Source: Escherichia coli
GTDB lineage: Bacteria; Pseudomonadota; Gammaproteobacteria; Enterobacterales; Enterobacteriaceae
Strand: one strand, 5' to 3'
Assembly: GCF_046105845.1 (NCBI RefSeq)
Contig: NZ_CP151004.1
Length of the DNA: 64,000 nucleotides
Part shown: one piece after another, positions 1 to 64,000 of the stretch
How positions within the stretch are numbered: the stretch's first letter is position 1
How the letters are laid out: each line of letters begins with the position of its first letter
Program-made: the position numbers and the translations under genes
Notes under the pieces: model-generated
Told to the model about the DNA's origin: nothing
Seen by the model: only the letters and a program-made list of their open reading frames with translations
Databases searched by the model: none

Positions 1-621
1 AAACCACTCTTCCCAGCCAGTAATACGGGTACTTTGATGCAGAAGTGGTAACTCTGTAAGCAGTTCTGCCACTGACAGTTTTTGATCGGACATTGTAAGC
101 AAACTGCCGCTGCATACCGGCAAAATCTCCTCTTCAAAGAGATATTCTACTTCCGCCCAGGGCGCGCAAAAATTTTCGCGCATAATGACAGCATCGTACT
201 CCCGATTAAGAAAATCGCCGTTATTAGCTAAAGAGTGAATATTAACAATAATATCGGAATGTAACTTTGTGAATTCATGTAAATTTGGGATTAACCAGTG
301 GGTACTAAACGTAGGATTCACGGCAAGTTCAATAACCTTAACCGTAGGCTGCCAGGTCATAATGGTATTGGTATCGCGTTCCAGCTTATTTAATGTTTCT
401 TTTACTATCCCCAGGTAATACTTCCCTGCATCATTAAGAAAAATACGTTTTTTAGAGTGTGAAAATAACGGAGTATGTAAAAATTCCTCCAGCGCACTCA
501 CTTGTCTGAATACTGCACTTTGGGTCAACGCTAACTCCTCTGCCGCTCTGGTATAACTTTCATGACGTGCGACGACCTCAAAAGTCACCAGCAGCTCCGT
601 TTTAGGTATTTTTCCTCGCAT
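1..621 (-). CDS. LysR-family transcriptional regulator, 3'-truncated by the window edge (about 207 N-terminal residues present)
   Basis: Not in the ORF track because it is incomplete. Reverse-strand ATG at 619-621 opens a frame translating MRGKIPKTELLVTFEVVARHESYTRAAEELALTQSAVFRQVSALEEFL..., with a typical LysR N-terminal winged-HTH followed by a co-inducer-domain-like region. Family assignment by eye. Confidence 0.7.
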   Translation of the reverse strand, partial: MRGKIPKTELLVTFEVVARHESYTRAAEELALTQSAVFRQVSALEEFLHTPLFSHSKKRIFLNDAGKYYLGIVKETLNKLERDTNTIMTWQPTVKVIELAVNPTFSTHWLIPNLHEFTKLHSDIIVNIHSLANNGDFLNREYDAVIMRENFCAPWAEVEYLFEEEILPVCSGSLLTMSDQKLSVAELLTELPLLHQSTRITGWEEWF

Positions 622-1185
622 AATGCCGTCCCTTAAAAATAGTTTAAACCATCAAAAATACATTACTTATTACGAAGTAATGGTAACCAAAGCAGCAATA
701 AATAATTTATAAGAATCATGATTGACATTTATAACCCAGTAAGCCTGGCGTGACAAATATCTTAATCAGATAATAATAATCCGAAAAGCACAGCGCCTTT
801 CGAATTATCCGGAATCACATTAAGTGAAAATTATTAAATTGATATCATTTATCATATCTGTGGATATTATGATAAACAATCAACAAAGATTTTATTTTTG
901 ATTTATAGCATATCCCTCTAAGAATTTTTGCGATGCTGCAATATCCGGGGTAAAGACCCGATCCTGGCTGACAAATGGCACGACTTGACGATAAGCGGTG
1001 AACATCGCTTTTGTTGATTTACTTAACGCTACGGTCAAACGCTGGGAAGCCAGTGCATCAGGTAACGATTCGAAATTCGCCGTCGTTCTTATTCGTGGCT
1101 TGCGGTCGGTTGCGGCAATCCACAGTGGCTGTGGTCATGCAGTCAAGCCAGCGGTCAGATTTCGACCGTGGTTAACATTTAAGGC

Positions 1186-1211
1186 ATAAAAAAGGCCATC
1201 ATATGATGGCC
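1186..1211 (-). terminator. Rho-independent terminator downstream of sucD
   Basis: Perfect hairpin GGCCATCATATGATGGCC (1194-1211) followed on the minus strand by a U-run (A-run 1188-1193 on plus). Confidence 0.75.
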
Positions 1212-1286
1212 AACCATGTCGAAACCGACAGCCCTTCGCCATTCCTGTAGAGGGAAGCGGCGAGGGCTATTTCTTATTACAGATAT
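1186..1286 (-). ncRNA. sdhX: Candidate SdhX (RybD) sRNA, the sucD 3'UTR ending at the sucD terminator
   Basis: Positional: in E. coli the sucD 3'UTR is processed into the sRNA SdhX. The interval between the sucD stop and the terminator is about 100 nt. Sequence identity was not checked. Confidence 0.45.
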
Positions 1287-2156
1287 TTATTTCAGAACAG
1301 TTTTCAGTGCTTCACCGATATCCGCCAGGCTGCGAACGGTTTTCACGCCTGCGGCTTCCAGAGCAGCGAATTTCTCATCCGCAGTCCCTTTCCCACCGGC
1401 AATGATCGCACCCGCGTGGCCCATACGTTTGCCTTTCGGCGCAGTCACACCAGCGATGTAACCCACAACAGGCTTGGTAACGTGCTCTTTGATGTACGCA
1501 GCCGCTTCTTCTTCAGCGCTACCGCCGATCTCACCGATCATCACGATCGCTTCGGTCTGCGGATCTTTTTCGAACATTTCGAGGATGTCGATAAAGTTAG
1601 AGCCAGGGATCGGGTCGCCGCCGATACCGACACAGGTCGACTGACCGAAACCGTAATCCGTGGTCTGTTTAACCGCTTCATAGGTCAGTGTACCGGAACG
1701 GGAAACGATACCCACTTTACCCGGTTTGTGAATGTGACCCGGCTGGATACCGATTTTGCATTCACCCGGAGTGATTACGCCCGGACAGTTCGGGCCGATC
1801 ATACGAACGCCTGCTTCATCCAGTTTCACTTTCACGGTCAGCATATCCAGCGTCGGGATGCCTTCAGTGATGGTGATAATCAGTTTGATGCCTGCATCGA
1901 TGGCTTCCAGAATGGAGTCTTTGCAGAACGGTGCTGGTACGTAGATAACAGAAGCGGTAGCGCCAGTAGCAGCAACAGCTTCACGAACGGTGTTGAACAC
2001 CGGCAGGCCGAGGTGGGTGGTGCCGCCTTTACCTGGGGTTACGCCGCCAACCATTTTAGTGCCGTATGCAATAGCCTGTTCTGAGTGGAAAGTCCCCTGG
2101 CTACCGGTAAAGCCCTGGCAGATAACCTTGGTGTTTTTATCAATTAAAATGGACAT
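1287..2156 (-). CDS. sucD: Succinyl-CoA synthetase alpha subunit
   Basis: 289-aa [48 protein letters not shown]...; CoA-binding and phospho-His region recognisable. Its start overlaps the sucC stop. Confidence 0.97.
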
Positions 2157-3322
2157 TATTTCCCCTCCACTGCGGCAACAACCTGCTGAGCTGCATCCGT
2201 CAGACCTTTTGCTGCAATAATATTCAGGCCGCTGTCAGCCAGTTTCTTCGCGCCGAGTTCGGCGTTGTTACCTTCCAGACGTACCACGACCGGTACGTTA
2301 ACACCCACTTCCGCTACCGCGCCGATGATACCGTCAGCGATCAGGTCGCAACGAACGATACCGCCGAAGATGTTAACCAGAACGGCTTTCACTTTGTCGT
2401 CAGAGAGGATGATTTTGAACGCTTCGGTTACACGTTCTTTGGTTGCGCCGCCGCCAACGTCAAGGAAGTTAGCTGGTTCGCCGCCGTGCAGTTTAACGAT
2501 GTCCATCGTACCCATCGCCAGACCTGCGCCGTTAACCATACAACCGATGTTACCGTCCAGCGCAACGTAGTTCAGTTCCCACTGTGCAGCCTGTGCTTCA
2601 CGTGGATCTTCCTGCGACTGGTCACGCATTTCGCGCAGATCAGGCTGGCGGAACAGTGCGTTGCCATCAGCGCCCAGTTTGCCGTCGAGGCAAATCAGAT
2701 CGCCCTGTTTGGTGATGACCAGCGGGTTGATTTCGATCAGCGCCAGGTCGCGCTCCAGGAAAATGGTCGCCAGGCCCATGAAGATTTTGGTGAACTGCTG
2801 AACCAGTTTACCTTCCAGACCCAGTTTGAACGCCAGCTCGCGTCCCTGATACGGCATCGGGCCAGTCAGCGGATCAAGCGCAACTTTGTGGATCAGGTGC
2901 GGAGTTTCTTCCGCCACTTTTTCGATTTCCACGCCGCCTTCGGTGGAGGCCATAAAGACCACACGACGGGAACTACGGTCAACAACGGCACCGAGATACA
3001 GCTCTTTAGCGATATCGGTCGCTGCTTCAACCAGAATCTGGTTAACCGGTTGGCCATTGGCATCTGTTTGATACGTTACCAGACGCTTGCCCAGCCAGTT
3101 TTCTGCAAAAGCACGGATGTCTTCTTTGCTGTTTACAACTTTCACACCGCCCGCTTTACCGCGGCCACCAGCGTGAACCTGACATTTCACTACCCACGGA
3201 CCGGCACCGATTTTTGAAGCGGCTTCTTCTGCTTCGCGCGGAGTAGTACAGGCATAACCCACCGGTGCTGGTAAGCCATAGCGGGCAAAAAGTTGTTTTG
3301 CCTGATATTCATGTAAGTTCAT
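2156..3322 (-). CDS. sucC: Succinyl-CoA synthetase beta subunit
   Basis: 388-aa [42 protein letters not shown]... (ATP-grasp). Confidence 0.97.
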
Positions 3323-3415
3323 GTGTTCTGTCCATCCTTCAGTAATCGTTATCTTTTAAACCGTAGACCGACACCCTATCCACGTCGGTCTACAGTGCAG
3401 GTGAAGCTTAAACTA

Positions 3416-4633
3416 CTACACGTCCAGCAGCAGACGCGTCGGATCTTCCAGCAACTCTTTGATCGTTACCAGGAAGCCCACGGATTCGCGACCATCGATC
3501 AGACGGTGATCGTAGGACAGCGCCAGGTACATCATCGGCAGGATCTCAACCTGACCATTCACCGCCATCGGACGATCTTTGATAGCGTGCATACCCAGAA
3601 TTGCGCTCTGCGGCGGGTTGATGATAGGCGTTGACATCAGGGAACCGAACACACCACCGTTGGTGATGGTGAAGTTACCACCGGTCAGATCTTCAACCGT
3701 CAGCTTGCCGTCACGGCCTTTAACTGCCAGCTCTTTGATTTTCTTCTCGATATCTGCCATGCCTAGGGTATCGACATCACGCAGTACCGGCGTCACCAGG
3801 CCGCGCGGCGTAGAAACCGCCATGCTGACGTCGAAATAGTTGTGGTAAACCACATCATCGCCGTCGATAGACGCGTTCACTTCCGGGTAACGTTTCAGGG
3901 CTTCAACCACCGCTTTCACGTAGAAGGACATAAAGCCCAGACGAATACCGTGACGTTTTTCAAACGCTTCACCGTACTGCTTACGCAGATCCATAATCGG
4001 CTTCATGTTGACTTCGTTGAACGTGGTCAGCATGGCGGTGGAGTTTTTCGCTTCCAGCAGACGCTCTGCCACACGCTTACGCAGGCGAGTCATCGGGACA
4101 CGTTTTTCGCTACGTGCAGCCAGAGCCGGTTGCGCCACCGGAGCAGCCGCTGCCGGAGCAGACTCTTTCGCCGGGGCTTTCGCCAGATGTTTTTCCACAT
4201 CTTCACGAGTCAGACGACCACCCACACCGGTGCCTTTAATGGCGCTGGCGTCGAGGTTGTGTTCAGCCAGCATGCGGCGGATCGCCGGGCTTAACGCATC
4301 GTTGTTTTGCTCTTCCAGAGACGCCTGCTGGCGTTGCGCCGGAGTGGACGCTTTCTCTTCAGATTTGGCGCTGGTTTCTTTACCCGCGCTGTTGCCTTCA
4401 CGCAGGCGACCAAGGATTTGACGAGACGTTACCGTTGTACCTTCATCTTCCAGAACCGCATCCAGAATGCCGTCTGCTGATGCCGGTACTTCCAGTACCA
4501 CTTTGTCAGTTTCGATTTCTACCAGCACTTCATCACGTACGACTGCGTCGCCGGGTTTTTTATGCCAGGTTGCGACGGTGGCATCGGCTACGGATTCAGG
4601 CAGGTCAGGGACCAGAATATCTACGCTACTCAT
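3416..4633 (-). CDS. sucB: 2-oxoglutarate dehydrogenase E2, dihydrolipoyllysine-residue succinyltransferase
   Basis: 405-aa ORF with N-terminal lipoyl domain ([12 protein letters not shown]), Ala/Pro linker and C-terminal acyltransferase core (DHRLIDG). Confidence 0.97.
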
Positions 4634-4647
4634 TGTGTATCCTTTAT

Positions 4648-7449
4648 TTATTCGACGTTCAGCGCGTCATTAACCAGATCTTGTTGCTGTTTCTGGTGAA
4701 CGGACATATACCCTACCGCCGGAGAGGCGGAGGCCGGGCGGCCTGCATAACGCAGAGAAGCCCCAAACGGAATCACTTCACGGAAATGATGCTGGCTGCA
4801 GTACCATGCGCCCTGGTTGAGCGGCTCTTCCTGGCACCAGACAAAATCCTTGACGTGAGCAAACTGCTGCAACACTTCCTGCATCGCTTTATGCGGGAAC
4901 GGGTAGAGTTGCTCGATACGCACAATGGCGACATCGTGTTGATTGTTCTTACGACGTTGTTCCAGCAGGTCGTAATAAACCTTACCAGAACACATCACTA
5001 CACGCTTAACGCCCTTCGGATCAAGCTCGTCGATTTCACCGATGGCTGGCAGGAAGGTGCCGTTCGCCAGTTCTTCGAGGCTGGAAACCGCCAGCGGATG
5101 ACGCAGCAGGGATTTCGGCGACATCACGACCAGCGGACGACGCATCCCGCGCAGCGCCTGACGACGCAGCATGTGGTAAACCTGTGCCGGGGTAGACGGT
5201 ACGCACACCTGCATGTTTTGCTCAGCGCAAAGTTGCAGATAACGTTCCAGACGCGCGGAGGAGTGCTCCGGCCCCTGCCCTTCGTAACCGTGCGGCAGCA
5301 ACATCACCAGACCACACATCCGGCCCCATTTCTGTTCGCCAGAGGAGATGAACTGGTCGATAACCACCTGAGCACCGTTAGCGAAGTCACCGAACTGTGC
5401 TTCCCAGATAGTCAGAGTGCGTGGTTCTGCGGTGGCATAACCGTATTCAAACGCCAGCACGGCTTCTTCTGACAGTACGGAGTCCCAGACACGAAACGCG
5501 CCCTGACCGTTATGGATGTGTTGCAGCGGCGTGTAAGTGGAACCGTTAGACTGGTTGTGGATCACCGCGTGGCGGTGGAAGAAGGTACCGCGACCGGAGT
5601 CTTCACCCGACAGGCGAACCGGAATGCCTTCGTCAACCAGCGTGGCGTAAGCGAGGTTTTCCGCGCCGCCCCAGTCGAACAGTTTCTCACCAGCTGCCAT
5701 CGCCTGGCGATCGCCATAAATCTTGGCAACGCGAGACTGCATTTCAACTGCTTCCGGCACCGTGCTGATGCGTTTAGCCAGTTCCTGCAGGCGCTTCATC
5801 TCAACTTTGTTCGGGTACTCTTCGTCCCATTCGTGGTTGAGGTACGGCGACCAGGTGAAAGAGTGCATGTTCATCGGACGCCACTCTGCCACTACGCAAT
5901 CGCCAGCATCCAGCGCATCGCGGTACAGGTTAACCATCTCGGTGGCATCTTCGAGCGTCGCCACTTTTTCTTGCTCCAGCTTGTCAGCGTAGATTTTGCG
6001 CGGCGTCGGATGTTTTTTGATTTTCTGATACATCAGCGGCTGAGTTGCGCTCGGCTCGTCGGCTTCGTTATGGCCATGACGGCGGTAGCACACCAGGTCG
6101 ATGAAGACATCACGTTTAAAGGTGTTACGGAAATCGAGCGCCAGACGGGTCACAAAGGCAACGGCTTCCGGATCATCCGCGTTAACGTGGAAAATCGGTG
6201 CCTGAACCATCTTACCGATATCAGTACAGTACGGCGTCGAACGGGCATCCAGCGGGTTAGAGGTGGTGAAGCCAACCTGGTTGTTGATAACGATACGTAC
6301 CGTACCGCCAACTTCATAACCACGCGCTTTCGACATGTTCAGGGTTTCCTGAACCACGCCCTGCCCGGTCACTGCGGCGTCACCATGAATGGTGATTGGC
6401 AGCACTTTGTTGCTGCTCGGCTCATCAAGTCTGTCCAGACGGGCACGAACAGAACCGATAACGACCGGGCTTACAATCTCAAGGTGAGACGGGTTAAACG
6501 CCAGCGCCAGGTGCACCAGGCCGCCATCGGTCTGGAAGTCAGACGAGAAGCCCATGTGGTATTTCACGTCGCCCGTGCCGAGGTGTTCTTTATGTTTACC
6601 GGCAAACTCGTCGAACAAGTCTTGCGGTTTTTTACCCAGCACGTTCACCAGCACGTTCAGACGGCCACGGTGCGCCATCCCGAGAACCACTTCGCGGGTG
6701 CCGCTGTTGCCAGCGTGGCGGATCATCTCTTTAAGCATCGGGATTAACGCGTCACCGCCTTCCAGCGAGAAGCGTTTTGCGCCAGGGAATTTTGCGCCGA
6801 GGTAACGTTCAAGGCCTTCAGCGGCGGTCAGTTCGCTTAAGAAGCGTTTTTTCTCTTCGCTATTGAAAGTCGCGCGACCAGACTCGATACGCTGTTGGAT
6901 CCAGCGTTTTTCTTCGGTGCTGGTAATATGCATATACTCGGCACCAATCGGGCCGCAGTAGGTTTGCTTGAGGGCTTCCAGCAGCTCGCCGAGTTTCATG
7001 GTTTCTTTGCCGCTGGCAAATGAACCGACGTTGAAGGTCTCCTGGAAGTCTGCTTCGGTCAGATCGTGGAAAGACGGATCCAGATCGGCCACTTTATCTT
7101 GCTGCCACAGTCCCAGCGGATCGAGATTCGCATGCTGGTGACCACGGAAGCGGTATGCGTTAATGAGCTGCAGGACTTTAACCTGCTTCACATTGGTGTC
7201 AGGGTCGGAGATCGTTGAAGAGTAACGTGAAGCGTCTTTCGCCAGGCGGCGGAAATATTCACGCGTTTGAGAGTGGAATTGATCCGGTTTGACTCCCGTA
7301 CCAGGTAACTGCTGGAACGTCGAACGCCAGTTAGCGTCAACCGAGTCAGGATCGGTTAAGAAGTCTTCATAGAGCTGTTCTATCCAGCTCTGGTTTGCGC
7401 CAGAGAGGTAAGAAGAGTCCAACCAGGCTTTCAAAGCGCTGTTCTGCAT
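4648..7449 (-). CDS. sucA: 2-oxoglutarate dehydrogenase E1 component
   Basis: 933-aa [41 protein letters not shown]...; ThDP-dependent E1. Confidence 0.97.
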
Positions 7450-7616
7450 CGTGATCCCTTAAGCATCTTTTTTATGCTTACTTCGCCGTGGATACTACCA
7501 CGCACAGTGATGTGCGTGCCGGGGTTCACTTGCGAGCTCTTGTCTACGTAGTGGCTCGCGAAGGAACCTTTAAAAACTGTCTTAGTGTCAGGGGCAGTTT
7601 TTAAAGATTTCCTGAA

Positions 7617-7640
7617 TAGCCGGGGGATTTCCCCGGCATC
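7617..7640. terminator. Hairpin at the sdhB 3' end (possible partial terminator or attenuator between the sdh and suc transcripts)
   Basis: GCCGGGGgatttCCCCGGC inverted repeat at 7619-7637 immediately after the sdhB stop; only a weak U-run follows on the minus strand. Confidence 0.4.
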
Positions 7641-7649
7641 AACATTTAA

Positions 7650-8366
7650 TTACGCATTACGTTGCAACAACATCGACTTGATATGGCCGATGGCGCGCGT
7701 CGGGTTCAGCCCCTTCGGACATACACTGACGCAGTTCATGATGCTGTGACAGCGGAATACACTGAATGCATCGCTCAAACCGTCGAGGCGGCTGTCAGTC
7801 TCGGTATCACGGCTATCGATCAGGAAACGATATGCCGCTAACAAGCCTGCCGGGCCGATAAACTTATCGGGATTCCACCAGAAAGACGGACAAGAGGTTG
7901 AACAACATGCGCAGAGAATACATTCATACAGCCCGTCGAGTTTTTCGCGCTGCTCTGGCATCTGTAAATGCTCGCGAGCTGGCGGATTTTGTCCATTATT
8001 CAACAGGTAAGGCTTAATTTTCTCATATTGCGCATAGAATTGTCCCATGTCTACCACCAAATCGCGGATCACCGGTAAACCTGGCAGCGGGCGAATCACA
8101 ATCTTCTTGCCCGGCTGGTTGAGTGCCGAAATCGGGGTAATACAGGCCAGACCATTCTTGCCGTTCATGTTCAGACCGTCGGAACCGCACACACCTTCAC
8201 GGCAGGAGCGACGGAACGACAGGCTGGGATCTTTCTCTTTCAGCTGGATAAGCGCATCCAGCAGCATCATGTCACGACCTTCTTCCGCTTCCAGGGTGTA
8301 ATCCTGCATACGCGGAGCATCATCAACATCCGGGTTATAGCGATAAATTGAAAACTCGAGTCTCAT
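7650..8366 (-). CDS. sdhB: Succinate dehydrogenase iron-sulfur subunit
   Basis: 238-aa ORF MRLEFSIYRYNPDVDDAPRMQDYTLEAEEGRDMMLLDALIQLKEKDPSLSFRRSCREGVCGSDG...; Cys clusters for the 2Fe-2S, 4Fe-4S and 3Fe-4S centres. Confidence 0.97.
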   Translation of the reverse strand: MRLEFSIYRYNPDVDDAPRMQDYTLEAEEGRDMMLLDALIQLKEKDPSLSFRRSCREGVCGSDGLNMNGKNGLACITPISALNQPGKKIVIRPLPGLPVIRDLVVDMGQFYAQYEKIKPYLLNNGQNPPAREHLQMPEQREKLDGLYECILCACCSTSCPSFWWNPDKFIGPAGLLAAYRFLIDSRDTETDSRLDGLSDAFSVFRCHSIMNCVSVCPKGLNPTRAIGHIKSMLLQRNA

Positions 8367-8381
8367 TTTCCTGTCTCCGCA

Positions 8382-10148
8382 TTAGTAAGTACGAATCTTC
8401 GGCGGGAATGCCGGGCGCAGTTTCGGTTCCATGTTGACGCTTCGGCGCGTCATGGATTCCGACTCTGGCAGATACAGGGAGTGGCACAGCCAGTTTTCAT
8501 CATCACGATCCGGGAAGTCGAAGCGGCTATGCGCGCCACGGCTTTCGGTACGGAAGTTGGCAGAAACAGCCGTTGCATACGCCGTTTCCATCAGGTTATC
8601 CAGTTCCAGGCACTCAACGCGCTGGGTGTTGAACTCGCTGGAAGTGTCATCCAGACGGGCATTTTTCAGACGCTCGCGGATCACTTTCAACTGCTCAAGC
8701 CCTTTCGCCATCGCATCACCTTCACGGAAGACCGAGAAGTTATGCTGCATACATTCTTGCAGCGCTTTACGAATCGCCACCGGATCTTCACCGTTACGAT
8801 TATTGTTCCAGCGGTTCAGACGATCCAGAGACGCTTCAACATCAGACTCGCTGGCATCGCGCAGTGCGCCCTGCTCGGCGATAGACTCTTGCAGATGCAG
8901 ACCTGCCGCACGACCAAAGACCACCAGGTCCAGCAGCGAGTTGCCGCCCAGACGGTTAGCGCCGTGTACCGATACACAAGCGATTTCACCAACGGCAAAC
9001 AGCCCCGGAACCACCACATCTTCGCCTTTCTCGTTCACAGTCAGCGCCTGACCGGTCACTTTGGTCGGAATACCGCCCATCATGTAGTGACAGGTTGGGA
9101 TAACCGGAATCGGCTCTTTCACCGGATCAACGTGAGCGAAGGTACGGGAGAGTTCCAGGATACCCGGCAGACGGGATTCGAGAACTTCTTTACCCAGGTG
9201 GTCAAGTTTCAGTTTTGCGTGTGGCCCCCACGGACCATCACAGCCGCGACCTTCACGGATTTCGATCATGATGGAACGCGCCACCACGTCACGGCCCGCC
9301 AGGTCTTTGGCGTTCGGCGCATAACGCTCCATAAAGCGTTCGCCATGTTTGTTCAGCAGATAACCGCCTTCACCACGGCAACCTTCGGTGACCAGTACGC
9401 CCGCTCCTGCAATGCCGGTCGGGTGGAACTGCCACATTTCCATATCCTGTACTGGTACGCCTGCACGGATAGCCATGCCGACGCCGTCGCCAGTGTTAAT
9501 GTGGGCGTTGGTGGTGGACTGATAAATACGCCCTGCCCCGCCAGTCGCCAGCACGGTAGCGCGGGCTTTGAAATAAACCACTTCACCAGTTTCGATGCAC
9601 AGTGCGGTACAACCGACCACCGCGCCATCGGCGTTTTTCACCAGATCCAGCGCATACCATTCGGAGAAAATAGTGGTGTGGTTTTTCAGGTTCTGCTGAT
9701 AAAGGGTGTGCAACAGTGCGTGACCGGTACGGTCAGCTGCCGCCGCAGTGCGTGCCGCCTGCTCGCCGCCGAAGTTTTTCGACTGGCCGCCAAACGGACG
9801 TTGATAGATACGACCATCATCAAGGCGCGAGAACGGCAGGCCCATGTGTTCGAGCTCCAGAATCGCTTCCGGCCCGGTTTTACACATATATTCAATCGCG
9901 TCCTGGTCACCGATATAGTCCGAACCTTTTACGGTGTCGTACATATGCCATTCCCAGTTATCTTCATGGGTATTACCCAGCGCAACGGTAATGCCGCCTT
10001 GCGCAGAAACGGTATGGGAACGGGTCGGGAAGACTTTAGAGAGCAGCGCACAGGTCTGACCGCTCTGGGAAATTTGCAGCGCCGCGCGCATACCTGCGCC
10101 ACCGGCACCAATCACAACTGCATCAAATTCTCTGACTGGCAATTTCAT
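8382..10148 (-). CDS. sdhA: Succinate dehydrogenase flavoprotein subunit
   Basis: The track ORF (8382..10160) begins [23 protein letters not shown]...; start trimmed to the ATG giving MKLPVREF (588 aa), overlapping the sdhD stop by 1 nt. FAD-binding GxGxxG present. Confidence 0.95.
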
Positions 10149-10495
10149 CACACACCCCACACCACAACGAATCCATAAATCACGTAAACCACCAGTGCAA
10201 CGACAATCACCAGTTGCAGCATCAGGCGCAAAGCCAGCGGTTTAACGTAGTCGGTCAACACCTGCCACATGCCGATCCAGGCATGGATCAAGATAGAAAA
10301 CAGCGCCAGCAGGGTGAACACTTTGGTGAACGCAGAGGCGAAGAAACCGATCCAGACTTCATATGTCAGCTCGCCACTGGTAGCGAAAAAACCGACCATA
10401 TAAATGATGTAGAGCGTCAGGACGATAGCGGTAGCGCGAACGAGGATAAAATCATGTACGCCATTGCGTCCTAATGCGGAGGCGTTGCTTACCAT
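10148..10495 (-). CDS. sdhD: Succinate dehydrogenase hydrophobic membrane anchor subunit
   Basis: 115-aa [40 protein letters not shown]... Confidence 0.95.
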
Positions 10496-10878
10496 ACGAG
10501 GACTCCTGCGAGAAGTGAAAGCACGACAGTAATAACAAAGGAGATTTTGGCGGAGCGTTTACCCGCTTCGAATGTTTCTTCCAGATAGCCAAAATCCATC
10601 ATCATGTGGCGAATACCTACGACGACGTGATACGCCAGAGCGGTAAGGATGCCCCACATGATAAATTTGACGAAGAAGCTGCCCATAATCGCGGAAGCTT
10701 GCTCGAAACCTTCAGGGGAAGAGAGGCTGGTACCCAGAAGCCACAGCAGGATGCCCACTGCAACAAAGGTGATCACACCGGAAACGCGATGGAGAATGGA
10801 CGCTATCGCCGTGATGGGGAACCGGATGGTCTGTAGGTCCAGATTAACAGGTCTTTGTTTTTTCACATTTCTTATCAT
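10489..10878 (-). CDS. sdhC: Succinate dehydrogenase cytochrome b556 subunit
   Basis: The track ORF runs to 10893 ([15 protein letters not shown]...); start set at [34 protein letters not shown] (129 aa). Confidence 0.93.
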
Positions 10879-10893
10879 GAATAACGCCCACAT

Positions 10894-11586
10894 GCTGTTC
10901 TTATTATTCCCTGGGGACTACGGGCACAGAGGTTAACTTTCTGTTACCTGGAGACGTCGGGATTTCCTTCCTCCGGTCTGCTTGCGGGTCAGACAGCGTC
11001 CTTTCTATAACTGCGCGTCATGCAAAACACTGCTTCCAGATGCGAAAACGACACGTTACAACGCTGGGTGGCTCGGGATTGCAGGGTGTTCCGGAGACCT
11101 GGCGGCAGTATAGGCTGTTCACAAAATCATTACAATTAACCTACATATAGTTTGTCGGGTTTTATCCTGAACAGTGATCCAGGTCACGATAACAACATTT
11201 ATTTAATTTTTAATCATCTAATTTGACAATCATTCAACAAAGTTGTTACAAACATTACCAGGAAAAGCATATAATGCGTAAAAGTTATGAAGTCGGTATT
11301 TCACCTAAGATTAACTTATGTAACAGTGTGGAAGTATTGACCAATTCATTCGGGACAGTTATTAGTGGTAAACAAGTTTAATAATTCGGATTGCTAAGTA
11401 CTTGATTCGCCATTTATTCGTCATCAATGGATCCTTTACCTGCAAGCGCCCAGAGCTCTGTACCCAGGTTTTCCCCTCTTTCACAGAGCGGCGAGCCAAA
11501 TAACAAACGGGTAAAGCCAGGTTGATGTGCGAAGGCAAATTTAAGTTCCGGCAGTCTTACGCAATAAGGCGCTAAGGAGACCTTAA
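10894..11586. promoter_or_regulatory. Divergent gltA / sdhCDAB promoter region
   Basis: A 690-bp AT-rich gene-free interval between divergent gltA (+) and sdhC (-), which is the known arrangement in E. coli. Individual binding sites were not resolved. Confidence 0.6.
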
Positions 11587-12870
11587 ATGGCTGATACAAA
11601 AGCAAAACTCACCCTCAACGGGGACACAGCTGTTGAACTGGATGTGCTGAAAGGCACGCTGGGTCAAGATGTTATTGATATCCGTACTCTCGGTTCAAAA
11701 GGTGTGTTCACCTTTGACCCAGGCTTCACTTCAACCGCATCCTGCGAATCTAAAATTACTTTTATTGATGGTGATGAAGGTATTTTGCTGCACCGCGGTT
11801 TCCCGATCGATCAGCTGGCGACCGATTCTAACTACCTGGAAGTTTGTTACATCCTGCTGAATGGTGAAAAACCGACTCAGGAACAGTATGACGAATTTAA
11901 AACTACGGTGACCCGTCATACCATGATCCACGAGCAGATTACCCGTCTGTTCCATGCTTTCCGTCGCGACTCGCATCCAATGGCAGTCATGTGTGGTATT
12001 ACCGGCGCGCTGGCGGCGTTCTATCACGACTCGCTGGATGTTAACAATCCTCGTCATCGTGAAATTGCCGCGTTCCGCCTGCTGTCGAAAATGCCGACCA
12101 TGGCCGCGATGTGTTACAAGTATTCCATTGGTCAGCCATTTGTTTACCCGCGCAACGATCTCTCCTATGCCGGTAACTTCCTGAATATGATGTTCTCCAC
12201 GCCGTGCGAACCGTATGAAGTTAATCCGATTCTGGAACGTGCTATGGACCGTATTCTGATCCTGCACGCTGACCATGAACAGAACGCCTCTACCTCCACC
12301 GTGCGTACCGCTGGCTCTTCGGGGGCGAACCCGTTTGCCTGTATCGCAGCAGGTATTGCTTCACTGTGGGGACCTGCGCACGGTGGTGCTAACGAAGCGG
12401 CGCTGAAAATGCTGGAAGAAATCAGCTCCGTTAAACACATTCCGGAATTTGTTCGTCGTGCGAAAGATAAAAATGACTCTTTCCGCCTGATGGGCTTCGG
12501 TCACCGCGTATACAAAAATTACGACCCGCGCGCCACCGTAATGCGTGAAACCTGCCATGAAGTGCTGAAAGAGCTGGGCACCAAAGATGACCTGCTGGAA
12601 GTGGCTATGGAGCTGGAAAACATCGCGCTGAACGACCCGTACTTTATCGAGAAGAAACTCTATCCGAACGTCGATTTCTACTCTGGTATCATCCTGAAAG
12701 CGATGGGTATTCCGTCTTCTATGTTCACCGTGATCTTCGCTATGGCACGCACCGTTGGCTGGATCGCCCACTGGAGCGAAATGCACAGTGACGGTATGAA
12801 GATTGCCCGTCCGCGTCAACTGTATACAGGATATGAAAAACGCGACTTTAAAAGCGACATCAAGCGTTAA
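11587..12870 (+). CDS. gltA: Citrate synthase
   Basis: 427-aa [50 protein letters not shown]..., with catalytic His/Asp region ([14 protein letters not shown]). Confidence 0.97.
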
Positions 12871-12900
12871 TGGTTGATTGCTAAGCCGTTTACTTTCCGG

Positions 12901-12930
12901 ACCCGCCTTTAATAGAGCGGGTTCTTTTTT
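12901..12930 (+). terminator. Rho-independent terminator of gltA
   Basis: ACCCGC-ctttaataga-GCGGGT hairpin followed by TCTTTTTT. Confidence 0.75.
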
Positions 12931-13259
12931 ATATGGCTGAACATAATAAATTGTAAAAATTAAACCAGATGCAAATACCCATTAATAAGGTGAAAAAATG
13001 TGACAAGTCACATACTGAGCAGAATGATAAGTTTATTTTTATACTTTCATGCCGGTAGCATTGTTAACCCAATGAAAATCATGCATATCCATCCCACCCC
13101 ATCCTTCATCTCATTAAACAATAAATTTATGCACTCAATTATTCCATTCTTTATATAACAAGCTTTTTAATATTGTTAAATAAAACCAAATACATTCAAC
13201 TGTCAGTTAATATATTCTTGCCTCGCAACACTCTATCTCATTATTTAAAGGACTCAGCT

Positions 13260-13826
13260 ATGTTTAAAGGACAAAAAACATTGGCCGCACTGGCCGTATC
13301 TCTGCTGTTCACTGCACCTGTTTATGCGGCTGATGAAGGATCCGGTGAAATTCACTTTAAAGGTGAAGTTATTGAAGCACCGTGTGAAATACATCAGGAT
13401 GATATTGATAAAGAAGTTGAACTCGGTCAGGTGACCACCAGCCACATTAATCAGTCGCATCACAGCGATGCCGTTGCTGTCGACCTGCGCTTAGTCAACT
13501 GCGATCTGGAAAACTCCAACAACGGTTCCGGCGGCAAGATTTCTAAAGTTGCAGTCACCTTTGACAGCTCAGCGAAAACCACCGGCGCAGATCCGATTCT
13601 CAACAACACCAGCACGGGTGAAGCGACCGGTGTCGGCGTGCGTTTAATGAATAAAGATCAAAGCAATATCGTTTTAGGCACCGCTACTCCAGATATCGAC
13701 CTGGCACCAACCTCCAGCGAACAAACGTTAAATTTCTTTGCGTGGATGGAACAAATTGATCAGGCTACGCCCGTAACACCAGGCGCAGTTACGGCGAATG
13801 CGACCTACGTACTGGATTATAAATAA
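13260..13826 (+). CDS. ybgD: Fimbrial major subunit-like protein (chaperone-usher pathway)
   Basis: Start chosen at MFKGQKTLAALAVSLLFTAPVYA (signal peptide) with an AGGA RBS upstream; 188 aa; C-terminal YVLDYK donor-strand-like tail. The track ORF begins further upstream at 13173. Confidence 0.88.
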   Translation: MFKGQKTLAALAVSLLFTAPVYAADEGSGEIHFKGEVIEAPCEIHQDDIDKEVELGQVTTSHINQSHHSDAVAVDLRLVNCDLENSNNGSGGKISKVAVTFDSSAKTTGADPILNNTSTGEATGVGVRLMNKDQSNIVLGTATPDIDLAPTSSEQTLNFFAWMEQIDQATPVTPGAVTANATYVLDYK

Positions 13827-13876
13827 GTATCACTTTGGCGGCGTCATCGCCGCCTTTCTTCAAATATTTATCAGGT

Positions 13877-16336
13877 ATGGACACCGTGAATATTTATCGA
13901 CTCTCTTTTATATCCTGCCTGGTCATGGCGATACCTTCCGCATTGGCGGTCGAATTCAACCTGAATGTCCTCGATAAATCGATGCGAGATCGCATTGATA
14001 TTTCATTATTAAAGGAAAAAGGGGGCATTGCTCCCGGTGAATATTTTGTTAGCGTTGCAGTAAATAACAACCAAATCAGTAACGGACAAAAAATTGACTG
14101 GAAAAAGAACGGTGACCAAACCATTCCGTGTATTAATGATTTACTGGTAGATAAATTTGGTTTAAAACCTGAAGTTCGTCAGTCGTTACCACGGTTAAAC
14201 CAGTGCGTCGATTTTAGCTCCCGGCCTGAAATTCTCTTCATTTTTGATCAGGCTAGCCAGCAACTGAATATCACTATTCCACAAGCCTGGCTGGCGTGGC
14301 ACTCAGATAACTGGACTCCCCCCTCAACATGGAAAGAAGGTGTCGCCGGCGTCCTGATGGATTACAACCTGTTTGCAAGCAGCTACCGCCCACAGGATGG
14401 TAGCAACAGCACTAACCTGAACGCCTATGGAACAGCCGGAATTAACGCCGGGGCATGGCGCTTACGCAGTGATTACCAGCTTAATAAGACCGATAGCGAA
14501 GATAACCATGACCAGTCAGGCGGAATATCGCGCACCTATCTTTTTCGTCCATTACCGCAATTAGGCTCTAAGTTAACCCTCGGCGAAACCGATTTCAGTT
14601 CCAATATTTTCGACGGCTTTTCTTATACCGGCGCGGCACTGGCAAGTGACGATCGGATGTTACCGTGGGAGCTACGCGGCTACGCCCCACAAATCAGCGG
14701 CATTGCACAAACCAACGCCACCGTCACCGTGAGTCACTCAGGGCGAGTTATTTACCAGAAAAAAGTCCCACCAGGTCCGTTTATCATTGATGACCTTAAT
14801 CAGTCCGTCCAGGGTACGTTGGATGTCAAAGTGACGGAAGAAGATGGTCGGGTGAACAATTTCCAGGTTTCGGCAGCATCGACGCCCTTCCTGACTCGCC
14901 AGGGACAGGTTCGCTATAAATTGGCCGCGGGTCAGCCACGGCCCTCCATGTCACATCAAACTGAAAATGAAACCTTTTTTAGCAATGAAGTTTCCTGGGG
15001 GATGCTGTCAAATACCTCGCTGTACGGCGGCCTGCTGATTTCGGGTGACGACTACCATTCTGCCGCAATGGGTATCGGGCAAAATATGCTCTGGCTTGGT
15101 GCATTGTCGTTTGATGTCACCTGGGCCAGTAGTCAGTTTGATACTCAGCAGGACGAGCGGGGCTTAAGTTACCGCTTTAATTACAGCAAACAAGTGGATG
15201 CCACTAACAGCACGATTTCGCTCGCCGCTTATCGCTTTTCAGATCGTCATTTTCACAGCTACGCCAACTATCTGGATCACAAATACAACGACAACGATGC
15301 GCAGGACGAAAAACAGACGATCAGCTTATCCGTGGGGCAACCGATTACCCCACTGAACCTCAATCTGTACGCCAACCTGCTGCATCAAACCTGGTGGAAT
15401 GCAGACGCCTCCACGACCGCCAACATCACGGCGGGTTTTAATGTTGATATTGGTAACTGGAGAGATATCTCGATCTCGACGTCATTCAATACAACCCATT
15501 ACGAAGATAAAGATCGCGACAATCAGATTTACCTGTCGATTTCGCTTCCCTTCGGTAACGGGGGGCGGGTCGGTTATGACATGCAAAACAGTAGTCAAAG
15601 CACCACGCACCGCATGTCGTGGAATGATACGTTGGATGAACGTAATAGCTGGGGCATGTCTACCGGACTGCAATCCGACCGTCCGGATAATGGAGCCCAG
15701 GTGAGCGGTAACTATCAGCACCTGAGTTCAGCGGGTGAGTGGGATATTTCTGGTACCTATGCCGCCAATGATTACAGTTCCGTCAGCAGCAGCTGGAGCG
15801 GTTCTTTCACGGCAACTCAATATGGTGCGGCGTTCCATCGTCGCAGCTCCACCAATGAACCACGTCTGATGGTCAGTACCGATGGCGTGGCAGATATTCC
15901 GGTTCAGGGCCATCTCGACTACACCAACCATTTTGGCATTGCGGTGGTGCCGTTGATTTCCAGTTATCAGCCTTCCACCGTGGCGGTGAACATGAATGAC
16001 TTACCCAACGGCGTAACAGTGGCAGAAAACGTTATCAAAGAAACGTGGATTGAAGGCGCGATAGGTTACAAATCACTGGCTTCCCGTTCCGGTAAAGACG
16101 TTAACGTCATCATTCGCAACGCCAGCGGTCAGTTCCCTCCCCTCGGTGCGGATATCCGCCAGGATGATAGCAGCATTAGCGTGGGGATGGTTGGCGAGGA
16201 AGGACACGCCTGGTTAAGTGGAGTCTCTGAAAATCAACAATTTACCGTGGTCTGGGGTGATAGCCAGCGTTGCTCGATCCATCTTCCTGAACATATGGAA
16301 GACACCGCAAATCGCCTGATTTTACCTTGTCATTAA
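13877..16336 (+). CDS. ybgQ: Fimbrial outer-membrane usher protein
   Basis: Large ORF (track: 13835..16336, 833 aa) with an usher-like N-terminal signal peptide MDTVNIYRLSFISCLVMAIPSALA. The exact start is uncertain (TTG 13835, ATG 13877 or GTG 13886). Confidence 0.88.
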   Translation: MDTVNIYRLSFISCLVMAIPSALAVEFNLNVLDKSMRDRIDISLLKEKGGIAPGEYFVSVAVNNNQISNGQKIDWKKNGDQTIPCINDLLVDKFGLKPEVRQSLPRLNQCVDFSSRPEILFIFDQASQQLNITIPQAWLAWHSDNWTPPSTWKEGVAGVLMDYNLFASSYRPQDGSNSTNLNAYGTAGINAGAWRLRSDYQLNKTDSEDNHDQSGGISRTYLFRPLPQLGSKLTLGETDFSSNIFDGFSYTGAALASDDRMLPWELRGYAPQISGIAQTNATVTVSHSGRVIYQKKVPPGPFIIDDLNQSVQGTLDVKVTEEDGRVNNFQVSAASTPFLTRQGQVRYKLAAGQPRPSMSHQTENETFFSNEVSWGMLSNTSLYGGLLISGDDYHSAAMGIGQNMLWLGALSFDVTWASSQFDTQQDERGLSYRFNYSKQVDATNSTISLAAYRFSDRHFHSYANYLDHKYNDNDAQDEKQTISLSVGQPITPLNLNLYANLLHQTWWNADASTTANITAGFNVDIGNWRDISISTSFNTTHYEDKDRDNQIYLSISLPFGNGGRVGYDMQNSSQSTTHRMSWNDTLDERNSWGMSTGLQSDRPDNGAQVSGNYQHLSSAGEWDISGTYAANDYSSVSSSWSGSFTATQYGAAFHRRSSTNEPRLMVSTDGVADIPVQGHLDYTNHFGIAVVPLISSYQPSTVAVNMNDLPNGVTVAENVIKETWIEGAIGYKSLASRSGKDVNVIIRNASGQFPPLGADIRQDDSSISVGMVGEEGHAWLSGVSENQQFTVVWGDSQRCSIHLPEHMEDTANRLILPCH

Positions 16337-16351
16337 TTAAGGAAATGAAAA

Positions 16352-17083
16352 ATGACATTTATGAAAGGACTTCCCCTTTTGTTGTTGATTGCCAGTCTCT
16401 GCAGCTACGCTGCGCTACAACCCGATCGCACTCGCATTGTGTTTAACGCTAATGATAAAGCCACCAGCCTGCGAGTGGATAATCGTAGCGATAAACTCCC
16501 CTACCTCGCTTATTCCTGGCTCGAAAATGAAAAAGGGGAGAAAAGCGATGATCTTCTGGTTGCCCTGCCACCGATACAACGTCTGGAACCGAAAGCAACA
16601 ACGCAGGTACGGATAGTAAAGCAAGTCTCGACCACAAAATTACCGGGCGATCGCGAAACGCTATTTTTCTACAATATGCGTGAAATTCCTCCCGCCCCGG
16701 AAAAAAATAGCGACCATGCCGTTCTGCAAGTCGCCATTCAGAGTCGTATCAAGGTATTCTGGCGACCGGCTGCATTACGCAAGAAAGCAGGAGAAAAGGT
16801 CGAACTGCAGTTACAGGTCAGCCAGCAGGGCAACCAACTGACACTGAAAAATCCTACCGCGTATTATCTGACCATTGCCTATCTGGGGAGAAATGAAAAA
16901 GGCGTTCTCCCGGGCTTCAAAACCGTGATGGTTGCGCCTTTTAGTACAGTAATTACAAACACCGGAAGTTATAGCGGCAGTCAGTTTTATCTCGGTTATA
17001 TGGATGATTACGGCGCGTTACGCATGACGACGCTCAATTGCAACGGACATTGCCGTTTACAAGCAGTGGAGGCGAAGAAATGA
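16352..17083 (+). CDS. ybgP: Periplasmic fimbrial chaperone (PapD-like)
   Basis: 243-aa [63 protein letters not shown]...; its stop overlaps the ybgO start. Confidence 0.9.
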
Positions 17084-18141
17084 GTACTGGCAAAGGATTG
17101 TTGCTCGTCATCTGTCTGTTATTTCTGCCATTGAAGTCTGCGCTAGCGCTGAACTGCTATTTTGGTACTTCCGGTGGAACGGTAGAAAAATCGGAAGCGA
17201 TTCAACCCTTTGCTGTGCCAGGTAATGCCAAACCCGGCGATAAGATTTGGGAATCTGACGATATTAAAATTCCCGTCTATTGTGACAACAATACCAACGG
17301 CAACTTTGAAAGTGAGCATGTCTACGCCTGGGTAAACCCCTACCCGGGGGTGCAGGATCGCTATTATCAACTCGGCGTAACTTACAATGGCGTTGATTAT
17401 GACGCCAACCAGGGAAAAAGCCGCATCGACACTAACCAGTGTATCGACAGTAAGAACATTGACATTTATACCCCTGAGCAGATTATCGCGATGGGATGGC
17501 AGAACAAAATTTGCTCGGGCGATCCCGCTAATATTCATATGTCGCGTACCTTTCTCGCTCGCATGCGGTTATACGTCAAAATACGAGAAATGCCTCCGCA
17601 TGATTATCAAAGTACGCTTAGCGACTATATCGTCGTGCAATTTGACGGTGCCGGTAGCGTTAACGAAGACCCTACCGCCCAAAACCTGAAATATCATATT
17701 ACTGGTCTGGAAAACATTCGCGTGCTGGATTGCAGCGTCAATTTTTCTATTTCACCAGAAACACAGGTGATTGATTTTGGTAAATTTAATTTGCTGGATA
17801 TTCGTCGCCACACAATGTCGAAAACATTCAGTATTAAGACGACAAAATCACAAAATGACCAATGCACCGACGGATTTAAAGTCAGTTCCTCCTTTTATAC
17901 CGAAGAAACGTTGGTTGAAGAAGATAAAGCATTGTTGATTGGTAATGGTCTGAAGCTACGTTTGCTGGATGAAAACGCCTCGCCTTATACCTTCAATAAA
18001 TATGCTGAATACGCCGATTTCACCAGCGATATGCTGATCTACGAAAAAACCTATACGGCTGAACTTTCGTCCATTCCAGGTACCCCCATCGAGGCTGGCC
18101 CCTTCGATACAGTGGTGCTTTTTAAGATTAACTATAACTGA
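17080..18141 (+). CDS. ybgO: Fimbrial minor subunit / putative tip adhesin
   Basis: Start set at [23 protein letters not shown] (353 aa) with a GGAGG RBS; the track ORF begins at 17038. Confidence 0.85.
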
Positions 18142-18292
18142 TTTGCCATGGTGTCCTTTGCAGCCGGAAAGGGCATCTCTTTCAGAAAATTGCTGATTTT
18201 CCCCTTTTCCTTGATTGCTGTTATTTTTTCCTGGCCCGGCTTTCTTTATGCTGTATCGATACACCAAAGAGAAAATAATGAGGGAGCGAAGG

Positions 18293-19339
18293 ATGCCAGT
18301 TTTGCAGTGGGGAATGTTATGTGTGCTATCACTTCTCCTTTCTATTGGTTTCCTCGCGGTACATCTCCCGGCGGCACTATTACTTGGGCCGATGATCGCC
18401 GGGATCATCTTTAGTATGCGCGGAATTACTCTGCAACTTCCCCGCTCCGCTTTTCTCGCCGCCCAGGCCATTCTTGGCTGCATGATTGCGCAAAACCTCA
18501 CTGGTTCGATTCTCACCACCCTGGCCGTCAACTGGCCGATCGTGCTTGCAATTTTACTGGTGACGCTGCTTTCCAGCGCCATCGTGGGTTGGTTATTGGT
18601 GCGCTATAGCTCACTGCCTGGAAATACCGGTGCCTGGGGTTCTTCTCCTGGCGGCGCGGCGGCAATGGTCGCTATGGCGCAAGATTACGGCGCAGATATT
18701 CGCCTGGTGGCGTTTATGCAATATCTGCGAGTGCTGTTCGTCGCAGGGGCCGCTGTTCTGGTCACCCGCATGATGCTGGGCGATAACGCTGAAGCGGTTA
18801 ACCAGCAGATCGTCTGGTTCCCGCCAGTGAGCATTAATCTCCTGCTTACGATTTTGCTCGCGGTCGTTGCCGGTACGGCGGGATGCTTGCTACGTCTTCC
18901 TTCCGGCACGATGCTCATCCCGATGCTGGCGGGCGCAGTGCTCCAGTCTGGTCAGCTCATCACGATTGAACTCCCGGAATGGCTGCTGGCGATGGCGTAT
19001 ATGGCAATTGGCTGGAGGATTGGTCTTGGTTTCGATAAGCAAATCTTACTGCGAGCATTGCGCCCACTGCCACAAATCTTGCTGTCGATTTTTGCTCTGC
19101 TGGCTATTTGTGCAGGTATGGCGTGGGGGCTGACCCGGTTTATGCATATTGATTTTATGACCGCCTACCTCGCCACCAGTCCCGGCGGGCTTGATACCGT
19201 GGCGGTCATCGCCGCAGGGAGCAATGCCGATATGGCGCTTATTATGGCGATGCAAACCCTGCGCCTGTTCAGTATTTTGCTGACGGGGCCAGCCATTGCG
19301 CGGTTTATTTCAACCTATGCGCCGAAGCGGTCGGCCTAG
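18293..19339 (+). CDS. abrB: AbrB-family inner membrane protein (putative regulator/transporter)
   Basis: Start set at [26 protein letters not shown] (348 aa) with RBS AGGGAG; polytopic hydrophobic protein. The track ORF begins at 18215. Confidence 0.9.
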
Positions 19340-20127
19340 TGCTGGCAGCCTGGACACCAGTAAAACGGGCGCGAGGACAACGTGGTTTTCTCAATGATGC
19401 TGCCACAGCGTTCACACGGTTCGCCATCACGATGAAAAACCTTAAAGCGAAACAACGCCCCATGATGTTTATTCTCATCCACCTGCCCCCGCGTAGCGTA
19501 AGAAAGTCGAGGAATATCCAGTAACGCGTGTGCGAGTGCATCCAGTTGCGCCGCACTGAGATCTTTCGCTTTATGATTGCCGGTTAACCCCACCTGCCAG
19601 AGGATCTCCACCCGCAAATAATTGCCAAGTCCTGCCAGAAACGCCTGATCGAGCAGTAATCCAGCAAACTGACGGTTACGAAAGCGCGGCGACAATAATC
19701 GTTCCTTTACCACCTCCGGCGTCAGATTCGGATCCAGCACATCGGGGCCAACGCGTTGTAAAAACGGATGCGTGGTCAGTTGTTCCGGGGTCAACATCTC
19801 AATATCCGAGGCGCTATAAAGCAGAATGGTTTTGTCAGCCGTTTGCAGTTTTACCCGCAATACTCGCGTGGTCTGCGGCTCTTCGCCGGTATCAACCACG
19901 CGCCAGACGCCGTAAAGCTGATTATGGCTGTAGAGCGTTAAACCGTTGGAAAAATGAGTTAACAACGCCTTACCTCGCGTTTCCACATGGGTAACGTGTT
20001 GACCGATAAGTTGTGATTGATAAGGTTCTAACTGCGGGAAGGCAAACCAGACATCAGTTAGTGGTTTGCCTTTGATCGCCGCCTCCAGGTTATCCGCTGC
20101 ACGGCGGATCTCCGGGCCTTCAGGCAT
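19336..20127 (-). CDS. nei: Endonuclease VIII (DNA glycosylase / AP lyase)
   Basis: 263-aa [36 protein letters not shown]... with N-terminal catalytic PEGPE and a C-terminal zinc finger (CERCGS...CPGCQ). Convergent with abrB, overlapping by 4 nt. Confidence 0.96.
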
Positions 20128-20162
20128 GGTGATATCCTTTTTTCATTCTTTATTAAGCGGGG

Positions 20163-20897
20163 TTATGCTGCGACAACAATCCCCTTTTCGGCAAATGTAG
20201 AGCGTAGTCGGCGGGCGAATGCCAGTGCGTGTTCTCCATCGCCATGCAGGCAGACCGTTTGCGCCGTGACCGTTGCCCATTCGCCGTTGATACTTTTGAC
20301 TCTGCCGTGTTGCACCATCTCCAACGTTTGCGCCAGCGCCTGTTCTTCGTTTTCAATCAACGCGCCTGGCTGGCTTCGCGGCACCAGCGAGCCGTCAGCC
20401 TGATAACCGCGATCGGCAAACACTTCCTCGCGCGTTATCAGACCATATCGCTTGCCTGCACGAATCAGCTCGCTTCCCGCCAGCCCGACGAGAATCAATG
20501 ACGGATCGCAAGCGTATACCGCTCTGGCGATGGCGTCTGCCAGTTGTGCCTCTTTCGCCGCCTGGTTGTATAACATGCCGTGCGGTTTGACATGACGCAT
20601 TACGCCCCCTTGTGCACGGGTAATCGCTGCCAGCGCGCCAATTTGATACAGCGTCTGGGCGTAAACGGTTTCTGGCGGCAGCTGCATGGCACTGCGACCA
20701 AAATTTTCCCGGTCGGGAAAACTCGGGTGAGCGCCAATCGCGACACCATTTTTTATTGCTTCACGCACGCAAGCCTGCATGATTTGCGCATCGCCTGCAT
20801 GAAATCCACAAGCAATATTGGCAGAGGAAACCAGCGTTAATAGCTCTGCGTCGCTGGCGCAGCCTTCGCCCAGATCGGCGTTCAGGTCAATTTTCAT
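20163..20897 (-). CDS. pxpA: 5-oxoprolinase subunit A (LamB/YcsF family)
   Basis: 244-aa [43 protein letters not shown]... Confidence 0.95.
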
Positions 20898-21819
20898 TGT
20901 GCAGCCGCCACGCTAATTGTTCGAAATAACGTTGTTGATCTTGCCGCGCTTTCAGTGCCTCTTCCAGTGAACACTGGACAAAATGAATCGGCTGACCGAG
21001 CGGAATTTGCGCCAGATGGTACATATCAGCCTCAATGATACAGGCAATACGCGGATAACCACCGGTGGTCTGTGCGTCGTTCATCAATACAATCGGCTGG
21101 CCGTTATGCGGCACTTGCACCACACCCGGCAACAAACCGTGAGATAACAGTTCGCGATCGGTGGTGCGTTTTAAAATTTGCCCCTGTAAGCGATAGCCCA
21201 TGCGGTTACTTTGCGGACTAAGCTGCCAGGGCGAACGCCAGAATGCATCCTGCGAGGCGCGATCGAACTCATGATATTCCGGCCCCGGCAAGGCGCGAAT
21301 GCGGTTGCCCCACAGCAGCTGTTTAACGCCCTGCGCTTCCATAAAATCACGCTTCGATTTACCCATCGGGAGTCGGTCACCATCCTTCAGTAAACGGCCT
21401 TCCAGCCCGCCAATCCCCACTTTGAGATCGGTACTGCATGACCCCATTACCGGCGGAACATCAATACCACCCGCGACCGCCAGATAACTGCGCATCCCGT
21501 GCAGCGGGCGTTTAAGCGTTAAACGCTGGCCTGCTTTCATCGGCAATCGCCAGCCAGTCCAGACGGCATTATCATCCAGCCGCGCTTCGCAACCTGCCCC
21601 CGTCAGGGCAAACCACCCATCAGTTTCGAACTCTACCGTTAACTGACCGAGCGTTATCTCCAGCGCGGGGGCATTGGCGTCATTACCCACCAGCAGGTTA
21701 GCAATGCGTAACGCAGGCATATCCAGTGCGCCGCAGTGGCTGATACCCGACTGGCGAAAACCGTGACGACCGCCATCCTGCACAGTGGTATACATGCCCG
21801 CACGAATAATCTTCAGCAT
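20887..21819 (-). CDS. pxpC: 5-oxoprolinase subunit C
   Basis: 310-aa [36 protein letters not shown]... Confidence 0.93.
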
Positions 21820-22469
21820 ACTCCCTCCTTCTGCGGTACAAAGCGCACGCTGTCTCCCGGACGTAATAAGATGGGTTCGTCACGCGCCGGATCAAACAGG
21901 CTGAGTGAGGTATGACCAATCAACTGCCAGCCACCCGGCGTTGCCAGCGGATAAACACCAGTCTGTGGCCCGCCGATCCCGACAGAACCTGCCGGAACGA
22001 GCAAGCGCGGTTCAGCGCGCCGTGGCGTGTGTATTTGTTCCGGCAAACTCCCGAGATACGGGAAGCCCGGTTGAAAACCTAAAAACCAGACCACGTATTC
22101 CACGGAGGAGTGTAATTCAACAACCTGTTTCTCACTCAACCCACAATGCGCCGCGACCACCGCTAAATCCGGTCCGCCTGCACCACCGTAAACCACCGGA
22201 ATTTCAATAAAGCGAGACTCCGGCTCCAGCGCCTCACTCTCCTCCCACCAGCGTTGCAAACGCTCTATGGCATCCAGCGCCAGCGACTCAGGATTACGCA
22301 AAATCACCGTGATATTGTTCATGCCGGGAATGGCTTCAACCACATTCGGCATATCCACCAGACGCTGTGCCAGTCGCCAGATCCGTTTCTGGCTAGCCAG
22401 CGTCACCGGCGGTTCCAGTTCCAGCACTACCGCCGTTTCACCTATCAGATAACAACGCGCTCGTTGCAC
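21813..22469 (-). CDS. pxpB: 5-oxoprolinase subunit B
   Basis: 218-aa [40 protein letters not shown]...; overlaps pxpC. Confidence 0.93.
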
Positions 22470-22491
22470 TTTCGATCCCTCTGATTATTCG

Positions 22492-23235
22492 TTATGCAGG
22501 ATTAGGAATATCAATAAAGGTCACATCAAGATCGGTATTTTCATTCAGCCACTCGCTCAACGCGCGAATACCACCACGTTCAGTGGCATGGTGACCCGCA
22601 GCATAAAAATGCAATCCCTGCTCGCGGGCTGAATGAATGGTCTGTTCAGAAACTTCGCCAGTAATAAAAGCATCCACGCCAAAACGCGCGGCGCTATCGA
22701 TAAAACTTTGCCCGCCGCCCGTGCACCAGGCAACGCGCTGGACCACCTCAGGTCCGGTATCGCCACACCATAACGGCTTACGTCCCAGACGCGCTTCAAT
22801 CCAGGAGGCTAGTTCCAGTCCCGGCACAGGCATGGTCAGTTCGCCCCACGGCACCAACGGCTCAATTTCGCCCATGACCGTGATCCCCAGTAACGCCGCC
22901 AGCTGTGCGTTATTGCCCAGCTCAGGATGTGCGTCAAGCGGCAAATGCCAGCCATACAGGTTGATATCATTTGCCAGCAACGTTTTTAAACGGTTACGCT
23001 TCATGCCGCGAATGACCGGAGATTCGCCTTTCCAGAAGTAGCCATGATGCACAATGACCGCATCCGCGCCCAGACGCACTGCCTCATCGAGCAAAGCCTG
23101 GCTGGCAGTGACACCGGTAACAATTTTTTGCACCGTCTCTTTGCCTTCCACCTGCAAACCATTCGGCGCGTAATCACTAATCGCCGCGCTGTTCAGTTTT
23201 TCGTTAATCAGTTGTTCCAGTTCGGTGTTTTTCAT
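22492..23235 (-). CDS. ybgI: Nif3-family metal-binding protein (GTP cyclohydrolase 1 type 2 homolog)
   Basis: 247-aa ORF MKNTELEQLINEKLNSAAISDYAPNGLQVEGKETVQKIVTGVTAS... Confidence 0.95.
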   Translation of the reverse strand: MKNTELEQLINEKLNSAAISDYAPNGLQVEGKETVQKIVTGVTASQALLDEAVRLGADAVIVHHGYFWKGESPVIRGMKRNRLKTLLANDINLYGWHLPLDAHPELGNNAQLAALLGITVMGEIEPLVPWGELTMPVPGLELASWIEARLGRKPLWCGDTGPEVVQRVAWCTGGGQSFIDSAARFGVDAFITGEVSEQTIHSAREQGLHFYAAGHHATERGGIRALSEWLNENTDLDVTFIDIPNPA

Positions 23236-23322
23236 CTTCGCGCCTTCCGTATTCTGATAGCTACACCGTTAACATAGCGTTACCTCGCCTGTTCGTCGAT
23301 AGCCAATCTTTTGACATATTAA

Positions 23323-24987
<1,665 letters not shown>

Positions 24988-24999
24988 CAGGCCAGCACC

Positions 25000-25130
25000 G
25001 ATGCCTGATGCGACGCTTAATGCGTCTTATCAGGCCTGGATTTCCCTGCAATATATTGAATTTGCACTATTTGCCAGGCCGGAGAAGGCGTTCACGCAGT
25101 ATCCGGCATCCGGGCAAGATTGCCTGACGC
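25000..25130. repeat. REP (repetitive extragenic palindrome) cluster between convergent dtpD and phr
   Basis: GCCTGATGCGACGCTTAATGCGTCTTATCAGGCC and a second GCCGGA...TCCGGC unit; typical E. coli REP sequence. Confidence 0.75.
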
Positions 25131-25135
25131 GTCTG

Positions 25136-26554
25136 TTATTTCCCCTTCCTCGCCGCCTCATACGCTGCCAACGTTCGTACTCTCGCTTCTTTGTGATCGA
25201 CAATCGGTTGCGGATAATCCAGCGTCACACCTGATTTATCTGCCCACTTCCACGGCTCATGCACCGCTTTCCCTGGTACATCGCGCAACTCTGGTAGCCA
25301 CCGGCGGATAAACTCGCCTTCGCGGTCAAATTTCTCGCCCTGGGTTGTCGGGTTAAAAATACGAAAATACGGCGCTGCATCGGTTCCGGTTGAAGCGGCC
25401 CACTGCCAGCCACCGTTATTGGCTGCCAAATCACCATCAATCAGCTGCGACACGAAATATCGCTCGCCTTCGCGCCAGTCGATCAATAAATCTTTCACCA
25501 AAAAACTGGCTGTAATCATCCGTAGCCGGTTATGCATCCAGCCAGTGCTGTTAAGCTGACGCATGGCAGCATCAACAATCGGGTATCCCGTTTTACCTTC
25601 TTGCCAGGCTTTAAAATGGGCGGGATTGCGCTGCCACTGCACACGATCCGTCCAGACAATAAACGGACGATGTTTACACAGCGAAGGATAATACGTCATC
25701 AAATGGCGGTAGAACTCGCGCCAGATCAACTCATTAAGCCAGACACTACCGGCCCCATCTTCCAGCGCCTGCGGCTGTTCCGCCAACAGGCGATGTAGAC
25801 ACTGGCGAGGCGATAACCCGCCCGTTGCCAGGCTGGCGGACAAACGGCTGGTACCTTCAACTGCCGGAAAATCTCGTTGTTGCTCATACTCTCCGGCACC
25901 GTTCTGGCAAAACTGGCGTAATTGCGCAATCGCCGCTTTTTCTTCCACCGGGAAATGCGCAGTATCGAAAGGCTGACGAGGATAACTCAGCGTAATGGAT
26001 GGCGCGGGAGCTATCGATCCGCTACTACGTACTTTTGGCGCAGCGACGCACTCCGGCATCCCTTCCCGCAACCGTTTCAGCCAGGCGTTTTTAAATGGCG
26101 TAAAGACTTTGTACATCTCATGATTGCCAGTCATCACCGTCCCCGGCGGCAGGATCACGCTGTCGTCAAATCCTTCACACACCACGTTACGCAGCGTTCT
26201 CTCAACCTGCACATCCCGCGCCCGCTCATTCACCTCATACTGATAGTTATAAAAAAGATGAGTAACGCTGTTTTCCGCGCACACCTGTTTAACTATTTCG
26301 ACGCTGGCGGCAAAGTCATCCACTTCACGGAACAATAAAGGAATGCCTTTTTCCGCCAGCGCGATTTGTAGCCCATTCAGTTGAGCATTGATAAGTTCAG
26401 CCTGACGCGGCGACACATTATGCGCCGCCCACTGGCGTGGGGTAGCGATATACAACGCCAGCACGCGCGCAGACGAATTGCGGCAGGCGGCAGCCAGCGC
26501 GAGATTATCGTGCTGACGTAAATCCTGGCGAAACCAGACCAGATGGGTAGTCAT
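25136..26554 (-). CDS. phr: Deoxyribodipyrimidine photolyase
   Basis: 472-aa ORF MTTHLVWFRQDLRQHDNLALAAACRNSSARVLALYIATPRQWAAH...; FAD-binding C-terminal domain. Confidence 0.96.
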   Translation of the reverse strand: MTTHLVWFRQDLRQHDNLALAAACRNSSARVLALYIATPRQWAAHNVSPRQAELINAQLNGLQIALAEKGIPLLFREVDDFAASVEIVKQVCAENSVTHLFYNYQYEVNERARDVQVERTLRNVVCEGFDDSVILPPGTVMTGNHEMYKVFTPFKNAWLKRLREGMPECVAAPKVRSSGSIAPAPSITLSYPRQPFDTAHFPVEEKAAIAQLRQFCQNGAGEYEQQRDFPAVEGTSRLSASLATGGLSPRQCLHRLLAEQPQALEDGAGSVWLNELIWREFYRHLMTYYPSLCKHRPFIVWTDRVQWQRNPAHFKAWQEGKTGYPIVDAAMRQLNSTGWMHNRLRMITASFLVKDLLIDWREGERYFVSQLIDGDLAANNGGWQWAASTGTDAAPYFRIFNPTTQGEKFDREGEFIRRWLPELRDVPGKAVHEPWKWADKSGVTLDYPQPIVDHKEARVRTLAAYEAARKGK

Positions 26555-27060
26555 AAAACTCCTGCATGGCGCAAGTTAATCACACGCGGCCAAAGTTCGA
26601 AATAACGCTGCCCTGAAAGCCAGGCGTCAGGATAAAGCGCCATATAGTGTTTGATACGCATCAGCGGCGCAAGAAGCGGTTGCTCGCCACGGCGATAACT
26701 GTCGATAAGCGCCGCCAGCTGCTGGCGTTCTGTGGAATCAATATGCGGGCGAAAATACCCCTGAACGTGCATCAAAACGTTGGTGTGATCGCGCGGGTTG
26801 GCGGGATGAGAAAGCAAAACAATTACGCGTTGGCGGTACTGGCTGTAAAAATCATCCAGATTTTGCCACTGATGAATATCAGCCACAAACGGGCCAAGTT
26901 TGCGGTATTCCGGCTGAGAATGAGCCAGAAAGACGAGTTTATAGCGGCTGTGATAATCGAGAAGCGCCCCGCGCGTTAAGCCTCGCTCTTTAAGACGGTA
27001 TAACTCCTGCAAAGCAAAAATGCGAATAAGGGTGCTGTCATCAAATCGTTGTAGATTCAT
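26551..27060 (-). CDS. ybgA: DUF1722-family protein, cotranscribed upstream of phr
   Basis: Start set at MNLQRFDDSTLIRIFALQELYRL (169 aa) with an AGGAG RBS; the track ORF begins at 27129. Its stop overlaps the phr start. Confidence 0.88.
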   Translation of the reverse strand: MNLQRFDDSTLIRIFALQELYRLKERGLTRGALLDYHSRYKLVFLAHSQPEYRKLGPFVADIHQWQNLDDFYSQYRQRVIVLLSHPANPRDHTNVLMHVQGYFRPHIDSTERQQLAALIDSYRRGEQPLLAPLMRIKHYMALYPDAWLSGQRYFELWPRVINLRHAGVL

Positions 27061-27161
27061 TACTGCTCCTGAACGGTTTACAGGAGTAAGTGTAGACGGC
27101 GAAAAGAAAAAAACCGCCAGCGTTTCCACTAGCGGTTTTCAATGTATTCAAAACTCAGCAA

Positions 27162-27368
27162 TCAGTAAAAATCACCAGTTGCCTTTTCGGCCTGATCCAT
27201 CCACACCGGTTTATCGCTGGTTTTCGACCAGACGCGGTGCAGGTAGCTGTAAAAGCGGGCGCGGTCTTTCCAGAAAAGCATGAAAGGCAGCGCCAGAACG
27301 CCCGCTGCAACCGCATAAGTACGGCGTAAAAAGATAAGCCATGCAGGATATTCTCTGTAGAGTTCCAT
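27162..27368 (-). CDS. ybfA: Small inner-membrane protein YbfA (DUF2517)
   Basis: 68-aa [71 protein letters not shown]. Confidence 0.85.
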
Positions 27369-27574
27369 ACTTTTCTCCCCCTTTTGTATCTACCCGGTGA
27401 ATGGCACCGGAAAAATGAATTTGTTTATCTGATGAAAATAGTACCGCCTTTTGTGTAATTTTACTACTCATCCGACCACTTATTTTTGCTTATTGATGGT
27501 TTATTTACATTCACCGTGTAATTAAGTTACATGAAAGTTAAATTAATACTAATCATTAGTTAAATCATGGCTTT

Positions 27575-27605
27575 TGCCATTTTTATACTTTTTTTACACC
27601 CCGCC
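27575..27605 (+). promoter_or_regulatory. KdpE response-regulator binding site in the kdpFABC promoter
   Basis: CATTTTTATACTTTTTTTACACCCCGCCCG about 80 bp upstream of kdpF; matches my recollection of the characterised KdpE operator. Confidence 0.65.
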
Positions 27606-27680
27606 CGCAGATTTTTGCGAAATCTTTGCAGCCAGAATTCTACCCTTCCGGTATCACTTTTAGGCCACTGGAGGTGCACT

Positions 27681-27770
27681 GTGAGTGCAGGCGTGATAGC
27701 CGGCGTGTTGCTGGTGTTTTTATTACTGGGTTATCTGGTTTATGCCCTGATCAATGCGGAGGCGTTCTGA
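27681..27770 (+). CDS. kdpF: K+-transporting ATPase small subunit KdpF (29 aa)
   Basis: GTG start with GGAGG RBS; [29 protein letters not shown]; stop TGA overlaps the kdpA ATG (TGATG). Confidence 0.85.
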
Positions 27771-29443
27771 TGACTGCGCAAGGGTTCTTACTGATCGCCA
27801 CGTTTTTACTGGTGTTAATGGTGCTGGCACGTCCTTTAGGCAGCGGGCTGGCGCGGCTGATTAATGACATACCTCTTCCCGGTACAGCGGGTGTTGAACG
27901 CGTACTCTTTCGTTTACCTGGCGTCTCTGACAGTGAGATGAACTGGAAGCAGTATCTCTGTGCCATTCTCGGCCTGAACATGCTGGGGCTGGCGGTGCTG
28001 TTTTTTATGTTGCTCGGTCAGCACTATCTGCCGCTTAATCCACAGCAGTTGCCAGGGCTGTCATGGGATCTGGCGCTGAATACCGCCGTCAGCTTTGTCA
28101 CTAATACCAACTGGCAATCTTACAGCGGTGAAACCACGTTGAGCTATTTCAGCCAGATGGCTGGCTTAACGGTGCAAAACTTTCTTTCTGCCGCCAGCGG
28201 GATTGCGGTGATTTTTGCCCTCATCCGTGCATTTACCCGCCAGGGCATGAGCACACTCGGGAATGCCTGGGTCGATCTGCTACGCATCACGTTATGGGTG
28301 CTAGTCCCTGTGGCGTTGTTGATCGCACTGTTTTTTATTCAACAAGGTGCATTGCAAAACTTTCTGCCCTATCAGGCGGTGAATACCGTTGAAGGAGCGC
28401 AACAGCTGTTACCCATGGGGCCAGTAGCTTCTCAGGAAGCGATCAAAATGCTCGGTACTAACGGCGGTGGCTTCTTTAATGCCAACTCCTCGCATCCGTT
28501 TGAAAACCCAACCGCACTGACCAACTTCGTGCAAATGCTGGCGATCTTCTTGATCCCAACGGCACTGTGCTTTGCCTTTGGCGAAGTGGCGGGCGATCGC
28601 CGTCAGGGGCGCATGTTGCTGTGGGCGATGTCGGTGATTTTTGTCATCTGCGTAGGCGTGGTGATGTGGGCAGAAGTTCAGGGTAATCCTCATCTGCTGG
28701 CACTGGGCGCGGACAGCAGCATCAATATGGAAGGTAAAGAGAGCCGTTTCGGCGTGCTGGTCAGTAGCCTGTTTGCGGTCGTGACTACGGCGGCTTCCTG
28801 CGGCGCGGTGATTGCGATGCATGATTCGTTTACCGCCCCCGGTGGCATGGTGCCGATGTGGCTGATGCAAATTGGTGAAGTGGTATTCGGCGGTGTCGGT
28901 TCTGGTCTTTACGGCATGATGCTGTTTGTCCTGCTGGCGGTGTTTATTGCCGGGCTGATGATTGGTCGTACACCGGAATATCTGGGTAAAAAAATCGACG
29001 TACGCGAGATGAAACTGACCGCACTGGCGATTCTGGTCACCCCGACGCTGGTGCTGATGGGCGCGGCGCTGGCAATGATGACCGACGCCGGACGTAGCGC
29101 CATGCTCAACCCTGGCCCGCATGGTTTTAGCGAAGTGCTGTACGCCGTGTCATCCGCCGCTAACAACAACGGAAGCGCCTTTGCCGGATTAAGCGCCAAC
29201 TCTCCATTCTGGAACTGTTTACTGGCGTTCTGCATGTTTGTCGGTCGCTTCGGGGTGATTATCCCGGTGATGGCAATTGCCGGTTCGCTGGTGAGTAAAA
29301 AGAGCCAACCCGCCAGCTCCGGCACGCTGCCAACGCACGGCCCGCTGTTTGTTGGCCTGTTAATCGGCACCGTATTGCTGGTTGGCGCACTGACCTTTAT
29401 CCCTGCCCTGGCGCTTGGTCCGGTGGCGGAATATCTCTCCTGA
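27770..29443 (+). CDS. kdpA: K+-transporting ATPase subunit A (K+ channel-like)
   Basis: 557-aa frame [33 protein letters not shown]...; the track ORF begins upstream at 27626. Confidence 0.96.
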
Positions 29444-29465
29444 TGATATTGAGTGAGCACTGAAT

Positions 29466-31514
29466 ATGAGTCGTAAACAACTGGCGCTATTCGAACCAAC
29501 ACTTGTCGTTCAGGCGCTGAAAGAAGCGGTGAAAAAATTAAACCCGCAGGCGCAATGGCGCAATCCGGTGATGTTTATCGTCTGGATCGGCAGTCTGCTG
29601 ACCACCTTTATTAGCATCGCAATGGCAAGCGGTGCGATGCCTGGCAATGTGCTGTTTAGCGCGGCAATTAGCGGCTGGCTGTGGGTCACCGTACTGTTCG
29701 CTAATTTCGCCGAGGCGCTGGCAGAAGGCCGCAGTAAAGCGCAGGCCAACAGTCTGAAAGGGGTGAAAAAAACTGCCTTTGCCCGCAAGCTTCGTGAGCC
29801 GAAATATGGCGCTGCGGCGGACAAAGTTCCTGCCGATCAACTGCGTAAAGGCGATATCGTACTGGTAGAAGCTGGCGATATTATCCCCTGCGATGGTGAA
29901 GTCATTGAAGGCGGCGCATCGGTCGATGAAAGCGCCATCACCGGGGAATCGGCTCCGGTGATCCGTGAATCCGGCGGCGATTTTGCCTCCGTCACCGGCG
30001 GCACGCGTATTCTTTCTGACTGGCTGGTAATTGAGTGCAGCGTTAACCCCGGCGAGACATTTCTGGATAGGATGATCGCGATGGTGGAAGGCGCACAGCG
30101 ACGCAAAACGCCGAACGAGATTGCCCTGACCATTCTCCTGATTGCCCTGACTATCGTCTTTTTACTGGCAACCGCCACGCTGTGGCCGTTTTCCGCGTGG
30201 GGCGGTAATGCAGTCAGCGTAACGGTACTGGTGGCGCTGCTGGTCTGTCTGATCCCAACGACCATTGGCGGTCTGTTGTCAGCGATCGGCGTCGCCGGGA
30301 TGAGTCGGATGCTGGGCGCGAATGTGATTGCCACCAGCGGACGTGCAGTTGAAGCGGCGGGTGACGTTGACGTCCTGCTGCTGGATAAAACCGGCACCAT
30401 CACACTCGGTAACCGTCAGGCGTCGGAGTTTATCCCCGCGCAGGGCGTGGATGAAAAAACGCTGGCTGACGCCGCACAACTGGCTTCGCTGGCTGATGAA
30501 ACGCCGGAAGGCCGCAGTATTGTGATCCTCGCCAAGCAACGTTTTAACCTGCGCGAGCGCGATGTGCAGTCGCTCCATGCCACCTTTGTACCGTTTACTG
30601 CGCAAAGCCGGATGAGCGGGATCAACATCGACAACCGCATGATCCGTAAAGGTTCTGTCGATGCCATTCGCCGCCATGTTGAGGCTAACGGTGGTCACTT
30701 CCCTGCCGATGTCGATCAAAAAGTCGATCAGGTTGCGCGTCAGGGGGCCACGCCGCTGGTGGTGGTGGAAGGTTCCCGTGTGCTGGGCGTTATTGCGCTG
30801 AAAGATATCGTCAAAGGCGGTATTAAAGAGCGCTTCGCCCAGCTGCGCAAAATGGGCATTAAAACGGTGATGATTACCGGCGATAACCGTCTGACTGCCG
30901 CCGCGATTGCTGCGGAAGCGGGCGTCGATGATTTCCTCGCCGAAGCGACACCGGAGGCCAAGCTGGCATTGATTCGTCAGTATCAGGCAGAAGGCCGTTT
31001 AGTGGCGATGACCGGCGACGGCACCAACGATGCTCCGGCGCTGGCGCAGGCAGATGTCGCGGTGGCGATGAACTCCGGTACTCAGGCGGCGAAAGAAGCG
31101 GGCAATATGGTGGATCTCGACTCTAACCCGACCAAGTTGATCGAGGTGGTGCATATTGGCAAACAGATGCTGATGACCCGTGGCTCGCTCACTACCTTCA
31201 GCATTGCCAACGATGTAGCGAAATACTTCGCCATTATTCCGGCGGCGTTCGCGGCAACATATCCGCAGTTAAATGCGCTGAACATCATGCGCCTGCATTC
31301 GCCCGACTCCGCAATCCTCAGTGCGGTCATTTTCAACGCCTTGATTATCGTCTTTTTGATTCCCCTAGCGTTAAAAGGCGTGAGTTATAAACCGCTTACC
31401 GCTTCTGCCATGTTGCGCCGTAACTTATGGATTTACGGTCTGGGTGGGCTGCTGGTGCCATTTATTGGTATCAAAGTCATTGATTTACTGCTGACCGTTT
31501 GCGGTCTGGTGTGA
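29466..31514 (+). CDS. kdpB: K+-transporting P-type ATPase catalytic subunit B
   Basis: 682-aa ORF with P-type motifs DKTGTIT and [12 protein letters not shown]. Confidence 0.97.
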
Positions 31515-31522
31515 GGTTTACC

Positions 31523-32095
31523 ATGCGTGGATTACGTCCGGCATTATCGACATTTATCTTTCTGTTATTGATTACTGGCGGCGTTTACCCGCTGCTAACC
31601 ACCGCGCTGGGGCAATGGTGGTTTCCCTGGCAGGCCAACGGTTCGTTGATTCGTGAAGGTGATACGGTGCGCGGTTCGGCATTAATCGGGCAGAATTTTA
31701 CCGGCAACGGCTATTTTCATGGTCGCCCGTCGGCAACGGCAGAAATGCCCTATAATCCACAGGCTTCTGGCGGGAGCAATCTGGCGGTCAGTAATCCTGA
31801 GCTGGATAAACTAATAGCCGCACGCGTTGCTGCATTACGGGCCGCTAACCCGGATGCCAGCGCGAGCGTTCCGGTTGAACTGGTGACGGCATCGGCAAGC
31901 GGGCTGGACAATAACATCACCCCGCAAGCGGCAGCCTGGCAGATCCCACGCGTGGCGAAAGCGCGTAATCTCAGCGTTGAACAGCTCACGCAACTGATCG
32001 CAAAATACAGCCAACAACCGCTGGTGAAATATATCGGCCAGCCGGTCGTCAACATTGTCGAACTCAATCTGGCGCTGGATAAGCTTGATGAATAA
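31523..32095 (+). CDS. kdpC: K+-transporting ATPase subunit C
   Basis: Start set at [27 protein letters not shown] (190 aa); the track ORF begins at 31499. Confidence 0.93.
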
Positions 32096-34772
32096 CGAAC
32101 CCTTACGTCCCGATCCCGATCGTCTGCTGGAACAAACTGCCGCGCCGCATCGGGGGAAGCTGAAAGTTTTCTTCGGTGCCTGTGCGGGCGTCGGGAAGAC
32201 CTGGGCGATGCTGGCAGAGGCCCAGCGACTGCGGGCGCAAGGGCTGGATATTGTGGTTGGCGTGGTTGAAACCCACGGGCGGAAAGATACCGCCGCAATG
32301 CTGGAAGGGCTGGCTGTTCTGCCGCCCAAACGCCAGGCGTACCGTGGGCGGCACATCAGCGAGTTTGATCTCGATGCCGCCCTCGCCCGCCGTCCGGCGC
32401 TGATCTTAATGGACGAACTGGCGCACAGTAATGCGCCAGGTTCTCGTCATCCTAAACGCTGGCAGGACATCGAAGAGCTGCTGGAAGCGGGCATTGATGT
32501 TTTCACAACCGTCAACGTTCAGCATCTGGAAAGTCTGAATGATGTGGTCAGCGGCGTCACCGGAATTCAGGTACGGGAAACCGTGCCCGATCCTTTTTTC
32601 GATGCCGCCGACGACGTGGTGCTGGTGGACTTGCCCCCGGACGATCTGCGCCAGCGGCTGAAAGAAGGCAAAGTCTATATTGCCGGGCAGGCGGAGCGCG
32701 CCATTGAACATTTTTTTCGCAAAGGCAATCTGATCGCCCTGCGCGAACTGGCACTGCGCCGTACTGCCGATCGCGTAGATGAGCAAATGCGCGCCTGGCG
32801 GGGGCATCCTGGCGAAGAGAAAGTGTGGCACACGCGCGACGCGATCCTTTTATGCATCGGGCATAACACCGGCAGTGAGAAACTGGTCCGCGCGGCGGCG
32901 CGGCTGGCGTCGAGGCTGGGTAGCGTCTGGCACGCGGTGTATGTTGAAACCCCTGCCCTGCATCGCTTACCGGAGAAAAAACGTCGGGCAATTCTCAGCG
33001 CCTTACGTCTGGCGCAGGAGCTGGGCGCGGAGACGGCAACACTTTCTGATCCAGCGGAAGAGAAAGCGGTAGTGCGTTATGCCCGTGAACATAATCTCGG
33101 CAAGATTATTCTCGGTCGCCCGGCCTCACGCCGCTGGTGGCGTCGGGAAACGTTTGCTGACCGACTGGCGCGCATCGCCCCCGATCTCGATCAGGTGCTG
33201 GTCGCGCTTGATGAACCACCCGCCCGCACGATTAACAACGCGCCGGATAGCCGCTCTTTTAAAGACAAGTGGCGGGTACAGATTCAGGGATGCGTGGTTG
33301 CCGCCGCGTTATGCGCCGTTATCACCTTAATTGCCATGCAGTGGCTGATGGCGTTTGATGCCGCCAACCTGGTGATGCTGTATCTACTTGGCGTGGTGGT
33401 GGTGGCGCTATTTTATGGACGCTGGCCTTCGGTGGTTGCTACCGTCATTAATGTGGTGAGTTTCGATCTCTTTTTTATCGCCCCACGCGGCACGCTCGCC
33501 GTCTCTGATGTGCAATATCTGCTGACCTTCGCGGTGATGTTAACCGTCGGGCTGGTGATCGGGAACCTTACTGCTGGCGTGCGTTATCAGGCGCGGGTAG
33601 CCCGTTACCGCGAGCAACGCACACGGCACTTATATGAAATGTCGAAAGCACTGGCGGTGGGCCGCAGTCCGCAGGACATCGCCGCCACCAGCGAACAATT
33701 TATTGCCTCCACGTTTCATGCCCGCAGCCAGGTGTTGCTGCCTGATGACAACGGTAAATTGCAGCCGTTAACACATCCGCAAGGAATGACGCCGTGGGAC
33801 GATGCCATCGCGCAGTGGGGTTTTGATAAAGGCCTGCCTGCGGGTGCGGGCACCGACACGTTACCCGGCGTGCCGTACCAGATTTTGCCGTTAAAAAGCG
33901 GTGAGAAAACCTACGGACTGGTGGTGGTGGAGCCGGGGAATCTGCGCCAGTTGATGATCCCGGAACAGCAGCGCCTGCTGGAGACGTTTACGCTGTTAGT
34001 CGCCAATGCCCTTGAGCGGCTGACGCTAACCGCCAGCGAAGAACAGGCGCGGATGGCAAGCGAACGTGAACAGATCCGCAACGCCCTGCTGGCGGCGCTT
34101 TCGCATGATTTACGCACTCCGCTTACGGTGCTGTTCGGTCAGGCAGAAATCTTAACGCTCGATCTGGCGAGCGAAGGATCGCCCCACGCCCGCCAGGCCA
34201 GCGAGATTCGTCAGCATGTGCTGAACACGACCCGACTGGTGAATAATCTACTGGATATGGCGCGAATTCAGTCCGGCGGCTTTAATTTGAAGAAAGAGTG
34301 GTTAACGCTGGAAGAAGTGGTCGGCAGCGCGCTGCAAATGCTGGAACCGGGTTTATCGTCGCCTATCAATCTTTCTCTGCCAGAACCGCTGACCTTAATC
34401 CGCGTTGACGGGCCACTGTTTGAACGGGTGCTGATTAATCTGCTGGAGAACGCGGTGAAATACGCGGGTGCACAGGCCGAAATTGGTATCAATGCCCACG
34501 TTGAGTGCGAAAATCTAGAACTGGATGTCTGGGATAACGGCCCCGGTCTTCCACCAGGCCAGGAGCAGACGATATTTGATAAGTTTGCTCGCGGGAATAA
34601 AGAGTCGGCGGTACCGGGTGTAGGGCTTGGGTTGGCAATTTGTCGGGCGATAGTGGATGTACACGGCGGCACCATTACCGCATTCAACCGACCGGAAGGT
34701 GGTGCCTGTTTTCGTGTTACACTTCCCCAGCAAACAGCCCCTGAACTTGAAGAATTTCATGAGGATATGTGA
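32088..34772 (+). CDS. kdpD: Sensor histidine kinase KdpD
   Basis: Start set at [41 protein letters not shown] (894 aa), overlapping kdpC by 8 nt; H-box LSHDLRTPL and an HATPase domain. Confidence 0.96.
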
Positions 34773-35446
34773 CAAACGTTCTGATTGTTGAAGATGAACA
34801 GGCTATTCGTCGCTTTCTGCGCACGGCGCTGGAGGGCGATGGGATGCGCGTCTTTGAGGCCGAAACGCTGCAACGCGGCTTGCTGGAAGCGGCAACCCGT
34901 AAGCCAGATTTGATTATTCTCGATCTCGGCCTGCCCGATGGTGATGGGATTGAGTTTATCCGCGACCTGCGCCAGTGGAGCGCGGTGCCGGTGATTGTGC
35001 TTTCCGCACGTAGCGAAGAGAGCGACAAAATCGCCGCGCTGGATGCCGGAGCGGATGATTACCTGAGTAAGCCATTTGGTATTGGCGAATTGCAGGCCCG
35101 TCTGCGCGTCGCTTTACGCCGCCACTCCGCCACCACCGCGCCCGATCCGCTGGTGAAATTTTCCGATGTTACCGTCGATTTAGCGGCTCGTGTGATCCAT
35201 CGCGGTGAGGAAGAGGTGCATCTCACACCAATTGAGTTTCGCCTGCTGGCGGTGCTGCTCAACAATGCCGGAAAAGTGCTCACCCAGCGCCAGCTCCTTA
35301 ACCAGGTGTGGGGACCAAACGCGGTCGAACACAGTCATTATTTGCGTATTTATATGGGGCATCTGCGACAAAAACTGGAGCAAGATCCCGCCCGCCCCCG
35401 CCACTTCATTACTGAAACCGGTATTGGGTATCGGTTTATGCTTTAG
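34769..35446 (+). CDS. kdpE: Response regulator KdpE (OmpR family)
   Basis: GTG start overlapping the kdpD stop; 225 aa [31 protein letters not shown]...; receiver plus winged-helix domains. Confidence 0.96.
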   Translation: MTNVLIVEDEQAIRRFLRTALEGDGMRVFEAETLQRGLLEAATRKPDLIILDLGLPDGDGIEFIRDLRQWSAVPVIVLSARSEESDKIAALDAGADDYLSKPFGIGELQARLRVALRRHSATTAPDPLVKFSDVTVDLAARVIHRGEEEVHLTPIEFRLLAVLLNNAGKVLTQRQLLNQVWGPNAVEHSHYLRIYMGHLRQKLEQDPARPRHFITETGIGYRFML

Positions 35447-35455
35447 GCGGTTAAA

Positions 35456-35556
35456 TGCTGGATCCGGCATGAACGCCTTATCCGGCCTACAAAATAGCGC
35501 AAATTCAATATATTGCACCATCTTCCCAGGCCTGATAAGCGTAGCGCATCAGGCAG
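35456..35556. repeat. REP elements between convergent kdpE and pgm
   Basis: ATCCGGCATGAACGCCTTATCCGGCCTAC and CCTGATAAGCGTAGCGCATCAGGC units. Confidence 0.7.
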
Positions 35557-35564
35557 TCATAAGT

Positions 35565-35596
35565 AAAAAAGGGCGATCTTCCGACCGCCCTTTTTC
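35565..35596. terminator. Bidirectional rho-independent terminator (pgm / kdpE)
   Basis: AAAAAAGGGCGatcttccgaCCGCCCTTTTT: a GC hairpin flanked by an A-run and a T-run. Confidence 0.7.
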
Positions 35597-35609
35597 TTAT
35601 TAAATGTGT

Positions 35610-37250
35610 TTACGCGTTTTTCAGAACTTCGCTAACAATCTCAACCGCTTCTTTCTCAATCTGCTTGCGATGTTCTTCCCCGAGGAAGCTTTCGCAATAA
35701 ATCTTGTACGCGTCTTCCGTGCCTGACGGACGCGCGGCGAACCAGCCGTTGTCAGTCATCACTTTCAGACCGCCAATAGAAGCACCGTTGCCCGGAGCAG
35801 CAGTCAGGCGTGCGGTGATCGGGTCACCTGCCAGGGTGCTGGCGCTCACCATTTCCGGAGACAGCTTAGACAGCGCCGCTTTTTGTGCGGAAGTCGCAGC
35901 TGCCTGCAAACGGTTGTAGCTCGGCGCACCAAAGCGTTTTGCCAGTTCGTTGTAGTGTTCCTGCGGGTTCTTACCGGTGACAGCGGTGATTTCCGCCGCC
36001 AGCAGACACATGATGATGCCGTCTTTGTCGGTGGACCACGGCGTGCCGTCGAAACGCAGGAAGGAAGCCCCTGCGCTCTCTTCGCCGCCAAAGCCGAAGC
36101 TGCCGTCGAACAGACCATCAACAAACCATTTGAAACCTACCGGGACTTCTACCAGCTTACGGCCCAAATCATTGACCACACGGTCGATCATCGCAGAAGA
36201 AACCAGCGTTTTACCGACAGCAACATCTTTGCCCCACTGCGGACGATGCTGGAACAGGTAGTTGATCGCCACCGCCAGGTAGTGGTTCGGATTCATCAAA
36301 CCTGCCGGAGTGACGATACCGTGACGGTCATAATCCGGGTCGTTAGCAAACGCCAGATCGAACTTATCACGCAGTGCCAGCAGGCCCGCCATCGCACACT
36401 CGGAGGAGCAGTCCATACGGATCGCGCCGTCTTTATCGAGGTGCATAAAGCGGAAGGTTTGATCGACCTGATCGTTAACGATGGTCAGGTTGAGGTTGTA
36501 ATACTCGCCAATGCGCTTCCAGTATTCGATACCGGAACCACCCAGCGGATCAACGCCCAGCGTCAGGCCCGCTTTCTGAATCGCCGCCATATCAACGATA
36601 TCGGCCAGCCCTTCCACAAACGGCTGCACCAGATCCTGCTCTTTCACATGACCGGATGCCATCGCTTCGTCGAGGGAGATACGCTTCACGCCTTTCAGGC
36701 CATCAGCCATCAGTGCGTTGGCCCTGTCTTCCACCACTTTAGTGACGTTGGTATCAGCCGGGCCACCATTTGGCGGATTGTACTTGATACCACCATCTTC
36801 CGGCGGGTTATGAGACGGTGTGATCACGATACCGTCTGCCAGCGGGCCACCTTTTTTATTGTGAACCAGGATGGCATTGGAAACGGCAGGCGTCGGGGTG
36901 AAGCCATTGTTTTCCTGCACAATGACATCAACGCCATTCGCTGCCAGCACTTCCAGTACGGAAATGAACGCAGGCTCGGACAGGGCGTGAGTATCTTTAC
37001 CCACATAGCAAGGGCCAGTGATGCCGTTTTTCGCACGTTCTTCAGCAATTGCCTGAGCGATCGCCAGAATGTGCGGCTCGTTAAAGCTGTGGCGCGCTGC
37101 ACTGCCACGGTGACCGGAAGTACCGAATTTCACCGCGTGCTCCGCATTCCCTGCTTCTGGTTTCAGTACATAATATTGCGCCGTCAGTTGGGCGACGTTA
37201 ATCAAATCACTCTGTTGTGCAGGTTGGCCTGCACGATTGTGGATTGCCAT
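35610..37250 (-). CDS. pgm: Phosphoglucomutase
   Basis: Start set at [35 protein letters not shown] (546 aa); active-site TSGHRGS. The track ORF runs to 37301. Confidence 0.96.
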
Positions 37251-37275
37251 TGCTTTGTCCTTTGTCTGCAACGTT

Positions 37276-37821
37276 TTAGATAGTTCCGCAAACCTTCTCA
37301 ATCAATTCCGCCGGGAATTGCATCGACTGCATGATGTGTTCGATCATGCTGCATTTACGGCCGGTGTTGGTGTTGGTGATCACCCAATACGGCGTGCCAG
37401 GCACATGTTTCGGCTTGGTCTGATTACCATTTTTCAGCAGCGTTTGTTCATCTGCCGCAAAGTAAACGCGTGTACGACCGTGCAACGATTCCGTTGCTTC
37501 GGCAAACGCCTGGGCGTCAAGAGAATATAGTGTAGACAACAGCAGCATAAAGCGATTGACCGCTCGCTTTTGCTCTGCGTATTCATCCGAAAGCAGAAGT
37601 TCACGCATTGCGCGAACCTTGTCTTTAATCGTTTTGACCGGCTTCGCTTCGACGATAGCAGGTGACGCAACGCGAACCTCTTTCGTCACCGGAGCAGCAG
37701 GCTGTGATGCGGCGGAAAATTTCAACATACGCCGTAAAATGTCGGATGCGCTCTCGCCGATATGCTTAGTGTGGCTGGCAATATAGCTGTAGAGTTCATC
37801 ATCAACTTCAATCGTTTTCAT
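37276..37821 (-). CDS. seqA: Negative modulator of replication initiation SeqA
   Basis: Start set at [35 protein letters not shown] (181 aa); the track ORF runs to 37899. Confidence 0.95.
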
Positions 37822-38005
37822 CTTAATCCAGTGCAGTGTCTTAGCTGAATACAAGTCGCCAGGAGTATATGAATAAATCCCGGCAGCGGATAGCGTCAAG
37901 CCTGGCTTGCAGAAAAACTCGGATTAAACCTTATTTGTTGCAGCCCTGTGGCACAATGGTCAACATAATACCCTAACCCGACAACGCGAAAAAAAGAACT
38001 TTGCC

Positions 38006-38770
38006 ATGAAATTGAATATCCGCGCGCAAACTGCACAAAACCAGCACAATAATTCTCCCATCGTTCTTGTCCATGGTCTGTTTGGTAGCCTAGACAACCT
38101 TGGCGTACTGGCTCGCGATCTGGTAAACGATCACAATATCATCCAGGTTGATATGCGTAACCACGGTCTTTCACCGAGAGATCCGGTAATGAATTACCCG
38201 GCGATGGCCCAGGATCTTGTTGATACCCTGGATGCACTGCAGATCGACAAAGCAACATTTATCGGTCACTCCATGGGCGGTAAAGCGGTAATGGCACTTA
38301 CTGCACTGGCCCCCGATCGGATTGACAAGCTGGTGGCAATTGATATTGCTCCGGTCGATTATCACGTTCGCCGGCATGATGAGATTTTCGCGGCCATCAA
38401 CGCAGTCAGTGAATCGGACGCACAAACTCGCCAGCAAGCAGCGGCAATAATGCGCCAGCATCTTAATGAAGAAGGGGTGATTCAGTTTCTGCTGAAATCT
38501 TTTGTTGACGGGGAGTGGCGCTTTAACGTGCCGGTATTGTGGGATCAGTATCCGCATATTGTGGGTTGGGAGAAAATCCCGGCATGGGATCACCCTGCCC
38601 TGTTTATCCCTGGCGGCAATTCTCCGTATGTTAGCGAGCAGTACCGCGATGATTTACTGGCACAATTTCCACAGGCACGGGCGCATGTGATTGCAGGCGC
38701 GGGTCACTGGGTCCATGCTGAAAAACCGGATGCGGTATTACGCGCTATCCGTCGCTATCTCAATGATTAA
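38006..38770 (+). CDS. ybfF: Alpha/beta-hydrolase esterase YbfF
   Basis: 254-aa ORF MKLNIRAQTAQNQHNNSPIVLVHGLFGSLDNLGVLARDL...; nucleophile motif GHSMGG. Confidence 0.93.
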   Translation: MKLNIRAQTAQNQHNNSPIVLVHGLFGSLDNLGVLARDLVNDHNIIQVDMRNHGLSPRDPVMNYPAMAQDLVDTLDALQIDKATFIGHSMGGKAVMALTALAPDRIDKLVAIDIAPVDYHVRRHDEIFAAINAVSESDAQTRQQAAAIMRQHLNEEGVIQFLLKSFVDGEWRFNVPVLWDQYPHIVGWEKIPAWDHPALFIPGGNSPYVSEQYRDDLLAQFPQARAHVIAGAGHWVHAEKPDAVLRAIRRYLND

Positions 38771-38909
38771 CGCAACTGATTAAAAACCCAGCGTCCGCGT
38801 CGCTTTCCGCGCGTGGGCGTTGGCGTGACTCATCGCGCTGATGTATTATGGCGCGCTATCCATCCGGGCAGAGGCCTGGCTGATTGTTTCCCCCGAAGTC
38901 ACCAAGATC

Positions 38910-39203
38910 ATGGCCAAAGAACAAACGGACCGTACGACATTAGATCTGTTCGCGCACGAGCGTCGACCGGGACGACCGAAAACTAATCCGCTTTCGCGCG
39001 ATGAACAGCTGCGTATTAATAAACGCAACCAGCTAAAACGCGACAAAGTACGTGGCCTTAAGCGTGTCGAACTGAAGCTGAACGCGGAAGCTGTCGAGGC
39101 GCTGAACGAGCTGGCGGAATCGCGCAATATGAGCCGTAGCGAACTGATCGAAGAGATGTTAATGCAGCAACTGGCGGCGCTGCGTAGTCAGGGCATCGTT
39201 TAA
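38910..39203 (+). CDS. ybfE: CopG/ribbon-helix-helix family protein YbfE
   Basis: Start set at [40 protein letters not shown] (97 aa); the track ORF begins at 38841. Confidence 0.85.
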
Positions 39204-39342
39204 ATTTCCACTTTCATGTAGCACAGTGTGCAGTCCTGCTCGTTTGCTGATTCCGCAAGACTGCCTGTTCTGCTATGATTGCCTTTATCCGTGGGCAATT
39301 TTCCACCCCCATTTCAATAAGTTTCAAGAGGTTACTTCACTC

Positions 39343-39873
39343 ATGGCTATCACTGGCATCTTTTTCGGCAGCGACACCGGTAATACCGAAAATATCGCAA
39401 AAATGATTCAAAAACAGCTTGGTAAAGACGTTGCCGATGTCCATGACATTGCAAAAAGCAGCAAAGAAGATCTGGAAGCTTATGACATTCTGCTGCTGGG
39501 CATCCCAACCTGGTATTACGGCGAAGCGCAGTGTGACTGGGATGACTTCTTCCCGACTCTCGAAGAGATTGATTTCAATGGCAAACTGGTTGCGCTGTTT
39601 GGTTGTGGTGACCAGGAAGATTACGCTGAATACTTCTGCGACGCATTGGGCACCATCCGCGACATCATTGAACCGCGCGGTGCAACCATTGTTGGTCACT
39701 GGCCAACTGCGGGCTATCATTTCGAAGCATCAAAAGGTCTGGCAGATGACGACCACTTTGTCGGTCTGGCTATCGACGAAGACCGTCAGCCGGAACTGAC
39801 CGCTGAACGTGTAGAAAAATGGGTTAAACAGATTTCTGAAGAGTTGCATCTCGACGAAATTCTCAATGCCTGA
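39343..39873 (+). CDS. fldA: Flavodoxin 1
   Basis: Start set at [27 protein letters not shown] (176 aa), with an FMN-binding loop; the track ORF begins at 39226. Confidence 0.96.
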
Positions 39874-39881
39874 TGTGATGC

Positions 39882-39912
39882 GGCGTAGACTCATGTCTAC
39901 GCCGTATTAATA
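39882..39912 (+). terminator. Hairpin downstream of fldA (probable terminator)
   Basis: GGCGTAGAC-tcat-GTCTACGCC perfect 9-bp stem, followed by GTATTAAT (weak U-run). Confidence 0.5.
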
Positions 39913-40082
39913 GATAATGCCAATCAAAATAATTGCTACAAATTTGTAACTTTTGCTGTTGTACCTGTACAATGTCCCGGTGTTCAAGTGGCCTTGCCGT
40001 TGTAAATGTAAGCAGTGCCACGTTTTTATTAACAATATTTGCCAGGGACTTGTGGTTTTCATTTAGGCGTGGCAATTCTATA

Positions 40083-40169
40083 ATGATACGCATTATCTCA
40101 AGAGCAAATTCTGTCACTTCTCCTAATGAAGTGAACCGCTTAGTAACAGGACAGATTCCGCATGACTGA
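40083..40169 (+). CDS. uof: uof, upstream ORF of fur (28-aa leader peptide, translationally coupled to fur)
   Basis: ATG at 40083 gives MIRIISRANSVTSPNEVNRLVTGQIPHD; its stop TGA overlaps the fur start region (fur ATG at 40162). Confidence 0.75.
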   Translation: MIRIISRANSVTSPNEVNRLVTGQIPHD

Positions 40170-40608
40170 TAACAATACCGCCCTAAAGAAAGCTGGCCTG
40201 AAAGTAACACTTCCTCGCTTGAAAATCCTGGAAGTTCTTCAGGAGCCGGACAACCATCACGTCAGTGCGGAAGATTTATACAAACGTCTGATCGATATGG
40301 GTGAAGAAATTGGTCTGGCTACGGTATATCGCGTACTGAACCAGTTTGACGACGCTGGTATCGTCACCCGCCACAATTTTGAAGGCGGTAAATCCGTATT
40401 TGAACTGACACAGCAACATCACCACGATCACCTGATCTGCCTCGACTGCGGCAAGGTTATCGAATTTAGTGATGATTCCATCGAAGCGCGTCAGCGTGAA
40501 ATTGCCGCAAAACATGGCATTCGCCTGACTAACCACAGTCTCTATCTTTACGGTCACTGTGCCGAAGGCGATTGCCGCGAAGATGAGCACGCGCACGAAG
40601 GCAAATAA
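40162..40608 (+). CDS. fur: Ferric uptake regulator Fur
   Basis: 148-aa ORF MTDNNTALKKAGLKVTLPRLKILEVLQEPDNHHVSAEDLYKRLIDMGEEIGLATVYRVLNQFDDAGIV... Confidence 0.98.
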   Translation: MTDNNTALKKAGLKVTLPRLKILEVLQEPDNHHVSAEDLYKRLIDMGEEIGLATVYRVLNQFDDAGIVTRHNFEGGKSVFELTQQHHHDHLICLDCGKVIEFSDDSIEARQREIAAKHGIRLTNHSLYLYGHCAEGDCREDEHAHEGK

Positions 40609-40617
40609 GCCAGCCGG

Positions 40618-40645
40618 AACGAGAAAAGCCAACCTGCGGGTTGGC
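40618..40645 (+). terminator. Rho-independent terminator of fur
   Basis: AAGCCAACC-tgcg-GGTTGGCTT followed by TTTTTAT. Confidence 0.8.
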
Positions 40646-40691
40646 TTTTTTATACACGGGAAATAAGAAAAGCGAGAGTTACAGCTCTCAC

Positions 40692-41018
40692 TTATTTGTT
40701 ATTACTGCGAATTTCCTGCCAGACCTTATCACAGTCGGCTTTTACCGCCTGATCATTTCCGGTTTGCGTTGCGCGCAGACACTGCTGATAATCCAGTACG
40801 CGTACACTTTCCTGATCGGCAAACTGCTGATGTTGTTTCTCTTTCTTCAGCACGTTTAACACGCTCTGGCAGGCTTCAATTTTTTCTGGCGAACCTTGCG
40901 CGGTGTTAATACAGGCGCTGTATGCCTCTTTCAGACGACTGTCTTCCTGTGGCGCGGTTGATTGCGCACAAGCTACCAGCCCCGATGCAATCATGGCGAT
41001 GAGAATCAGTTTTTTCAT
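40692..41018 (-). CDS. chiQ: Lipoprotein ChiQ (YbfN), cotranscribed with chiP
   Basis: 108-aa ORF MKKLILIAMIASGLVACAQSTAPQEDSRL... with a lipobox (LVAC). Confidence 0.9.
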   Translation of the reverse strand: MKKLILIAMIASGLVACAQSTAPQEDSRLKEAYSACINTAQGSPEKIEACQSVLNVLKKEKQHQQFADQESVRVLDYQQCLRATQTGNDQAVKADCDKVWQEIRSNNK

Positions 41019-41067
41019 AGCAAATTCCTCAAACGTGCGGCAGGCACAAAACCTGCCGCGTCAGGCA

Positions 41068-42474
41068 TCAGAAGATGGTGAATGGTGCGATTACCATAAA
41101 TTTCACGTCACGCTCATCCTGGAAGATGTTGCCGTAACCACCGCCCCAGCTTGGGATGTCGGAGTGGTTGTCGTATTCGGTGAAGTGCAGTTTGAACATC
41201 GTGCCTTTGGCACGACCGTCCTGAATGGTGTAGACCGCATCCAGGCTGTAGGCAGACTCTTCAATAGTCCGGTTTTTGTCGTAGTACGCATCCGGATTGC
41301 TCTGCCAGGTCGCAGGTTTAGCATCCCATGCGTAAACGTAGGAAGCGCCGATGGCGAAGCCTGGAAGATTCCAGTTTTTCAGGTCATACATCGCACCGAA
41401 GAAGACCGCTTTTTCGCCGTTGGCGTTGAAGTCAGAACGGTTATCCCACCAGATATCCAGGCGACCGTTCGAGGAAGCGTAGGTTGGAGTCATACGTTGC
41501 AGGAAATATCCCTGCTGACCGTCGGCTTTAACCCAGGTGCCTTCCAGACGCAAATCCACTACATCAGCCGCCCGGTAACCAAAGGTCAACGCTTGCAGCC
41601 AGGCAGTGCCGTCGTAAAGGTCGTTGACGCTGCGATCGTCAACTTTATCGCGCGTACCATAGAACTGGTAGCTGGTGGTTAACGGGCTACCGGCGATATC
41701 AAATTTGTAGCTGGCTTTGGCAAAATATTGATCGATATACCCTTCTGCCTGACCAAATGCCGCTTCCAGTACAAAGTTATTTTTGAAGTCGTACTTCGCA
41801 CCAATAGAATGCAGATAATCAACTTTGGTGGTTTTATCGTTCTGATAAAACTCATCCATTTCCAGATGCCACGGTGCTTTGTATTCGTTGGTCCACATGT
41901 AGGAGAAACTCAACGCACCCGCATCGCCGTAATCAAAATTCGCCCCGGCTTCCGCACCCTGATAAGTACCCGGCATAAAGCTCCAGTGCGGCGCTAACAG
42001 CGTTTGACCAGTTGGCTGAATGTAACCTGCCCTCGCCCACACCGGACCGTATTTAAATTTGGCCGCTGCTTTATACAGGCTTATACCGCTTTTGTCGCCG
42101 GACCAGTCTTCGTCATAGGCTTTATTGCTTTTTGAAAACGCGATTTCGTTCGGGTGAGAGCTGTCACCGTTTTCCGCCATTTCAATCGCCGTAAACGCAG
42201 CAATATCAAGGCCGAACATATCAGCAGCATAACCAGACTGAAAATCGAGGTTGGCGTTCCAGGTGGAGTGAGAAAGGTTGGTTTTGTATTTGTCGCCGTC
42301 GGTAACATCTTTACGGTCGCGTTCACGCTGCCAGTAATAGATACCGCCGGTTAAGGTTGAATCGTCGATGAATCCTTCGGCGCGAGCCTCCGGCATTGCC
42401 ATAAAGCCCGACATTGCTGTAACACCGGCGATAGCCAGCGCCAGCGTACTACGTTTGCCACTAAACGTACGCAT
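41068..42474 (-). CDS. chiP: Chitoporin (chitooligosaccharide outer-membrane porin, OprD family)
   Basis: 468-aa [58 protein letters not shown]..., C-terminal F. Confidence 0.95.
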
Positions 42475-42876
42475 GGGTTAATCCTCTTTGACGTATAAAT
42501 TGCTGCACCAAAGGTGAACAGCGAAAAAAATAAAAATTAAAAAAGTAGCGTTGAGAAAAGTCTCGCTGACTACAGGAACAGACTATTTTTCGCGACGCGA
42601 ATTATCAATCTCTTTCTGTAACCAGAATGTAAGAACATGAGCAACCGCACATATTTTGATGATTTTTGTTACAAGGCTTAAGTTTGCTGTTGAAAGGCTT
42701 GCAGAAGAATAAAAGCGTGAAATTCCAGCAAGATGAAAGCGGTTACATTTTATTTAATTATGGCTTGTGATTTTAAATTTGTTTTATGGATAAATTGCGA
42801 AGCGGAATTAATTCGCGAAGAAAAGCAGAAAAAAACGCCGCAGAGCGCGGCGTTTTGGATTGTTTGCATGTTTCAT

Positions 42877-42908
42877 GCCGGATGCGGCGTAAACGCCTCA
42901 CCCGGCCT
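42877..42908. repeat. REP element downstream of glnS
   Basis: GCCGGATGCGGCGTAAACGCCTCACCCGGCC. Confidence 0.7.
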
Positions 42909-42922
42909 GGTAGAACTTAAAA

Positions 42923-44587
42923 TTACTCGCCTACTTTCGCCCAGGTATCACGCAGCCCAACGGTGCGGTTAAATACCGGTTTTTCCGCCGTAGAATGGCG
43001 GCTGTCGAGGCAGAAATAACCTTCACGCTCAAACTGGAATGCTTTACCCGCTACCGCGTCTTTCAGAGACGGTTCAGCAAAGCCCTGTTTGATCACCAGC
43101 GATTCCGGGTTAATCACCGACAGGAAATCATCCGCAGCACCTGGGTTCGGCACGCTGAACAGACGATCGTACAGGCGGATTTCAACCGGCAGCGCATGTG
43201 CCGCGCTCACCCAGTGGATAACACCTTTCACTTTACGACCATCTGCCGGATCTTTGCTTAAGGTGTCGGCGTCATAAGTACAGAAGATGGTGGTGATATT
43301 GCCTTCGGCATCTTTCTCCACGCGTTCAGCCTTAATGACGTAAGCATTACGCAGACGCACTTCTTTACCCAGCACCAGACGTTTGTACTGCTTGTTAGCT
43401 TCTTCGCGGAAATCGGCGCGATCGATCCAAATCTCACCGCTAAACGGCACCTGACGGCTCCCCATTTCCGGTTTGTTCGGATGGTTCGGCATGGTGACCA
43501 TTTCGCCTTCGCCATGGTAGTTTTCGATAACCAGTTTCACCGGATCGATAACCGCCATTGCGCGCGGCGCATTTTCGTTGAGATCTTCACGGATGCAGGA
43601 TTCCAGTGACGCCATCTCAATGGTGTTGTCCTGCTTGGTCACGCCGATGCGTTTGCAGAACTCACGAATAGAAGCCGCAGTGTAACCACGACGACGCAGA
43701 CCGGAAATGGTCGGCATACGCGGGTCATCCCAGCCTTCAACGTGCTTGTCGGTCACCAGCAGGTTCAGCTTACGCTTGGACATCACGGTGTATTCCAGAT
43801 TCAGGCGCGAGAATTCGTACTGGCGCGGGTGAACAGGAATGGTGATGTTGTCCAGTACCCAGTCGTACAGACGACGGTTGTCCTGGAACTCAAGCGTACA
43901 CAGAGAGTGCGTAATACCTTCCAGCGCATCGCTGATGCAATGGGTGAAGTCGTACATCGGGTAGATGCACCACTTGTTGCCAGTCTGGTGGTGTTCAGCA
44001 AATTTAATGCGGTACAGCACCGGATCGCGCATTACGATAAATGGCGACGCCATGTCGATTTTCGCACGCAGGCAGGCTTTACCTTCTTCAAAACCACCGG
44101 TACGCATTTTTTCGAACAGCGCCAGGTTCTCTTCAACGCTGCGGTCGCGGTACGGGCTGTTTTTACCCGGCTGCGTCAGGGTGCCGCGGTATTCGCGGAT
44201 CTGTTCCGGTGTCAGTTCATCAACGTACGCCAGGCCTTTATTGATCAGTTCGATCGCATAGGCGTGGAGCTGATCAAAATAATCGGAGGAGTAACGGACG
44301 TTACCAGACCAGTGAAAACCTAACCACTCAACGTCGTTTTTGATCGACTCAACATACTCGATATCTTCTTTTACCGGGTTAGTGTCGTCGAAACGCAGGT
44401 TGCACTGGCCTTTATAGTCCTGGGCGATCCCGAAGTTCAGGCAGATAGATTTCGCATGGCCAATATGCAGATAGCCATTCGGCTCCGGCGGGAAACGGGT
44501 GTGTACTGTGGTGTGCTTACCACTGGCCAGATCTTCATCGATGATCTGACGAATAAAGTTAGTCGGGCGGGCTTCTGCCTCACTCAT
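42923..44587 (-). CDS. glnS: Glutaminyl-tRNA synthetase
   Basis: 554-aa [50 protein letters not shown]... with HIGH and VMSKR motifs. Confidence 0.98.
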
Positions 44588-44744
44588 CGTGGATTCCTCA
44601 AAGCGTAAACAACGTATAACGGCGTATGATCTTATAAGCGGGACAGGCTGACAACTGTTAGTTAGTGAAAATCGAAAATCTCACTGAGATTATGGGGATG
44701 ATTGATGAAAAAAAAAGCGGCAGAGAAGATCTCCACCGCTTGTC

Positions 44745-44780
44745 ATTGTTGGATGCGACGCTCAAGCGTCGCATCAGGCA
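44745..44780. repeat. REP-like palindrome between nagE and glnS (may act as the nagE terminator)
   Basis: GATGCGACGCTCAAGCGTCGCATC perfect inverted repeat. Confidence 0.65.
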
Positions 44781-44789
44781 TAAAGAAGA

Positions 44790-46736
44790 TTACTTTTTGA
44801 TTTCATACAGCGGCGTTTGACCCGCCACGACATGGCCCTGAGCTTTAATGATCAAGCCACTGAAATCGTCGATATTGCTGCAAACCACCGGGCTAATCAT
44901 CGAGCGGGCGTTAGCGTTCAGGTAATCCAGATCCATTTCCAGAATCGGTTGCCCTGCGCTTACCTGCGCGCCCTCTTCCACCAGACGTTTAAAGCCTTTA
45001 CCTTCCAGCGCTACGGTGTCGATACCCATATGGACGACGATCTCCGCGCCTTTTTCGGTTTCCAGGCAGAACGCGTGGTTGGTATTGAAGATTTTCACGA
45101 TTGTCCCTGCGGCTGGTGATACGACGATTTTATCTGTCGGTTTCACCGCCACACCGTCACCCACCGCTTTGCTGGCGAATGCTTCGTCAGGAACCTGATT
45201 CAGTGCCACAACATCACCGGTAATCGGCGATACCAGCTCCGCGATAGACACCGCGTTTGGTACAGCCTGCGGTTTTGCTACAGGAGCGGCAGTTGCCGGA
45301 GTTGCTTCAGCTGACGCAGCGGCTACCGGACCACGGGCAACAACTTTCTTCATTGCATCGCCAATGGATTCCGCTTTCGCGCCAACAATCACCTGAATAG
45401 TCTGTTTGTTCAGTTTCACTACCCCAGAAGCACCCAGCCGTTTACACATCGCATCGTTGACGCGAGCCGAGTCAACCACGGTCAGGCGCAGACGAGTAAT
45501 ACAGGCGTCAATTGCTTTCAGGTTGTCAGTACCGCCAACCGCAGCAATATAGTTGGTCGCCAGTTGAGTCAGACCTTCTTCCGTGTTGCTGTTGGCTTCT
45601 TCAGTAACGATCTCGTCTTCTTTATCTTCACGGCCCGGCGTTTTCAGGTTGAACATACGGATAACCAAACTGAACACCACGAAGTAGATAGCGAAGAAGA
45701 CAACACCCATCACCAGCAGCATCCAGACGTTCTGGCTGGCGGCCGGCAGGTTATACATCAACGCGTAGTCGATAGCCCCCGCAGAGAAGGAGAAGCCCGC
45801 GTGGATACCCAGCAGCGTTGCCACAAACAGGCTGATACCGGTCAGCAGTGCGTGCAGGAGGTACAGCAGCGGCGCAAGGAACATGAACAGGAATTCCAGC
45901 GGCTCAGTCACACCGGTCAGGAACGCAGTAACAGCAACAGAAAGCAGCATACCGCCAACCATCGGACGACGCTCTTTCGGTGCTGCAAAGTACATCGCCA
46001 GCGCCGCACCCGGCAGACCGAACATCATGATCGGGAAGAAGCCGGACATGAACATCCCCGCGGTGCCGTCACCGGCATAGAAGCGGTTAATGTCGCCGTG
46101 GAAAACCGTACCCGCCGCGTTGGTGAATTCACCAATCTGGAACCAGGCGATGGTGTTCAGTACCTGATGCAGACCGGTTGGGATCAGCAGACGGTTGATG
46201 AAACCAAAGATACCGGAACCCAGCGCGCCCGCAGAAACGATCCACTCGCCGCCTGCATGGATAGCGTGCTGTACCGGCGGCCAGACGTAACCAAAAATGG
46301 CCGCCAGCACCAGGCAGAAGAAGCCGGTGGCAATCGGCACAAAGCGTTTGCCGCCGAAGAAGCTCAGGAAGTCAGGCAGTTTAATATCGGACCAACGGTT
46401 ATAGGCTGCGCCACCAACCAGACCGGTAATGATACCCGCCAGTACACCCATGTTAATTTCTGGGTTGATGGTCACCATCGCTTTGGTTAACACAAAGTAA
46501 CCTACCGCACCCGCCAGCGCCGCCGCACCCGCGCTGTCTTTCGACCAGCTGGATGCCACACCGATGGCGAAGATTAATGCGAGGTTATCAAAAATCGCAC
46601 CGCCCGCCTGGGCAATAAACGCAACGTTAAGTAAATCTGGCTGACCGAATCGCAGCAACAGCGCCGCCACCGGCAGCACCGCGATAGGGAGCTGTAACGC
46701 CCTACCGAGTCGCTGGAAAAAACCTAAAATATTCAT
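44790..46736 (-). CDS. nagE: PTS N-acetylglucosamine-specific EIICBA component
   Basis: 648-aa ORF MNILGFFQRLGRALQLPIAVLPVAALLLRFGQPDLLNVAF... with C-terminal EIIB (Cys) and EIIA domains. Confidence 0.97.
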   Translation of the reverse strand: MNILGFFQRLGRALQLPIAVLPVAALLLRFGQPDLLNVAFIAQAGGAIFDNLALIFAIGVASSWSKDSAGAAALAGAVGYFVLTKAMVTINPEINMGVLAGIITGLVGGAAYNRWSDIKLPDFLSFFGGKRFVPIATGFFCLVLAAIFGYVWPPVQHAIHAGGEWIVSAGALGSGIFGFINRLLIPTGLHQVLNTIAWFQIGEFTNAAGTVFHGDINRFYAGDGTAGMFMSGFFPIMMFGLPGAALAMYFAAPKERRPMVGGMLLSVAVTAFLTGVTEPLEFLFMFLAPLLYLLHALLTGISLFVATLLGIHAGFSFSAGAIDYALMYNLPAASQNVWMLLVMGVVFFAIYFVVFSLVIRMFNLKTPGREDKEDEIVTEEANSNTEEGLTQLATNYIAAVGGTDNLKAIDACITRLRLTVVDSARVNDAMCKRLGASGVVKLNKQTIQVIVGAKAESIGDAMKKVVARGPVAAASAEATPATAAPVAKPQAVPNAVSIAELVSPITGDVVALNQVPDEAFASKAVGDGVAVKPTDKIVVSPAAGTIVKIFNTNHAFCLETEKGAEIVVHMGIDTVALEGKGFKRLVEEGAQVSAGQPILEMDLDYLNANARSMISPVVCSNIDDFSGLIIKAQGHVVAGQTPLYEIKK

Positions 46737-46856
46737 CTTATTCCCCCTACGAGAACCCTATTTGGCTCGTTTAAAGCCGTATTTTTATTTTGCTGCAAAT
46801 TGTACTGCCGATGTTCTGTAATCAGATTGTTAGATCATCTGCTACAGAGTGTGTGA

Positions 46857-46883
46857 AAATTTAATTCGTATCGCAAATTAAAA
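46857..46883. promoter_or_regulatory. NagC operator (near-palindromic) in the nagE-nagB divergent control region
   Basis: AAATTTAATTCGTATCGCAAATTAAAA. A second, weaker candidate (TTATTTTATCATTCAAAAAATC) lies near 46956-46980. Confidence 0.6.
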
Positions 46884-46893
46884 GCGTGTCTTT

Positions 46894-46910
46894 TGTGAGT
46901 TTTGTCACCA
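46894..46910. promoter_or_regulatory. CRP binding site in the nagE-nagB control region
   Basis: TGTGA-gttttg-TCACC, matching the TGTGA-N6-TCACA consensus. Confidence 0.65.
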
Positions 46911-47068
46911 AATATCGTTATCATCACTCCCTTTTACTGGCTAAACCAGAAAACTTATTTTATCATTCAAAAAATCAGGTCGGATTGACGCCTGTCTGCG
47001 CAAATCCAGGTTACGCTTAAAGATGCCTAATCCGCCAACGGCTTACATTTTACTTATTGAGGTGAATA

Positions 47069-49077
<2,009 letters not shown>

Positions 49078-49085
49078 GAGAAAGT

Positions 49086-50306
49086 ATGACACCAGGCGGA
49101 CAAGCTCAGATAGGTAATGTTGATCTCGTAAAACAGCTTAACAGCGCGGCGGTTTATCGCCTGATTGACCAGTATGGGCCAATCTCGCGGATTCAGATTG
49201 CCGAGCAAAGCCAGCTTGCCCCCGCCAGCGTAACCAAAATTACGCGTCAGCTTATCGAACGCGGGCTGATTAAAGAAGTTGATCAGCAGGCCTCCACCGG
49301 GGGCCGCCGCGCTATCTCTATCGTCACCGAAACCCGCAATTTCCACGCAATCGGCGTACGGCTTGGTCGTCACGACGCCACCATCACCCTGTTTGATCTC
49401 AGCAGCAAAGTGCTGGCAGAAGAACATTACCCGTTGCCGGAACGTACCCAGCAGACGCTGGAACATGCCCTGCTGAATGCCATTGCTCAGTTTATTGATA
49501 GCTACCAGCGCAAGCTGCGCGAGCTGATCGCCATTTCCGTGATCCTGCCAGGGCTTGTTGACCCGGACAGCGGCAAAATTCATTACATGCCGCATATTCA
49601 GGTAGAAAACTGGGGGCTGGTAGAAGCACTGGAAGAACGTTTTAAAGTGACCTGTTTCGTCGGCCACGATATCCGTAGTCTGGCGCTGGCAGAGCACTAC
49701 TTCGGTGCAAGTCAGGATTGCGAAGACTCCATTTTAGTGCGTGTCCATCGCGGGACCGGGGCAGGGATTATCTCTAACGGGCGCATTTTTATTGGCCGCA
49801 ACGGTAACGTCGGTGAAATTGGCCATATTCAGGTCGAACCGCTGGGTGAACGCTGCCACTGCGGCAACTTTGGCTGCCTGGAAACTATTGCTGCCAACGC
49901 TGCTATTGAACAACGGGTGTTGAATCTGTTAAAGCAGGGCTACCAGAGCCGCGTGCCGCTGGACGACTGCACCATAAAAACTATCTGCAAAGCTGCGAAC
50001 AAAGGCGATAGCCTGGCGTCGGAAGTGATTGAGTATGTCGGTCGTCATCTGGGCAAAACCATCGCCATTGCGATCAACTTATTTAATCCGCAAAAAATTG
50101 TTATTGCCGGTGAAATCACCGAAGCCGATAAAGTGCTGCTCCCTGCTATTGAAAGCTGCATTAATACCCAGGCGCTGAAGGCGTTTCGCACTAATCTTCC
50201 GGTGGTACGTTCTGAGCTGGATCACCGCTCGGCAATCGGCGCTTTTGCGCTGGTAAAACGCGCCATGCTCAACGGTATTTTGCTCCAGCATTTGCTGGAA
50301 AATTAA
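49086..50306 (+). CDS. nagC: N-acetylglucosamine repressor NagC (ROK family)
   Basis: 406-aa ORF MTPGGQAQIGNVDLVKQLNSAAVYRLIDQYGPISRIQIAEQSQLAPASVTKITRQL... Confidence 0.96.
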   Translation: MTPGGQAQIGNVDLVKQLNSAAVYRLIDQYGPISRIQIAEQSQLAPASVTKITRQLIERGLIKEVDQQASTGGRRAISIVTETRNFHAIGVRLGRHDATITLFDLSSKVLAEEHYPLPERTQQTLEHALLNAIAQFIDSYQRKLRELIAISVILPGLVDPDSGKIHYMPHIQVENWGLVEALEERFKVTCFVGHDIRSLALAEHYFGASQDCEDSILVRVHRGTGAGIISNGRIFIGRNGNVGEIGHIQVEPLGERCHCGNFGCLETIAANAAIEQRVLNLLKQGYQSRVPLDDCTIKTICKAANKGDSLASEVIEYVGRHLGKTIAIAINLFNPQKIVIAGEITEADKVLLPAIESCINTQALKAFRTNLPVVRSELDHRSAIGAFALVKRAMLNGILLQHLLEN

Positions 50307-50353
50307 TGTGCTTTTATAGTGGCGCTTATTGTTGTCAATATTCTGGGTAGTCC

Positions 50354-51106
50354 ATGACCATTAAAAATGTAATTTGCGATATCGACGGCGTGCTGATGCA
50401 CGATAACGTCGCCGTACCGGGCGCAGCGGAATTTTTGCACGGGATTATGGATAAAGGCCTGCCGCTGGTGTTGCTGACCAACTATCCTTCGCAGACCGGG
50501 CAAGATCTGGCGAATCGCTTTGCCACTGCGGGTGTCGATGTGCCGGACAGCGTGTTTTATACCTCCGCGATGGCAACCGCCGATTTCCTGCGTCGCCAGG
50601 AAGGCAAGAAAGCATATGTGGTGGGCGAAGGCGCACTGATTCATGAACTGTACAAAGCCGGTTTCACTATTACCGATGTGAACCCTGATTTTGTGATTGT
50701 TGGCGAAACGCGTTCCTACAACTGGGACATGATGCATAAAGCAGCCTATTTCGTCGCTAACGGTGCACGCTTTATCGCCACCAACCCGGACACCCACGGG
50801 CGCGGTTTTTATCCGGCCTGTGGCGCGCTATGCGCGGGGATCGAAAAAATCTCCGGACGTAAACCGTTCTATGTTGGTAAGCCGAGTCCGTGGATCATCC
50901 GCGCAGCATTAAACAAAATGCAGGCGCATTCGGAAGAAACGGTGATTGTTGGCGATAACCTGCGTACCGATATTCTGGCGGGCTTCCAGGCCGGTCTGGA
51001 GACGATTCTGGTACTCTCCGGTGTTTCGTCGCTCGACGATATCGACAGTATGCCATTCCGCCCCAGCTGGATTTACCCATCGGTCGCCGAAATCGACGTT
51101 ATCTGA
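50354..51106 (+). CDS. nagD: HAD-family ribonucleotide monophosphatase NagD
   Basis: 250-aa ORF MTIKNVICDIDGVLMHDNVAVPGAAEFL... with HAD motif DIDGVL. Confidence 0.95.
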   Translation: MTIKNVICDIDGVLMHDNVAVPGAAEFLHGIMDKGLPLVLLTNYPSQTGQDLANRFATAGVDVPDSVFYTSAMATADFLRRQEGKKAYVVGEGALIHELYKAGFTITDVNPDFVIVGETRSYNWDMMHKAAYFVANGARFIATNPDTHGRGFYPACGALCAGIEKISGRKPFYVGKPSPWIIRAALNKMQAHSEETVIVGDNLRTDILAGFQAGLETILVLSGVSSLDDIDSMPFRPSWIYPSVAEIDVI

Positions 51107-51362
51107 ATAGCAACCACGCCTCAGGGCGTGGTTTCTTATTTTTACCCATCACTAAAATTCGCCCATTTAATAAAACCCGCCCAAAATTATCGATTCATCA
51201 ATAAATACACCTCTACACCCTACCCTTTTTCATTAATCAGCAATCACCATTACGTTTTTTATTTACCCCCTGCCAAATCGCTTGCGCACAGTGCTGCTTT
51301 GCGGCATTTTTTTAAACAAGCAAACACAACAAGCAACAAATACCAGGTTAACGGAGAAGGTT

Positions 51363-53027
51363 ATGTGTTCAATTTTTGGCGTATTCGATATCAAAACAGA
51401 CGCAGTTGAGCTGCGCAAGAAAGCACTCGAGCTGTCACGCCTGATGCGTCATCGTGGCCCGGACTGGTCCGGTATTTATGCCAGCGATAACGCCATTCTC
51501 GCCCACGAACGTCTTTCCATTGTTGACGTTAACGCGGGGGCGCAACCTCTCTACAACCAACAAAAAACTCATGTGCTGGCAGTAAACGGTGAAATCTACA
51601 ACCACCAGGCATTGCGCGCTGAATATGGCGATCGTTACCAGTTCCAGACCGGGTCTGACTGTGAAGTGATCCTCGCGCTGTATCAGGAAAAAGGGCCGGA
51701 ATTTCTCGACGATTTGCAGGGCATGTTCGCTTTTGCCCTGTACGACAGCGAAAAAGATGCGTATCTGATTGGTCGCGACCATCTGGGGATCATCCCACTG
51801 TATATGGGCTATGACGAACATGGTCAGCTGTATGTGGCCTCAGAAATGAAAGCCCTGGTGCCGGTATGCCGCACGATTAAAGAGTTCCCGGCGGGGAGCT
51901 ATTTGTGGAGCCAGGACGGCGAAATCCGTTCTTATTATCATCGCGACTGGTTCGACTACGATGCGGTGAAAGATAACGTAACCGACAAAAACGAGCTGCG
52001 TCAGGCACTGGAAGATTCCGTTAAAAGCCATCTGATGTCTGATGTGCCTTACGGTGTGCTGCTATCTGGTGGCCTGGATTCCTCAATCATTTCCGCGATC
52101 ACCAAGAAATACGCCGCCCGTCGCGTGGAAGATCAGGAACGCTCTGAAGCCTGGTGGCCGCAATTACACTCCTTTGCTGTAGGTCTGCCGGGTTCACCGG
52201 ATCTGAAAGCAGCCCAGGAAGTGGCAAACCATCTGGGCACGGTGCATCACGAAATTCACTTCACTGTACAGGAAGGTCTGGATGCCATCCGCGACGTGAT
52301 TTACCACATCGAAACCTATGATGTGACCACTATTCGCGCTTCAACACCGATGTATTTAATGTCGCGTAAGATCAAAGCGATGGGCATTAAAATGGTGCTG
52401 TCCGGTGAAGGTTCTGATGAAGTGTTTGGCGGTTATCTTTACTTCCACAAAGCACCGAATGCCAAAGAACTGCATGAAGAGACGGTGCGTAAACTGCTGG
52501 CCCTGCATATGTATGACTGCGCGCGTGCCAACAAAGCGATGTCAGCCTGGGGCGTGGAAGCACGCGTTCCGTTCCTCGACAAAAAATTCCTTGATGTGGC
52601 GATGCGCATTAACCCACAGGATAAAATGTGCGGTAACGGCAAAATGGAAAAACACATCCTGCGTGAATGTTTTGAAGCGTATCTGCCTGCAAGCGTGGCC
52701 TGGCGGCAGAAAGAGCAGTTCTCCGATGGCGTCGGTTACAGTTGGATCGATACCCTGAAAGAAGTGGCGGCGCAGCAGGTTTCTGATCAACAGCTGGAAA
52801 CTGCCCGCTTCCGCTTCCCGTACAACACGCCGACGTCCAAAGAAGCGTATCTGTACCGGGAGATCTTTGAAGAACTGTTCCCGCTTCCGAGCGCCGCTGA
52901 GTGCGTGCCGGGCGGCCCTTCCGTCGCGTGTTCTTCCGCTAAAGCGATCGAGTGGGATGAAGCGTTCAAAAAAATGGACGATCCATCTGGTCGTGCGGTT
53001 GGTGTTCACCAGTCGGCGTATAAGTAA
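51363..53027 (+). CDS. asnB: Asparagine synthetase B (glutamine-hydrolysing)
   Basis: Start set at MCSIFGVFDIKTDAVELRKKALE (554 aa), with the N-terminal Cys nucleophile; the track ORF begins at 51282. Confidence 0.97.
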   Translation: MCSIFGVFDIKTDAVELRKKALELSRLMRHRGPDWSGIYASDNAILAHERLSIVDVNAGAQPLYNQQKTHVLAVNGEIYNHQALRAEYGDRYQFQTGSDCEVILALYQEKGPEFLDDLQGMFAFALYDSEKDAYLIGRDHLGIIPLYMGYDEHGQLYVASEMKALVPVCRTIKEFPAGSYLWSQDGEIRSYYHRDWFDYDAVKDNVTDKNELRQALEDSVKSHLMSDVPYGVLLSGGLDSSIISAITKKYAARRVEDQERSEAWWPQLHSFAVGLPGSPDLKAAQEVANHLGTVHHEIHFTVQEGLDAIRDVIYHIETYDVTTIRASTPMYLMSRKIKAMGIKMVLSGEGSDEVFGGYLYFHKAPNAKELHEETVRKLLALHMYDCARANKAMSAWGVEARVPFLDKKFLDVAMRINPQDKMCGNGKMEKHILRECFEAYLPASVAWRQKEQFSDGVGYSWIDTLKEVAAQQVSDQQLETARFRFPYNTPTSKEAYLYREIFEELFPLPSAAECVPGGPSVACSSAKAIEWDEAFKKMDDPSGRAVGVHQSAYK

Positions 53028-53040
53028 GAAATGCGGTACT

Positions 53041-53066
53041 GCCCCGGAGAAATCCGGGGCTGTTTT
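53041..53066 (+). terminator. Rho-independent terminator of asnB
   Basis: CCCCGGA-gaaa-TCCGGGG followed by CTGTTTT. Confidence 0.75.
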
Positions 53067-53338
53067 AGTTATTGAGCTGCTTGTTGATTCTGATACGCAG
53101 TGAGGAAATGTTCCGGATTTGCTACATCGCTGTTTGACAACTCATCACTGTAGGCCAGTATTTCATAGATTAATTTCCCACCACTATTGTTGAATTCCGA
53201 ATTTCATCCTGTATGACAAAAGAATGGCTGTAGGGTGGGGAAAAAACACAAAGTAAACAATAATTGACGAATATAGCGCCACGCTGTTCGCAACCTAACC
53301 AAACAGTCACTTTCGAGCAATTTTCCTTGAAAAAGAGG

Positions 53339-53380
53339 TTGACGCTGCAAGGCTCTATACGCATAATGCGCCCCGCAACG
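53339..53380 (+). promoter_or_regulatory. Sigma70 promoter of the tRNA operon, with a GC-rich discriminator (stringent-type)
   Basis: TTGACG, a 17-bp spacer, CATAAT, then GCGCCCCGC; the AT-rich tract upstream would suit an UP element or Fis sites. Confidence 0.6.
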
Positions 53381-53406
53381 CCGATAAGGTATCGCGAAAA
53401 AAAAGA

Positions 53407-53483
53407 TGGCTACGTAGCTCAGTTGGTTAGAGCACATCACTCATAATGATGGGGTCACAGGTTCGAATCCCGTCGTAGCCACC
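53407..53483 (+). tRNA. metT: tRNA-Met (CAU, elongator)
   Basis: GGCTACGTAGCTCAGTTGGTTAGAGCACATCACTCATAATGATGGGGTCACAGGTTCGAATCCCGTCGTAGCCACCA; anticodon loop CTCATAA. Confidence 0.95.
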
Positions 53484-53492
53484 ATCTTTTTT

Positions 53493-53578
53493 GCGGGAGT
53501 GGCGAAATTGGTAGACGCACCAGATTTAGGTTCTGGCGCCGCAAGGTGTGCGAGTTCAAGTCTCGCCTCCCGCACCAT
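53493..53578 (+). tRNA. leuW: tRNA-Leu (UAG)
   Basis: GCGGGAGTGGCGAAATTGGTAGACGCACCAGATTTAGGTTCTGG...CTCGCCTCCCGCACCA; long variable arm; anticodon TAG. Confidence 0.93.
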
Positions 53579-53600
53579 TCACCAGAAAGCGTTGTACGGA

Positions 53601-53675
53601 TGGGGTATCGCCAAGCGGTAAGGCACCGGTTTTTGATACCGGCATTCCCTGGTTCGAATCCAGGTACCCCAGCCA
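53601..53675 (+). tRNA. glnU: tRNA-Gln (UUG)
   Basis: TGGGGTATCGCCAAGCGGTAAGGCACCGGTTTTTGATACCGGCATTCCCTGGTTCGAATCCAGGTACCCCAGCCA. Confidence 0.95.
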
Positions 53676-53709
53676 TCTTCTTCGAGTAAGCGGTTCACCG
53701 CCCGGTTAT

Positions 53710-53784
53710 TGGGGTATCGCCAAGCGGTAAGGCACCGGTTTTTGATACCGGCATTCCCTGGTTCGAATCCAGGTACCCCAGCCA
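53710..53784 (+). tRNA. glnW: tRNA-Gln (UUG), second identical copy
   Basis: Identical in sequence to glnU. Confidence 0.95.
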
Positions 53785-53799
53785 TCGAAGAAACAATCT

Positions 53800-53876
53800 G
53801 GCTACGTAGCTCAGTTGGTTAGAGCACATCACTCATAATGATGGGGTCACAGGTTCGAATCCCGTCGTAGCCACCA
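53800..53876 (+). tRNA. metU: tRNA-Met (CAU, elongator), second identical copy
   Basis: Identical in sequence to metT. Confidence 0.95.
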
Positions 53877-53924
53877 AATTCTGAATGTGTCGAATAAGTT
53901 CGGCAAATTCACAAACCAATTTGT

Positions 53925-53999
53925 TGGGGTATCGCCAAGCGGTAAGGCACCGGATTCTGATTCCGGCATTCCGAGGTTCGAATCCTCGTACCCCAGCCA
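53925..53999 (+). tRNA. glnV: tRNA-Gln (CUG)
   Basis: TGGGGTATCGCCAAGCGGTAAGGCACCGGATTCTGATTCCGGCATTCCGAGGTTCGAATCCTCGTACCCCAGCCA. Confidence 0.95.
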
Positions 54000-54036
54000 A
54001 TTTATTCAAGACGCTTACCTTGTAAGTGCACCCAGT

Positions 54037-54111
54037 TGGGGTATCGCCAAGCGGTAAGGCACCGGATTCTGATTCCGGCATTCCGAGGTTCGAATCCTCG
54101 TACCCCAGCCA
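54037..54111 (+). tRNA. glnX: tRNA-Gln (CUG), second identical copy
   Basis: Identical in sequence to glnV. Confidence 0.95.
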
Positions 54112-54114
54112 CAT

Positions 54115-54146
54115 TAAAAAAGCTCGCTTCGGCGAGCTTTTTGCTT
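54115..54146 (+). terminator. Rho-independent terminator of the tRNA operon
   Basis: AGCTCGC-ttcg-GCGAGCT followed by TTTTGCTTTT. Confidence 0.8.
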
Positions 54147-54169
54147 TTCTGCGTATATTCAATGTCGAA

Positions 54170-54262
54170 TGCGATGTTGACACGTCTTATCCTTCAAAGT
54201 CGGATGCGACGCTGACGCGTCTTATCCGACCTACAGTTGGCACGCATCCGGCAATGTTGTAA
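54170..54262. repeat. REP / IRU-like palindromic repeats
   Basis: GTCGGATGCGACGCTGACGCGTCTTATCCGACCTAC and adjacent GCACGCATCCGGCAATG. Confidence 0.65.
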
Positions 54263-54264
54263 GG

Positions 54265-55440
54265 CTACAACCCTAACGCATATTTCAGCGCCTGACGTTT
54301 CAACACGCCAGCACGCTCCGCCGCCATCAAACCAAGATTACGCACAAAACGCAGCGGCGGCAGATTATTACTGAATCCGGCATAAAACAGATCCATACCG
54401 CTCTGCATAATGAAGTTATCCGCCATGCGCCGCATCTGGTAACGCTTGAGGACAGGATAACTGGCCCACGCTTCGCCGTAGCTGCGGGCATTCACCAGAA
54501 CGTCAATCAGGGCATCGACATCACGATAACCAAGATTCACCCCCTGCCCCGCCAGCGGATGGATGGTATGCGCGGCATCGCCCACCAGCGCAAGCCCTGG
54601 CTGCACATACTGCAACGCATGGCGACGCGTCAGCGGAAACGCACCAGCGGCAAGCGGTGTCACGTAACCCAGACGCGACGGGAAATGCTTCGCGATTTCC
54701 GCCTGGAGCTGTGCCATATTCATATTCTGCAACTGGCGAATGCGCGCCGGAGAGTCATACCACACCAGCGATGCCCAGTTATCAAACAACGGCAGAAACG
54801 CACGCGGTCCGTCCGGGGTAAATTGCTGCCAGGTGCTATCGCCGGGATCGTTCTCGCACTGTACGCTAATCAACATACACGACTGTGCATACTGCCAGGC
54901 ATGAACGCCAATTCCCGCCATCTGCCGCACCTGCGAATTTGCGCCGTCGGCACCAATCACCAGCTTCGCGCGGATCGTTTCTCCACCCTTCAGTTCCAGC
55001 TCCTGAAGATCATCATGGCGATGCAGCGCAATCAGCGAGCCTGGCACACGTAACGTTACTTTTGGATGCGCTTCCAGCGCCTGCCACAGCGCCTGTTGCA
55101 GGACGGTGTTTTCCACCATATAGCCAAGCAGCGGCAGCTTAAGTTCAGCGGCGTCAAACACCACATGCGCCGTTTCCCACTCCCACGTTTCCAGTCTGCG
55201 GTAAGGATGGCAACGCATAGCCTGTACTGCATCCCAGACCCCTAACCCTTTAAGCAATGATACCGAAGCCGCACTAATCGCCGAGATCCGCACGTCCGGC
55301 TGGCTGTCAGCGACAAACGGTGCAGGTTGGGCATGTTCGATCACCATTACCGAAAATCCGTGCTGAGCCAGTCCCAGCGCCAGTGCGCCGCCGACCATTC
55401 CTCCGCCGACAATGGCAATTTCCGTTGGTTGATTTGTCAT
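54265..55440 (-). CDS. ubiF: 2-octaprenyl-3-methyl-6-methoxy-1,4-benzoquinol hydroxylase (FAD-dependent monooxygenase)
   Basis: ORF MTMTNQPTEIAIVGGGMVGGALALGLAQHGF... (393 aa in the track; start trimmed to the internal Met for 391 aa). Confidence 0.93.
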   Translation of the reverse strand: MTNQPTEIAIVGGGMVGGALALGLAQHGFSVMVIEHAQPAPFVADSQPDVRISAISAASVSLLKGLGVWDAVQAMRCHPYRRLETWEWETAHVVFDAAELKLPLLGYMVENTVLQQALWQALEAHPKVTLRVPGSLIALHRHDDLQELELKGGETIRAKLVIGADGANSQVRQMAGIGVHAWQYAQSCMLISVQCENDPGDSTWQQFTPDGPRAFLPLFDNWASLVWYDSPARIRQLQNMNMAQLQAEIAKHFPSRLGYVTPLAAGAFPLTRRHALQYVQPGLALVGDAAHTIHPLAGQGVNLGYRDVDALIDVLVNARSYGEAWASYPVLKRYQMRRMADNFIMQSGMDLFYAGFSNNLPPLRFVRNLGLMAAERAGVLKRQALKYALGL

Positions 55441-55585
55441 GGTCAATCATCCTGTTAGCAATATGCTTTAAGTTTACAGGATTTTTACCCCCAAGGGCTG
55501 ATAACGCTCATACTGGTCACAACGGCAGCAAAGCATTACACTATGCGCCCTGCATTCCTGGCTACTATTTCGCAAGAGCAAGTCG

Positions 55586-57010
55586 ATGACCAAAAAACTC
55601 CATATTAAAACCTGGGGCTGTCAGATGAACGAGTACGATTCATCGAAGATGGCCGATCTGCTGGATGCCACCCACGGCTATCAACTGACCGACGTGGCGG
55701 AAGAAGCGGATGTGCTGCTGCTGAACACCTGCTCAATCCGCGAGAAGGCTCAGGAAAAAGTCTTCCATCAGTTGGGTCGCTGGAAACTGTTAAAAGAGAA
55801 GAATCCAGACCTGATTATCGGTGTCGGCGGCTGCGTGGCATCGCAGGAAGGCGAGCACATTCGCCAGCGCGCCCACTATGTCGATATTATTTTTGGGCCG
55901 CAAACGCTGCACCGCCTGCCGGAGATGATCAACTCCGTGCGCGGCGACCGCAGCCCGGTTGTAGATATCAGCTTCCCGGAAATCGAGAAGTTTGACCGTC
56001 TGCCGGAACCGCGCGCCGAAGGGCCGACCGCGTTTGTCTCCATCATGGAAGGCTGCAATAAATATTGCACCTACTGCGTGGTACCTTACACCCGTGGTGA
56101 AGAGGTAAGCCGTCCGTCCGACGATATTCTGTTTGAGATTGCCCAGCTTGCGGCTCAGGGCGTGCGTGAAGTCAACCTGCTCGGTCAGAACGTGAACGCC
56201 TGGCGTGGTGAAAACTACGACGGCACCACCGGAACGTTTGCCGATCTGCTGCGTCTGGTTGCGGCGATCGACGGGATCGATCGTATTCGCTTTACCACCA
56301 GCCATCCGATCGAATTCACCGACGATATCATCGAAGTGTACCGCGACACGCCGGAGCTGGTGAGCTTCCTGCACCTGCCGGTACAGAGCGGTTCCGATCG
56401 CATTCTGAACCTGATGGGCCGTACTCATACGGCGCTGGAGTATAAAGCGATCATCCGTAAACTGCGTGCGGCGCGTCCGGATATTCAGATCAGTTCTGAC
56501 TTCATTGTTGGCTTCCCTGGCGAAACCACCGAAGACTTCGAGAAAACGATGAAGCTGATTGCCGACGTCAATTTCGACATGAGCTACAGCTTTATCTTCT
56601 CTGCACGTCCGGGTACACCAGCCGCCGATATGGTTGATGATGTTCCGGAAGAAGAGAAGAAGCAGCGTCTGTATATTCTGCAAGAACGTATCAATCAGCA
56701 AGCGATGGCATGGAGCCGCCGGATGCTCGGCACCACCCAGCGTATTCTGGTAGAAGGGACTTCGCGTAAGAGCATCATGGAGCTTTCCGGGCGTACCGAA
56801 AATAACCGCGTGGTCAACTTCGAGGGCACACCGGATATGATCGGTAAATTCGTCGATGTAGAAATTACCGACGTCTACCCGAACTCTCTGCGCGGTAAAG
56901 TGGTGCGTACTGAAGATGAAATGGGGCTGCGCGTGGCAGAAACACCAGAATCGGTCATTGCCCGTACCCGCAAAGAAAACGACCTTGGCGTGGGTTATTA
57001 TCAGCCGTAA
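55586..57010 (+). CDS. miaB: tRNA-i6A37 methylthiotransferase (radical SAM)
   Basis: 474-aa [40 protein letters not shown]... with CxxxCxxC (CNKYCTYC). Confidence 0.97.
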
Positions 57011-57036
57011 TTCTCAGGCCCGCCGTTCCGGTGGGC
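57006..57036 (+). terminator. Rho-independent terminator / attenuator after miaB
   Basis: AGGCCCGCCG-ttc-CGGTGGGCCT 10-bp stem followed by TGTTTTTT. Confidence 0.7.
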
Positions 57037-57054
57037 CTTGTTTTTTCTCTCTTT
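57027..57054 (+). promoter_or_regulatory. Candidate sigma32 (heat-shock) promoter for ybeZ-ybeY-corC-lnt
   Basis: CTTGttt (-35-like), a 13-nt spacer, then CCCCATCT (-10-like, consensus CCCCATnT), about 110 bp upstream of the ybeZ start. Confidence 0.5.
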
Positions 57055-57162
57055 ATCCCCATCTTTATCGCAATGCTTGCGCCTTTTTCCTGTGGCGTGA
57101 ATAATTTCCTTATAGGCCGGTGAATGTTCAGCTTCCGGCGGCATACAGATAAGAGGAACGGT

Positions 57163-58203
57163 TTGAACATAGACACTCGCGAAATCACCCTGGAGCCAGC
57201 AGACAACGCGCGTCTGTTGAGCCTGTGCGGCCCGTTTGATGACAACATCAAACAACTCGAACGCCGTCTCGGCATCGAAATCAATCGCCGCGATAACCAC
57301 TTTAAACTGACCGGCCGTCCGATTTGCGTCACCGCTGCGGCAGACATTCTGCGTAGCCTGTATGTCGATACTGCCCCGATGCGCGGTCAGATTCAGGATA
57401 TTGAACCGGAACAGATCCACCTTGCGATTAAAGAAGCGCGGGTACTGGAGCAAAGCGCGGAGAGCGTGCCGGAGTACGGCAAAGCGGTCAATATCAAAAC
57501 CAAACGCGGCGTAATCAAGCCGCGCACGCCAAACCAGGCGCAGTACATCGCCAATATTCTCGACCATGACATTACCTTCGGCGTTGGCCCGGCGGGTACG
57601 GGTAAAACCTACCTGGCAGTGGCTGCAGCAGTTGATGCCCTGGAGCGTCAGGAAATTCGCCGTATTCTGCTGACTCGTCCGGCGGTAGAAGCCGGTGAGA
57701 AACTGGGCTTCCTGCCTGGCGATTTAAGCCAGAAAGTAGATCCGTATCTGCGCCCGCTGTACGACGCGCTGTTTGAAATGCTGGGCTTTGAGAAAGTCGA
57801 GAAACTGATTGAGCGCAACGTTATTGAAGTCGCGCCGCTGGCCTATATGCGTGGCCGTACGCTGAACGACGCGTTTATCATTCTCGATGAAAGCCAGAAC
57901 ACCACCATCGAACAGATGAAGATGTTCCTGACCCGTATCGGTTTTAACTCAAAAGCGGTTATCACCGGCGACGTCACGCAGATCGACCTGCCGCGTAATA
58001 CTAAATCAGGCTTACGTCATGCCATCGAAGTGCTGGCTGACGTCGAAGAGATCAGCTTTAACTTCTTCCACAGCGAAGACGTGGTTCGTCACCCGGTGGT
58101 GGCGCGTATCGTTAACGCTTATGAAGCCTGGGAAGAAGCAGAACAAAAACGTAAAGCGGCGCTGGCAGCAGAACGCAAGCGCGAAGAACAGGAACAAAAA
58201 TGA
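57163..58203 (+). CDS. ybeZ: PhoH-like ATPase YbeZ
   Basis: Start assigned to TTG at 57163 (346 aa, ..[18 protein letters not shown]..) with an AGAGGA RBS; an in-frame ATG at 57124 is the alternative. Walker A GPAGTGKT. Confidence 0.9.
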
Positions 58204-58667
58204 GTCAGGTGATCCTCGATTTACAACTGGCATGTGAAGATAATTCCGGGTTACCGGAAGAGAGCCAGTTTCAAACATGGCTGAATGCAGTGATCCCGCA
58301 GTTTCAGGAAGAGTCGGAAGTGACTATTCGCGTGGTCGATACCGCCGAAAGCCACAGTCTGAATCTGACCTATCGCGGTAAGGATAAGCCGACCAACGTG
58401 CTCTCCTTCCCGTTTGAAGTGCCGCCTGGCATGGAAATGTCGCTACTGGGCGATCTGGTTATCTGCCGTCAGGTGGTTGAGAAGGAAGCACAGGAGCAAG
58501 GCAAACCACTGGAGGCGCACTGGGCGCATATGGTGGTGCACGGCAGTCTGCATTTGTTAGGTTACGATCACATCGAAGATGACGAAGCAGAAGAAATGGA
58601 AGCCATCGAAACAGAGATTATGCTTGCTCTGGGCTATGAGGATCCGTACATTGCCGAGAAAGAATAA
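58200..58667 (+). CDS. ybeY: Endoribonuclease YbeY (16S rRNA 3'-end maturation)
   Basis: 155-aa ORF with the H-x-x-x-H-x-x-G-x-x-H metal motif ([11 protein letters not shown]). Confidence 0.96.
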
Positions 58668-58756
58668 TTTGCCAGGCATTTGACTGGCAGACGTCCCCGC
58701 CGTTGGTGATTAACGACGGCGTTTTGATTAACTAACATGAGAACCCATACGACGCC

Positions 58757-59635
58757 ATGAGCGACGACAATTCACACAGTAGTGACACGATAAGCAACAA
58801 GAAGGGATTTTTCTCCCTGTTACTCAGCCAACTTTTCCACGGTGAACCGAAAAACCGTGACGAACTGCTGGCGCTGATCCGTGATTCCGGGCAGAACGAC
58901 CTTATCGACGAAGATACGCGCGATATGCTCGAAGGGGTGATGGACATCGCAGACCAACGCGTCCGCGACATCATGATCCCCCGCTCCCAGATGATTACCC
59001 TGAAACGCAACCAGACGCTGGACGAATGCCTTGATGTCATCATCGAGTCCGCCCACTCACGTTTCCCGGTGATTAGCGAAGACAAAGATCACATTGAAGG
59101 GATTCTGATGGCGAAAGACTTGCTGCCGTTTATGCGCAGCGATGCTGAAGCCTTCAGCATGGACAAAGTGTTACGTCAGGCAGTTGTCGTTCCTGAAAGT
59201 AAGCGCGTAGACCGGATGCTGAAAGAGTTTCGCTCTCAGCGTTACCACATGGCGATCGTCATTGACGAATTCGGTGGGGTTTCCGGTCTGGTGACCATTG
59301 AAGACATCCTGGAACTGATTGTTGGTGAGATTGAAGACGAGTATGACGAAGAAGATGATATCGACTTCCGTCAGCTGAGTCGTCATACCTGGACCGTGCG
59401 CGCACTGGCTTCCATTGAAGACTTCAACGAGGCGTTCGGCACCCACTTTAGCGATGAAGAGGTCGACACTATCGGTGGTCTGGTGATGCAGGCATTTGGG
59501 CATCTTCCGGCGCGTGGTGAAACCATCGACATCGACGGTTACCAGTTCAAAGTGGCGATGGCCGACAGTCGGCGTATTATTCAGGTTCATGTCAAAATTC
59601 CGGATGACTCACCCCAGCCAAAGCTGGATGAATAA
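58757..59635 (+). CDS. corC: Mg2+/Co2+ efflux protein CorC (CBS-pair plus CorC_HlyC domains)
   Basis: 292-aa [48 protein letters not shown]... Confidence 0.95.
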
Positions 59636-59659
59636 AACCGAAACTGGATAGATAACTAC

Positions 59660-61201
59660 ATGGCTTTTGCCTCATTAATTGAACGCCAGCGCATTCGCCT
59701 GCTGCTGGCGTTATTATTCGGTGCCTGCGGAACGCTGGCCTTCTCTCCTTACGATGTCTGGCCTGCGGCGATTATTTCGCTGATGGGGCTTCAGGCGCTG
59801 ACCTTTAACCGCCGTCCACTCCAGTCTGCCGCTATTGGCTTTTGCTGGGGATTTGGCCTCTTTGGCAGCGGTATTAACTGGGTCTATGTCAGCATCGCGA
59901 CTTTTGGCGGAATGCCTGGCCCGGTTAACATCTTCCTGGTGGTGCTGCTGGCGGCGTATTTGTCGCTGTATACCGGACTGTTTGCTGGCGTGCTGTCGCG
60001 CCTGTGGCCGAAAACCACCTGGCTGCGCGTGGCGATTGCCGCCCCTGCTCTCTGGCAAGTGACCGAGTTTCTGCGCGGTTGGGTGCTGACTGGTTTCCCG
60101 TGGTTACAGTTCGGCTATAGCCAGATTGATGGCCCGTTAAAAGGGCTGGCACCAATAATGGGCGTGGAAGCCATTAACTTCCTGCTAATGATGGTTAGCG
60201 GCCTGCTGGCACTGGCGTTGGTCAAACGCAACTGGCGTCCGCTGGCGGTGGCCGTCGTGCTGTTCGCCCTTCCCTTCCCGCTGCGTTACATCCAGTGGTT
60301 TACCCCGCAACCGGAGAAAACCATTCAGGTTTCGATGGTTCAGGGCGATATTCCGCAATCACTGAAATGGGACGGAGACCAGCTTCTTAATACGCTGAAG
60401 ATTTACTACAACGCAACGGCACCGCTGATGGGCAAATCATCGTTGATTATCTGGCCGGAGTCGGCGATAACCGATCTGGAAATTAATCAGCAACCGTTCC
60501 TCAAAGCACTGGACGGTGAGTTGCGCGATAAAGGTAGCTCGCTGGTAACCGGGATTGTTGACGCGCGTCTCAATAAGCAGAACCGCTACGATACTTACAA
60601 CACCATCATCACGCTGGGGAAAGGTGCGCCGTACAGCTACGAATCAGCCGATCGCTATAACAAAAACCATCTGGTGCCGTTTGGCGAGTTTGTCCCGCTG
60701 GAGTCGATTCTGCGTCCGTTAGCGCCGTTCTTTGATCTGCCGATGTCGTCGTTCAGCCGTGGGCCATATATCCAGCCACCGCTGTCGGTAAACGGTATTG
60801 AGCTTACTGCGGCTATTTGCTACGAGATCATTCTCGGCGAGCAAGTGCGTGATAACTTCCGCCCGGATACCGATTATCTGCTGACTATCTCCAACGATGC
60901 ATGGTTTGGTAAGTCTATTGGTCCATGGCAGCACTTCCAGATGGCGCGAATGCGTGCGCTGGAGTTGGCGCGCCCGCTACTGCGTAGCACCAACAACGGC
61001 ATTACGGCGGTGATTGGTCCGCAGGGTGAGATTCAGGCGATGATCCCGCAATTCACCCGCGAGGTGTTAACCACTAACGTGACGCCGACTACCGGACTTA
61101 CACCGTACGCACGTACCGGCAACTGGCCTCTGTGGGTGCTGACGGCACTGTTTGGTTTTGCTGCTGTGCTGATGAGTCTGCGTCAGCGACGTAAACGTTG
61201 A
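59660..61201 (+). CDS. lnt: Apolipoprotein N-acyltransferase
   Basis: 513-aa [50 protein letters not shown]...; C-terminal nitrilase-like domain. Confidence 0.96.
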
Positions 61202-61305
61202 GGTGAATGATGCGCTGGCCTGCAAAATTGCATCATTTTTGCAGGCCAGATAAACCGTTAACACCGCATCCGGTATCAACAAAACATACTTTCTCATTAA
61301 GCGGT

Positions 61306-61332
61306 GGGGCGTGATTATCATGCCCCTTTTTT
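61306..61332 (+). terminator. Rho-independent terminator of lnt, abutting the stop codon of the convergent rhomboid gene
   Basis: GGGGC-gtgattatcat-GCCCC followed by TTTTTT; ends 1 nt before the minus-strand stop at 61334. Confidence 0.65.
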
Positions 61333-61333
61333 C

Positions 61334-63211
61334 TTACGGTTCAGGGATACAAGCCACATTGCCATATTGGGGATGACGAATAATTGCCTGCGGATCAAGC
61401 GAGCGCGTCCTGTCCAGTTGGATTAACCCGTTCTTCGCCATAACAAATATTTTTCTACCATCCGCTGAAAAACGAAGGTGATTAACGTAGCTGGCAGGAT
61501 AAACGCCAATAATCTGCCCGGCATTAATATTGAGCTGGATGACATAACCTTGCAGGCCATATGACACCAACGCTAAATATTGACCGTCCGGGCTAATACC
61601 CTCAACGGAATAAACGCTCCTGCTACACCATTGCGTCATAATACTGGCTTGTTGATCCTCAGCTCTTATACGTGAAATCCCCTGGCTATCGGCAAAAATA
61701 ATCTCTCCATTTTTTGGTCGGAATCCCATCGCAGAAACGACACCACGCGCATCACCTGCGGGAAAGTCTTCTTTCTGATGCGTGATGGTATTGATGCGTA
61801 CAATGTCACCTCTGACCATACCGGGTATCAACAATGTTTTTTCATCCGGGGAAAGTGCCATAACCCAGGCACCAGGTTTATTACTCGTCCCCGTCCCGTC
61901 GTATTTCTCCAGCGGGATATCCGCCACATGCTGATAAGTCACCAGATCAATGGCTGACACACTATTACTGGTGCGATTCATCACCCAAGCTTTTGTGCCA
62001 TCACGCGAGAGGATAAGACTGTCAGGATGTGCACCGGTGGTAATCGACTGAATAATCTCCCCCGTCGCCACGTTAATGACCGATAACGCATTCGCTTCAA
62101 ATGAAGTCGCATAAAGCAACGTTTCATCCGGGCTTAGCGCCAGCGATCTGACGCCCTGATCTTTACAGCCACCACAATGTTTGACTGACTTTTCTTTCGC
62201 TATGGGGGCTGTAAAGGTATGCAGGATTTTCTTTTGTCCGAGGTCGAAAACAACAATGCTGTTGGTGTTTTCAATTGCGGCATACAACGTATTACCATCC
62301 CGACTGATCGCCATATCATGGATATCGGAAATCTCAGCGAGCAAATCACCACTGGCCTGTTCACGACTTACCGGAGCGGATAATGTTTCCCTGAGGGCGT
62401 TGCGTTCCTCCGCTAACTGCTGCTTTTTTTGCCGTCGCTCTTGTTCAATCTCCTGTGGATAAAACTCTTCACGCAGGCTTTGCCTGACTTGTAAAACTGA
62501 CTCACCCATCTGCTGCTGCGCAAGCCAGATAGCCCCGGTCAGAAGAAGACTACCCGCAACAATAATCCCGCCTTCCGTAACAAGCCGGTTTTGCCCATAT
62601 AAACGCGCACTCAGCCCCCCCATCGCGCCACCCGCAATCAGGCCGCCAATGTGGCAAGCGTTATCTATTCCTGTTTGCCGGGCACCGTACAACAGTGTCA
62701 GCGCCACCATACCCAGCAGAGGAAATACTCGCCGCTGGTTTTTATGGTGTGTGCCCGCACCTGAAGCAAGCTGTGTTGCTATCGCAGCGCCAGCTATTCC
62801 CATAATCGCCCCGGATGCCCCAACGCTGATGACTATCTGCTCACTTTCGCGTAACGCATAACAGGCACTGATTAGCCCACCAAAGACGCCGGAGAATAAC
62901 CAGATAATCAGAAGTCGCCATTTCCCCAGTATCCGCTCCGCCACTGCCCCCACCACCAGAAGTGCAAACATATTCATCAGCAAATGGGGAAAACTACTGT
63001 GCAGAAAGACACTGCTCAATAAGCGCCAGGATTCGCCCGACAACGTGAGAGAAGTAACGTTAGCACCGAGATGGATGAGTGCGGATTGATCGACTTCTTC
63101 ATAACTCATCCATTGTGCGAGGTAACAAAATATCCCAACACAGAGCGCAAAAAGGATAAGGGTTATTGCGGGTAATTGAACATTTAACGGCTTAACCGAA
63201 GATGCAGACAT
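61334..63211 (-). CDS. Rhomboid-family intramembrane serine protease fused to a C-terminal seven-bladed YVTN/YncE-like beta-propeller domain (625 aa)
   Basis: N-terminal part: seven hydrophobic segments, L1-loop WR (res 62-63), TM2 H-x4-H-x3-N (HSSFPHLLMN), TM4 GASGA (Ser133) and TM6 ACHIGGLIAG (His187), i.e. a complete rhomboid catalytic signature. C-terminal part (res ~300-625): seven repeats of the form SxDGxxLYV.N..SNsVSVID. RBS AAGGAAGAAA upstream. Family assignment by eye. Confidence 0.85.
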   Translation of the reverse strand: MSASSVKPLNVQLPAITLILFALCVGIFCYLAQWMSYEEVDQSALIHLGANVTSLTLSGESWRLLSSVFLHSSFPHLLMNMFALLVVGAVAERILGKWRLLIIWLFSGVFGGLISACYALRESEQIVISVGASGAIMGIAGAAIATQLASGAGTHHKNQRRVFPLLGMVALTLLYGARQTGIDNACHIGGLIAGGAMGGLSARLYGQNRLVTEGGIIVAGSLLLTGAIWLAQQQMGESVLQVRQSLREEFYPQEIEQERRQKKQQLAEERNALRETLSAPVSREQASGDLLAEISDIHDMAISRDGNTLYAAIENTNSIVVFDLGQKKILHTFTAPIAKEKSVKHCGGCKDQGVRSLALSPDETLLYATSFEANALSVINVATGEIIQSITTGAHPDSLILSRDGTKAWVMNRTSNSVSAIDLVTYQHVADIPLEKYDGTGTSNKPGAWVMALSPDEKTLLIPGMVRGDIVRINTITHQKEDFPAGDARGVVSAMGFRPKNGEIIFADSQGISRIRAEDQQASIMTQWCSRSVYSVEGISPDGQYLALVSYGLQGYVIQLNINAGQIIGVYPASYVNHLRFSADGRKIFVMAKNGLIQLDRTRSLDPQAIIRHPQYGNVACIPEP

Positions 63212-63368
63212 AAGGTGTTTCTTCCTTGAAAAGACAGGTAAAAAGCATTTTTCCCGTGTGCAGTTATCATCCCGGCAAACGTCCCATGCCGAAAAGATAA
63301 CTCTGTCCGAAATATGACTTTTTCAGCCTAAAATTACAATCGTAATTAATTCATCCCTAAGTATTTTT

Positions 63369-63384
63369 TGGCATGTAAGTTGCT
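63369..63384 (+). promoter_or_regulatory. Candidate sigma54 promoter upstream of gltI
   Basis: TGGCATGTAAGTTGCT: the GG and GC dinucleotides are spaced exactly as in the -24/-12 consensus TGGCAC-N5-TTGCW. Confidence 0.5.
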
Positions 63385-63665
63385 TTATTTACTGTGTAAG
63401 CAATGAAATCAGCCGCGACGCAACCGGGTTGCACCACCACAAATCAGCGGTAGCACCAAAAAGGTGCAGTTTAAGAATTTTGCTTCGGAATGGTGCGGCG
63501 CAACTCGCAAAAACAAACAATAAAACAGCAATATCTTTACATTTAGCCAAACTAAATGTTACCTAACAGGCACAACACTGCACAATAAAGTTGCAGACGA
63601 TAACAACACAAACACTCACAACGGGTATCCATGCGTTCTTAACGCAGAAGATAAAGGAGTTGGAT

Positions 63666-64000
63666 ATGCAATTACGTAAACCTGCCACAGCAATCCTGGC
63701 CCTGGCGCTTTCCGCAGGACTGGCACAGGCAGATGACGCCGCCCCGGCAGCGGGCAGTACGCTGGACAAAATCGCCAAAAACGGTGTGATTGTCGTCGGT
63801 CACCGTGAATCTTCAGTACCTTTCTCTTATTACGACAATCAGCAAAAAGTGGTGGGTTACTCGCAGGATTACTCCAACGCCATTGTTGAAGCAGTGAAAA
63901 AGAAACTCAACAAACCAGACTTGCAGGTGAAACTGATTCCGATCACCTCACAAAACCGTATTCCACTGCTGCAAAACGGCACTTTCGATTTTGAATGTGG
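63666..64000 (+). CDS. gltI: Glutamate/aspartate ABC transporter periplasmic binding protein, 3'-truncated by the window edge
   Basis: ATG at 63666 with AGGAG RBS; MQLRKPATAILALALSAGLAQADDAAPAAGSTLDKIAKNGVIVVGHRESSVPFSYYDNQQKVVGYSQDYSNAIVEAVKKKL...; signal peptide present. Confidence 0.92.
   Translation, partial: MQLRKPATAILALALSAGLAQADDAAPAAGSTLDKIAKNGVIVVGHRESSVPFSYYDNQQKVVGYSQDYSNAIVEAVKKKLNKPDLQVKLIPITSQNRIPLLQNGTFDFEC

Follow-up and report, generated by a model that had tools for sequence, protein, structure and literature searches.

The window analysed here, 64,000 nucleotides of Escherichia coli DNA, carries sucABCD on its minus strand and, beyond the 3′ end of sucD and on the same strand, a gene for a LysR-type regulator (hereafter lysR) that leaves the window at its left end. 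The lysR reading frame starts with an ATG at 621–619 and is free of stops for 207 codons up to the window edge, positions 1–621 thus holding its N-terminal part. The gene sucD (1287–2156, from the ORF list and annotation) is followed by the small RNA sdhX, which lies in its 3′ UTR (1186–1286), is near-identical to sdhX of K-12 (3051–3151 of the K-12 locus L002) and ends in a terminator hairpin called at 1194–1211, both on the minus strand. A search of positions 1–1600 against Rfam, with E values up to 1, returned two chance-level matches and no sdhX family match. In the alignment, homology to K-12 stops just past the T-tract of this terminator, at about 1183, which makes sdhX the last sequence shared with that strain. 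The gap on the lysR side measures 568 bp and is AT-rich, with a GC content of 38%.

The complete regulator has 301 residues, as read at 14716–15621 of the 31-kb island locus L001, which comes from a genome 99.6% identical to the one studied. The window copy is about 99% identical to a 301-residue protein whose 90%-identity cluster comprises 1620 sequences. Its Pfam HTH_1 domain (PF00126), a winged helix-turn-helix, spans residues 9–67 inside the window and scores 64.7 bits against a cutoff of 26.6; the LysR_substrate domain (PF03466) spans residues 96–293 of the 301-residue orthologue with 98.7 bits, the window covering residues 1–207. The top NCBIfam model is that of the GcvA subfamily, with 221.5 bits, and the nearest solved structure is also GcvA (8y6u, E 7e-43). 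As the NCBIfam score falls below the cutoff of 288 bits, we class the regulator as a GcvA-like paralogue outside the GcvA equivalog. Its recognition helix is presumably TQSAVFRQV, with TQAAVSHQI as the GcvA counterpart.

This gene encodes the GcvA-like LysR-type regulator of an accessory island for glutamate fermentation (methylaspartate/mesaconate) that E. coli shares with related enterobacteria. The cluster itself lies outside the window, and the linkage of the regulator to glutamate mutase, methylaspartate ammonia-lyase, fumD and cobO was read in L001. The island comprises glmS-glmL-glmE, methylaspartate ammonia-lyase (mal), genes for AtuA, a DUF4387 protein and a glutamate/dicarboxylate symporter, the mesaconase gene fumD, and cobO; according to the annotation of L001, the regulator gene stands at its sucD-proximal end, convergent with cobO, and cydA follows beyond the island. 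A scan of species-representative genomes yielded 36 orthologous loci from at least 10 genera, in which the regulator is convergent with cobO-fumD and residues 1–40, the helix-turn-helix included, are invariant (36 of 36). The glutamate mutase, mal, fumD and cobO neighbours recur in Citrobacter, Salmonella arizonae, Yersinia and Yokenella. The Yersinia and Yokenella orthologues (64% and 57% identity, respectively) are divergently arranged, either from the operon that contains glmS or from an ABC-importer operon ahead of it, as is classical for LysR-type regulators. In Salmonella arizonae and Citrobacter, the upstream neighbour of lysR is instead a PocR/AraC-type regulator gene; tblastn with the Salmonella/Citrobacter gene found no remnant of it in the window, and this gene never belonged to the Escherichia arrangement. 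Of 5426 complete E. coli genomes, 980 (about 18%) have the lysR upstream region, O157:H7 among them.

The sequence between sdhX and lysR records how the two came to be adjacent. In K-12, mngR directly follows sdhX and is convergent with sucD. In E. coli strains that carry a hut operon here (hut+; represented by the 18-kb locus L056), the order is sucD, mngR-mngA-mngB, an RtcB-family gene on the opposite strand, hutU, a permease gene, hutD, hutI, hutG, hutH, lysR, then cobO and the rest of the island. Four remnants that are collinear with this order in blastn against L056 fill positions 892–1189 of the window. Two of them belong to hutH, which encodes a histidine ammonia-lyase of the HAL/PAL/TAL family, and lie on the minus strand: the 3′ end of the gene at 892–1029 (window 1029–1 matches L056 15644–16672), which continues unbroken into the intergenic region and then lysR, and an internal piece at 1024–1085 (window 1085–1024 matches L056 15240–15301). 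The other two, at 1089–1189 on the plus strand, derive from the RtcB-family gene (window 1145–1089 and 1184–1146 match L056 6099–6155 and 5887–5925, respectively) and retain its original stop codon at 1187–1189. Indeed, the window ORF at 998–1189 ends in AVRFRPWLTFKA, and an intact RtcB-like protein, found in locus L038, ends in AVRFRPWLTFKG; this short ORF (plus strand) and the one at 892–1038 (minus strand) are rtcB and hutH remnants. The adjacency of lysR to the sdhX terminator is thus explained by stacked deletions that removed mngR-mngA-mngB, most of the rtcB-like gene and the whole hut operon from hutU to hutH. What might be described as an island replacing mngRAB is a case of serial gene loss, and no gene was swapped for another, since the MngR and LysR regulators coexist about 15 kb apart in hut+ E. 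coli. The intact arrangement belongs to a minority class of 167 E. coli genomes in which the lysR upstream region is 80–90% identical to that of the window; 145 of these have an intact hutU with its promoter. About 3% of E. coli genomes have the hut operon physically linked with the island.

Several points of the initial annotation, made from the letters alone, are borne out by these comparisons. A LysR-type gene on the strand of sucD, running off the window, is what the reading frame and the HTH_1 and LysR_substrate domains establish, and the statement that mngR follows sucD in K-12 agrees with the K-12 locus. A pseudogene had been considered there as an alternative; given the stop-free frame and the match of about 99% to an intact 301-residue protein, the gene is an intact LysR-type regulator gene. 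Comparison of the region downstream of sucD across strains, also suggested there, distinguishes mngRAB in K-12, the hut+ order, and the deletion remnants of the window. The ORF list of the window likewise confirms that no divergent partner gene is visible, which is accounted for by the native upstream neighbour in Escherichia being the co-directional hutH, deleted in the genome of the window.

The remaining intergenic DNA upstream of lysR contains several elements. At 775–809 lies a strong hairpin with a 15-bp stem, more stable as minus-sense RNA (−21 kcal/mol, z −3.8) than in the plus sense (−10.8 kcal/mol) and kept in every Escherichia allele; it is probably the intrinsic terminator of the deleted hutH. 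Because this hairpin separates hutH from lysR, the lysR promoter must lie within about 622–775, some 155 bp. A scan for the sigma-70 consensus gave no minus-strand promoter upstream of lysR. A weak sigma-70-like candidate can be proposed at 706–734 on the minus strand, with TTATAA at 734–729, a spacing of 17 nt and TATAAA at 711–706; it was not called by the scan owing to a −10 hexamer that lacks the final T. All seven Escherichia sequences share the TTATAA of the −10 region without change. A Shine-Dalgarno-like AGGGA at 629–633 (minus strand), 7 nt upstream of the ATG, is conserved in the Escherichia alignment. Beside the terminator, at 758–772, stands a perfect 5-5-5 dyad, TATCT-taatc-AGATA, which reads TGTCT-GATTG-AGACA in the hut+ E. 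coli allele; both arms are changed with pairing kept, which suggests a small hairpin.

Within the same interval, at 661–682, lies the inverted repeat to which the initial annotation had drawn attention, CATTACTT-attacg-AAGTAATG. It is perfect, as had been claimed, with arms of 8 nt (661–668 and 675–682) and a 6-nt spacer, 40–61 bp upstream of the lysR ATG and within what would be the promoter or leader region of lysR. Among dinucleotide shuffles of the 139 bp in front of the ATG, 5% contain a perfect repeat whose arms measure 8 nt or more and whose spacer does not exceed 12 nt; for the whole 568-bp gap, the figure by equal criteria is 15%, and a second perfect inverted repeat is present in the gap at 848–876. 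By these shuffle rates, the palindrome is mildly unusual and not compelling. None of the three E. coli allele classes, nor E. whittamii, has a change in either arm, and the spacer there reads CGTAAT or AGCAAT. Two arm mismatches are found in Escherichia sp. E1V33, and two or three, depending on the register, in Escherichia sp. MOD1-EC7003, which also has a spacer shorter by 1 nt. In neither case do the changes restore pairing, and the palindrome is degraded in two of the four non-coli Escherichia lineages. It could be without function, a chance repeat in intergenic DNA of 30% GC that is kept within E. coli because the alleles diverged recently. Such a reading accords with the shuffle rates and the second repeat, with the decay of the palindrome in distant Escherichia lineages and its absence elsewhere, and with the intergenic alignment, where it is not the most conserved block. 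What it explains less well is that, between E. coli alleles about 13% diverged in this region, all 16 arm positions are conserved and the two substitutions present are confined to the spacer (chance about 0.065), one allele even lengthening the arms to 9+9. We find a functionless repeat credible without quite expecting it; given the conserved arms and varying spacer, the palindrome may have some function.

The function first proposed in the initial annotation was that of an autoregulatory LTTR box, in which a dimer of the regulator would bind the palindrome and repress lysR. The position suits such a role, in the approximately 155 bp from the hutH terminator hairpin to the lysR ATG that must contain the promoter, as do the perfection of a repeat reached by 5% of shuffles and the conserved arms around a varying spacer in the E. 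coli alleles and E. whittamii. There is also a precedent in GcvA, whose own promoter is overlaid by a site for autoregulation (PMC5002191), and the pentamers ATTAC and GTAAT of the palindrome match the ATTAG and CTAAT of GcvA boxes at four of five positions. The GcvA-type boxes are 15-bp dyads of 5-5-5 layout, ATTAG-n5-CTAAT, a form of T-N11-A (PMC5002191), with half-sites 5 bp apart, whereas the palindrome is a 22-bp structure of 8-6-8 layout with its pentamers 10 bp apart. The dyad axis of an 8-6-8 layout falls between base pairs, so that no symmetric T-N11-A pair is possible.

The distribution of the palindrome also speaks against this role. No copy was found within 400 nt upstream of the gene in any of the non-Escherichia loci, about 30 orthologous loci from at least nine genera: the best palindrome-like match in those 400 nt has 3–6 mismatches in the 16 arm positions in Citrobacter, Salmonella, Klebsiella, Enterobacter, Lelliottia, Pluralibacter, Raoultella, Buttiauxella and Trabulsiella, and the same nine genera show no alternative perfect 7-nt repeat within 150 nt upstream. 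As residues 1–40 of the regulator are identical in all loci, the cognate operator should look alike in all of them. The symmetry is moreover broken by the changes in the two Escherichia lineages, no similar site occurs upstream of glmS, hutU, gltP or fumD, no other copy within 3 mismatches exists in L001 or in the hut+ locus L056, and a divergent target promoter is lacking. The interpretation of the palindrome as an autoregulatory LTTR box is therefore not upheld, since the palindrome is absent outside Escherichia and variable within the genus, an outcome that the initial annotation itself had named as refuting, does not recur in the island and departs from the T-N11-A layout; on these comparisons of sequence, it is most probably not the box of the regulator, and we consider autoregulation through it quite improbable.

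The palindrome is then either a neutral, lineage-specific feature of AT-rich DNA or a site for some other factor. In the latter case, it would serve as the operator of a different DNA-binding protein, or as a leader RNA or DNA hairpin, gained in the Escherichia-specific hutH-lysR intergenic region and tying lysR expression to another signal. Its restriction to the Escherichia arrangement, in which lysR comes after the hut operon, and the conservation of its arms within E. coli are consistent with such a gain, and if the candidate promoter at 734–706 were real, the palindrome would span transcript positions of about +17 to +38, where a roadblock or a leader element might sit. However, neither the window nor the loci examined contain a second copy, the palindrome folds as RNA into a weak hairpin (−6.2 kcal/mol, z −1.4) that is no better than those of shuffled sequences, and the arm changes in other Escherichia break the pairing. 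By eye, it shows no resemblance to the consensus sites for CRP, FNR or TyrR. We regard a site for another factor as unlikely. HutC, ArgR and Nac were tried in the same manner, and like CRP, FNR and TyrR they fit the palindrome neither in sequence nor in spacing. The likelihoods given for the three readings of the palindrome were estimated one by one and need not add up to certainty.

A better candidate for the site of the regulator is found in front of glmS, a region that was compared with its counterparts from four further enterobacterial sources. About 125 bp upstream of the glmS ATG, in otherwise poorly alignable DNA, the 21-nt stretch TTTTGAAAATAGATCAATTGC is invariant in E. coli, in a sequence common to several Enterobacteriaceae, in Salmonella and in C. 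koseri (four genera), and about 20 nt downstream of it a conserved GACACT-like block could be a −10 element. The core of this element, TTGAA-AATAG-ATCAA (TTGAAAATAGATCAA), lies outside the window and is a 15-bp 5-5-5 dyad of T-N11-A form. CAAGATGTCCTGAAAATATATCAATTG or a close variant stands upstream of glmS in Yersinia, Budvicia and Morganella, and in Yokenella there are two copies, one ahead of glmS and the other in the divergent intergenic region that adjoins the regulator gene. With a 30-nt weight matrix built from nine glmS-type sites, the best hit comes from the divergent region between the Yersinia regulator gene and sumT and is reached by 1% of shuffles, and no significant match was obtained in the lysR upstream region of the window or upstream of gltP and fumD. 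The element may belong to an FNR-like protein rather than to the regulator. Morganella and Budvicia have no regulator orthologue within 10 kb of the element, nor one recognisable among the named homologues, which implies that a different and more widespread factor could own it, and the half-sites fit FNR; the spacing speaks against FNR, with 7 nt between TTGA and TCAA compared to 6 in the FNR site, one base too many. Binding of the regulator to the glmS-upstream element is, on the evidence of these alignments, a tentative proposal that falls slightly on the doubtful side.

A relative of the glmS core occurs in front of lysR itself. At 633–647, 12–26 nt upstream of the lysR ATG (A at 621), the dyad TTAAA-AATAG-TTTAA has the layout and centre of TTGAA-AATAG-ATCAA and equals TTGAAAATAGATCAA at 12 of 15 positions, a level that 1.9% of shuffles reach. 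The 12-mer pattern AAAATAGNTNAA occurs in the 31 kb of L001 at 633–647 and at the glmS-upstream site alone, with 0.02 occurrences expected, and once in the 64-kb window. Its core, TTAAACTATTTTT, is the sole lysR-upstream block to be conserved and common to most of the other genera, and the 5-5-5 layout of both dyads is that of the GcvA boxes, ATTAG-n5-CTAAT. The resemblance to the glmS site was noticed after the fact and is confined to the 15-nt core, as the dyad fails the full 30-nt weight matrix, and the Enterobacter, Lelliottia and Pluralibacter loci have it in diverged form or lack it. The dyad is thus a candidate LysR-type box or another conserved promoter or leader element; it appears to be a better, if unproven, candidate for the site of the regulator than the palindrome at 661–682, while binding of the regulator to it as well is doubtful.

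Taken together, these observations suggest the following explanation, which we hold with moderate confidence: the gene encodes a GcvA-like regulator of the island, its present position results from the deletion history, a conserved element lies upstream of glmS, and the palindrome is most probably not the box. The regulator would sense a metabolite of the pathway and activate the glmS operon through the conserved element of about 30 bp that lies about 125 bp upstream of glmS, and it may repress itself through the related dyad at 633–647. A more far-reaching proposal joins the hut operon, which lacks hutC and leads from histidine to glutamate, and the B12-dependent cluster, which leads from glutamate to mesaconate, into one contiguous histidine-to-citramalate fermentation island; the regulator would be its single switch, acting through the glmS-upstream element, and the Escherichia-only palindrome an extra operator gained when lysR came to lie behind hutH. 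This is very unlikely in our estimation; if true, an inducer derived from histidine or urocanate would explain the lack of known expression conditions for the cluster.

The gene, the island and the family are already known and annotated, and in this respect the finding is ordinary; for the palindrome there is no earlier description. Its significance is limited, as it mainly confirms a known strain-variable region next to sucD, and the new points beyond the gene and the island arose on the side: how deletions shaped the sucD-lysR gap, the linkage of hut to the island, and the candidate operator. Kronen and Berg (PMC4682846) found no conditions under which the cluster is expressed, and a hypothesis on the regulator and its operator therefore has some practical value. 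For work on this silent pathway, the hut linkage suggests inducers to try, and the glmS-upstream dyad TTGAA-AATAG-ATCAA, with its weaker relative at 633–647, offers a candidate operator. Literature searches gave nothing relevant on the inferred locus tags ECs0755 and Z0885 or on any connection in E. coli between hut and a LysR regulator.

Among known systems, GcvA, the LysR-type activator of glycine cleavage in E. coli, is the best-matching characterised relative of the regulator over its full length, although the genomic context and the presumed effector are not the same. MngR (FarR), a GntR-family repressor, occupies the same chromosomal slot in K-12, directly past the sdhX terminator, but it comes from an unrelated family, is encoded on the opposite strand and has mngAB as its targets. 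The closest counterpart is the putative LysR-family protein, named LTTR, that Kronen and Berg described in 2015 with the enterobacterial glutamate-fermentation cluster (PLoS One, PMC4682846, Fig 5), a study in which fumD is ECs0757 of E. coli O157:H7 Sakai; for the LTTR, it gives neither a binding site, an inducer nor a promoter, and it mentions neither the hut operon nor the deletion scars. The LTTR is the same gene: in the stretch from sucD to cydA, it stands beside cobO and fumD where the glmS-glmL-glmE-mal cluster ends. In O157:H7, the protein is intact at 301 residues, the region upstream of its gene is 98.7% identical to that of the window, and in the gene itself there is no difference between the regulator described here and the LTTR of Kronen and Berg.

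The interval between sucD and lysR, the GcvA-like regulator gene of the glutamate-fermentation island, is filled by a four-piece deletion scar made up of two rtcB and two hutH fragments, as seen by comparison of window positions 892–1189 with positions 5880–15790 of the hut-positive locus of E. coli 2015C-4136CT1. It follows from this composition that island-positive strains lack mngRAB through serial deletions and not through replacement by insertion. A sigma-70-like promoter, GTGACA-16 nt-AATAAT (750–777, plus strand, 10/12), points away from lysR and into the scar, with no intact gene downstream of it. Next to the scar, the sdhX small RNA (1186–1286, minus strand) is nearly identical to that of K-12, with one base different, in the terminator loop; an Rfam search at E values up to 1 gave no sdhX match.

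Several dyad elements lie between the end of hutH and lysR. A perfect inverted repeat, TTTATCATA-N11-TATGATAAA (848–876), directly follows the hutH stop codon, and Escherichia sp. MOD1-EC7003 retains a perfect 9-nt repeat at the equivalent position, TTATCACAT-N6-ATGTGATAA, with other arms and a shorter spacer. A strong conserved hairpin (775–809, minus strand, -21 kcal/mol) probably serves as the terminator of hutH. It is adjoined by a small 5-5-5 dyad, TATCT-N5-AGATA (758–772), which reads TGTCT-N5-AGACA in the hut-positive allele, so that both arms are changed and pairing is preserved.

In 2015C-4136CT1, the hut operon comprises hutU, a permease gene, hutD, hutI, hutG, and hutH (8041–15781) and is devoid of hutC. 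Such a hutC-less operon lies immediately 5' of lysR in about 145–167 of 5426 E. coli genomes, where histidine-to-glutamate catabolism thus adjoins glutamate fermentation; one paper on the glutamate-fermentation cluster (PMC4682846) makes no mention of this operon. Upstream of hutU (7775–7980), the motif ATATTCA/TGAATAT occurs five times, and its copies include the perfect inverted repeats TAGTGAATAT-N13-ATATTCACTA and TATATTCA-tag-TGAATATA. They resemble an array of operators for some regulator.

Within the island, the region 5' of glmS contains a conserved ~30-nt element with the core TTGAA-AATAG-ATCAATTG, present in at least eight genera: it lies outside the window at 4497–4526 of the near-identical E. 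coli locus L001, and in further loci at ~9790 (L049), ~9695 (L051), and both ~5040 and ~9895 (L052). It is followed, about 20 nt downstream, by a conserved -10-like block, and the two together resemble an activator-dependent promoter. In Yokenella, a second copy of the element adjoins the regulator gene.

For the lysR product, a number of E. coli and Shigella records (P0194, P0123, and P0126) give shortened forms, including forms of 189 residues (99% identity, 180 member sequences) and 279 residues (92% identity), and in certain lineages lysR may be undergoing decay. In Salmonella arizonae and Citrobacter, lysR is directly preceded by the gene for an additional regulator that has a PocR sensory domain together with an AraC-type helix-turn-helix (L036, 8739–9641; L015, 7914–8828); this gene is missing from Escherichia.

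Follow-up and report, generated by a model that had tools for sequence, protein, structure and literature searches.

The window analysed here, 64,000 nucleotides of Escherichia coli DNA (contig NZ_CP151004.1), begins within a gene for a LysR-family transcriptional regulator (LTTR); sucD, which has the same orientation, lies 665 bp upstream of it (Table 1). We studied the interval between these two genes, 622–1185, which extends exactly from the LysR start to the SdhX terminator; position 622 is the first base upstream of the LysR ATG. An earlier note on this DNA had described about 560 bp that were long for a gap, AT-rich and without a convincing gene. The length was indeed unusual inside the window: the other gaps of more than 400 bp between long ORFs were all shorter than 1.5 kb, and those that could be checked against the annotation of strain N3 hold small annotated genes. 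As a matter of statistics, 560 bp with no long ORF is unremarkable. The AT-richness applied to 622–891 (28.9% GC, with a lowest 100-bp trough of 23%) but not to 892–1185 (47.6% GC, against 51.9% for the whole window), and this break at 891/892 was the first sign that the interval consists of two pieces. Similarly, no intact gene was present, but 892–1186 proved to be recognisable coding debris from two genes.

Table 1. Features of the interval between LysR and sucD and of its flanks (window positions).
Feature	Position	Strand	Basis and details
LysR-family regulator (LTTR), 5' part	1–621	−	start codon ATG 619–621; gene runs past the window start
AT-rich spacer	622–891	−	matches the 270-bp hutH–LysR intergenic region of intact loci
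LysR leader / proximal block	622–660	−	Shine-Dalgarno AAGGGA 629–634; T-rich block TTTTTGATGGTTTAAACTATTTTT 635–659
Near-palindrome, 22 bp, CATTACTT-N6-AAGTAATG	661–682		sequence and alignment
Candidate sigma-70 promoter for LysR	728–756	−	−35 TTGTCA 756–751, 17-bp spacer, −10 TATAAA 733–728
Conserved hairpin	775–809	−	15-bp stem, 5-nt loop; about 85 nt downstream of the hutH stop codon
hutH (HAL-family) 3' relic, aa 511–556 plus stop 892–894	892–1029	−	tblastn 1032–895, 89% over 46 aa, E 3e-23; blastn colinear with the spacer
Deletion junction J1	about 1023–1029		348 bp lost; in-frame, within hutH; microhomology around 1023–1029
Internal hutH fragment, HAL aa 378–397	1024–1085	−	tblastn 1083–1024, 90% over 20 aa, E 9e-7; blastn 87% over 61–62 nt
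Deletion junction J2 (hutH fragment / rtcB fragment)	1078–1088		9,080 bp lost; hutH codon ~378 to rtcB codon ~375
Internal RtcB-family fragment, aa 375–398	1089–1145	+	tblastn 1087–1158, 75% over 24 aa, E 7e-11; blastn 91–96% over 57 nt against loci L004, L005 and L043
Deletion junction J3	1145/1146		173 bp lost; within rtcB, frameshifting
rtcB C-terminal relic, aa 451–465 plus TAA 1187–1189	1146–1189	+	tblastn 1142–1186, 87%, E 9e-6; blastn
Deletion junction J4	1184/1185		5,610 bp lost (mngB-mngA-mngR); penultimate rtcB codons to base after the mngR stop
sucD 3'UTR = SdhX sRNA	1188–1286	−	seed UUCGACAUGGU 1213–1223; terminator hairpin 1194–1211; U-run 1188–1193
sucD	1287–2156	−	ORF list

The right boundary is formed by SdhX (RybD), an sRNA derived from the sucD 3'UTR whose seed and architecture have been described (PMC6393394). 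In the window both its seed and its terminator are intact. The SdhX region folded at −41.3 kcal/mol (z −5.0), and its terminator, a G+C-rich hairpin of 7 bp, was also called by the terminator scan. SdhX adjoins the interval but lies outside it, and nothing in 622–1185 resembles it.

We compared window positions 560–1300 with 5,426 complete E. coli genomes by megablast. All of them matched from about 1180 onward (the sucD end and SdhX), whereas only 835 (about 15%) matched the whole query. In these carriers the interval was full-length at 94.8–100% identity and present in essentially one copy per genome, with a maximum of two. They include O157:H7, O55:H7 and O145:H28 genomes and an ST69 strain; in O157:H7 Sakai the equivalent coordinates are 841,515–842,180, where the Sakai plus strand corresponds to the minus strand of the window. 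Most RefSeq genomes have nothing annotated in the interval. In genomes of the K-12 type the match began at window 1180–1184, and the sequence to the left of that point was the mngR stop codon. A third class matched only 560–1020, at 88.5% identity, and in these genomes LysR was followed by a 270-bp spacer and then by the 3' end of a gene for a HAL/PAL/TAL ammonia-lyase, with which a histidine-utilisation (hut) cluster ends.

The fullest arrangement, in strain RM14723 (NZ_CP027103.1), reads LysR(−), then hutH, hutG, hutI, hutD, a permease gene and hutU (all −), rtcB(+), mngB, mngA(−), mngR(+) and sucD(−). Strain EC200461 has the same order with mngB-A-R missing, strain XJ5.2 has lost hut and kept rtcB and mng, and the K-12 type has only mngB-A-R and then sucD. 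In the window type the hut, rtcB and mng genes are all absent. The RM14723 hut-rtcB-mng locus and the hut-rtcB loci of EC200461 and FUJ80154 share with the window the same LysR, the 270-bp spacer, the position and orientation of hutH and rtcB, and the sucD flank; the window differs from the RM14723 locus in lacking 15.2 kb. In 144 of the complete genomes (2.7%), the 10.3-kb hut-rtcB segment is kept to at least 80%. Elsewhere in the family (Citrobacter, Salmonella, Klebsiella, Enterobacter, Buttiauxella and Lelliottia) the gap between sucD and LysR holds an AraC/PocR-like regulator with or without SumT. Across the Enterobacteriaceae, the cargo of the sucD–LysR site thus varies.

To place the window sequence on the intact locus, we used the proteins of that locus as tblastn queries against window positions 1–1400. 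LysR was 98% identical over aa 1–207. Its full-length orthologue carries the Pfam domains HTH_1 and LysR_substrate, and the annotations of strains 2012C-4221, N3 and Sakai (ECs_0755) likewise name the gene LysR. To the right of the spacer, two fragments of the HAL protein and two of RtcB were found in the ancestral order and on the expected strands (Table 1). In blastn comparisons with three independent loci, intact or partial, the same four pieces were recovered at 87–98% nucleotide identity, with the rtcB fragments at 91–97% to L004, L005 and L043. Each base of 892–1186 was accounted for by homology to hutH or rtcB. Thus a homology search of the interval, which the earlier note had named as the check that could overturn its reading, did return fragments of genes, but no conserved annotated gene.

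Neither gene is intact in the window. The intact HAL protein matches Pfam Lyase_aromatic (8e-123) over a domain of aa ~34–526; the window keeps about 66 of its 556 codons, with a longest in-frame ORF of 48 aa and no Pfam match. The intact RtcB protein (about 465 aa; Pfam RtcB, 3e-94) is represented by about 39 codons, in two frames and with a 173-bp deletion between them. These remains suggest that 892–1186 is non-functional debris. A consensus terminator scan also marked a weak plus-strand hairpin at 993–1010 within the hutH relic, which we regard as chance.

We read the deletion junctions base by base against RM14723. At least four deletions separate the two loci, and the four junctions total 15,211 bp. 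J2, the largest, removed the 5' two-thirds of hutH, all of hutG, hutI, hutD, the permease gene and hutU, and rtcB aa 1–374. The right half of the interval therefore consists of four colinear hutH and rtcB fragments left by deletion, and the rearrangement scar that had been among the possibilities listed for this DNA is what lies there. Two of the junctions could be compared with an intermediate. In Escherichia sp. E1V33, CGCCGTCG occurs twice, within hutH and again 186 bp away at the hutH/rtcB junction, and additional hutH sequence fills the space between the copies. In the window only one copy is present, at J2. Because E1V33 has two copies where the window has one, the window form corresponds to the E1V33 form minus one repeat unit, and a single copy is the product expected from slippage between repeats. 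Likewise, intact rtcB contains two direct repeats of CAGCCAGCG, 160 bp apart, of which E1V33 keeps one copy; at J3 the window has lost a further 13 bp relative to this single-copy form. The direct repeats at J2 and J3 are 8–9 bp long. These features are consistent with at least two deletions between 8–9-bp direct repeats, by replication slippage or by microhomology-mediated deletion.

A scan with the LysR protein of one genome per species (100,044 species representatives) revealed other Escherichia with different scars. E. whittamii retains hutH aa 453–556 and fragments of hutU; E1V33 retains hutH aa 314–441 and 528–556 together with the same rtcB fragments as the window; and Escherichia sp. 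MOD1-EC7003 retains intact rtcB and mngB, with only a degenerate hutH C-terminus. J4 was common to every scar type and to EC200461. Because some junction states are shared and others are specific to a lineage, the debris is the end product of several successive deletions, and such a mix of shared and lineage-specific deletions is the pattern predicted by neutral decay. The deletional bias of bacterial genomes reportedly leaves pseudogene relics of this sort. The window scar resembles them in its non-contiguous colinear fragments, its multiple nested deletions, the short direct repeats at several junctions, the different fragments kept by sister lineages, and the fact that PGAP mostly annotates nothing. 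We found no essential difference from such relics; all that sets the scar apart is that about 15% of complete E. coli genomes share it and that it abuts the SdhX terminator.

An interval at the border of accessory and core DNA, where K-12-type genomes match only from 1180–1184 onward, might also derive from a mobile element such as an IS, a MITE or a prophage end, as its remnant or as its insertion scar. However, a repeat search gave only short chance repeats, with neither terminal inverted repeats nor target-site duplications, and a tRNA/tmRNA scan of the interval found none. The sequence is single-copy in essentially every carrier genome, and hutH and rtcB homology explains all of 892–1186. 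The lack of terminal repeats, the single copy and the complete homology map led us to exclude a mobile origin, to which we attach a negligible probability.

The earlier note had also proposed an unannotated small protein. Three frames come into question: a hydrophobic 25-aa ORF at 824–901 (+), the 63-aa ORF at 998–1189 (+), and an 84-aa "hypothetical protein", WP_001309348.1, which is the equivalent of 892–1146 (−) and is called in some strains only. The note had singled out 998–1189 as the only ORF of at least 60 aa in the interval and judged it implausible. We agree on both points: the frame is a chance run over antisense hutH debris, only its final 15 codons being true rtcB codons, the last of that gene; it has no Pfam match, and we rejected it as a gene. 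In favour of the two others, 824–901 is open in five Escherichia variants and PGAP calls the 84-aa ORF in WP8-S17-ESBL-12 and several other strains. The 84-aa ORF, however, is chimeric, being made up of two hutH fragments and rtcB debris read in antisense, and its sole match is a weak one in NCBIfam to the HAL C-terminus. In the window it is cut by a TGA at 1135–1137, where the base is the ancestral one of intact rtcB. We regard the "hypothetical protein" of some RefSeq genomes as an annotation artefact. The substitutions in ORF 824–901 are nearly all nonsynonymous (for example, 5 versus 1, compared with 4 versus 10 in LysR). No ORF of the interval matched a Pfam family, and the portion of the supplement text of Huecker et al. 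2017 available to us (PMC5597208) lists no translated intergenic ORF at Sakai 8414xx–8422xx. A small protein is thus largely refuted, and we consider it very improbable.

We turn to the AT-rich half. Spacer 622–891 aligned with L004 and L005 without gaps, in colinear fashion and at 86.7% identity. Read on the LysR strand, it comprises the following elements in order from the hutH stop: an 85-nt AT-rich stretch, the hairpin, the promoter candidate, the near-palindrome, the T-rich block and the Shine-Dalgarno sequence, which stands seven bases before the LysR ATG. The LysR-proximal ~40 bp are the sole part of the spacer kept outside Escherichia, as seen in a 13-sequence alignment covering Citrobacter, Salmonella (arizonae and diarizonae), Klebsiella, Enterobacter, Buttiauxella and Lelliottia; blastn homology from other genera ended at window 623–663. 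The promoter candidate TTGTCA-17-TATAAA ranked second on the minus strand (PWM score 7.3), and both hexamers are kept in six Escherichia variants, though not in MOD1-EC7003. It would give LysR a leader of about 100 nt. A stricter consensus promoter scan returned no promoter on this strand and two promoter-like sites on the plus strand, which is the chance rate (2 found, 2.3 expected).

As long AT-rich non-coding DNA directly 5' of the gene, with dyad-symmetric sequences inside it, the spacer resembles the upstream regions of LTTR genes, in which autoregulatory sites and T-N11-A boxes occur; its dyads are the near-palindrome at 661–682 and an ATC-N9-GAT at 851–865. The latter lies about 230 bp from the LysR ATG, and we estimated about 0.1 chance occurrences of it in the AT-rich spacer. 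A difference is that no target operon is transcribed divergently from the window LTTR. Kronen & Berg (PMC4682846) list this LTTR within the methylaspartate/glutamate-fermentation cluster. In the intact-type allele, the 9-bp arms of the 661–682 palindrome form a perfect inverted repeat, 4 nt apart; in MOD1-EC7003 the palindrome is degraded. The even spacing of this palindrome means that it is not a T-N11-A box, so it was ruled out as a canonical LTTR site. Its RNA fold is weak (−6.2 kcal/mol, z −1.0); conceivable roles are those of an operator or of a 5'-UTR hairpin.

For the whole interval, the earlier note had also suggested that it might hold a promoter or silencer of LysR. This is plausible for the left half only, given the native LysR spacer, the ~40-bp block conserved across genera and the promoter candidate. 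Low-GC composition is typical of H-NS-bound DNA. The composition of the 270 bp and of its 100-bp trough, together with a position in an accessory island, would suit an H-NS-type silencer that represses LysR and the horizontally acquired cluster, and such a role is compatible with a promoter, the two not being exclusive. Any enterobacterial promoter or 3'-flank would be equally expected to be low in GC, however, and that silencing is the chief function of the AT-rich half seems to us possible but doubtful.

The most conspicuous element of the spacer is the hairpin at 775–809. It had a minimum free energy of −17.6 kcal/mol (z −3.9), and its orthologues were stronger still (−21.6 to −25.8 kcal/mol, z −5.4 to −6.8). 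A stem of 15–17 bp was conserved in all seven Escherichia variants. In the alignment of these seven sequences nearly every stem pair was kept, with one-sided (G-U) changes and a few broken positions; there were no double compensatory changes. Of the elements of an intrinsic terminator, the hairpin has the stable, G+C-containing stem-loop and lacks the 3' U-run, its tail being AUUAUCUGAUU. Because this T-run is absent, the hairpin was not called by a terminator scan that requires at least 5 T in 8. It probably served the hut operon, while that existed, as a terminator or 3'-end structure, and it is now probably the last barrier between sucD read-through and LysR.

The same stretch was examined for a small RNA, which the earlier note had likewise put forward. 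This could be a transcript of about 75–80 nt that runs from about 845 to about 766 and ends at the hairpin, or a former hutH 3'UTR-derived sRNA that was kept after the operon was lost. A second promoter candidate (−35 TTGTTT 879–874, −10 TATGAT 856–851) scores highest of all minus-strand candidates in the PWM scan (7.8), and the strongly conserved hairpin follows some 40 nt downstream of it; the entire 274-nt spacer folds better than shuffled sequences (z −4.2); and the adjoining sucD 3'UTR, itself an sRNA, provides an architectural precedent. However, Hfq-dependent sRNAs normally require a terminal U-run, which is missing after the hairpin. Scanning window positions 1–2500 on both strands with the covariance models of Rfam 15 (E ≤ 1) gave no matches, not even to SdhX. 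Positions 801–900 had diverged by 14 differences per 100 nt, like the rest of the spacer (about 13%), the TTGTTT and TATGAT hexamers are kept only partly in MOD1-EC7003, and promoter-like sites in this AT-rich DNA occur no more often than by chance. We also considered Esr41, an EHEC-restricted sRNA, as the occupant of the interval; it maps to OI-43, between z1181 and z1182. We concluded that an unannotated small RNA is improbable here.

A broader version holds that the hairpin and its AT-rich surroundings are more than a dead terminator, either as a retained regulatory RNA element (for example, the former hutH 3'UTR sRNA) or as an insulator that tunes read-through into LysR from the sdh-suc/SdhX transcript, whose expression is very strong. 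We give this a slim chance. If the insulator were real, the deletions would have rewired the glutamate-fermentation cluster to the expression of a TCA-cycle operon in about 15% of E. coli, O157:H7 included.

Taken together, these results make it very probable that the interval joins two unrelated pieces, namely the native upstream spacer of LysR (622–891) and deletion debris of hutH and rtcB (892–1186). In ancestral Escherichia loci the same 270 bp separates the LysR start from the hutH stop codon, with which the hut operon ends. The stem-loop at 775–809 most likely ended hut transcription, and the probable promoter, leader and ribosome-binding site of LysR lie downstream of it. At least four deletions, of about 15.2 kb in total, removed most of hutH, hutG, hutI, hutD, the permease gene, hutU, most of rtcB and mngB-mngA-mngR, and brought the rtcB end up against the sucD/SdhX terminator. 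That is, the locus represents ordinary operon decay beside the upstream region of a regulator, and it contains no new gene.

Our literature search found no paper on the hutH/rtcB scar. Its value is mainly for annotation, as about 15% of E. coli, O157:H7 included, show a conspicuous gap that is explained by two unannotated pseudogene relics, one of hutH and one of rtcB. With full, partial and scar states side by side in Escherichia, the locus is also a clean example of stepwise operon decay. It further indicates that E. coli lineages once had a histidine-utilisation cluster beside the methylaspartate cluster, which 2.7% of the genomes still have. The scar opens no new biological question.

Lastly, we compared the alleles on the two sides of the LysR start. 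Relative to intact-type loci, identity was 97.6% in LysR, 86.7% in the spacer and 86.4% in the hutH relic. Of the 18 nucleotide differences between the relic and the intact hutH allele, 12 fall at third codon positions. This bias indicates descent from a once-functional, diverged allele, and that most of the divergence arose while hutH was still under purifying selection. An intact hutH of the window-type allele was absent from the complete E. coli genomes searched, and a donor of the ~13%-diverged allele was not found among the 100,044 species representatives; all Escherichia relatives had the other hutH allele or a far more diverged one. The persistence of the scar across distant lineages at up to about 5% divergence could hint at some constraint, and is explained equally well by vertical inheritance with recombination. 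The contrast between 2.4% divergence in LysR and about 13% in the spacer and hutH relic points to a recombination boundary near the LysR start. Strain XDL, of the 94.8% class, is itself a recombinant: its LysR-proximal spacer is 100% intact-type, and its distal spacer is window-type.

Complete E. coli genomes in which the hut cluster appears intact, together with a second RtcB-family gene beside the methylaspartate cluster, numbered 144 of the 5,426 examined. The hut cluster in these genomes consisted of hutU, a cytosine-type permease gene, hutD, hutI, hutG and a HAL gene, whose 556-aa product scored under the cut-off of the NCBIfam hutH equivalog model. Descriptions of E. coli usually state that the species has no hut genes.

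Coordinates of features in the window and in comparison loci (L-numbers)
Feature	Sequence	Position	Strand	Details
Hydrophobic ORF, 25 aa	Window	824-901	+	MKIIKLISFIISVDIMINNQQRFYF; GTG start
SdhX sRNA in sucD 3'UTR	Window	1188-1286	-	Seed UUCGACAUGGU 1213-1223; terminator 1194-1211
Intact hut + RtcB-family locus	L005 (E. coli RM14723)	4271-14169
Intact hut + RtcB-family locus	L004 (E. coli EC200461)	1630-11538
Scar version	L008 (E. coli XDL)	1501-2062
Locus with hut deletion	L006 (E. coli XJ5.2)	597-4109
Frameshifted fumD	L001 (E. coli 2012C-4221)	8860-10511
sucD-LysR gap cargo	L018 (Salmonella diarizonae)	8758-9645
sucD-LysR gap cargo	L030 (Klebsiella grimontii)	8913-9617
sucD-LysR gap cargo	L020 (Citrobacter)	7923-9595

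Other E. coli strains carried further forms of the locus. The scar of strain XDL was found at 94.8% identity; its LysR-proximal spacer was the intact-type allele (100% identity), whereas its distal spacer and relic were window-type. The XDL version is thus a recombinant that arose by a crossover within the spacer, near window position ~750. The hut deletion of strain XJ5.2 is an independent event, reaching to within 18 bp of the LysR ATG on the upstream side. In that strain LysR was re-annotated as 4 codons shorter, and fumD of the same cluster was truncated beside an IS1 element; the entire cluster appears to be decaying. Among the closest matches to the interval was strain 2012C-4221 (99.9% over window 560-1300), in which the methylaspartate-cluster fumD (class I fumarate hydratase/mesaconase), a region lying outside the window, was annotated as frameshifted.

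In the window, the scar is immediately adjoined by the SdhX sRNA, which is intact, and a search of Rfam 15 gave no match to it even at E≤1. The small ORF at 824-901 was open in five Escherichia variants; the substitutions within it were nearly all nonsynonymous, and the ORF is therefore probably just a side effect of the AT-rich composition. Elsewhere in the window, the megablast alignment with strain N3 breaks at 25036-25142, where ~107 bp separating the homologues of dtpD and phrB have no counterpart in that strain.

Across genera, the sucD-LysR gap is a site of variable cargo. Salmonella diarizonae, Klebsiella grimontii and Citrobacter each had, inside the gap, an AraC-type regulator whose N-terminal part is PocR-like, and Citrobacter had a SumT-like methyltransferase as well. 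The metagenome-assembled genome 'Citrobacter sp.' HRGM_Genome_0066 contained two LysR loci (L010 and L015). One of these, 99% E. coli-like, includes a complete hut operon; its counterpart is Citrobacter-like (87%). This assembly looks like a mixed bin.

Follow-up and report, generated by a model that had tools for sequence, protein, structure and literature searches.

The window analyzed here is a stretch of 64,000 nucleotides from the Escherichia coli contig NZ_CP151004.1. Near its start lies sucD, the last gene of the sdhCDAB-sucABCD operon, whose mRNA is the parental transcript of the small regulatory RNA (sRNA) SdhX, a well-characterized sRNA that ties the synthesis of acetate kinase to expression of the TCA-cycle operon. 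The gene content behind sucD is unlike that of K-12, and this raises the question of whether the roughly 100 nt that follow the sucD stop codon still encode SdhX or merely end the operon. We addressed the question by comparing the region with the curated K-12 gene, by predicting its structure and its pairing with known targets, and by examining its conservation and surroundings in other Escherichia genomes.

Identity of the sucD 3′ UTR

According to the ORF list, the sucD reading frame closes with the stop codon TAA at 1289..1287 on the minus strand, and the RefSeq product name in near-identical genomes is sucD, succinate--CoA ligase subunit alpha. The ORFs of sucC, sucB, sucA and sdhB, sdhA, sdhD and sdhC lie upstream of it, all on the minus strand, such that the operon is complete; gltA is divergent from it. 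In the curated record of K-12 MG1655, the position directly after sucD is occupied by the ncRNA "sdhX, small regulatory RNA SdhX" (b4764; NC_000913.3 765050..765150). SdhX had been proposed for the corresponding region of the window in a first-pass annotation, which had suggested alignment with K-12 sdhX, above all over the seed, as a means of checking this identity. Read from 1286 to 1186, the window sequence is identical to b4764 at 99 of 101 positions without gaps, the coordinates match base for base, and the seed is intact at sRNA positions 64-74. Both substitutions relative to K-12 are G→A. One is at sRNA position 83 (window 1204), where the 4-nt loop of the terminator begins; the other is at sRNA position 100 (window 1187), 3′ of the U-tract. 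Both fall outside every known functional determinant of SdhX, and the seed, G62, the 14-nt katG-pairing stretch, the terminator stem and the U6 tail are identical to those of K-12 (Table 1).

The same annotation had described the region as ending in a strong terminator, and this description proved accurate. The terminator scan reported a hairpin with a 7-bp stem, in which five pairs are G-C, and a loop of 4 nt, followed by TTTTTT at 1193..1188 on the minus strand. The predicted hairpin energy, -12.7 kcal/mol, is equal for the window allele and the K-12 allele. Within the 901 nt that were scanned (600..1500), two terminator-like sites were found, compared with 0.5 ± 0.8 in shuffled sequences. 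A role of the U-tail in Hfq binding is established for sRNAs that end in a terminator (PMC6393394). The 101 nt as a whole were predicted to fold at -41.3 kcal/mol versus -24.5 ± 3.1 kcal/mol for dinucleotide shuffles (z = -5.4), and none of 200 shuffles was equally stable.

Table 1. Features at and downstream of the sdhX locus, in window coordinates
Feature	Position	Strand	Basis
sucD CDS, 289 aa	1287..2156	-	ORF list and RefSeq name in near-identical genomes
sdhX, long (~101 nt) form of the SdhX/RybD sRNA (sucD 3′ UTR)	1186..1286	-	Ungapped K-12 alignment, fold, conservation
5′ stem-loop of the long form, sRNA positions 19-57	1230..1268	-	Minimum-free-energy fold
katG-pairing stretch GCUUCCCUCUACAG, sRNA positions 29-42, complementary to the katG Shine-Dalgarno region	1245..1258	-	Identical to K-12
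Short form, ~38 nt, G62 to the end of the U-tract: single-stranded seed and terminator	1188..1225	-	Length and processing site from PMC6393394, PMC9438474
Seed UUCGACAUGGU, sRNA positions 64-74; core CGACAU at 1221..1216	1213..1223	-	Exact match to PMC6393394
Rho-independent terminator hairpin GGCCAUC-AUAU-GAUGGCC	1194..1211	-	Terminator scan; sole K-12 difference is loop base 83
U6 tail of the terminator, expected 3′ Hfq-binding element	1188..1193	-	Direct sequence reading
rtcB-family remnants	1189..1148 and 1145..1089		Match to rtcB-family gene; ~175 nt missing between
Histidine ammonia-lyase (HAL-family) internal piece	1085..1025		Match to ammonia-lyase gene
Ammonia-lyase gene 3′ end	1029..~892		Match; then intergenic region as in hut-island type
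LysR-type gene	Starts at 621	-	HTH_1 and LysR_substrate domains

Rfam 15 was scanned with the whole window at the gathering threshold and with positions 900..1400 at E ≤ 10, and neither scan returned an SdhX family; therefore, the identification has no independent model-based confirmation. A hit to RyhB (RF00057) was rejected as a chance-level match: its score of 15.1 bits (E = 4.6) is below the gathering score of 55, and only the terminator hairpin aligns. An RNA feature over sdhX was likewise missing from the listed RefSeq (PGAP) genomes, where the entry at this site was "none" in most rows and only an overlapping rtcB-family CDS in two. Recognizing sdhX in the window thus fills a gap left by both the PGAP records and Rfam 15, and its significance goes little beyond correct annotation. 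Elsewhere in the window, the whole-window Rfam scan detected 7 tRNA genes, two of them with a CAU anticodon, in a tight cluster at 53408..54108 on the plus strand, which we take to resemble the K-12 cluster metT-leuW-glnUW-metU-glnVX.

We found nothing in the sequence contrary to an sdhX identity. With a probability that we put at about 0.95, 1286→1186 on the minus strand is the sdhX gene, encoding the 3′ UTR-derived, Hfq-dependent sRNA SdhX (formerly RybD). Judged by its sequence, the locus is orthologous sdhX, and "candidate", the term used in the first-pass annotation, is too weak a label. SdhX is an already-described E. coli sRNA, and the finding is correct but ordinary and already known.

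Processing, seed and target pairing

SdhX has been reported to lack a promoter of its own; RNase E cuts the roughly 10-kb operon mRNA, and the resulting forms of ~101 and 38 nt bind Hfq (PMC6393394, PMC9438474). Given the near-identity of the locus, the mechanism worked out in K-12 and Salmonella can probably be carried over to the window strain. SdhX would thus need no promoter of its own: it would be transcribed at the tail end of the operon mRNA, with its 3′ end at the intrinsic terminator. Cleavage by RNase E would free the ~101-nt and ~38-nt forms. In the shorter one, the seed UUCGACAUGGU would lie exposed immediately 5′ of the terminator hairpin. Once Hfq occupies the U-tail, this seed would pair across the ackA start codon and repress translation of acetate kinase, and this repression would couple acetate metabolism to expression of the TCA-cycle operon. 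Two more targets in E. coli are fdoG, which pairs with G62 and the seed, and katG, whose ribosome-binding site pairs with positions 29-42 of the long form. In the window strain, SdhX would accordingly be expected to be expressed, processed by RNase E, bound by Hfq and active as a regulator. No sigma-70-like promoter site was found on the minus strand between 600 and 1500, which is consistent with biogenesis by processing.

The SdhX seed was published as UUCGACAUGGU, just 5′ of the terminator and with the core CGACAU (Miyakoshi et al., PMC6393394). The 38-nt form, SdhX2, is described in the same literature, in which G62 is placed "at the SdhX2 processing site" (PMC6393394, PMC9438474). The sequence around this published processing site is identical to K-12 in the window, and the exact 5′ end of the short form in the window strain is presumably G62 as well. 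When the folding of the long form is predicted, a weak 4-bp hairpin of positions 58-61 with 66-69 takes up part of the seed, whereas the first 14 nt of the 38-nt piece, seed included, are predicted to be unpaired. Because the seed is partly paired in the one and unpaired in the other, processing would be expected to expose it.

Target pairing was predicted with K-12 sequences as proxies; the ackA, katG and fdoG genes of the window strain itself lie outside the window. With ackA, the seed gave a duplex of 10 bp that spans the AUG (-3..+8) and has an energy of -15.3 kcal/mol; among 1000 shuffled versions of the seed, none performed as well. These figures come from seed-restricted and 18-nt sliding-window predictions only. 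Duplexes of the whole 101-nt or 38-nt RNA with 140 nt of ackA were discarded as unrealistic, since they unfold both molecules. Among 5424 E. coli genomes, 5399 share this 140-nt start region of ackA with an identity of 99% or more. For fdoG, sRNA positions 62-71 were predicted to pair with -22..-13, with G62 opposite C-13, and for katG a 14-bp duplex of sRNA positions 29-42 with K-12 katG -20..-7 was predicted at about -28 kcal/mol. The fdoG and katG pairings agree with the results of compensatory mutations (PMC6393394).

Conservation of the sRNA and the DNA behind it

Of 5426 complete E. coli genomes, 5424 contain the 101 nt (coverage of at least 80%), and a repeat or mobile-element origin was rejected given a median of one copy per genome. 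Contigs were also scanned for the C-terminus of SucD by means of a degenerate pattern (GEALKTVLK*), which yielded only 5 loci, all Escherichia-like; this is enough for a genus-level alignment but too few for family-wide covariation. In the alignment of these 5 loci with K-12 and the window (7 sequences), only 6 of the 101 positions vary, namely 4, 5, 28, 47, 83 and 100, none of which lies in the seed or in the stem of the terminator. The first-pass annotation had named poor conservation of the seed as evidence that would speak against SdhX; this objection does not apply because the published seed is unchanged in the window. All 15 pairs of the 5′ stem are kept in the 7 sequences. In E. albertii, C28→U and G47→A convert the predicted C28-G47 pair to U28-A47. 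No other covariation was seen in the genus, and this single compensatory event does not reach significance by itself (68 of 500 shuffles). The 101 nt are nearly invariant in four other Escherichia lineages, and in E. albertii, E. whittamii and Escherichia sp. E1V33 the DNA just downstream of them is unrelated.

This pattern bears on a more modest reading of the region, namely that it is only an operon 3′ UTR with an intrinsic terminator, which ends transcription and stabilizes the sucD mRNA, and that no trans-acting sRNA accumulates or regulates. Processing and accumulation are indeed beyond the reach of sequence alone, and removing the entire 3′ UTR lowers SucD, hence the region also has a role in cis (PMC6393394). 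However, across Escherichia species the seed is invariant where the loop base and the flanks vary, which a pure terminator would not need. Moreover, not only the seed but also G62, the katG stretch, the terminator stem and the U-tail are those of the K-12 sRNA. We consider it very improbable that the region is nothing but a 3′ UTR, and the reading as sdhX is retained.

Two records of the locus were observed in passing. In E. coli FDAARGOS_944 (NZ_CP065613.1; 2573..2629 of the locus as extracted), an IS1 lies inside sdhX after sRNA position 73 and splits the seed from the terminator, in what looks like a natural disruption of sdhX. In DXKH01000067.1, a contig of a MAG labeled "Citrobacter sp.", sdhX is 100% identical to that of the window, and its flank, of the rtcB type, agrees with that of E. 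coli FDAARGOS_497 along the ~65 nt aligned; this may reflect an Escherichia origin of the contig or a mislabeled bin.

The first-pass annotation was also right that the downstream gene content appears to differ from K-12. Homology to K-12-type genomes ends ~3 nt past the 3′ end of sdhX, after which the window contains gene remnants and a LysR-type gene instead of mngR. Three downstream configurations were seen among E. coli genomes. The K-12 type, which accounts for most rows of the spread listing of genomes, has a convergent mngR with its stop codon 2 nt beyond the sdhX 3′ end. In the hut-island type, as in FDAARGOS_497, the convergent gene belongs to the rtcB family, and its stop codon and the 101-nt region overlap in the last 4 nt of the latter; behind it come hutU, a permease gene, hutD, hutI, hutG, an ammonia-lyase gene of the HAL family and a LysR-type gene. 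The third is the window type, found in 835 of 5426 complete E. coli genomes; the rtcB-family gene was matched at a coverage of at least 80% in 290 of 5426, both counts being approximate. Relative to FDAARGOS_497, ~9.7 kb (rtcB, hutU, the permease gene, hutD, hutI, hutG and HAL) are absent from the window, and positions 622..1189 look like the decayed deletion scar of an rtcB-hut (histidine utilization) island. Two plus-strand ORFs were weighed as genes. The ORF at 998..1189 (63 aa) is a read-through of the rtcB remnants without a Pfam match, and that at 1216..1461 (81 aa), a doubtful gene, overlaps sdhX and the sucD 3′ end in antisense and has no annotated counterpart at this place in related genomes.

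The closeness of both convergent stop codons to the sdhX 3′ end would fit a hairpin that serves mainly as a bidirectional terminator, for mngR in K-12 and for the rtcB-family gene in hut-island strains. In the window, however, the convergent gene is a mere remnant, represented by the 63-aa ORF. The plus-strand sequence that follows the hairpin is AACCATGTCG, with no T-run, and the scan calls a terminator on the minus strand only. Termination in both directions would in any case be compatible with an sRNA role. That it is the main function of the hairpin we regard as exceedingly improbable, and the hairpin is best read as the terminator of sdhX.

Two further unrelated downstream sequences, in E. 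albertii and E. coli E69, begin at the same point. At least five unrelated Escherichia downstream contexts begin within ~3 nt of the sdhX 3′ end (window ~1183..1189), namely K-12 mngR, the intact rtcB-hut island, the decayed island of the window, E. albertii and E. coli E69. It is conceivable, though in our estimation rather unlikely, that the sdhX 3′ end is a recurrent breakpoint of genome plasticity in Escherichia; if this were true, the sRNA terminator could mark or attract a hot spot for the gain and loss of islands. With equal reason, the common starting point may be no more than a passive border, set where purifying selection on the sRNA stops. The sRNA is intact to its last base beside hypervariable DNA that has been replaced or has decayed, which fits selection on the sRNA and terminator as a module.

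Comparison with known systems

The window locus resembles K-12 SdhX (RybD) in its place directly after sucD, its length of 101 nt, its identity at 99 of 101 positions and the identity of all determinants. It differs at two positions, 83 in the loop and 100 after the U-tract, where it carries A for G, and in its neighborhood, where K-12 has the convergent mngR and the window has rtcB and ammonia-lyase remnants and a LysR-type gene.

SdhX of Salmonella enterica occurs as SdhX1 of 87 nt and SdhX2 of 38 nt (PMC6393394). The likeness to the window extends to the operon position, the core seed CGACAU beside the terminator, ackA as the primary target and, as predicted for the window, RNase E- and Hfq-dependent biogenesis. 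Salmonella SdhX has U at the position of G62 and is without the katG-pairing stretch, and in place of fdoG and katG its targets are fumB and yfbV (PMC6393394). In contrast, the window carries the E. coli-type determinants, G62 and the katG stretch.

A similar arrangement is found in other Hfq sRNAs that derive from 3′ UTRs, namely CpxQ, NarS, SroC and MalH (PMC9438474), in which the seed also lies just 5′ of the parental intrinsic terminator and the sRNA, without a promoter of its own, is released by RNase E. These sRNAs differ from SdhX in sequence, parental operon and targets, all of which are unrelated, and they are analogues, not homologues, of the sRNA that the window very probably encodes.

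Follow-up and report, generated by a model that had tools for sequence, protein, structure and literature searches.

A predicted Pap-like chaperone-usher operon of Escherichia coli, ybgDQPO, with intact genes, a K-12-like adhesin and a common non-K-12 shaft subunit

Introduction

Does the ybg locus of an Escherichia coli chromosome (contig NZ_CP151004.1, assembly GCF_046105845.1) encode a complete chaperone-usher fimbria, and does its adhesin depart from that of K-12? Ybg is a core-associated fimbrial type of E. coli, defined by usher phylogeny and locus position (Wurpel 2013, PMC3559732), and ybg has been listed as a core CU locus of the pi family (PMC5216030). Ybg and Yfc fimbriae raise the adherence of K-12 to bladder cells (Korea et al. 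2010, as cited in PMC6033998). We analysed the locus within a stretch of 64,000 nucleotides (the window), in which a sequence-only reading had pointed to an apparently intact operon. Our analysis indicates that the four genes of chromosomal ybgDQPO very probably make up a minimal chaperone-usher fimbrial system of Pap-like (pi-clade) type, and that it is intact here.

Results

The ybg locus and the integrity of its genes

Four open reading frames on the plus strand, at positions 13260–18141 of the window, lie between gltA and abrB and correspond to ybgD, ybgQ, ybgP, and ybgO:

11587–12870: gltA, 5' neighbour of the operon
12871–13259, + strand: region upstream of ybgD (promoter/regulatory), 389 nt, after the gltA terminator hairpin
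13260–13826, + strand: ybgD, major (shaft) pilin subunit, 188 amino acids, signal peptide residues 1–23
13837–13854, + strand: GC hairpin (GGCGGCG-TCAT-CGCCGCC), then a T-rich tract (TTTCTT), between ybgD and ybgQ
13877–16336, + strand: ybgQ, outer-membrane usher, 819 amino acids, with PapC_N, Usher, and PapC_C domains
16352–17083, + strand: ybgP, periplasmic PapD-like chaperone, 243 amino acids, with PapD_N and PapD_C domains
17080–18141, + strand: ybgO, two-domain tip adhesin, 353 amino acids, signal peptide residues 1–23
18293–19339: abrB (ybgN), 3' neighbour of the operon

The order sdhCDAB, gltA, ybgDQPO, abrB, nei, pxpA is the same in K-12 and T-HYM1. This synteny, together with sequence identity to the genes of K-12, assigns the locus to ybgDQPO. 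Both features that mark the Ybg fimbrial type are present, namely the gltA–abrB location in the E. coli backbone and an usher that by sequence identity groups with YbgQ (94.1% amino acid identity to K-12 YbgQ and 97.8% to that of T-HYM1).

All gene lengths are divisible by 3 and internal stops are absent. When each gene was aligned globally with its counterparts in K-12 and T-HYM1, no frameshift or premature stop emerged, which rules out a frameshift or pseudogene reading of the ybg genes and upholds the earlier view of four intact genes with uninterrupted frames. The products YbgD, YbgQ, YbgP, and YbgO have 188, 819, 243, and 353 amino acids, as compared with 188, 818, 242, and 353 in RefSeq K-12; ybgQ and ybgP each differ by an in-frame indel of a single codon. 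The T-HYM1 genes are identical in length to those of the window and align without gaps.

The junctions are tight, as had been noted from the sequence: a 50-nt gap that contains the GC hairpin separates ybgD from ybgQ, a 15-nt gap with an AAGGAA ribosome-binding site separates ybgQ from ybgP, and ybgP and ybgO overlap by 4 nt (ATGA), with a GGAGG site. An AAAGGA ribosome-binding site lies 7 nt 5' of the ybgD ATG. The start of ybgQ is uncertain by three codons (ATG at 13877, as in RefSeq, or GTG at 13886). The mechanical open reading frame call for this gene begins at TTG 13835.

Sec signal peptides, also part of the earlier reading, are present on all four components, as judged by eye from their N-termini (charged n-region, hydrophobic core, and small residues at -3 and -1). 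Plausible cleavage sites are ...APVYA↓ADEG in YbgD, ...PSALA↓VEFN in YbgQ, ...CSYA↓ALQP in YbgP, and ...KSALA↓LNCY in YbgO; that of YbgP agrees with the start of mature PapD, and that of YbgO with the first residue of the construct in the PDB.

Pilin, usher, and chaperone

YbgD is a single pilin domain of 165 residues when mature, and residues 31–188 cover the full profile of Pfam Fimbrial (PF00419, E = 4e-30). It has the N-terminal extension of a pilin (mature N-terminus ADEGSGEIHFKGEVIEAPC) and a penultimate tyrosine (C-terminus ...LDYK). Its nearest solved relatives are FimA (1e-16) and PapA (3e-14).

YbgQ has the N-terminal domain, plugged barrel, and C-terminal domains of an usher (PapC_N, residues 26–165; Usher, 183–733, E = 6.6e-187, profile 2–548 of 549; PapC_C, 746–803). 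Among solved structures its nearest match is PapC (residues 25–818 align to PapC 1–805, E = 9.6e-154), with FimD at 4e-79.

YbgP has the two domains of a periplasmic chaperone (PapD_N, 3.4e-34; PapD_C, 5.4e-14), and here too the nearest solved relative is PapD (2.7e-49), with FimC at about 3e-28. The Pfam E-values for the pilin, usher, and chaperone are all far beyond chance. The functional segments of YbgP align with those of PapD (DRTRIVF with DRTRAVF, and RIKVFWRP with KIKLFYRP), which places the arginine at mature position 8 and the lysine of RIK, equivalent to Lys112, at mature position 114. The C-terminal cysteine pair (CNGHC) is also kept. The best match to ybgP in complete genomes is 97.4% identical in nucleotides, and 50 blocks of an assembly index list the exact YbgP protein.

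The tip adhesin

YbgO has the two domains of a tip adhesin, a receptor-binding domain (residues ~24–217) and a pilin domain (~218–353). Residues 24–222 match PDB entries 9rx0 and 9rww, "fimbrial protein" domains solved alone (E = 5e-133); a literature search found no paper describing these two structures. The pilin domain matches Fimbrial weakly (23.2 bits, below the cutoff of 25.6). An AlphaFold model of YbgO (pLDDT 88.5, pTM 0.78) has two β-domains, and its top Foldseek matches are the tip adhesins LpfD, FimH, CupB6, PapG, CsuE, and CfaE. The PDB library used by Foldseek (entries to 2026-04-08) did not return 9rx0 or 9rww, so these fold matches are distant adhesins only, and they superpose poorly over the whole chain (TM ~0.3) because domain orientation differs. 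The six cysteines of YbgO are invariant among 37 homologues.

Pfam, the solved-structure searches, and the AlphaFold model thus agree on the roles of pilin, usher, chaperone, and tip adhesin first proposed from the sequence. Chaperone-usher operons usually begin with the major subunit, followed by a hairpin, and end with the adhesin. A different division of labor, in which YbgD is the adhesin and YbgO serves as a minor subunit of the structure, or in which YbgP and YbgQ mainly serve the subunits of other operons, has next to no chance of being correct. In its favor, some sources, older K-12 annotations among them, name YbgD a "fimbrial-like adhesin", work on Shigella raises the possibility that a broken fimD is compensated by YbgQ and YbgP, and the Pfam score of the YbgO pilin domain falls short of the cutoff. 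Against it, YbgD is a lone pilin domain whose nearest relatives, FimA and PapA, are rod subunits, YbgO carries ~195 additional N-terminal residues that form a domain solved alone, the full YbgO model best matches known tip adhesins, and the gene order is the usual one.

With YbgD as shaft and YbgO as tip, steps of assembly can be proposed from the family to accompany the sequence features established here. All four proteins would be exported through Sec by means of cleavable signal peptides. By donor-strand complementation YbgP would cap the pilins, whose Ig fold is incomplete, with Arg8 and the lysine of RIK anchoring the pilin C-termini. YbgQ would recruit the YbgP–YbgO complex first, which would put the two-domain YbgO at the tip, and YbgD subunits would then be polymerized below YbgO, through the pore of the usher, by exchange of donor strands.

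Intercistronic hairpin and upstream region

The hairpin between ybgD and ybgQ has a folding energy of -15.4 kcal/mol (z = -4.4 versus shuffles). Its GGCGGC/GCCGCC stem is unchanged in K-12-type and O157-like haplotypes, despite ybgD being only 71–74% identical. The hairpin is probably an attenuator or mRNA stabilizer that sets the ratio of subunit to usher, and it would yield more shaft subunit relative to assembly machinery. When the full window was scanned with Rfam, the only hits were seven tRNAs, distant at 53.4–54.1 kb, and no structured RNA was found at ybg.

The gltA terminator hairpin lies at about 12899–12930. The region upstream of ybgD has the same length of 389 nt in K-12 and T-HYM1, a GC content of 0.36–0.38 versus ~0.50 in the flanks, and an identity of ~66% to K-12 and 99% to T-HYM1 (elsewhere in the analysis given as identical to T-HYM1). 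A promoter scan was uninformative, with 5 σ70-like sites as compared with 9.2 expected; the sole weak match upstream of ybgD (13000–13028) is no better than chance. A Pap-like Dam/Lrp phase switch (PapI/PapB) was rejected: no GATC site occurs between 12766 and 13338, and no regulator reading frame lies between gltA and ybgD. A fimS-like invertible element was likewise rejected, as credible flanking inverted repeats and a recombinase gene are absent. An AT-rich upstream region with no dedicated regulator, recombinase, or Dam/GATC switch fits the cryptic state reported in laboratory culture. The operon may be silenced by H-NS. Induction of ybgD upon BolA overexpression (PMC4337573) and ybg transcription in STEC (PMC6033998) have been reported.

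Divergence from K-12

The sequence-only reading had left a difference in adhesin specificity from K-12 to be judged by alignment. Aligned with K-12, YbgO is 98.3% identical, with six substitutions (A3T, M22L, A34T, S110N, L111Q, and V320I), three of them in the mature receptor-binding (lectin) domain, and a dN/dS of 0.05. By this comparison the adhesin is conserved in sequence, nearly identical to that of K-12. YbgQ is 94.1% identical (dN/dS 0.09) and YbgP 89.7%. YbgD is only 79.3% identical in amino acids and 74.1% in nucleotides (dS 1.56, dN/dS 0.10), while it is 100% identical to that of T-HYM1. Judged from these alignments, the difference from K-12 lies mainly in the shaft subunit, not in the tip adhesin.

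When allele classes of ybgD were defined by at least 95% nucleotide identity in 5,426 complete E. coli genomes, the class of the window was the majority class (2,808 genomes) and that of K-12 a minority class. The predicted shaft subunit is a different antigenic allele from that of K-12, and of the class commonest in the species. In the 28 full-length records listed for this class, the PGAP label "ybgD" is absent.

The values of dN/dS for the four genes relative to K-12 (0.05–0.12, at dS 0.23–1.56) indicate purifying selection on all of them. These values bear on whether the operon is a non-functional relic, its frames open but never expressed and on the way to decay like the numerous disrupted or deleted ybg loci of E. 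coli and Shigella. Decay is seen elsewhere: many strains lack an intact Ybg locus (Wurpel 2013, PMC3559732), ybgO is a pseudogene in S. flexneri 2457T, many truncated YbgO fragments of about 200–266 amino acids are in the protein database, about 1,240 of the 5,426 complete genomes lack ybgD, and some genomes keep only a 3' remnant of ybgO or have another island at the site. In the window itself, the scan found no convincing promoter. Nevertheless, purifying selection on the four genes is strong, gene lengths are kept across three haplotype classes that are 71–80% identical in nucleotides, the functional residues and all invariant cysteines are retained, the intercistronic hairpin is conserved, and reports of transcription, both in STEC and after induction by BolA, speak against a locus that is never expressed. 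We consider a relic highly improbable, and an intact Pap-like system the far better account.

Haplotypes of the ybg locus

The break in identity between the window and K-12 starts within the final ~130 nt of the gltA gene. The whole operon is 97.4% identical to that of T-HYM1, and no other of the 5,426 complete genomes exceeds this value for the haplotype of the window. Differences from T-HYM1 are unevenly spread: ybgP is 92.6% identical in nucleotides, and ybgQ and ybgO contain patches at 86–94%. Such a patchwork is recombination mosaicism. None of the 5,426 complete genomes has the exact ybg haplotype of the window, which may be a recombinant one. The independent draft assemblies GCA_044249515.1, GCA_018015415.1, and Logan ERR13115083 are 100% identical to the window over 9–14 kb. 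An origin outside E. coli was suspected because the best identity in complete genomes is only 97–98%; it is not supported, since gltA is 98.5–99.1% identical to that of E. coli, with an identical protein, and the NCBI and Logan assemblies match at 100%.

Discussion

The operon corresponds to Ybg of E. coli K-12 MG1655 in its gltA–abrB locus, its four genes and their order, its junction types, and product lengths within one residue. P (Pap) pili supply the closest solved relatives of its usher and chaperone, and with them it shares the Arg8 and Lys112-type residues, the C-terminal disulfide motif of the chaperone, and a two-domain adhesin at the tip. Unlike Pap, Ybg has only two pilins, and it lacks the PapE/F/K adaptors, the PapH terminator, the PapI/PapB regulators, and the GATC/Lrp phase switch. 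The receptor domain of YbgO has no sequence-level relation to PapG, its solved-structure matches being YbgO-like domains only. Type 1 fimbriae (FimA/C/D/H) share the chaperone-usher assembly logic, FimA is the best solved match of YbgD, and FimH is among the fold matches of YbgO; however, the FimC and FimD machinery is more remote than that of Pap, and Ybg lacks the invertible fimS switch, the recombinases, and the FimF/G adaptors. Placement in the pi clade of the Nuccio and Baumler scheme fits both the best solved-structure matches and the literature.

The intact ybg operon is an already known, catalogued, ordinary, and usually silent E. coli locus, whose adhesin domain is already in the PDB. 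For annotation, the ybg locus here can be recorded as intact and its adhesin treated as K-12-like, while the shaft subunit should be recognized as belonging to the common non-K-12 allele class. Presence/absence screens with K-12 ybgD nucleotide sequence could miss this class because of the 74% identity and the missing PGAP label in the records listed.

At least three ybg haplotype classes coexist, with YbgD 71–79% identical in amino acids and dS above 1. Alongside this divergence, the adhesin stays conserved, purifying selection acts on every gene, the hairpin does not vary, and a sharp recombination boundary lies in the 3' end of gltA. We put forward, as somewhat speculative, the reading that diversifying or balancing selection may have maintained this "cryptic" locus in E. 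coli over the long term. If it is correct, the fibers would be expressed in natural hosts and seen by immunity or phages. The allele structure of ybg offers a modest lead for work on selection in "cryptic" fimbriae.

Organization and intactness of the ybgDQPO operon

The ybgDQPO operon consists of four consecutive plus-strand reading frames, bounded in the ORF list by gltA and abrB.

11587-12870, gltA, citrate synthase, flank of the operon
13260-13826, plus strand, ybgD, 188 amino acids
13877-16336, plus strand, ybgQ, 819 amino acids
16352-17083, plus strand, ybgP, 243 amino acids
17080-18141, plus strand, ybgO, 353 amino acids
18293-19339, abrB, flank of the operon

The ybgQ frame opens at TTG 13835, with the ATG of RefSeq orthologues corresponding to 13877 and GTG 13886 being an alternative start. 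None of the four genes contains an internal stop, and the product lengths are within one residue of those of K-12 (188, 818, 242, and 353 amino acids in RefSeq for YbgD, YbgQ, YbgP, and YbgO) and are the same as those of strain T-HYM1. Global alignment of the four genes revealed no frameshifts relative to either reference; the sole gaps against K-12 are in-frame indels of one codon in each of ybgQ and ybgP, and there are none against T-HYM1. The sequence-only reading had described uninterrupted frames and proposed a search for frameshifts and premature stops by alignment, and the outcome of that search is therefore negative.

The same reading had noted tight junctions and signal peptides, and its account of the junctions holds. 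A 50-nt spacer separates ybgD from ybgQ, a 15-nt spacer carrying an AAGGAA ribosome-binding site separates ybgQ from ybgP, and ybgP and ybgO overlap at ATGA, with a GGAGG site. By inspection, the N-termini of all four proteins resemble Sec signal peptides, and the predicted mature end of YbgP lines up with that of mature PapD, and that of YbgO with the first residue of the YbgO domain that was crystallised. A 208-amino acid antisense ORF (17956-18582, minus strand) lies over the 3' end of ybgO and the 5' end of abrB; nothing corresponding to it is annotated in the genomes compared, and it is probably spurious.

Pilin, usher, and chaperone

Pfam domains, matches to solved structures, and a model of YbgO bear out the four roles assigned earlier. 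YbgD has a Pfam Fimbrial domain (E = 4e-30), and its nearest solved relatives are the rod subunits FimA (1e-16) and PapA (3e-14). YbgQ has the Pfam domains PapC_N, Usher (E = 6.6e-187), and PapC_C. In a search of solved structures PapC aligned with it end to end (E = 9.6e-154), whereas the match to FimD was far weaker (4e-79). YbgP has PapD_N and PapD_C domains; its nearest solved relative is PapD (2.7e-49, as compared with about 3e-28 for FimC), and it retains the Arg8 that anchors subunits, the lysine of the RIKxF motif, and a pair of C-terminal cysteines. These Pap-like sequence features of the usher and chaperone are consistent with published work that assigns ybg to the pi family and counts it as a core chaperone-usher locus of E. 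coli (PMC5216030; Wurpel 2013, PMC3559732).

The YbgO adhesin

The only Pfam match in YbgO is a below-threshold match to Fimbrial at residues 218-353. Residues 24-222 (window 17149-17745) match PDB chains 9rx0 and 9rww, both named 'Fimbrial protein' (E = 5e-133), and the receptor-binding domain therefore already has deposited structures; 9rwu and 9rwe are remoter solved relatives. Three residues distinguish the deposited receptor-domain sequence from that of the window (S30, S34, and L52 versus T30, T34, and P52 in the window). These entries are absent from a fold library dated to 2026-04-08, our literature search found no paper describing them, and they seem to have been deposited recently. 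An AlphaFold model of YbgO, built with 37 homologues, among them sequences from Escherichia, Enterobacter, Citrobacter, Salmonella, and Kluyvera, is confident (pLDDT 88.5, pTM 0.78) and shows two domains rich in beta structure. The structures closest to it in Foldseek are without exception tip adhesins with two domains (LpfD, FimH, CupB6, PapG, CsuE, and CfaE), followed by single pilins aligned to the C-terminal domain.

Comparison with K-12

The alignment with K-12 that had been proposed earlier separates the adhesin, which is nearly identical, from the shaft subunit.

Identity to K-12 (protein / nucleotide)
gltA: 100 / 98.5%
YbgD: 79.3 / 74.1%
YbgQ: 94.1 / 92.6%
YbgP: 89.7 / 88.0%
YbgO: 98.3 / 94.9%
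abrB: 99.4 / 96.8%

YbgO has six substitutions (A3T, M22L, A34T, S110N, L111Q, and V320I), three of which (A34T, S110N, and L111Q) are within the mature receptor-binding domain; positions 110 and 111 belong to a family-variable segment. With 98.3% identity and only three receptor-domain changes, the adhesin is thus essentially K-12-like. The identity values mark YbgD as a different allele from that of K-12. Values of dN/dS against K-12 are 0.10 for ybgD (dS 1.56), 0.09 for ybgQ, 0.12 for ybgP, and 0.05 for ybgO; all four genes have therefore been under purifying selection. In a sliding-window comparison, identity to K-12 falls sharply from about 96-100% to 64-68%, beginning within the last ~130 nt of gltA, and is regained only inside ybgQ, ybgP having further patches. 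On this profile, the ybg locus is a recombination mosaic.

Distribution and haplotypes among E. coli genomes

At least 80% of a 5.4-kb query is present in 4,158 of 5,426 complete E. coli genomes, and ybgD in 4,185. Identity of ybgD to the window allele is at least 95% in 2,808 genomes, making this the majority allele class, and 60-80% in 1,335, a group that includes both the K-12 type (74%) and a type resembling O157 (71%). In the PGAP annotation of 28 full-length records listed, the gene name 'ybgD' is reserved for the seven K-12-type alleles. At least three deeply diverged haplotype classes of the operon occur (window-type, K-12-type, and O157-like); the O157-like haplotype has 71-80% nucleotide identity over the four genes, yet is intact with unchanged gene lengths. 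Some genomes keep a ybgO 3' remnant alone, as a deletion scar, and in others ybg is replaced by a TRAP-transporter/UxaA island. Judged from these sequences, the gltA-abrB interval as a whole, window 12744-14300 included, is polymorphic in E. coli and a hotspot of recombination.

The exact operon haplotype of the window is not among the 5,426 complete genomes (best match 97.4% overall, and also 97.4% for ybgP alone), none of which exceeds about 97-98% identity over the operon or a 24-kb flank. Three draft assemblies (GCA_044249515.1, GCA_018015415.1, and Logan ERR13115083) match the window at 100% identity over 9-14 kb. The operon sequence therefore belongs to a real circulating lineage rather than being an artefact, and that lineage is unrepresented among these complete genomes.

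Elsewhere in the window, the matching span in the best-matching complete genomes is 29.5 kb as compared with 24 kb of query, and these genomes have a 4.2-kb RHS core gene and a small ORF between ybgA and ybfA; the window thus appears to lack the Rhs element (about 26554-27600, between phrB/ybgA and kdpFA). A 35-amino acid ORF between sdhC and gltA (11274-11381) matches Pfam YbgU (PF23495), is called in the identical assemblies, and is annotated by RefSeq as a hypothetical protein. Seven tRNA genes are clustered at 53408-54108 (plus strand; Rfam tRNA, 57-71 bits).

Regulatory region

The 389 nt upstream of ybgD are AT-rich (GC 0.36-0.38) and contain no GATC site and no convincing invertible-switch repeats, and the ORF list has no regulator gene between gltA and ybgD. 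The operon therefore has neither a Pap-type nor a Fim-type phase switch. A promoter scan was uninformative.

A GC hairpin with a T-rich tail (13837-13854; -15.4 kcal/mol, z = -4.4) lies 3' of ybgD. Attenuator or stabiliser hairpins are usual after major-subunit genes, and this one is a putative attenuator or mRNA stabiliser. The GC stem, of six pairs, does not vary among the three haplotype classes, where the flanking coding sequence is only 71-74% identical, which suggests that an RNA element is under selection. The 151 nt that separate the stop codon of ybgO from the start of abrB (18142-18292) showed no terminator-like site on the plus strand, and transcription may read through from ybg into abrB.

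Proposed assembly and significance

By analogy with the family, all four Ybg proteins would be exported through Sec, and YbgP would stabilise the pilins by donor-strand complementation. YbgQ would initiate assembly with the YbgP-YbgO complex, placing YbgO at the tip, and YbgD would then be polymerised by donor-strand exchange. The K-12 chaperone-usher operons are reportedly cryptic in culture, as the title of the 2010 paper by Korea and colleagues also states. Higher ybg gene expression has been described in HUS-associated STEC. BolA overexpression induces ybgD (PMC4337573), and K-12 Ybg fimbriae raise adherence to bladder cells, according to a passage in PMC6033998 citing Korea et al. 2010.

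Both what the sequence-only reading observed and how it interpreted the locus are upheld. The operon is of a textbook type and already catalogued. What is added here is that it is intact, with a K-12-like adhesin, a shaft subunit of the common non-K-12 allele class, and the structure of a recombination mosaic.

Follow-up and report, generated by a model that had tools for sequence, protein, structure and literature searches.

A probable unoccupied ancestral allele of the RhsC site between ybfA and ybgA in an Escherichia coli chromosome segment

The window, by which we mean the whole stretch of 64,000 nucleotides analysed here, is an E. coli-type chromosome segment in which ybfA and ybgA are neighbours, without the RhsC element between them. 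The 101 nucleotides that separate the two genes are very probably the intact ancestral ybfA-ybgA intergenic region, that is, an unoccupied allele of the RhsC site. The state of this site varies within E. coli and among other Escherichia species, and the window carries the uninterrupted form. The variable presence of Rhs at ybfA-ybgA among E. coli strains is already known and is an ordinary polymorphism. What is added here is the insertion point at the level of single bases, and a comparison with outgroups whose sequences point to the empty form as the ancestral one.

Surveys of the ECOR collection by C. W. Hill and co-workers have reportedly described both a variable presence of Rhs elements and unoccupied sites in natural E. 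coli isolates. The state of such isolates is the same as that of the window: the K-12 Rhs element is absent, the flanks are joined, and nothing material differs.

The junction and its counterpart in K-12

The window is reversed relative to K-12, and its genes are, in order, suc/sdh, gltA, ybgQPO, abrB, nei, pxpABC, ybgI, dtpD, phr, ybgA, ybfA, kdpFABCDE, pgm, seqA, fldA, fur, glnS and nagE. ybfA (27162-27368, minus strand) is an open reading frame of 68 amino acids that matches Pfam DUF2517 (E = 3e-34), and its DNA is 99% identical to that of K-12 ybfA. ybgA (26551-27060, minus strand; 169 amino acids, DUF1722, E = 5e-35) has 94.3% DNA identity to its K-12 counterpart along its full length and 89% in the first 150 nucleotides. 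Its stop codon overlaps the start of its 3' partner phr, the gene for deoxyribodipyrimidine photolyase (25136-26554, minus strand), an open reading frame with the Pfam domains DNA_photolyase and FAD_binding_7. The flanks are oriented as in K-12, with kdpA and kdpF beyond ybfA and phr and dtpD beyond ybgA.

On the minus strand, the TGA stop of ybfA lies at 27162-27164 and the ATG start of ybgA at 27058-27060, so the intergenic stretch is 27061-27161, 101 nucleotides long. The RefSeq annotation of a genome that is 99.7% identical over window positions 26400-27700 has identical genes and the same 101-nucleotide gap. The distance of 101 bp given in a preliminary description of this DNA is therefore borne out by both the reading frames and the annotation. 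As this is a matter of gene order, there is no expectation by chance to set against it.

In MG1655 the order is ybfA, rhsC, ybfB, ybfO, ybfC, ybfQ, ybfL, ybfD, ybgA, phr. The preliminary description was right that the RhsC element and its associated genes separate ybfA from ybgA-phr in K-12; the contrary arrangement, with ybfA of K-12 directly adjoining ybgA, was checked for and not found. The K-12 element thus occupies the same chromosomal site, between the same flanking genes, as the junction in the window. This site is the rhs 'position 5', between kdpA and phr, of Jackson et al. 2009 (PMC2935791), who also give a table of presence and absence. The locus is covered as region b0699-b0706 by Archer et al. 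2011 (PMC3032704). Both papers document that Rhs elements, including the one at this site, are present in some E. coli strains and absent from others.

A BLAST comparison of the window with K-12 gives two collinear blocks: one with kdp and ybfA, which extends to 27108 at 98.5% identity, and one with ybgA and phr, which starts at 27098 at 94.7%. Between the two blocks there are 9,568 bp in K-12, against 9 unaligned nucleotides in the window. The claimed absence of the RhsC element is confirmed by this alignment, from which the whole 9,568-bp block is missing on the window's side. In comparison with K-12 the window is without the rhs core, the tip and immunity genes and the ISAs1-family H-repeat genes, and has 8 nucleotides in place of the 9,568 bp.

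The K-12 block sits between the T-run of a predicted terminator (27107-27113) and a box, CGTCTACAC, that starts from 27098, and it replaces the octanucleotide CTTTTCGC (27099-27106). Base by base, K-12 reads GGCGGTTTTTT up to the left boundary, GTATCAGG at the start of the island, CATTTCTCAA at its end, and CGTCTACAC directly after the right boundary, while the window reads GGCGGTTTTTTT-CTTTTCGC-CGTCTACAC. From this reading, the point at which RhsC-type islands are inserted in other strains is the 8-nucleotide spacer CTTTTCGC (27099-27106, minus strand), directly after the T-run of the hairpin. The preliminary description had taken the 101-bp gap as the exact junction. The junction is real, but the insertion point is narrower, 8-9 nucleotides at 27099-27107, and this is the exact coordinate obtained here. 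The K-12 junctions (left, TTTTTT followed by GTATCAGG; right, CATTTCTCAA followed by CGTCTACAC) show neither a target-site duplication nor terminal repeats, either of which would suggest transposition.

Remnants of Rhs flanks were searched for in the 101-bp junction and none was found: with blastn-short against the 9,568-bp element, the 101 nucleotides gave only chance matches of 9-14 nucleotides, with E-values of at least 0.67. Over the whole 64 kb, neither blastn with the RhsC element nor tblastn with Rhs, YbfB, YbfC and YbfD proteins returned anything significant. When the K-12 RhsC protein (1,397 amino acids) was compared with the window by tblastn, the best match was 14 amino acids long (E = 2.4), so no rhs core reading frame is found there.

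The 101 nucleotides are structured (folding energy -33.2 kcal/mol, z = -3.9 against shuffled sequences). Just 3' of the ybfA stop there is a GC-rich stem-loop with a T-run, predicted from the sequence to be the intrinsic terminator of ybfA (27107-27140, minus strand). In the terminator scan it begins 21 nucleotides past the stop and has 14 pairs (6 of them G-C), a loop of 4 nucleotides and seven T; the stem-loop covers 27140-27109 and leads into the T-run at 27113-27107. The stem differs from that of K-12 at two positions, both C-to-T changes that keep G-U pairing.

On the ybgA side of the 8-nucleotide spacer lies the box CGTCTACACTTA (27087-27098, minus strand), whose first bases are the first ones common to empty and occupied alleles. 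In every Escherichia allele it is identical or nearly so, and it can still be recognised in Citrobacter, Klebsiella and Trabulsiella. The box is a putative promoter element of ybgA-phr; a scan of 26800-27700, which includes the spacer, returned no consensus sigma-70 promoter. Further towards ybgA there is a small hairpin of 6 bp, CTCCTG-N9-CAGGAG (27066-27086, minus strand), whose 3' arm contains the Shine-Dalgarno sequence AGGAG of ybgA. This hairpin appears in both the minimum-free-energy and the centroid fold, and its sequence is conserved across the Escherichia alleles. The earlier statement that only a hairpin lies between the genes is thus right about the hairpin, the predicted ybfA terminator, but incomplete, as the spacer also holds this second one over the ybgA ribosome-binding site. 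A scan of 26000-28000 against Rfam gave only a chance-level match to mir-498 (E = 0.44, with a score well under the gathering threshold), and no match inside the spacer.

The site in E. coli, other Escherichia and other genera

Among 5,426 complete E. coli genomes, the contiguous ybfA-ybgA junction is found in about 1,310 (24%, a count that takes in a few IS-disrupted variants) and a K-12-type junction from ybfA to rhs in 3,692 (68%). A third class, with a 1.7-kb orphan-immunity island at the same point, accounts for 171 genomes (3%); the three classes together cover about 95% of the genomes. The rhs island itself measures 9.6 kb in K-12 and about 5 kb where the ISAs1-family H-repeat genes are missing.

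To describe the right ends of the occupied alleles, we read six RhsC-type alleles out of about 3,700 occupied genomes: K-12, O157:H7, M11, CFSAN061768, EC21Z-147 and WP4-S18-ESBL-07, the last of which lacks H-repeat genes. Each of them ends in a conserved stretch of about 20 nucleotides, CACAAAxxTCATTTxxCAx, that directly abuts CGTCTACAC without a spacer. CTTTTCGC is absent from the left junction of K-12 as well. Since the spacer is missing from all six right ends, excision of such an island cannot recreate CTTTTCGC, and the junction in the window is not derivable by excision from these six right junctions or from the left junction of K-12.

The short island, as in strain SY019 (14662-16410 of the extracted locus L007), starts after the same ybfA terminator T-run and is followed by the same CGTCTACAC box. 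Its nucleotide sequence does not resemble that of the K-12 element. An ERIC-like repeat can be recognised in it by eye, and it has three small genes, of which one matches Pfam CdiI_3 (E = 4e-17) and another, weakly, SUKH-1. At its right end a T-run and a spacer, CAATACTGC, are kept; of the island itself the window has nothing. In strain DETEC-S586 (locus L005) most of the short island and the first codons of ybgA have been deleted by an IS1, which leaves 61 nucleotides of island sequence and the IS1 itself.

The empty junction with its spacer recurs, in slightly varying form, in the other four empty alleles of E. coli that we aligned and in two divergent Escherichia lineages. One of the four is that of the uropathogenic strain NU14, in which the 19 nucleotides after the ybfA stop are quite different. 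The two divergent lineages are about 93% identical to the window, and their spacers are GTTTTCGC and ATGTACGC; these have diverged in proportion to the remaining sequence.

Occupied alleles are also present outside E. coli. The same 142-nucleotide left end is found in E. albertii, which has a full RhsC homolog, in E. whittamii and in Escherichia sp. MOD1-EC7003. In the latter two (6263-8007 of locus L008 and 6262-7632 of locus L010, respectively) the ybfA terminator is followed by the first ~142 nucleotides of the K-12 RhsC element, after which the sequences diverge: that of E. whittamii is GC-rich with broken reading frames, and that of MOD1-EC7003 has AT-rich small reading frames and then H-repeat fragments. 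None of the reading frames tested from these two islands matched Pfam, and the idea that the first one in E. whittamii is VgrG-like was dropped for this reason.

A scan with one genome per species kept 80 loci that encode YbfA, 74 of them outside Escherichia; E. fergusonii is not among the 80. In none of the 74 was an RhsC homolog found within about 6 kb downstream of ybfA, and in most of them ybgA or phr follows ybfA directly. The spacers of five Citrobacter, one Klebsiella and two Trabulsiella loci were aligned, and their elements come in the same order as in the window: terminator hairpin, T-run, a spacer of 8-11 nucleotides, the GTCTACACTTA box, AAGGAG and ATG. The hairpin and T-run of the ybfA terminator are thus present in all three genera. 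As an example, C. youngae reads GGCGGTTTTTTT-ATACGTCGC-AGTCTACACTTA where the window reads GGCGGTTTTTTT-CTTTTCGC-CGTCTACACTTA. The window is in this way collinear with relatives that lack the element, namely these three genera and the two divergent Escherichia lineages. Because the spacers of Citrobacter, Klebsiella and Trabulsiella align with that of the window, the junction in the window is read as the ancestral intergenic region.

Variation in the neighbouring genes

Several other differences between strains were observed close to the site. The spacer between the convergent genes dtpD and phr (24988-25135) is 148 nucleotides long, compared with 149 in K-12 and only 41 in Z1323HEC0462 and SY019, which suggests a small insertion or deletion, possibly of a repeat element.

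On the kdp side, the window lacks a second K-12 block at 35445-35610, between the stop codons of kdpE and pgm. In K-12 about 5.7 kb lie here (ybfP, ybfG, ybfI, potE, speF and speFL), and in the window about 160 nucleotides of REP-like sequence. So short a distance between kdpE and pgm is found in at most 353 of the 5,426 complete E. coli genomes, and some of these, e.g. Z1323HEC0462, keep ybfP. The K-12 pseudogene ybfI (6724-6865 of locus L088) is an 88.7%-identical copy of the last 142 nucleotides of kdpE (35303-35444 in the window), so the speF-potE block of K-12 is bounded by a partial duplication of the 3' end of kdpE.

The phr allele is rare: none of 5,422 complete E. coli genomes exceeds 96.5% identity to its 3' three-quarters (25136-26200), and the majority lie at 90-95%. 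Over 25 kb (20000-44999) no complete E. coli genome is more than 98.1% identical to the window. From these low best identities it follows that the source lineage is not closely represented among finished E. coli genomes.

The first 150 nucleotides of ybgA (26911-27060) are only 83-97% identical in pairs of E. coli strains, at the low end as between Escherichia species, and ybfA in the same strains is 97-99.5% identical. Relaxed constraint, old haplotypes beside an indel, or selection are all possible causes. We tested whether the haplotype of the ybgA flank tracks the state of the site through long-term linkage, but there is no clean tracking, as PapRG-04-4 is empty but K-12-like.

Origin of the empty allele

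The preliminary description had left two readings open, an unoccupied Rhs site or a clean deletion. Collinearity with the outgroups and the retained 8-nucleotide spacer favour the unoccupied site. The absence of the spacer from all six RhsC-type alleles that were read likewise indicates that the window carries the ancestral, uninterrupted allele and not a fresh deletion. This intergenic region is made up of the predicted rho-independent terminator of ybfA, the 8-nucleotide spacer, the conserved box and the ribosome-binding site of ybgA. Where the site is occupied, an rhs toxin island lies between the terminator T-run and CGTCTACAC, and the 8-nucleotide spacer is missing. The lineage of the window would owe the empty form either to vertical descent or to homologous recombination in the genes on either side.

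Some observations speak against this account. Jackson et al. 2009 (PMC2935791) infer that the ancestral E. coli was occupied at position 5, as E. albertii has rhs there; E. coli strains without rhs at this position are then losses. Occupation with the same 142-nucleotide left end is indeed confirmed in the three other Escherichia described above. Further, of the ten complete genomes listed as nearest to the window across 25 kb (98.1% identity), nine carry an annotated RHS core protein in the matching stretch, and in WP4-S18-ESBL-07, the near relative that was read, the site is occupied. As the nearest genomes are nearly all occupied, the window lineage's own ancestors may have been occupied too. 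Finally, the short-island class keeps both T-run and spacer, and a microhomology deletion there could in principle look clean; against this, the spacer of that class is CAATACTGC and not CTTTTCGC.

The excision of an RhsC-type island from this very chromosome is nevertheless very improbable. Deletions do occur at the locus, as the IS1-mediated one in DETEC-S586 demonstrates, but that deletion left scars (the 61 nucleotides of island, the IS1 and a truncated ybgA), and the window is free of scars. A fresh excision would also have to account for the 8-nucleotide spacer that the six RhsC-type alleles lack, and for a junction that matches those of other genera. Even less credible, to the point that we give it almost no weight, is an assembly artefact in which a repeated Rhs element was collapsed or dropped. 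Multi-copy Rhs cores often break draft assemblies, and the MOD1-EC7003 contig ends inside its island; a collapse would not yield the ancestral spacer, however, and about 1,310 complete genomes have the same contiguous junction.

A more serious possibility, to which we give roughly one chance in three, is that the ancestors of the window were occupied and later took up the empty allele of an empty-site strain through homologous recombination in ybfA/kdp and ybgA/phr. This possibility agrees with the preferred reading of an unoccupied ancestral allele and overlaps with it: the sequence would still be of the ancestral type, and the loss of RhsC would be secondary for the lineage. The flanks are mosaic, with 97-100% identity to K-12 on the ybfA/kdp side and only 91-95% on the side of ybgA, phr and dtpD. 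PapRG-04-4, although its site is empty, resembles K-12 at the 5' end of ybgA (96.7% in the first 150 nucleotides), and the state of the site and the flanking haplotype are therefore uncoupled. The near-complete occupation among the nearest genomes listed and the occupation of position 5 before E. coli arose, as proposed by Jackson et al. 2009 (PMC2935791), fit such a replacement as well. On the other hand, the nearest complete genome, at 98.1% over 25 kb, is too distant for the recent history of the lineage to be read from it.

Empty and occupied alleles are both spread across Escherichia, so both classes either predate E. coli or have moved between species. It is conceivable, though we consider it rather unlikely, that the two are older than E. 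coli and make up a trans-species polymorphism of the genus, either maintained over time or exchanged. This idea builds on the empty alleles with the ancestral spacer in E. coli and the two divergent Escherichia lineages, and on the occupied ones with the same 142-nucleotide left end in four Escherichia taxa. If true, it would revise the published view in which the ancestral E. coli was simply occupied and the empty strains are losses.

In occupied alleles the island takes the place of all sequence upstream of the CGTCTACACTTA box, and for this reason the allele classes might drive the expression of ybgA-phr, and with it the photolyase, differently. Whether Rhs elements are present or absent has long been known as a marker of population structure in E. 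coli, and in this respect the finding matters little beyond bookkeeping. For the strain from which the window comes, it means that the RhsC toxin and immunity cassette is missing, which may affect its competitive repertoire.

Follow-up and report, generated by a model that had tools for sequence, protein, structure and literature searches.

The kdp locus examined here is the standard kdpFABCDE of an Escherichia genome, with gene boundaries as annotated in K-12, and the start/stop overlaps at three of its five gene junctions are not above chance for operon junctions. The account that we consider very probable takes the junctions one by one: the overlaps reflect genome compaction, those between kdpF and kdpA (F-A) and between kdpD and kdpE (D-E) probably couple translation as well, and the one between kdpC and kdpD (C-D) is not a strong coupler. 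A first-pass annotation of the window (a 64,000-nucleotide stretch of Escherichia coli DNA, GCF_046105845.1 NZ_CP151004.1) had gone further and read the overlaps as a sign that translation is strongly coupled all the way from the structural genes to the two-component regulators. While coupling at F-A and D-E is reasonable by geometry and conservation, a strong chain is not supported, since kdpB starts 22 nt beyond kdpA, the C-D junction drifts among relatives instead of being conserved, Shine-Dalgarno pairing is weakest at kdpD, and the literature treats kdpFABC and kdpDE as a tandem of two operons (PMC7535926), with the transcripts of the former mostly reported to end before kdpD.

In a profile search, the six kdp proteins were full-length matches to NCBIfam equivalog models, with bit scores (cut-offs in parentheses) of 74 (56) for KdpF, 1002 (388) for KdpA, 1278 (528) for KdpB, 335 (153) for KdpC, 1831 (1123) for KdpD, and 488 (325) for KdpE. 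The genes lie on a single strand in the order F-A-B-C-D-E, identical to that of K-12, and the ORF lengths given in Table 1 equal the K-12 lengths. Pseudogenes and miscalled kdp genes were ruled out, as none of the six ORFs is truncated or disrupted. The 29-residue KdpF is the chain present in the solved KdpFABC structures, where PDB chains 6hra_D and 5mrw_D begin with MSAGVI, and complexes purified from cells with the native operon contain KdpF. Gene callers restricted to ATG starts would indeed miss kdpF, as the first-pass annotation warned, although the warning is moot given that kdpF is annotated in every RefSeq record examined.

Table 1. Genes, junctions and flanking signals of the kdp locus (positions count from the first nucleotide of the window)
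Feature	Coordinates	Strand	Description
KdpE-binding direct repeat	27582..27598	+	TTTATA-N5-TTTACA of the kdpFABC promoter; single exact match in the window
kdpF	27681..27770	+	29 aa; GTG start; GGAGG 6 nt upstream; NF011332, positions 1-29 of 29
F-A junction	27768..27772	+	TGATG, 1-nt overlap; kdpF TGA 27768-27770, kdpA ATG 27770-27772
kdpA	27770..29443	+	557 aa; ATG start; GGAGG within 3' end of kdpF; TIGR00680
A-B junction		+	gap, +22 nt
kdpB	29466..31514	+	682 aa; starts 22 nt past kdpA stop; TIGR01497
B-C junction		+	gap, +8 nt
kdpC	31523..32095	+	190 aa; starts 8 nt past kdpB stop; TGAGG Shine-Dalgarno motif; TIGR00681
C-D junction	32088..32095	+	ATGAATAA, 8-nt overlap; kdpD ATG 32088, kdpC TAA 32093-32095
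kdpD	32088..34772	+	894 aa; ATG start; NF007793, residues 1-894 vs model positions 1-895
D-E junction	34767..34772	+	AUGUGA; 4-nt overlap GTGA; kdpE GTG 34769-34771, kdpD TGA 34770-34772
kdpE	34769..35446	+	225 aa; GTG start; TGAGGA Shine-Dalgarno motif; NF007820, positions 1-225 of 225
G+C-rich hairpin	35566..35595	.	inverted repeat with an A run on one side and a T run on the other

The gene identities, like the geometry of the junctions and their pattern of conservation, are direct observations. The closest known system, kdpFABCDE of K-12 MG1655 (b4513, b0698-b0694), shares the order, lengths, GTG starts of kdpF and kdpE, and all five junction distances; its junction sequences are identical save for a few flanking substitutions, and its proteins are 93 to 99.6% identical. 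The two genomes differ in the surroundings of the locus: in K-12, kdp lies between the rhsC element on its upstream side and speFL-speF-potE on its downstream side, both of which are missing here. The annotated geometry is likewise identical in the RefSeq records of K-12 MG1655, strain 118UI, and strain N3, and the distances of -1, 22, 8, -8, and -4 from F-A to D-E already appear in supplementary Table S2 of Huber et al. 2023 (PMC10666635). The first-pass description of the junctions (a GTG-started kdpF joined to kdpA by TGATG, an 8-nt overlap of kdpC and kdpD, and a kdpE GTG start overlapping the kdpD TGA stop) thus proved exact to the base, and the comparison with K-12 coordinates that it had proposed as a check returned the same starts.

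Overlaps of this kind are common in the vicinity. Among the 39 co-directional neighbor pairs of the syntenic 64 kb in E. coli strain N3, 10 overlap, and so do 10 of the 22 same-strand pairs that lie less than 60 nt apart. Three overlaps among the five kdp junctions are therefore expected: the binomial probability of three or more is 0.41 at p = 0.45, and 0.09 to 0.11 at the rate of all co-directional pairs. Across the E. coli genome, no junction classes are more frequent than -4, -1, and -8, and 707 of 2,987 unidirectional pairs have distances from -8 to +6 nt (PMC10666635). The three kdp overlaps are part of this normal operon compaction. Because the K-12 coordinates match, the distances are in print, and the frequency is that of neighboring operons, the junctions as such are an ordinary and already known feature.

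The geometry would change if other in-frame starts were used in vivo, for which in-frame alternative start codons of kdpC and kdpD offer an opening. For example, kdpC could begin at GTG 31511, an alternative shared with Salmonella that would create a fourth overlap (GTGA with the kdpB stop), and kdpD could begin at TTG 32085 or 32055. We give this reading almost no credence and reject the upstream starts. With the starts chosen here, the alignments to the NCBIfam profiles begin at residue 1 or 2, Shine-Dalgarno pairing at the alternatives is poor or badly spaced (-3.3 to +0.6 kcal/mol), and Klebsiella and Kluyvera lack the kdpC GTG. Furthermore, the kdpF alternatives at 27567 and 27615 and one kdpA alternative at 27626 lie upstream of the probable transcription start, and the PDB chains, though construct sequences, carry the annotated N termini. 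At D-E, the AUGUGA sequence serves both genes: its AUG is the final sense codon of kdpD, its GUG starts kdpE, and its UGA terminates kdpD. This places kdpE among the 18 K-12 genes whose annotated start is the GUG within an AUGUG motif (Kohl et al. 2022, Table 2, PMC9841429). In contrast to ambiguous AUGUG sites, kdpE is predicted by these authors to be without start ambiguity, and the AUG in kdp is the last sense codon of kdpD rather than part of an untranslated leader.

Shine-Dalgarno duplex energies, in kcal/mol, were -10.6 for kdpF, -9.5 for kdpA, -4.7 for kdpB, -6.3 for kdpC, -3.1 for kdpD, and -6.1 for kdpE, so that kdpD has the weakest pairing of the six. At the three overlaps, pairing for the downstream gene within the 3' end of the upstream gene varies, being strong for kdpA, moderate for kdpE, and weak for kdpD. 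The sites of kdpA and kdpE are good enough for independent initiation, a point that speaks against the account favored here. The contribution of the Shine-Dalgarno sequence to termination-reinitiation differs from gene to gene in the literature. When a 101-nt segment at each junction and a 91-nt segment of the kdpF leader were folded and compared with shuffled controls, none of the five junctions showed stable RNA structure beyond the controls (z from -1.68 to +1.02). Nothing thus points to a start site hidden by structure, which would make initiation depend on translation of the gene upstream. As the kdpF leader did not fold more stably than shuffled sequence either, a mechanism of structure unmasking was dropped.

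To follow each junction across species, we combined a KdpC search of genome contigs, which yielded nine loci, all from Enterobacteriaceae, with annotated plasmid or chromid kdp loci, from which the wider diversity was drawn. The D-E overlap was present in 17 of 17 loci from three phyla. It measures -4 (GTGA) in all 12 Enterobacteriaceae loci, each of which keeps the kdpE GTG start, and also -4 in Azospirillum, Rhizobium, Acetobacter, and Paracoccus, while it is -8 in Listeria and -11 in Lactiplantibacillus. The same 4-nt overlap of the kdpE start with the kdpD stop is reported for Mycobacterium tuberculosis (PMC8358298), which differs in that its kdpDE is divergent from kdpFABC and hence has no C-D junction; across prokaryotes, the median distance where an OmpR-family regulator follows KdpD is -3.4 (PMC10666635). 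The F-A distance of -1 with a GTG kdpF start was likewise found in all 12 Enterobacteriaceae loci, at KdpA identities of 80 to 100%, and reads TGATG except for TAATG in one E. coli locus. Alphaproteobacteria have gaps instead (+2, +10, and +69), with an overlap in none of the three loci where kdpF is annotated; this absence, too, counts against the favored account. A small GTG-started kdpF ORF whose end overlaps the kdpA start codon is also known from Mycobacterium smegmatis, where it was initially misannotated (PMC5401905); there, in contrast, the gene has a 120-nt 5' untranslated region and a SigF-type promoter, and its start was verified by lacZ fusions. The C-D junction behaves differently: it is -8 in Escherichia, -4 in Salmonella, and +1 or +2 in Klebsiella and Kluyvera, while some other phyla have gaps of +87 to +216; the pan-prokaryote median is +20.6, and among the loci examined the 8-nt overlap was found only in Escherichia.

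How ribosomes behave at these junctions we infer from experiments on other gene pairs; our literature search found no published experiments on kdp coupling, the kdpD/kdpE overlap, or ribosome profiling of kdp. Four of five native E. coli overlapping pairs tested were coupled, the exception being bioBF (PMC6728339), so overlap by itself is no proof of coupling. Nevertheless, because -1 and -4 overlaps have been shown to couple in other native pairs, coupling at F-A and D-E is plausible, an interpretation supported by the conservation of both junctions. The closest parallels are hyfHI, astDB, ydbH-ynbE, and menDH (Huber et al. 2019, 2023), which are likewise co-directional neighbors, overlap at distances of -4 or -1, and carry a Shine-Dalgarno motif within the upstream gene; their coupling is known from dual reporters, whereas kdp resembles them in sequence. 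Coupling drops steeply with distance (PMC10666635), and reinitiation is described in the same source as nearly lost at about 20 nt. F-A, C-D, and D-E fall within the coupling range of -8 to about +6 nt, while A-B (+22) and B-C (+8) are outside it or at its edge.

Along the operon, ribosomes would load at the strong site of kdpF and, after 29 codons, terminate on top of the kdpA AUG. kdpA would then probably be read by two sets of ribosomes, those that initiate afresh at its strong GGAGG within kdpF and those that reinitiate after terminating there. This double supply may help equal output of two subunits of one complex. kdpB and kdpC would start independently at their own sites. At C-D, where a very weak site is combined with an AUG placed 8 nt ahead of the kdpC stop, probably no more than a small fraction of the ribosomes goes on to kdpD, so that read-through transcripts may raise kinase synthesis modestly. 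The GTGA overlap and moderate site at D-E make up the usual arrangement of a kinase and its response regulator, and probably tie KdpE synthesis to KdpD synthesis; in keeping with this, the KdpD:KdpE ratio is reported to stay constant on induction (Surmann 2014, as cited in PMC4985592).

The transcripts on which this would take place probably begin downstream of the KdpE-binding repeat, whose half-site sequences and footprint (-72 to -50) are published (PMC3264566); judging from the footprint, the kdpFABC transcription start would lie near 27650. The hairpin beyond kdpE likely functions as a two-way terminator between the convergent kdpE and pgm. A consensus promoter and terminator scan of positions 27300 to 35700 detected no promoter on the plus strand, the outcome to be expected where transcription depends on an activator, and no terminator-like site at the C-D boundary; on whether kdpDE has an internal promoter, or transcripts stop before kdpD, the scan is therefore neutral. 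A search with Rfam matched nothing around kdp; its matches in the window were confined to the seven tRNA genes at 53408 to 54111. Most E. coli kdpFABC transcripts are reported to end before kdpD (Altendorf 1992, as cited in PMC5401905), and some long transcripts, according to earlier work cited in the same paper, cover both operons.

These data bear on three other readings. The overlaps could be neutral by-products of genome compaction, with each kdp gene initiated independently and ratios set by site strength and mRNA level, which would agree with a recognizable Shine-Dalgarno sequence before every start (strong for kdpA, moderate for kdpE), the free drift of C-D among close relatives (-8, -4, +1, and +2), the F-A gap in alphaproteobacteria, the uncoupled overlap of bioBF, and the lack of junction structure beyond shuffled controls. 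We nonetheless consider it unlikely, since neutrality sits poorly with a D-E overlap in 17 of 17 loci of three phyla, a kdpE GTG start and an F-A distance of -1 in 12 of 12 Enterobacteriaceae despite KdpA identities as low as 80%, and coupling in four of the five overlaps tested in E. coli. At the other extreme stands the efficient hand-on of ribosomes from kdpF through kdpC and kdpD to kdpE that underlies the first-pass claim and would have the regulators made in step with the pump. The overlap geometry at three junctions, the long transcripts cited in PMC5401905, and the rise of KdpD and KdpE by at least 10-fold on induction (Surmann 2014, as cited in PMC4985592) are in line with it. However, that rise is explained equally well by read-through transcription, reinitiation is almost lost over distances like the 22 nt between kdpA and kdpB, the junction with the weakest Shine-Dalgarno pairing is not conserved, and kdpFABC transcripts mostly end before kdpD according to the work cited above. 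Moreover, 5,000 to 8,000 KdpFABC complexes per cell (PMC3938482) stand against a listed protein abundance of 3.7 ppm for kdpE, a figure for non-inducing conditions, and we regard the hand-on as very improbable.

Alternatively, it is tempting to speculate that the Escherichia-specific C-D overlap and its very weak site form a calibrated translational valve on kinase synthesis, an idea that we hold only tentatively and think rather doubtful. If it were true, a small, fixed fraction of the ribosomes finishing kdpC would move backward and reinitiate at the AUG of kdpD. On read-through transcripts, the sensor kinase would then be made in proportion to the pump, Kdp autoregulation would gain a further layer at the level of translation, and AUGUGA at D-E would fix the kinase-to-regulator ratio.

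Under the junction-by-junction account, the three overlaps differ in standing. The kdpC/kdpD overlap is recent and variable and gives no evidence that the pump genes are strongly coupled to the regulator genes, the kdpF/kdpA overlap characterizes the family Enterobacteriaceae, and the kinase/regulator overlap of kdpD and kdpE is ancient and general. The result confirms the canonical gene boundaries of the kdp locus and places its start/stop overlaps among those that are routine in E. coli operons.

All features that the first-pass annotation had described for kdpFABCDE, with start/stop overlaps at three of the five junctions, were found in place on reading window positions 27400-35700 and translating all six putative genes. 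Each product scores far above the cut-off of its own curated NCBIfam equivalog model, and the chosen start codons are supported because these alignments begin at residue 1 or 2. The arrangement is already annotated and published. A comparison with K-12 coordinates, proposed in the first-pass annotation, gave full agreement with the RefSeq annotation of MG1655 at all five junctions (1, 8, and 4 nt shared by kdpF/kdpA, kdpC/kdpD, and kdpD/kdpE; gaps of 22 nt for kdpA-kdpB and 8 nt for kdpB-kdpC), and strains 118UI and N3 have the same geometry. Huber et al. 2023 give the five distances in their table of E. coli neighbours (supplementary Table S2; PMC10666635), and Kohl et al. 2022 (PMC9841429) place kdpE among the K-12 genes whose start is the GUG in an AUGUG motif; they list it as "atGTG" and predict no ambiguity. 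The kdp region was matched in 5,425 of 5,426 complete E. coli genomes, the best matches at ~98% identity.

Features of the kdp region and its surroundings (window coordinates; negative distance, overlap; pairing, predicted with the 16S rRNA 3' end)
Feature	Position	Start, stop	Product (aa)	Distance to next gene (nt)	Pairing (kcal/mol)
kdpF	27681-27770	GTG, TGA	29	-1 (TGATG)	-10.6
kdpA	27770-29443	ATG, TGA	557	+22	-9.5
kdpB	29466-31514	ATG, TGA	682	+8	-4.7
kdpC	31523-32095	ATG, TAA	190	-8 (ATGAATAA)	-6.3
kdpD	32088-34772	ATG, TGA	894	-4 (GTGA)	-3.1
kdpE	34769-35446	GTG, TAG	225		-6.1
Small hairpin ATGGC-TTTT-GCCAT, then T run	27567-27580
KdpE-binding repeat TTTATA-N5-TTTACA	27582-27598
AUGUGA at kdpD/kdpE	34767-34772
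kdpE-pgm spacer	35455-35595
REP-like inverted pair	35477-35488, 35528-35539
G+C-rich hairpin, flanking A and T runs	35566-35595
Seven tRNA genes (Met, Leu, Gln, Gln, Met, Gln, Gln)	53408-54111

In the loci compared, the three overlaps differ in breadth: the kdpD-kdpE overlap is general, the kdpF-kdpA overlap an Enterobacteriaceae trait, and the 8-nt kdpC-kdpD overlap specific to Escherichia. The eight Escherichia loci are the window, K-12, 118UI, two more E. coli, E. albertii, E. whittamii, and an Escherichia sp.; plasmid loci were taken as annotated in RefSeq, and in Enterobacteriaceae other than Escherichia the starts are those aligning with the window proteins. In all 12 Enterobacteriaceae loci kdpE starts with GTG, as does kdpF, there preceded by GGAGGTG; one E. 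coli locus has TAATG in place of TGATG. The medians over 1,695 genomes agree with this comparison (KdpA-KdpB, 14 nt; KdpB-KdpC, 12.1 nt; KdpC-KdpD, 20.6 nt; KdpD to a following OmpR-family regulator, -3.4 nt; PMC10666635, Tables S4 and S5). A 4-nt kdpE/kdpD overlap also occurs in Mycobacterium tuberculosis (PMC8358298), and M. smegmatis kdpF begins with GTG and runs into the start codon of kdpA (PMC5401905).

Distances between consecutive kdp genes (nt)
Group	F-A	A-B	B-C	C-D	D-E
Escherichia, 8 loci	-1	+22	+8	-8	-4
Salmonella	-1	+20	+8	-4	-4
Klebsiella, 2 species	-1	+21	+10	+1 or +2	-4
Kluyvera	-1	+20	+10	+2 (-1 from adjacent in-frame ATG)	-4
Azospirillum	+10	+13	+10	+87	-4
Rhizobium	+69	209, small ORF between	+75	+108	-4
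Acetobacter	+2	+14	+10	-1	-4
Paracoccus	kdpF not annotated	+11	+10	+3	-4
Lactiplantibacillus	kdpF not annotated	+48	+18	+216	-11
Listeria innocua	kdpF not annotated	+13	small ORF between	none, kdpDE precedes kdpA	-8

Three overlaps in five junctions are no more than chance. Among unidirectional E. coli gene pairs the commonest configuration is -4, then -1 and -8, and 707 of 2,987 pairs lie at -8 to +6 nt (PMC10666635). As a background rate we took annotated gene neighbours from the 64-kb N3 segment that is syntenic with the window, kdp excluded: 10 of 39 co-directional pairs overlap (sucC-sucD, sdhC-sdhD, sdhD-sdhA, ybgP-ybgO, pxpB-pxpC, pxpC-pxpA, ybgA-phrB, uof-fur, ybeZ-ybeY, and gltJ-gltK), or 10 of the 22 less than 60 nt apart. 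The probability of at least three overlaps in five junctions is 0.41 at p = 0.45 and ~0.1 against the rate for all co-directional pairs.

The overlaps depend on which starts are used. Given the KdpE-binding repeat and a published KdpE footprint of -72 to -50 (PMC3264566), transcription would start near 27650, ~30 nt upstream of the kdpF GTG, and the upstream in-frame codons at 27567 and 27615 (kdpF frame) and 27626 (kdpA frame) would therefore lie outside the mRNA. In solved KdpFABC structures, KdpF is a 29-residue chain with the N terminus MSAGVI; expression was, in at least one system, from the native operon under its own promoter (PMC7535926). Predicted 16S pairing is strong for kdpF and kdpA, moderate for kdpC, kdpE, and kdpB, and weakest for kdpD, and the alternative starts all pair poorly or are wrongly spaced. 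One of these, a kdpC GTG at 31511, in frame and four codons upstream of the ATG, would form GTGA with the kdpB stop (31511-31514) and, if used, raise the overlaps to four of five junctions; it pairs poorly, without a usable Shine-Dalgarno motif. Salmonella has this codon too, but Klebsiella and Kluyvera lack it.

Several observations concern the surroundings. The small hairpin directly upstream of the KdpE-binding repeat includes the in-frame ATG at 27567. Both K-12 neighbours of kdp are absent from the window: the rhsC element, from between ybfA and ybgA (26551-27368), and speFL-speF-potE, from between kdpE and pgm (35446-37301). This compact arrangement is shared by N3, whose gene order is the closest to that of the window; in 118UI a 495-nt hypothetical gene separates kdpE from pgm. 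The N3 annotation calls kdpB (locus L018, 10476-12523) and kdpE (15778-16454) pseudogenes with frameshifts; in the window the two genes are intact. The G+C-rich hairpin in the kdpE-pgm spacer looks like a two-way terminator for these convergent genes. The tRNA genes correspond to the E. coli metT-leuW-glnUW-metU-glnVX cluster. None of the complete E. coli genomes in the collection searched reached 99% identity to the kdp query; the window flanks gave full-length matches at ~98.5% among the matches listed. The window may come from a lineage with few complete E. coli genomes, or from a Shigella. KdpC is 98% identical to Escherichia albertii and 97% to E. coli representatives, and the E. albertii kdpB reading frame (L003, 4501-6492) lacks 57 nt (19 codons) relative to E. 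coli without a shift of frame.

The first-pass annotation had read the overlaps as strong translational coupling from the structural genes through to the regulators. Coupling at kdpF-kdpA and kdpD-kdpE is plausible by analogy with native E. coli short-overlap pairs, in four of five of which the downstream gene depended on upstream translation (PMC6728339), and it is consistent with a KdpD:KdpE ratio reported as constant while both proteins rise at least 10-fold on induction (as cited in PMC4985592). The kdpE start lies inside AUGUGA, whose AUG is the last kdpD codon, and a ribosome starting there would stop immediately at the UGA beside the kdpE GUG; at this position Escherichia, Salmonella, and Klebsiella have ATGTGA and Kluyvera has CTGTGA. 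The kdpA and kdpE sites are, by predicted pairing, also adequate for independent initiation, and at none of the five junctions is the predicted fold more stable than that of shuffled sequence. It is unlikely that ribosomes pass without a break from the pump genes to the regulators, because the 22-nt kdpA-kdpB gap breaks the chain, the kdpD site is the weakest and the kdpC-kdpD junction not conserved, kdpFABC and kdpDE are described as two tandem operons (PMC7535926), and most E. coli kdpFABC transcripts reportedly end before kdpD (as cited in PMC5401905). Reinitiation drops steeply with distance and is nearly gone by ~20 nt (PMC10666635). The coupling interpretation is partly reasonable but overstated, and the kdp overlaps are an unremarkable feature of a familiar operon.

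Follow-up and report, generated by a model that had tools for sequence, protein, structure and literature searches.

The question raised by this locus is how kdpE came to lie directly beside pgm in an E. coli strain, when E. coli K-12 carries the speF-potE block between them. A 64-kb stretch of E. coli DNA, hereafter the window, was analyzed. The kdpE CDS (response regulator) was located at 34769–35446 on the + strand, with its TAG stop at 35444–35446, and the pgm CDS (phosphoglucomutase) at 35610–37250 on the − strand, with its TAA stop at 35610–35612. KdpE scored 487.6 bits against a cut-off of 325 (NCBIfam NF007820) and had 100% protein identity to K-12 KdpE. Pgm scored 1073 bits against a cut-off of 778 (TIGR01132), with 99.8% protein identity to K-12 Pgm at 37250–35613. 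KdpD, SeqA, and YbfF were also identified around the pair by family models. The exact KdpE sequence occurred in 48,732 blocks of the sequence collection searched, for the most part in speF-bearing contexts. The stop codons and family models confirmed that kdpE and pgm adjoin directly and convergently, 163 bp apart (35447–35609). From the kdpE stop to the pgm stop, the spacer consists of 10 nt, REP1, a 37-nt linker, an inverted REP2, and a hairpin. An independent assembly (Logan ERR13115083) was 100% identical across the junction over 10,685 bp, so the arrangement is real and not an assembly artefact.

The gene order in K-12 MG1655 is pgm-ybfP-ybfG'-ybfI'-potE-speF-speFL-kdpE, as the original prediction had stated. 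The speFL-speF-potE cassette (b4803, b0693, and b0692, respectively) encodes a leader peptide, an acid-inducible ornithine decarboxylase, and a putrescine/ornithine antiporter. It occupies the same interval, bounded by kdpE and pgm, as the spacer of the window. K-12 differs from the window in having speFL-speF-potE together with ybfP, ybfG', and the kdpE remnant ybfI', all of which are missing from the interval in the window; the predicted absence of the block relative to K-12 was thus verified. When K-12 proteins were searched against the window by tblastn, SpeF, PotE, SpeFL, and YbfP had no match in the 64 kb, and only seqA, pgm, kdpE, kdpD, and ybfF were matched. The window strain would accordingly have neither inducible ornithine decarboxylase nor the putrescine/ornithine antiporter, unless they are encoded outside the 64-kb window. 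SpeC, the biosynthetic enzyme, is encoded beyond the window.

Other differences from K-12 were seen elsewhere in the window. At 27098–27108, ybfA and ybgA are adjacent, as they are in E. fergusonii, and the K-12 RhsC element (729,394–738,963, about 9.5 kb) with rhsC, ybfB, ybfO, ybfC, ybfQ, ybfL, and ybfD is absent. The region 13046–27098, from upstream of gltA to ybgA and including the ybgD-ybgO fimbrial genes, was 93.7% identical to K-12, which is unusually divergent for E. coli; the neighbouring suc/sdh genes were 98.3–98.9% identical. Positions 1–1183 had no homology to K-12 mngR/mngA beyond sdhX, and a − strand reading frame (about 1–640) that runs off the window end resembled a LysR-type regulator by eye. 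No IS-sized interruption was found in the colinear alignment of window 1184–35444 to K-12. Seven + strand tRNA genes (Rfam RF00005) were located at 53408–54108, as expected near asnB and glnS, and these were the only Rfam families found in the whole window at gathering thresholds.

The two REP units and the single GC hairpin with A/T runs that had been predicted in the spacer were recovered by REP matching, inverted arms, and folding. REP1 (35457–35490, + strand) ends in CTAC (35487–35490) and matches the classical REP GCCGGATGCGGCGTGAACGCCTTATCCGGCCTAC with 3 mismatches (0.00 chance matches expected), and forms a hairpin on folding. REP2 (35528–35555, − strand) is inverse to REP1, with inverted arms at 35477–35488 and 35528–35539, and also forms a hairpin in the fold. 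Between them lies a 37-nt L-type linker (35491–35527) with the IHF-like motif AAATTCAATATATTGCA at 35501–35517. This 17-mer occurs at the kdpE-pgm locus in K-12 and E. fergusonii as well, and a second copy in the window (25047–25063; 0.01 chance matches expected) lies inside another REP pair. That second pair, at 24990–25110 on the − strand, is also of BIME-1 type.

The spacer pair corresponds to the element named BIME-1, also called RIP/RIB. BIME-1 consists of two inverse REPs in single copy, with a long conserved L linker that often binds IHF (Ton-Hoang et al., PMC3333891). The window likewise has an inverse REP pair in single copy and a long linker with the conserved AAATTCAATATATTGCA; judged by these features, the spacer pair is a BIME-1-type element with a putative IHF site in its linker. 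It differs in REP2, which carries CCAG at 35524–35531 where the conserved GTAG is expected. The CCAG form is shared with E. coli PCN033 and with strains that have only ybfP in the interval, and GTAG stands at this position in K-12, E. whittamii, and the lineage of Escherichia sp. SCPM-O-B-8794. The GTAG tetranucleotide has been reported as necessary for recognition by the REP-associated transposase (PMC3333891).

Downstream of the REP pair, a bidirectional, intrinsic-terminator-like hairpin was identified by folding at 35565–35595, with the structure A6 - GGGCGATC TTCC GACCGCCC - T5. Its arms are AAAAAGGGCGATC and GACCGCCCTTTTT (35566–35595), with an 8-bp GC core preceded by six A and followed by five T. 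Folding energies for the + and − strands were −17.3 and −22.8 kcal/mol, with z values of −5.6 and −5.9, respectively, and none of 200 shuffles folded as well. A consensus terminator scan did not list the hairpin at 35565–35595, probably because the A/T runs pair and lengthen the stem. The hairpin was kept in all alleles and Escherichia species examined, and in O55:H7-type strains the same hairpin sits between potE and pgm. It would probably end both the kdpFABCDE and the pgm transcripts, and the BIME would lie within the kdp 3' untranslated region. No promoter-like site was found by the scan of the spacer, and no Rfam family was found in it.

The origin of these elements was examined by comparison with K-12. 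The window matches K-12 through kdpE as far as the stop codon, and the match takes up again at REP1. The kdpE stop is TAG in the window and TGA in the K-12, O55:H7, and E. fergusonii arrangements, so that homology to speF-containing alleles breaks off within the stop codon itself. Window 35457–35609 and the spacer between pgm and ybfP in K-12 are colinear, and both contain these two REPs, the linker, and the terminator. In E. fergusonii and in ybfP-only strains, pgm is likewise flanked by this BIME and terminator. Because of the colinearity with K-12 and E. fergusonii, the REPs and the hairpin belong to the usual 3' flank of pgm and are not deletion debris. The original prediction that they had been left behind by loss of the block did not stand, since they are resident pgm flank; its suggestion that REPs mark breakpoints was borne out, with breakpoints at or in REP1.

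The 10-nt linker between the kdpE stop and REP1 (35447–35456, GCGGTTAAAT) was delimited by alignment of direct-adjacency alleles. It is the same in ybfP-only strains and different in PCN033, N3, E. whittamii, and the SCPM-O-B-8794 lineage. The CGGTTAA within it was considered as a relic of the potE 3' end and rejected, being too short and missing in other direct-adjacency variants.

The distribution of arrangements was investigated in 5,426 complete E. coli genomes, with speF-potE presence scored at ≥80% coverage. The window arrangement, kdpE-BIME-terminator-pgm (type A), was found in 95 genomes (1.75%), so that direct adjacency is a minority state; had it been the common arrangement, the original prediction would have been refuted. 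The ybfP-only arrangement, kdpE-BIME-ybfP-BIME-pgm (type B), accounted for about 258 genomes, types A and B together for 353. The K-12-like arrangement with ybfI', ybfG, and ybfP (C1) was counted in about 1,774 genomes by ybfG and ybfP at ≥80% coverage. The arrangement kdpE-speFL-speF-potE-56 bp-pgm, which has no ybfP, ybfG, or ybfI and is seen for example in O55:H7 (C2), was put at about 3,260 genomes by subtracting C1 from the 5,038 genomes with speF-potE. An E. fergusonii-like arrangement, potE terminator-X-BIME-pgm terminator (C3), was present in 2 genomes. The most common E. coli state is therefore C2, and the K-12 arrangement is not typical.

The cassette was missing at ≥80% coverage from 388 of the 5,426 genomes (about 7%). 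Among these, 295 had no match at all and 81 had only matches of 60–80% identity, which argues against relocation of speF-potE.

Type A carriers included O145:H28, porcine O139:H1, PCN033, and human isolates, and their hosts were ecologically mixed (human, swine, cattle, dog, and mink). O145:H28 RM12581, TUM14771, porcine O139:H1, and PCN033 shared the gene order of the window, its REP-linker-REP-terminator series, and its junction at the kdpE stop, with spacers of 161–163 bp. Identity of type A relatives over a 141-bp junction query was 93–98.6%. No identical junction was found among the complete genomes; the best match reached 98.6% at the junction and 98.1% along 9.3 kb, and the best identity of the window to complete E. 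coli genomes was only 98.5%. In view of this last figure, Shigella or a cryptic clade was considered as the source and rejected, since the K-12 alignment of window 1184–35444 had no IS-sized interruption, KdpD is assigned to E. coli by its sources, and E. whittamii and the SCPM lineage were only about 93.5% identical. PCN033 and N3 differ from the window in having another linker, of 10–12 nt, and a canonical REP1 5' half. The kdpE of N3 (NZ_CP031609.1) is annotated as frameshifted.

A recent, lineage-specific REP-REP deletion of a K-12-like 5.7-kb block (ybfP to speFL), with the REPs as its scar, would fit the presence of the block in K-12, the halt of homology at the kdpE stop with its restart at REP1, and the chimeric look of the window REP1. 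Such a deletion is nevertheless highly improbable. The same junction is shared by the 95 complete genomes, whose lineages are unrelated, and by two further Escherichia species. K-12 has no REP beside kdpE that could act as recombination partner, and the region 3' of kdpE there is the AT-rich region upstream of speFL. The 5' half of the window REP1 matches nothing in K-12, and the K-12-like arrangement is itself derived. Since the same junction is found in diverse E. coli, in E. whittamii, and in another Escherichia lineage, the window allele is an established, circulating minority allele and not a private or unusual deletion.

The derived character of the K-12-like arrangement is seen on the potE side. 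The K-12 ybfI pseudogene, just downstream of potE, duplicates 142 bp of the kdpE 3' end and shares 88.7% identity with the window kdpE. Between potE and ybfI, K-12 carries a second terminator copy, a sequence designated X, and a partial REP, which was left unoriented because REPs are palindromic and it could be either half. The X sequence also stands upstream of the pgm-side BIME in K-12. A kdpE 3' remnant downstream of potE suggests that the K-12-type cassette joined next to an older kdpE. On the evidence of this remnant and the repeated flank, the K-12-like arrangement is a derived mosaic.

Both sides of the window junction are matched by type B, in which two direct REP1 copies flank ybfP. 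Window 35447–35484 and the kdpE-proximal side of type B have the same sequence, and window 35470–35609 differs from its pgm-proximal side by a single base. The 5' half of the window REP1 thus corresponds to the kdpE-proximal REP1 of type B, and its 3' half with the downstream sequence to the pgm-proximal REP1. The core common to both copies and to the window is 35470–35484. The window REP1 reads as a chimera of the two type B copies, with 35470–35484 as the proposed crossover zone. Sub-type A1 of type A and type B would then be related by a single REP1 × REP1 event, in either direction. A1 may be the product of recombination between the direct REP1 copies around ybfP, and the reverse event, an insertion that duplicated REP1, would be equally compatible.

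The first direction was considered in its specific form, in which the last step to A1 was a 647-bp deletion (ybfP and X) from a type B ancestor through the direct REP1 copies, speF-potE having been lost earlier. The overlap of the two type B matches at 35470–35484 agrees with it, and the X-BIME-terminator-pgm series appears to be the older right flank, since E. fergusonii and K-12 have it too. An insertion of ybfP into the REP1 of type A with duplication of the REP would yield the same pattern, however, and among the 80 Enterobacterales species loci described below, ybfP was found only in E. coli. Type A alleles with a canonical REP1 occur in outgroup species, and gene conversion, to which REPs are prone, can look like chimerism. 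Deletion from type B as the last step is a credible account, held at somewhat under even chances.

The locus was further compared in 80 Enterobacterales species representatives, anchored on KdpE. Direct kdpE/pgm adjacency was found in 33 of the 80, including all Pantoea, several Serratia, Dickeya, Buttiauxella, Mangrovibacter, some Citrobacter, Enterobacter, and Klebsiella, and two Escherichia (E. whittamii and Escherichia sp. SCPM-O-B-8794). These two carried the whole spacer architecture and junction of the window at about 93% identity. The empty sites of Citrobacter, Klebsiella, Pantoea, Buttiauxella, and others resemble the window in having convergent kdpE and pgm and a short spacer with a hairpin terminator, but these spacers are often only 39–106 bp, against 163 bp in the window. 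In the two Citrobacter spacers that were compared with the window by alignment, those of Awk4 and C. youngae, the Escherichia BIME was lacking. The speFL-speF-potE cassette was present in 29 of the 80 loci, always at the kdpE-pgm site and in the same orientation. Its carriers included E. albertii, E. fergusonii, Enterobacter, Kluyvera, and many Citrobacter, and the state was patchy inside Citrobacter, Enterobacter, and Phytobacter.

The wide occurrence of direct adjacency, in 33 of 80 representatives and throughout Pantoea, could mean that type A is an ancestral, never-occupied site kept in a minority of Escherichia, with the cassette alleles as derived insertions. The position of ybfI 3' of potE in K-12, with a cassette inserted next to an older kdpE, would agree with this. 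However, E. albertii, E. fergusonii, most E. coli, Enterobacter, Kluyvera, and many Citrobacter carry the cassette at this very site, which makes it most likely that the Escherichia ancestor possessed it. The X sequence, which accompanies the BIME elsewhere, is also missing from type A. An ancestral empty site is rather unlikely. X stands ahead of REP1 in E. fergusonii, K-12, and type B. Because E. albertii, E. fergusonii, and most E. coli (about 93%) have the cassette and type A is without X, we lean towards an origin of type A by an old deletion, or at least towards an old allele.

Whether the type A genomes share a common flank was analyzed with 16 sequences. Type A strains were 2.3–3.5% apart in kdpDE and did not cluster by flank, and O145:H28 was closest to the cassette-bearing O55:H7. 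Allele exchange was inferred from these incongruent flanks. We consider it likely that the window carries a pre-existing, shared type A allele, in a recombination-prone interval whose alleles are swapped by homologous recombination. The interval holds at least five structural alleles in E. coli, and the conservation of kdpDE and pgm to either side would let ordinary homologous recombination in these flanks exchange them between strains and species. Such exchange would place the cassette-free allele on unrelated flanking haplotypes, and also in E. whittamii and the second Escherichia lineage.

The cassette itself also varies within E. coli. The 5' half of speF differed by up to 12% (K-12 versus 94-3024 or SCU-122), as much as between species, and potE differed by only 0.5–3.4% among the same strains. 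The kdpE-speF spacer was 595 bp in K-12 and about 689 bp in others. The divergence of the speF 5' half suggests imports from divergent sources, and by these measures the speF-potE locus is a mosaic.

The structural breakpoints at the locus appear to fall recurrently at or in REP1. Three rearrangements would share it: type A versus the E. fergusonii type, A1 versus type B, and, in K-12, the joining of the potE flank to ybfI. A stronger proposal would be that REP1 was reused as breakpoint in independent rearrangements, that the polymorphism is old and crosses species, and that REP-specific processing drives gain and loss of the speF-potE module. The processing might involve a REP-associated tyrosine transposase, or gyrase acting at REPs, instead of generic homology. 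This proposal is speculative, and we would give it only a minor chance.

In practical terms, about 6–7% of complete E. coli genomes, the window strain included, are expected to be without SpeF/PotE functions. In one paper, speF is described as often being a pseudogene in E. coli. For annotators, K-12 should not be taken as typical at kdpE-pgm. The site is a compact, well-populated, multi-allelic site of accessory genes with breakpoints coinciding with a REP, and may offer a system in which to study REP-associated recombination or what SpeF/PotE contribute to fitness. A literature search covering speF/potE with phylogroup, kdpE/pgm, Shigella deletion, and ybfI found no account of a kdpE-pgm polymorphism. 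The components are all of known kinds, the arrangement is already present in annotated public genomes, and the variation is ordinary accessory-gene variation.

In Shigella and enteroinvasive E. coli, the region of the lysine decarboxylase gene cadA has been lost, leaving so-called black holes. The kdpE-pgm locus resembles this system in that an acid-inducible amino-acid decarboxylase/antiporter module is naturally missing from some Escherichia lineages. It differs in that type A carriers are ecologically mixed, with no sign of pathoadaptive selection.
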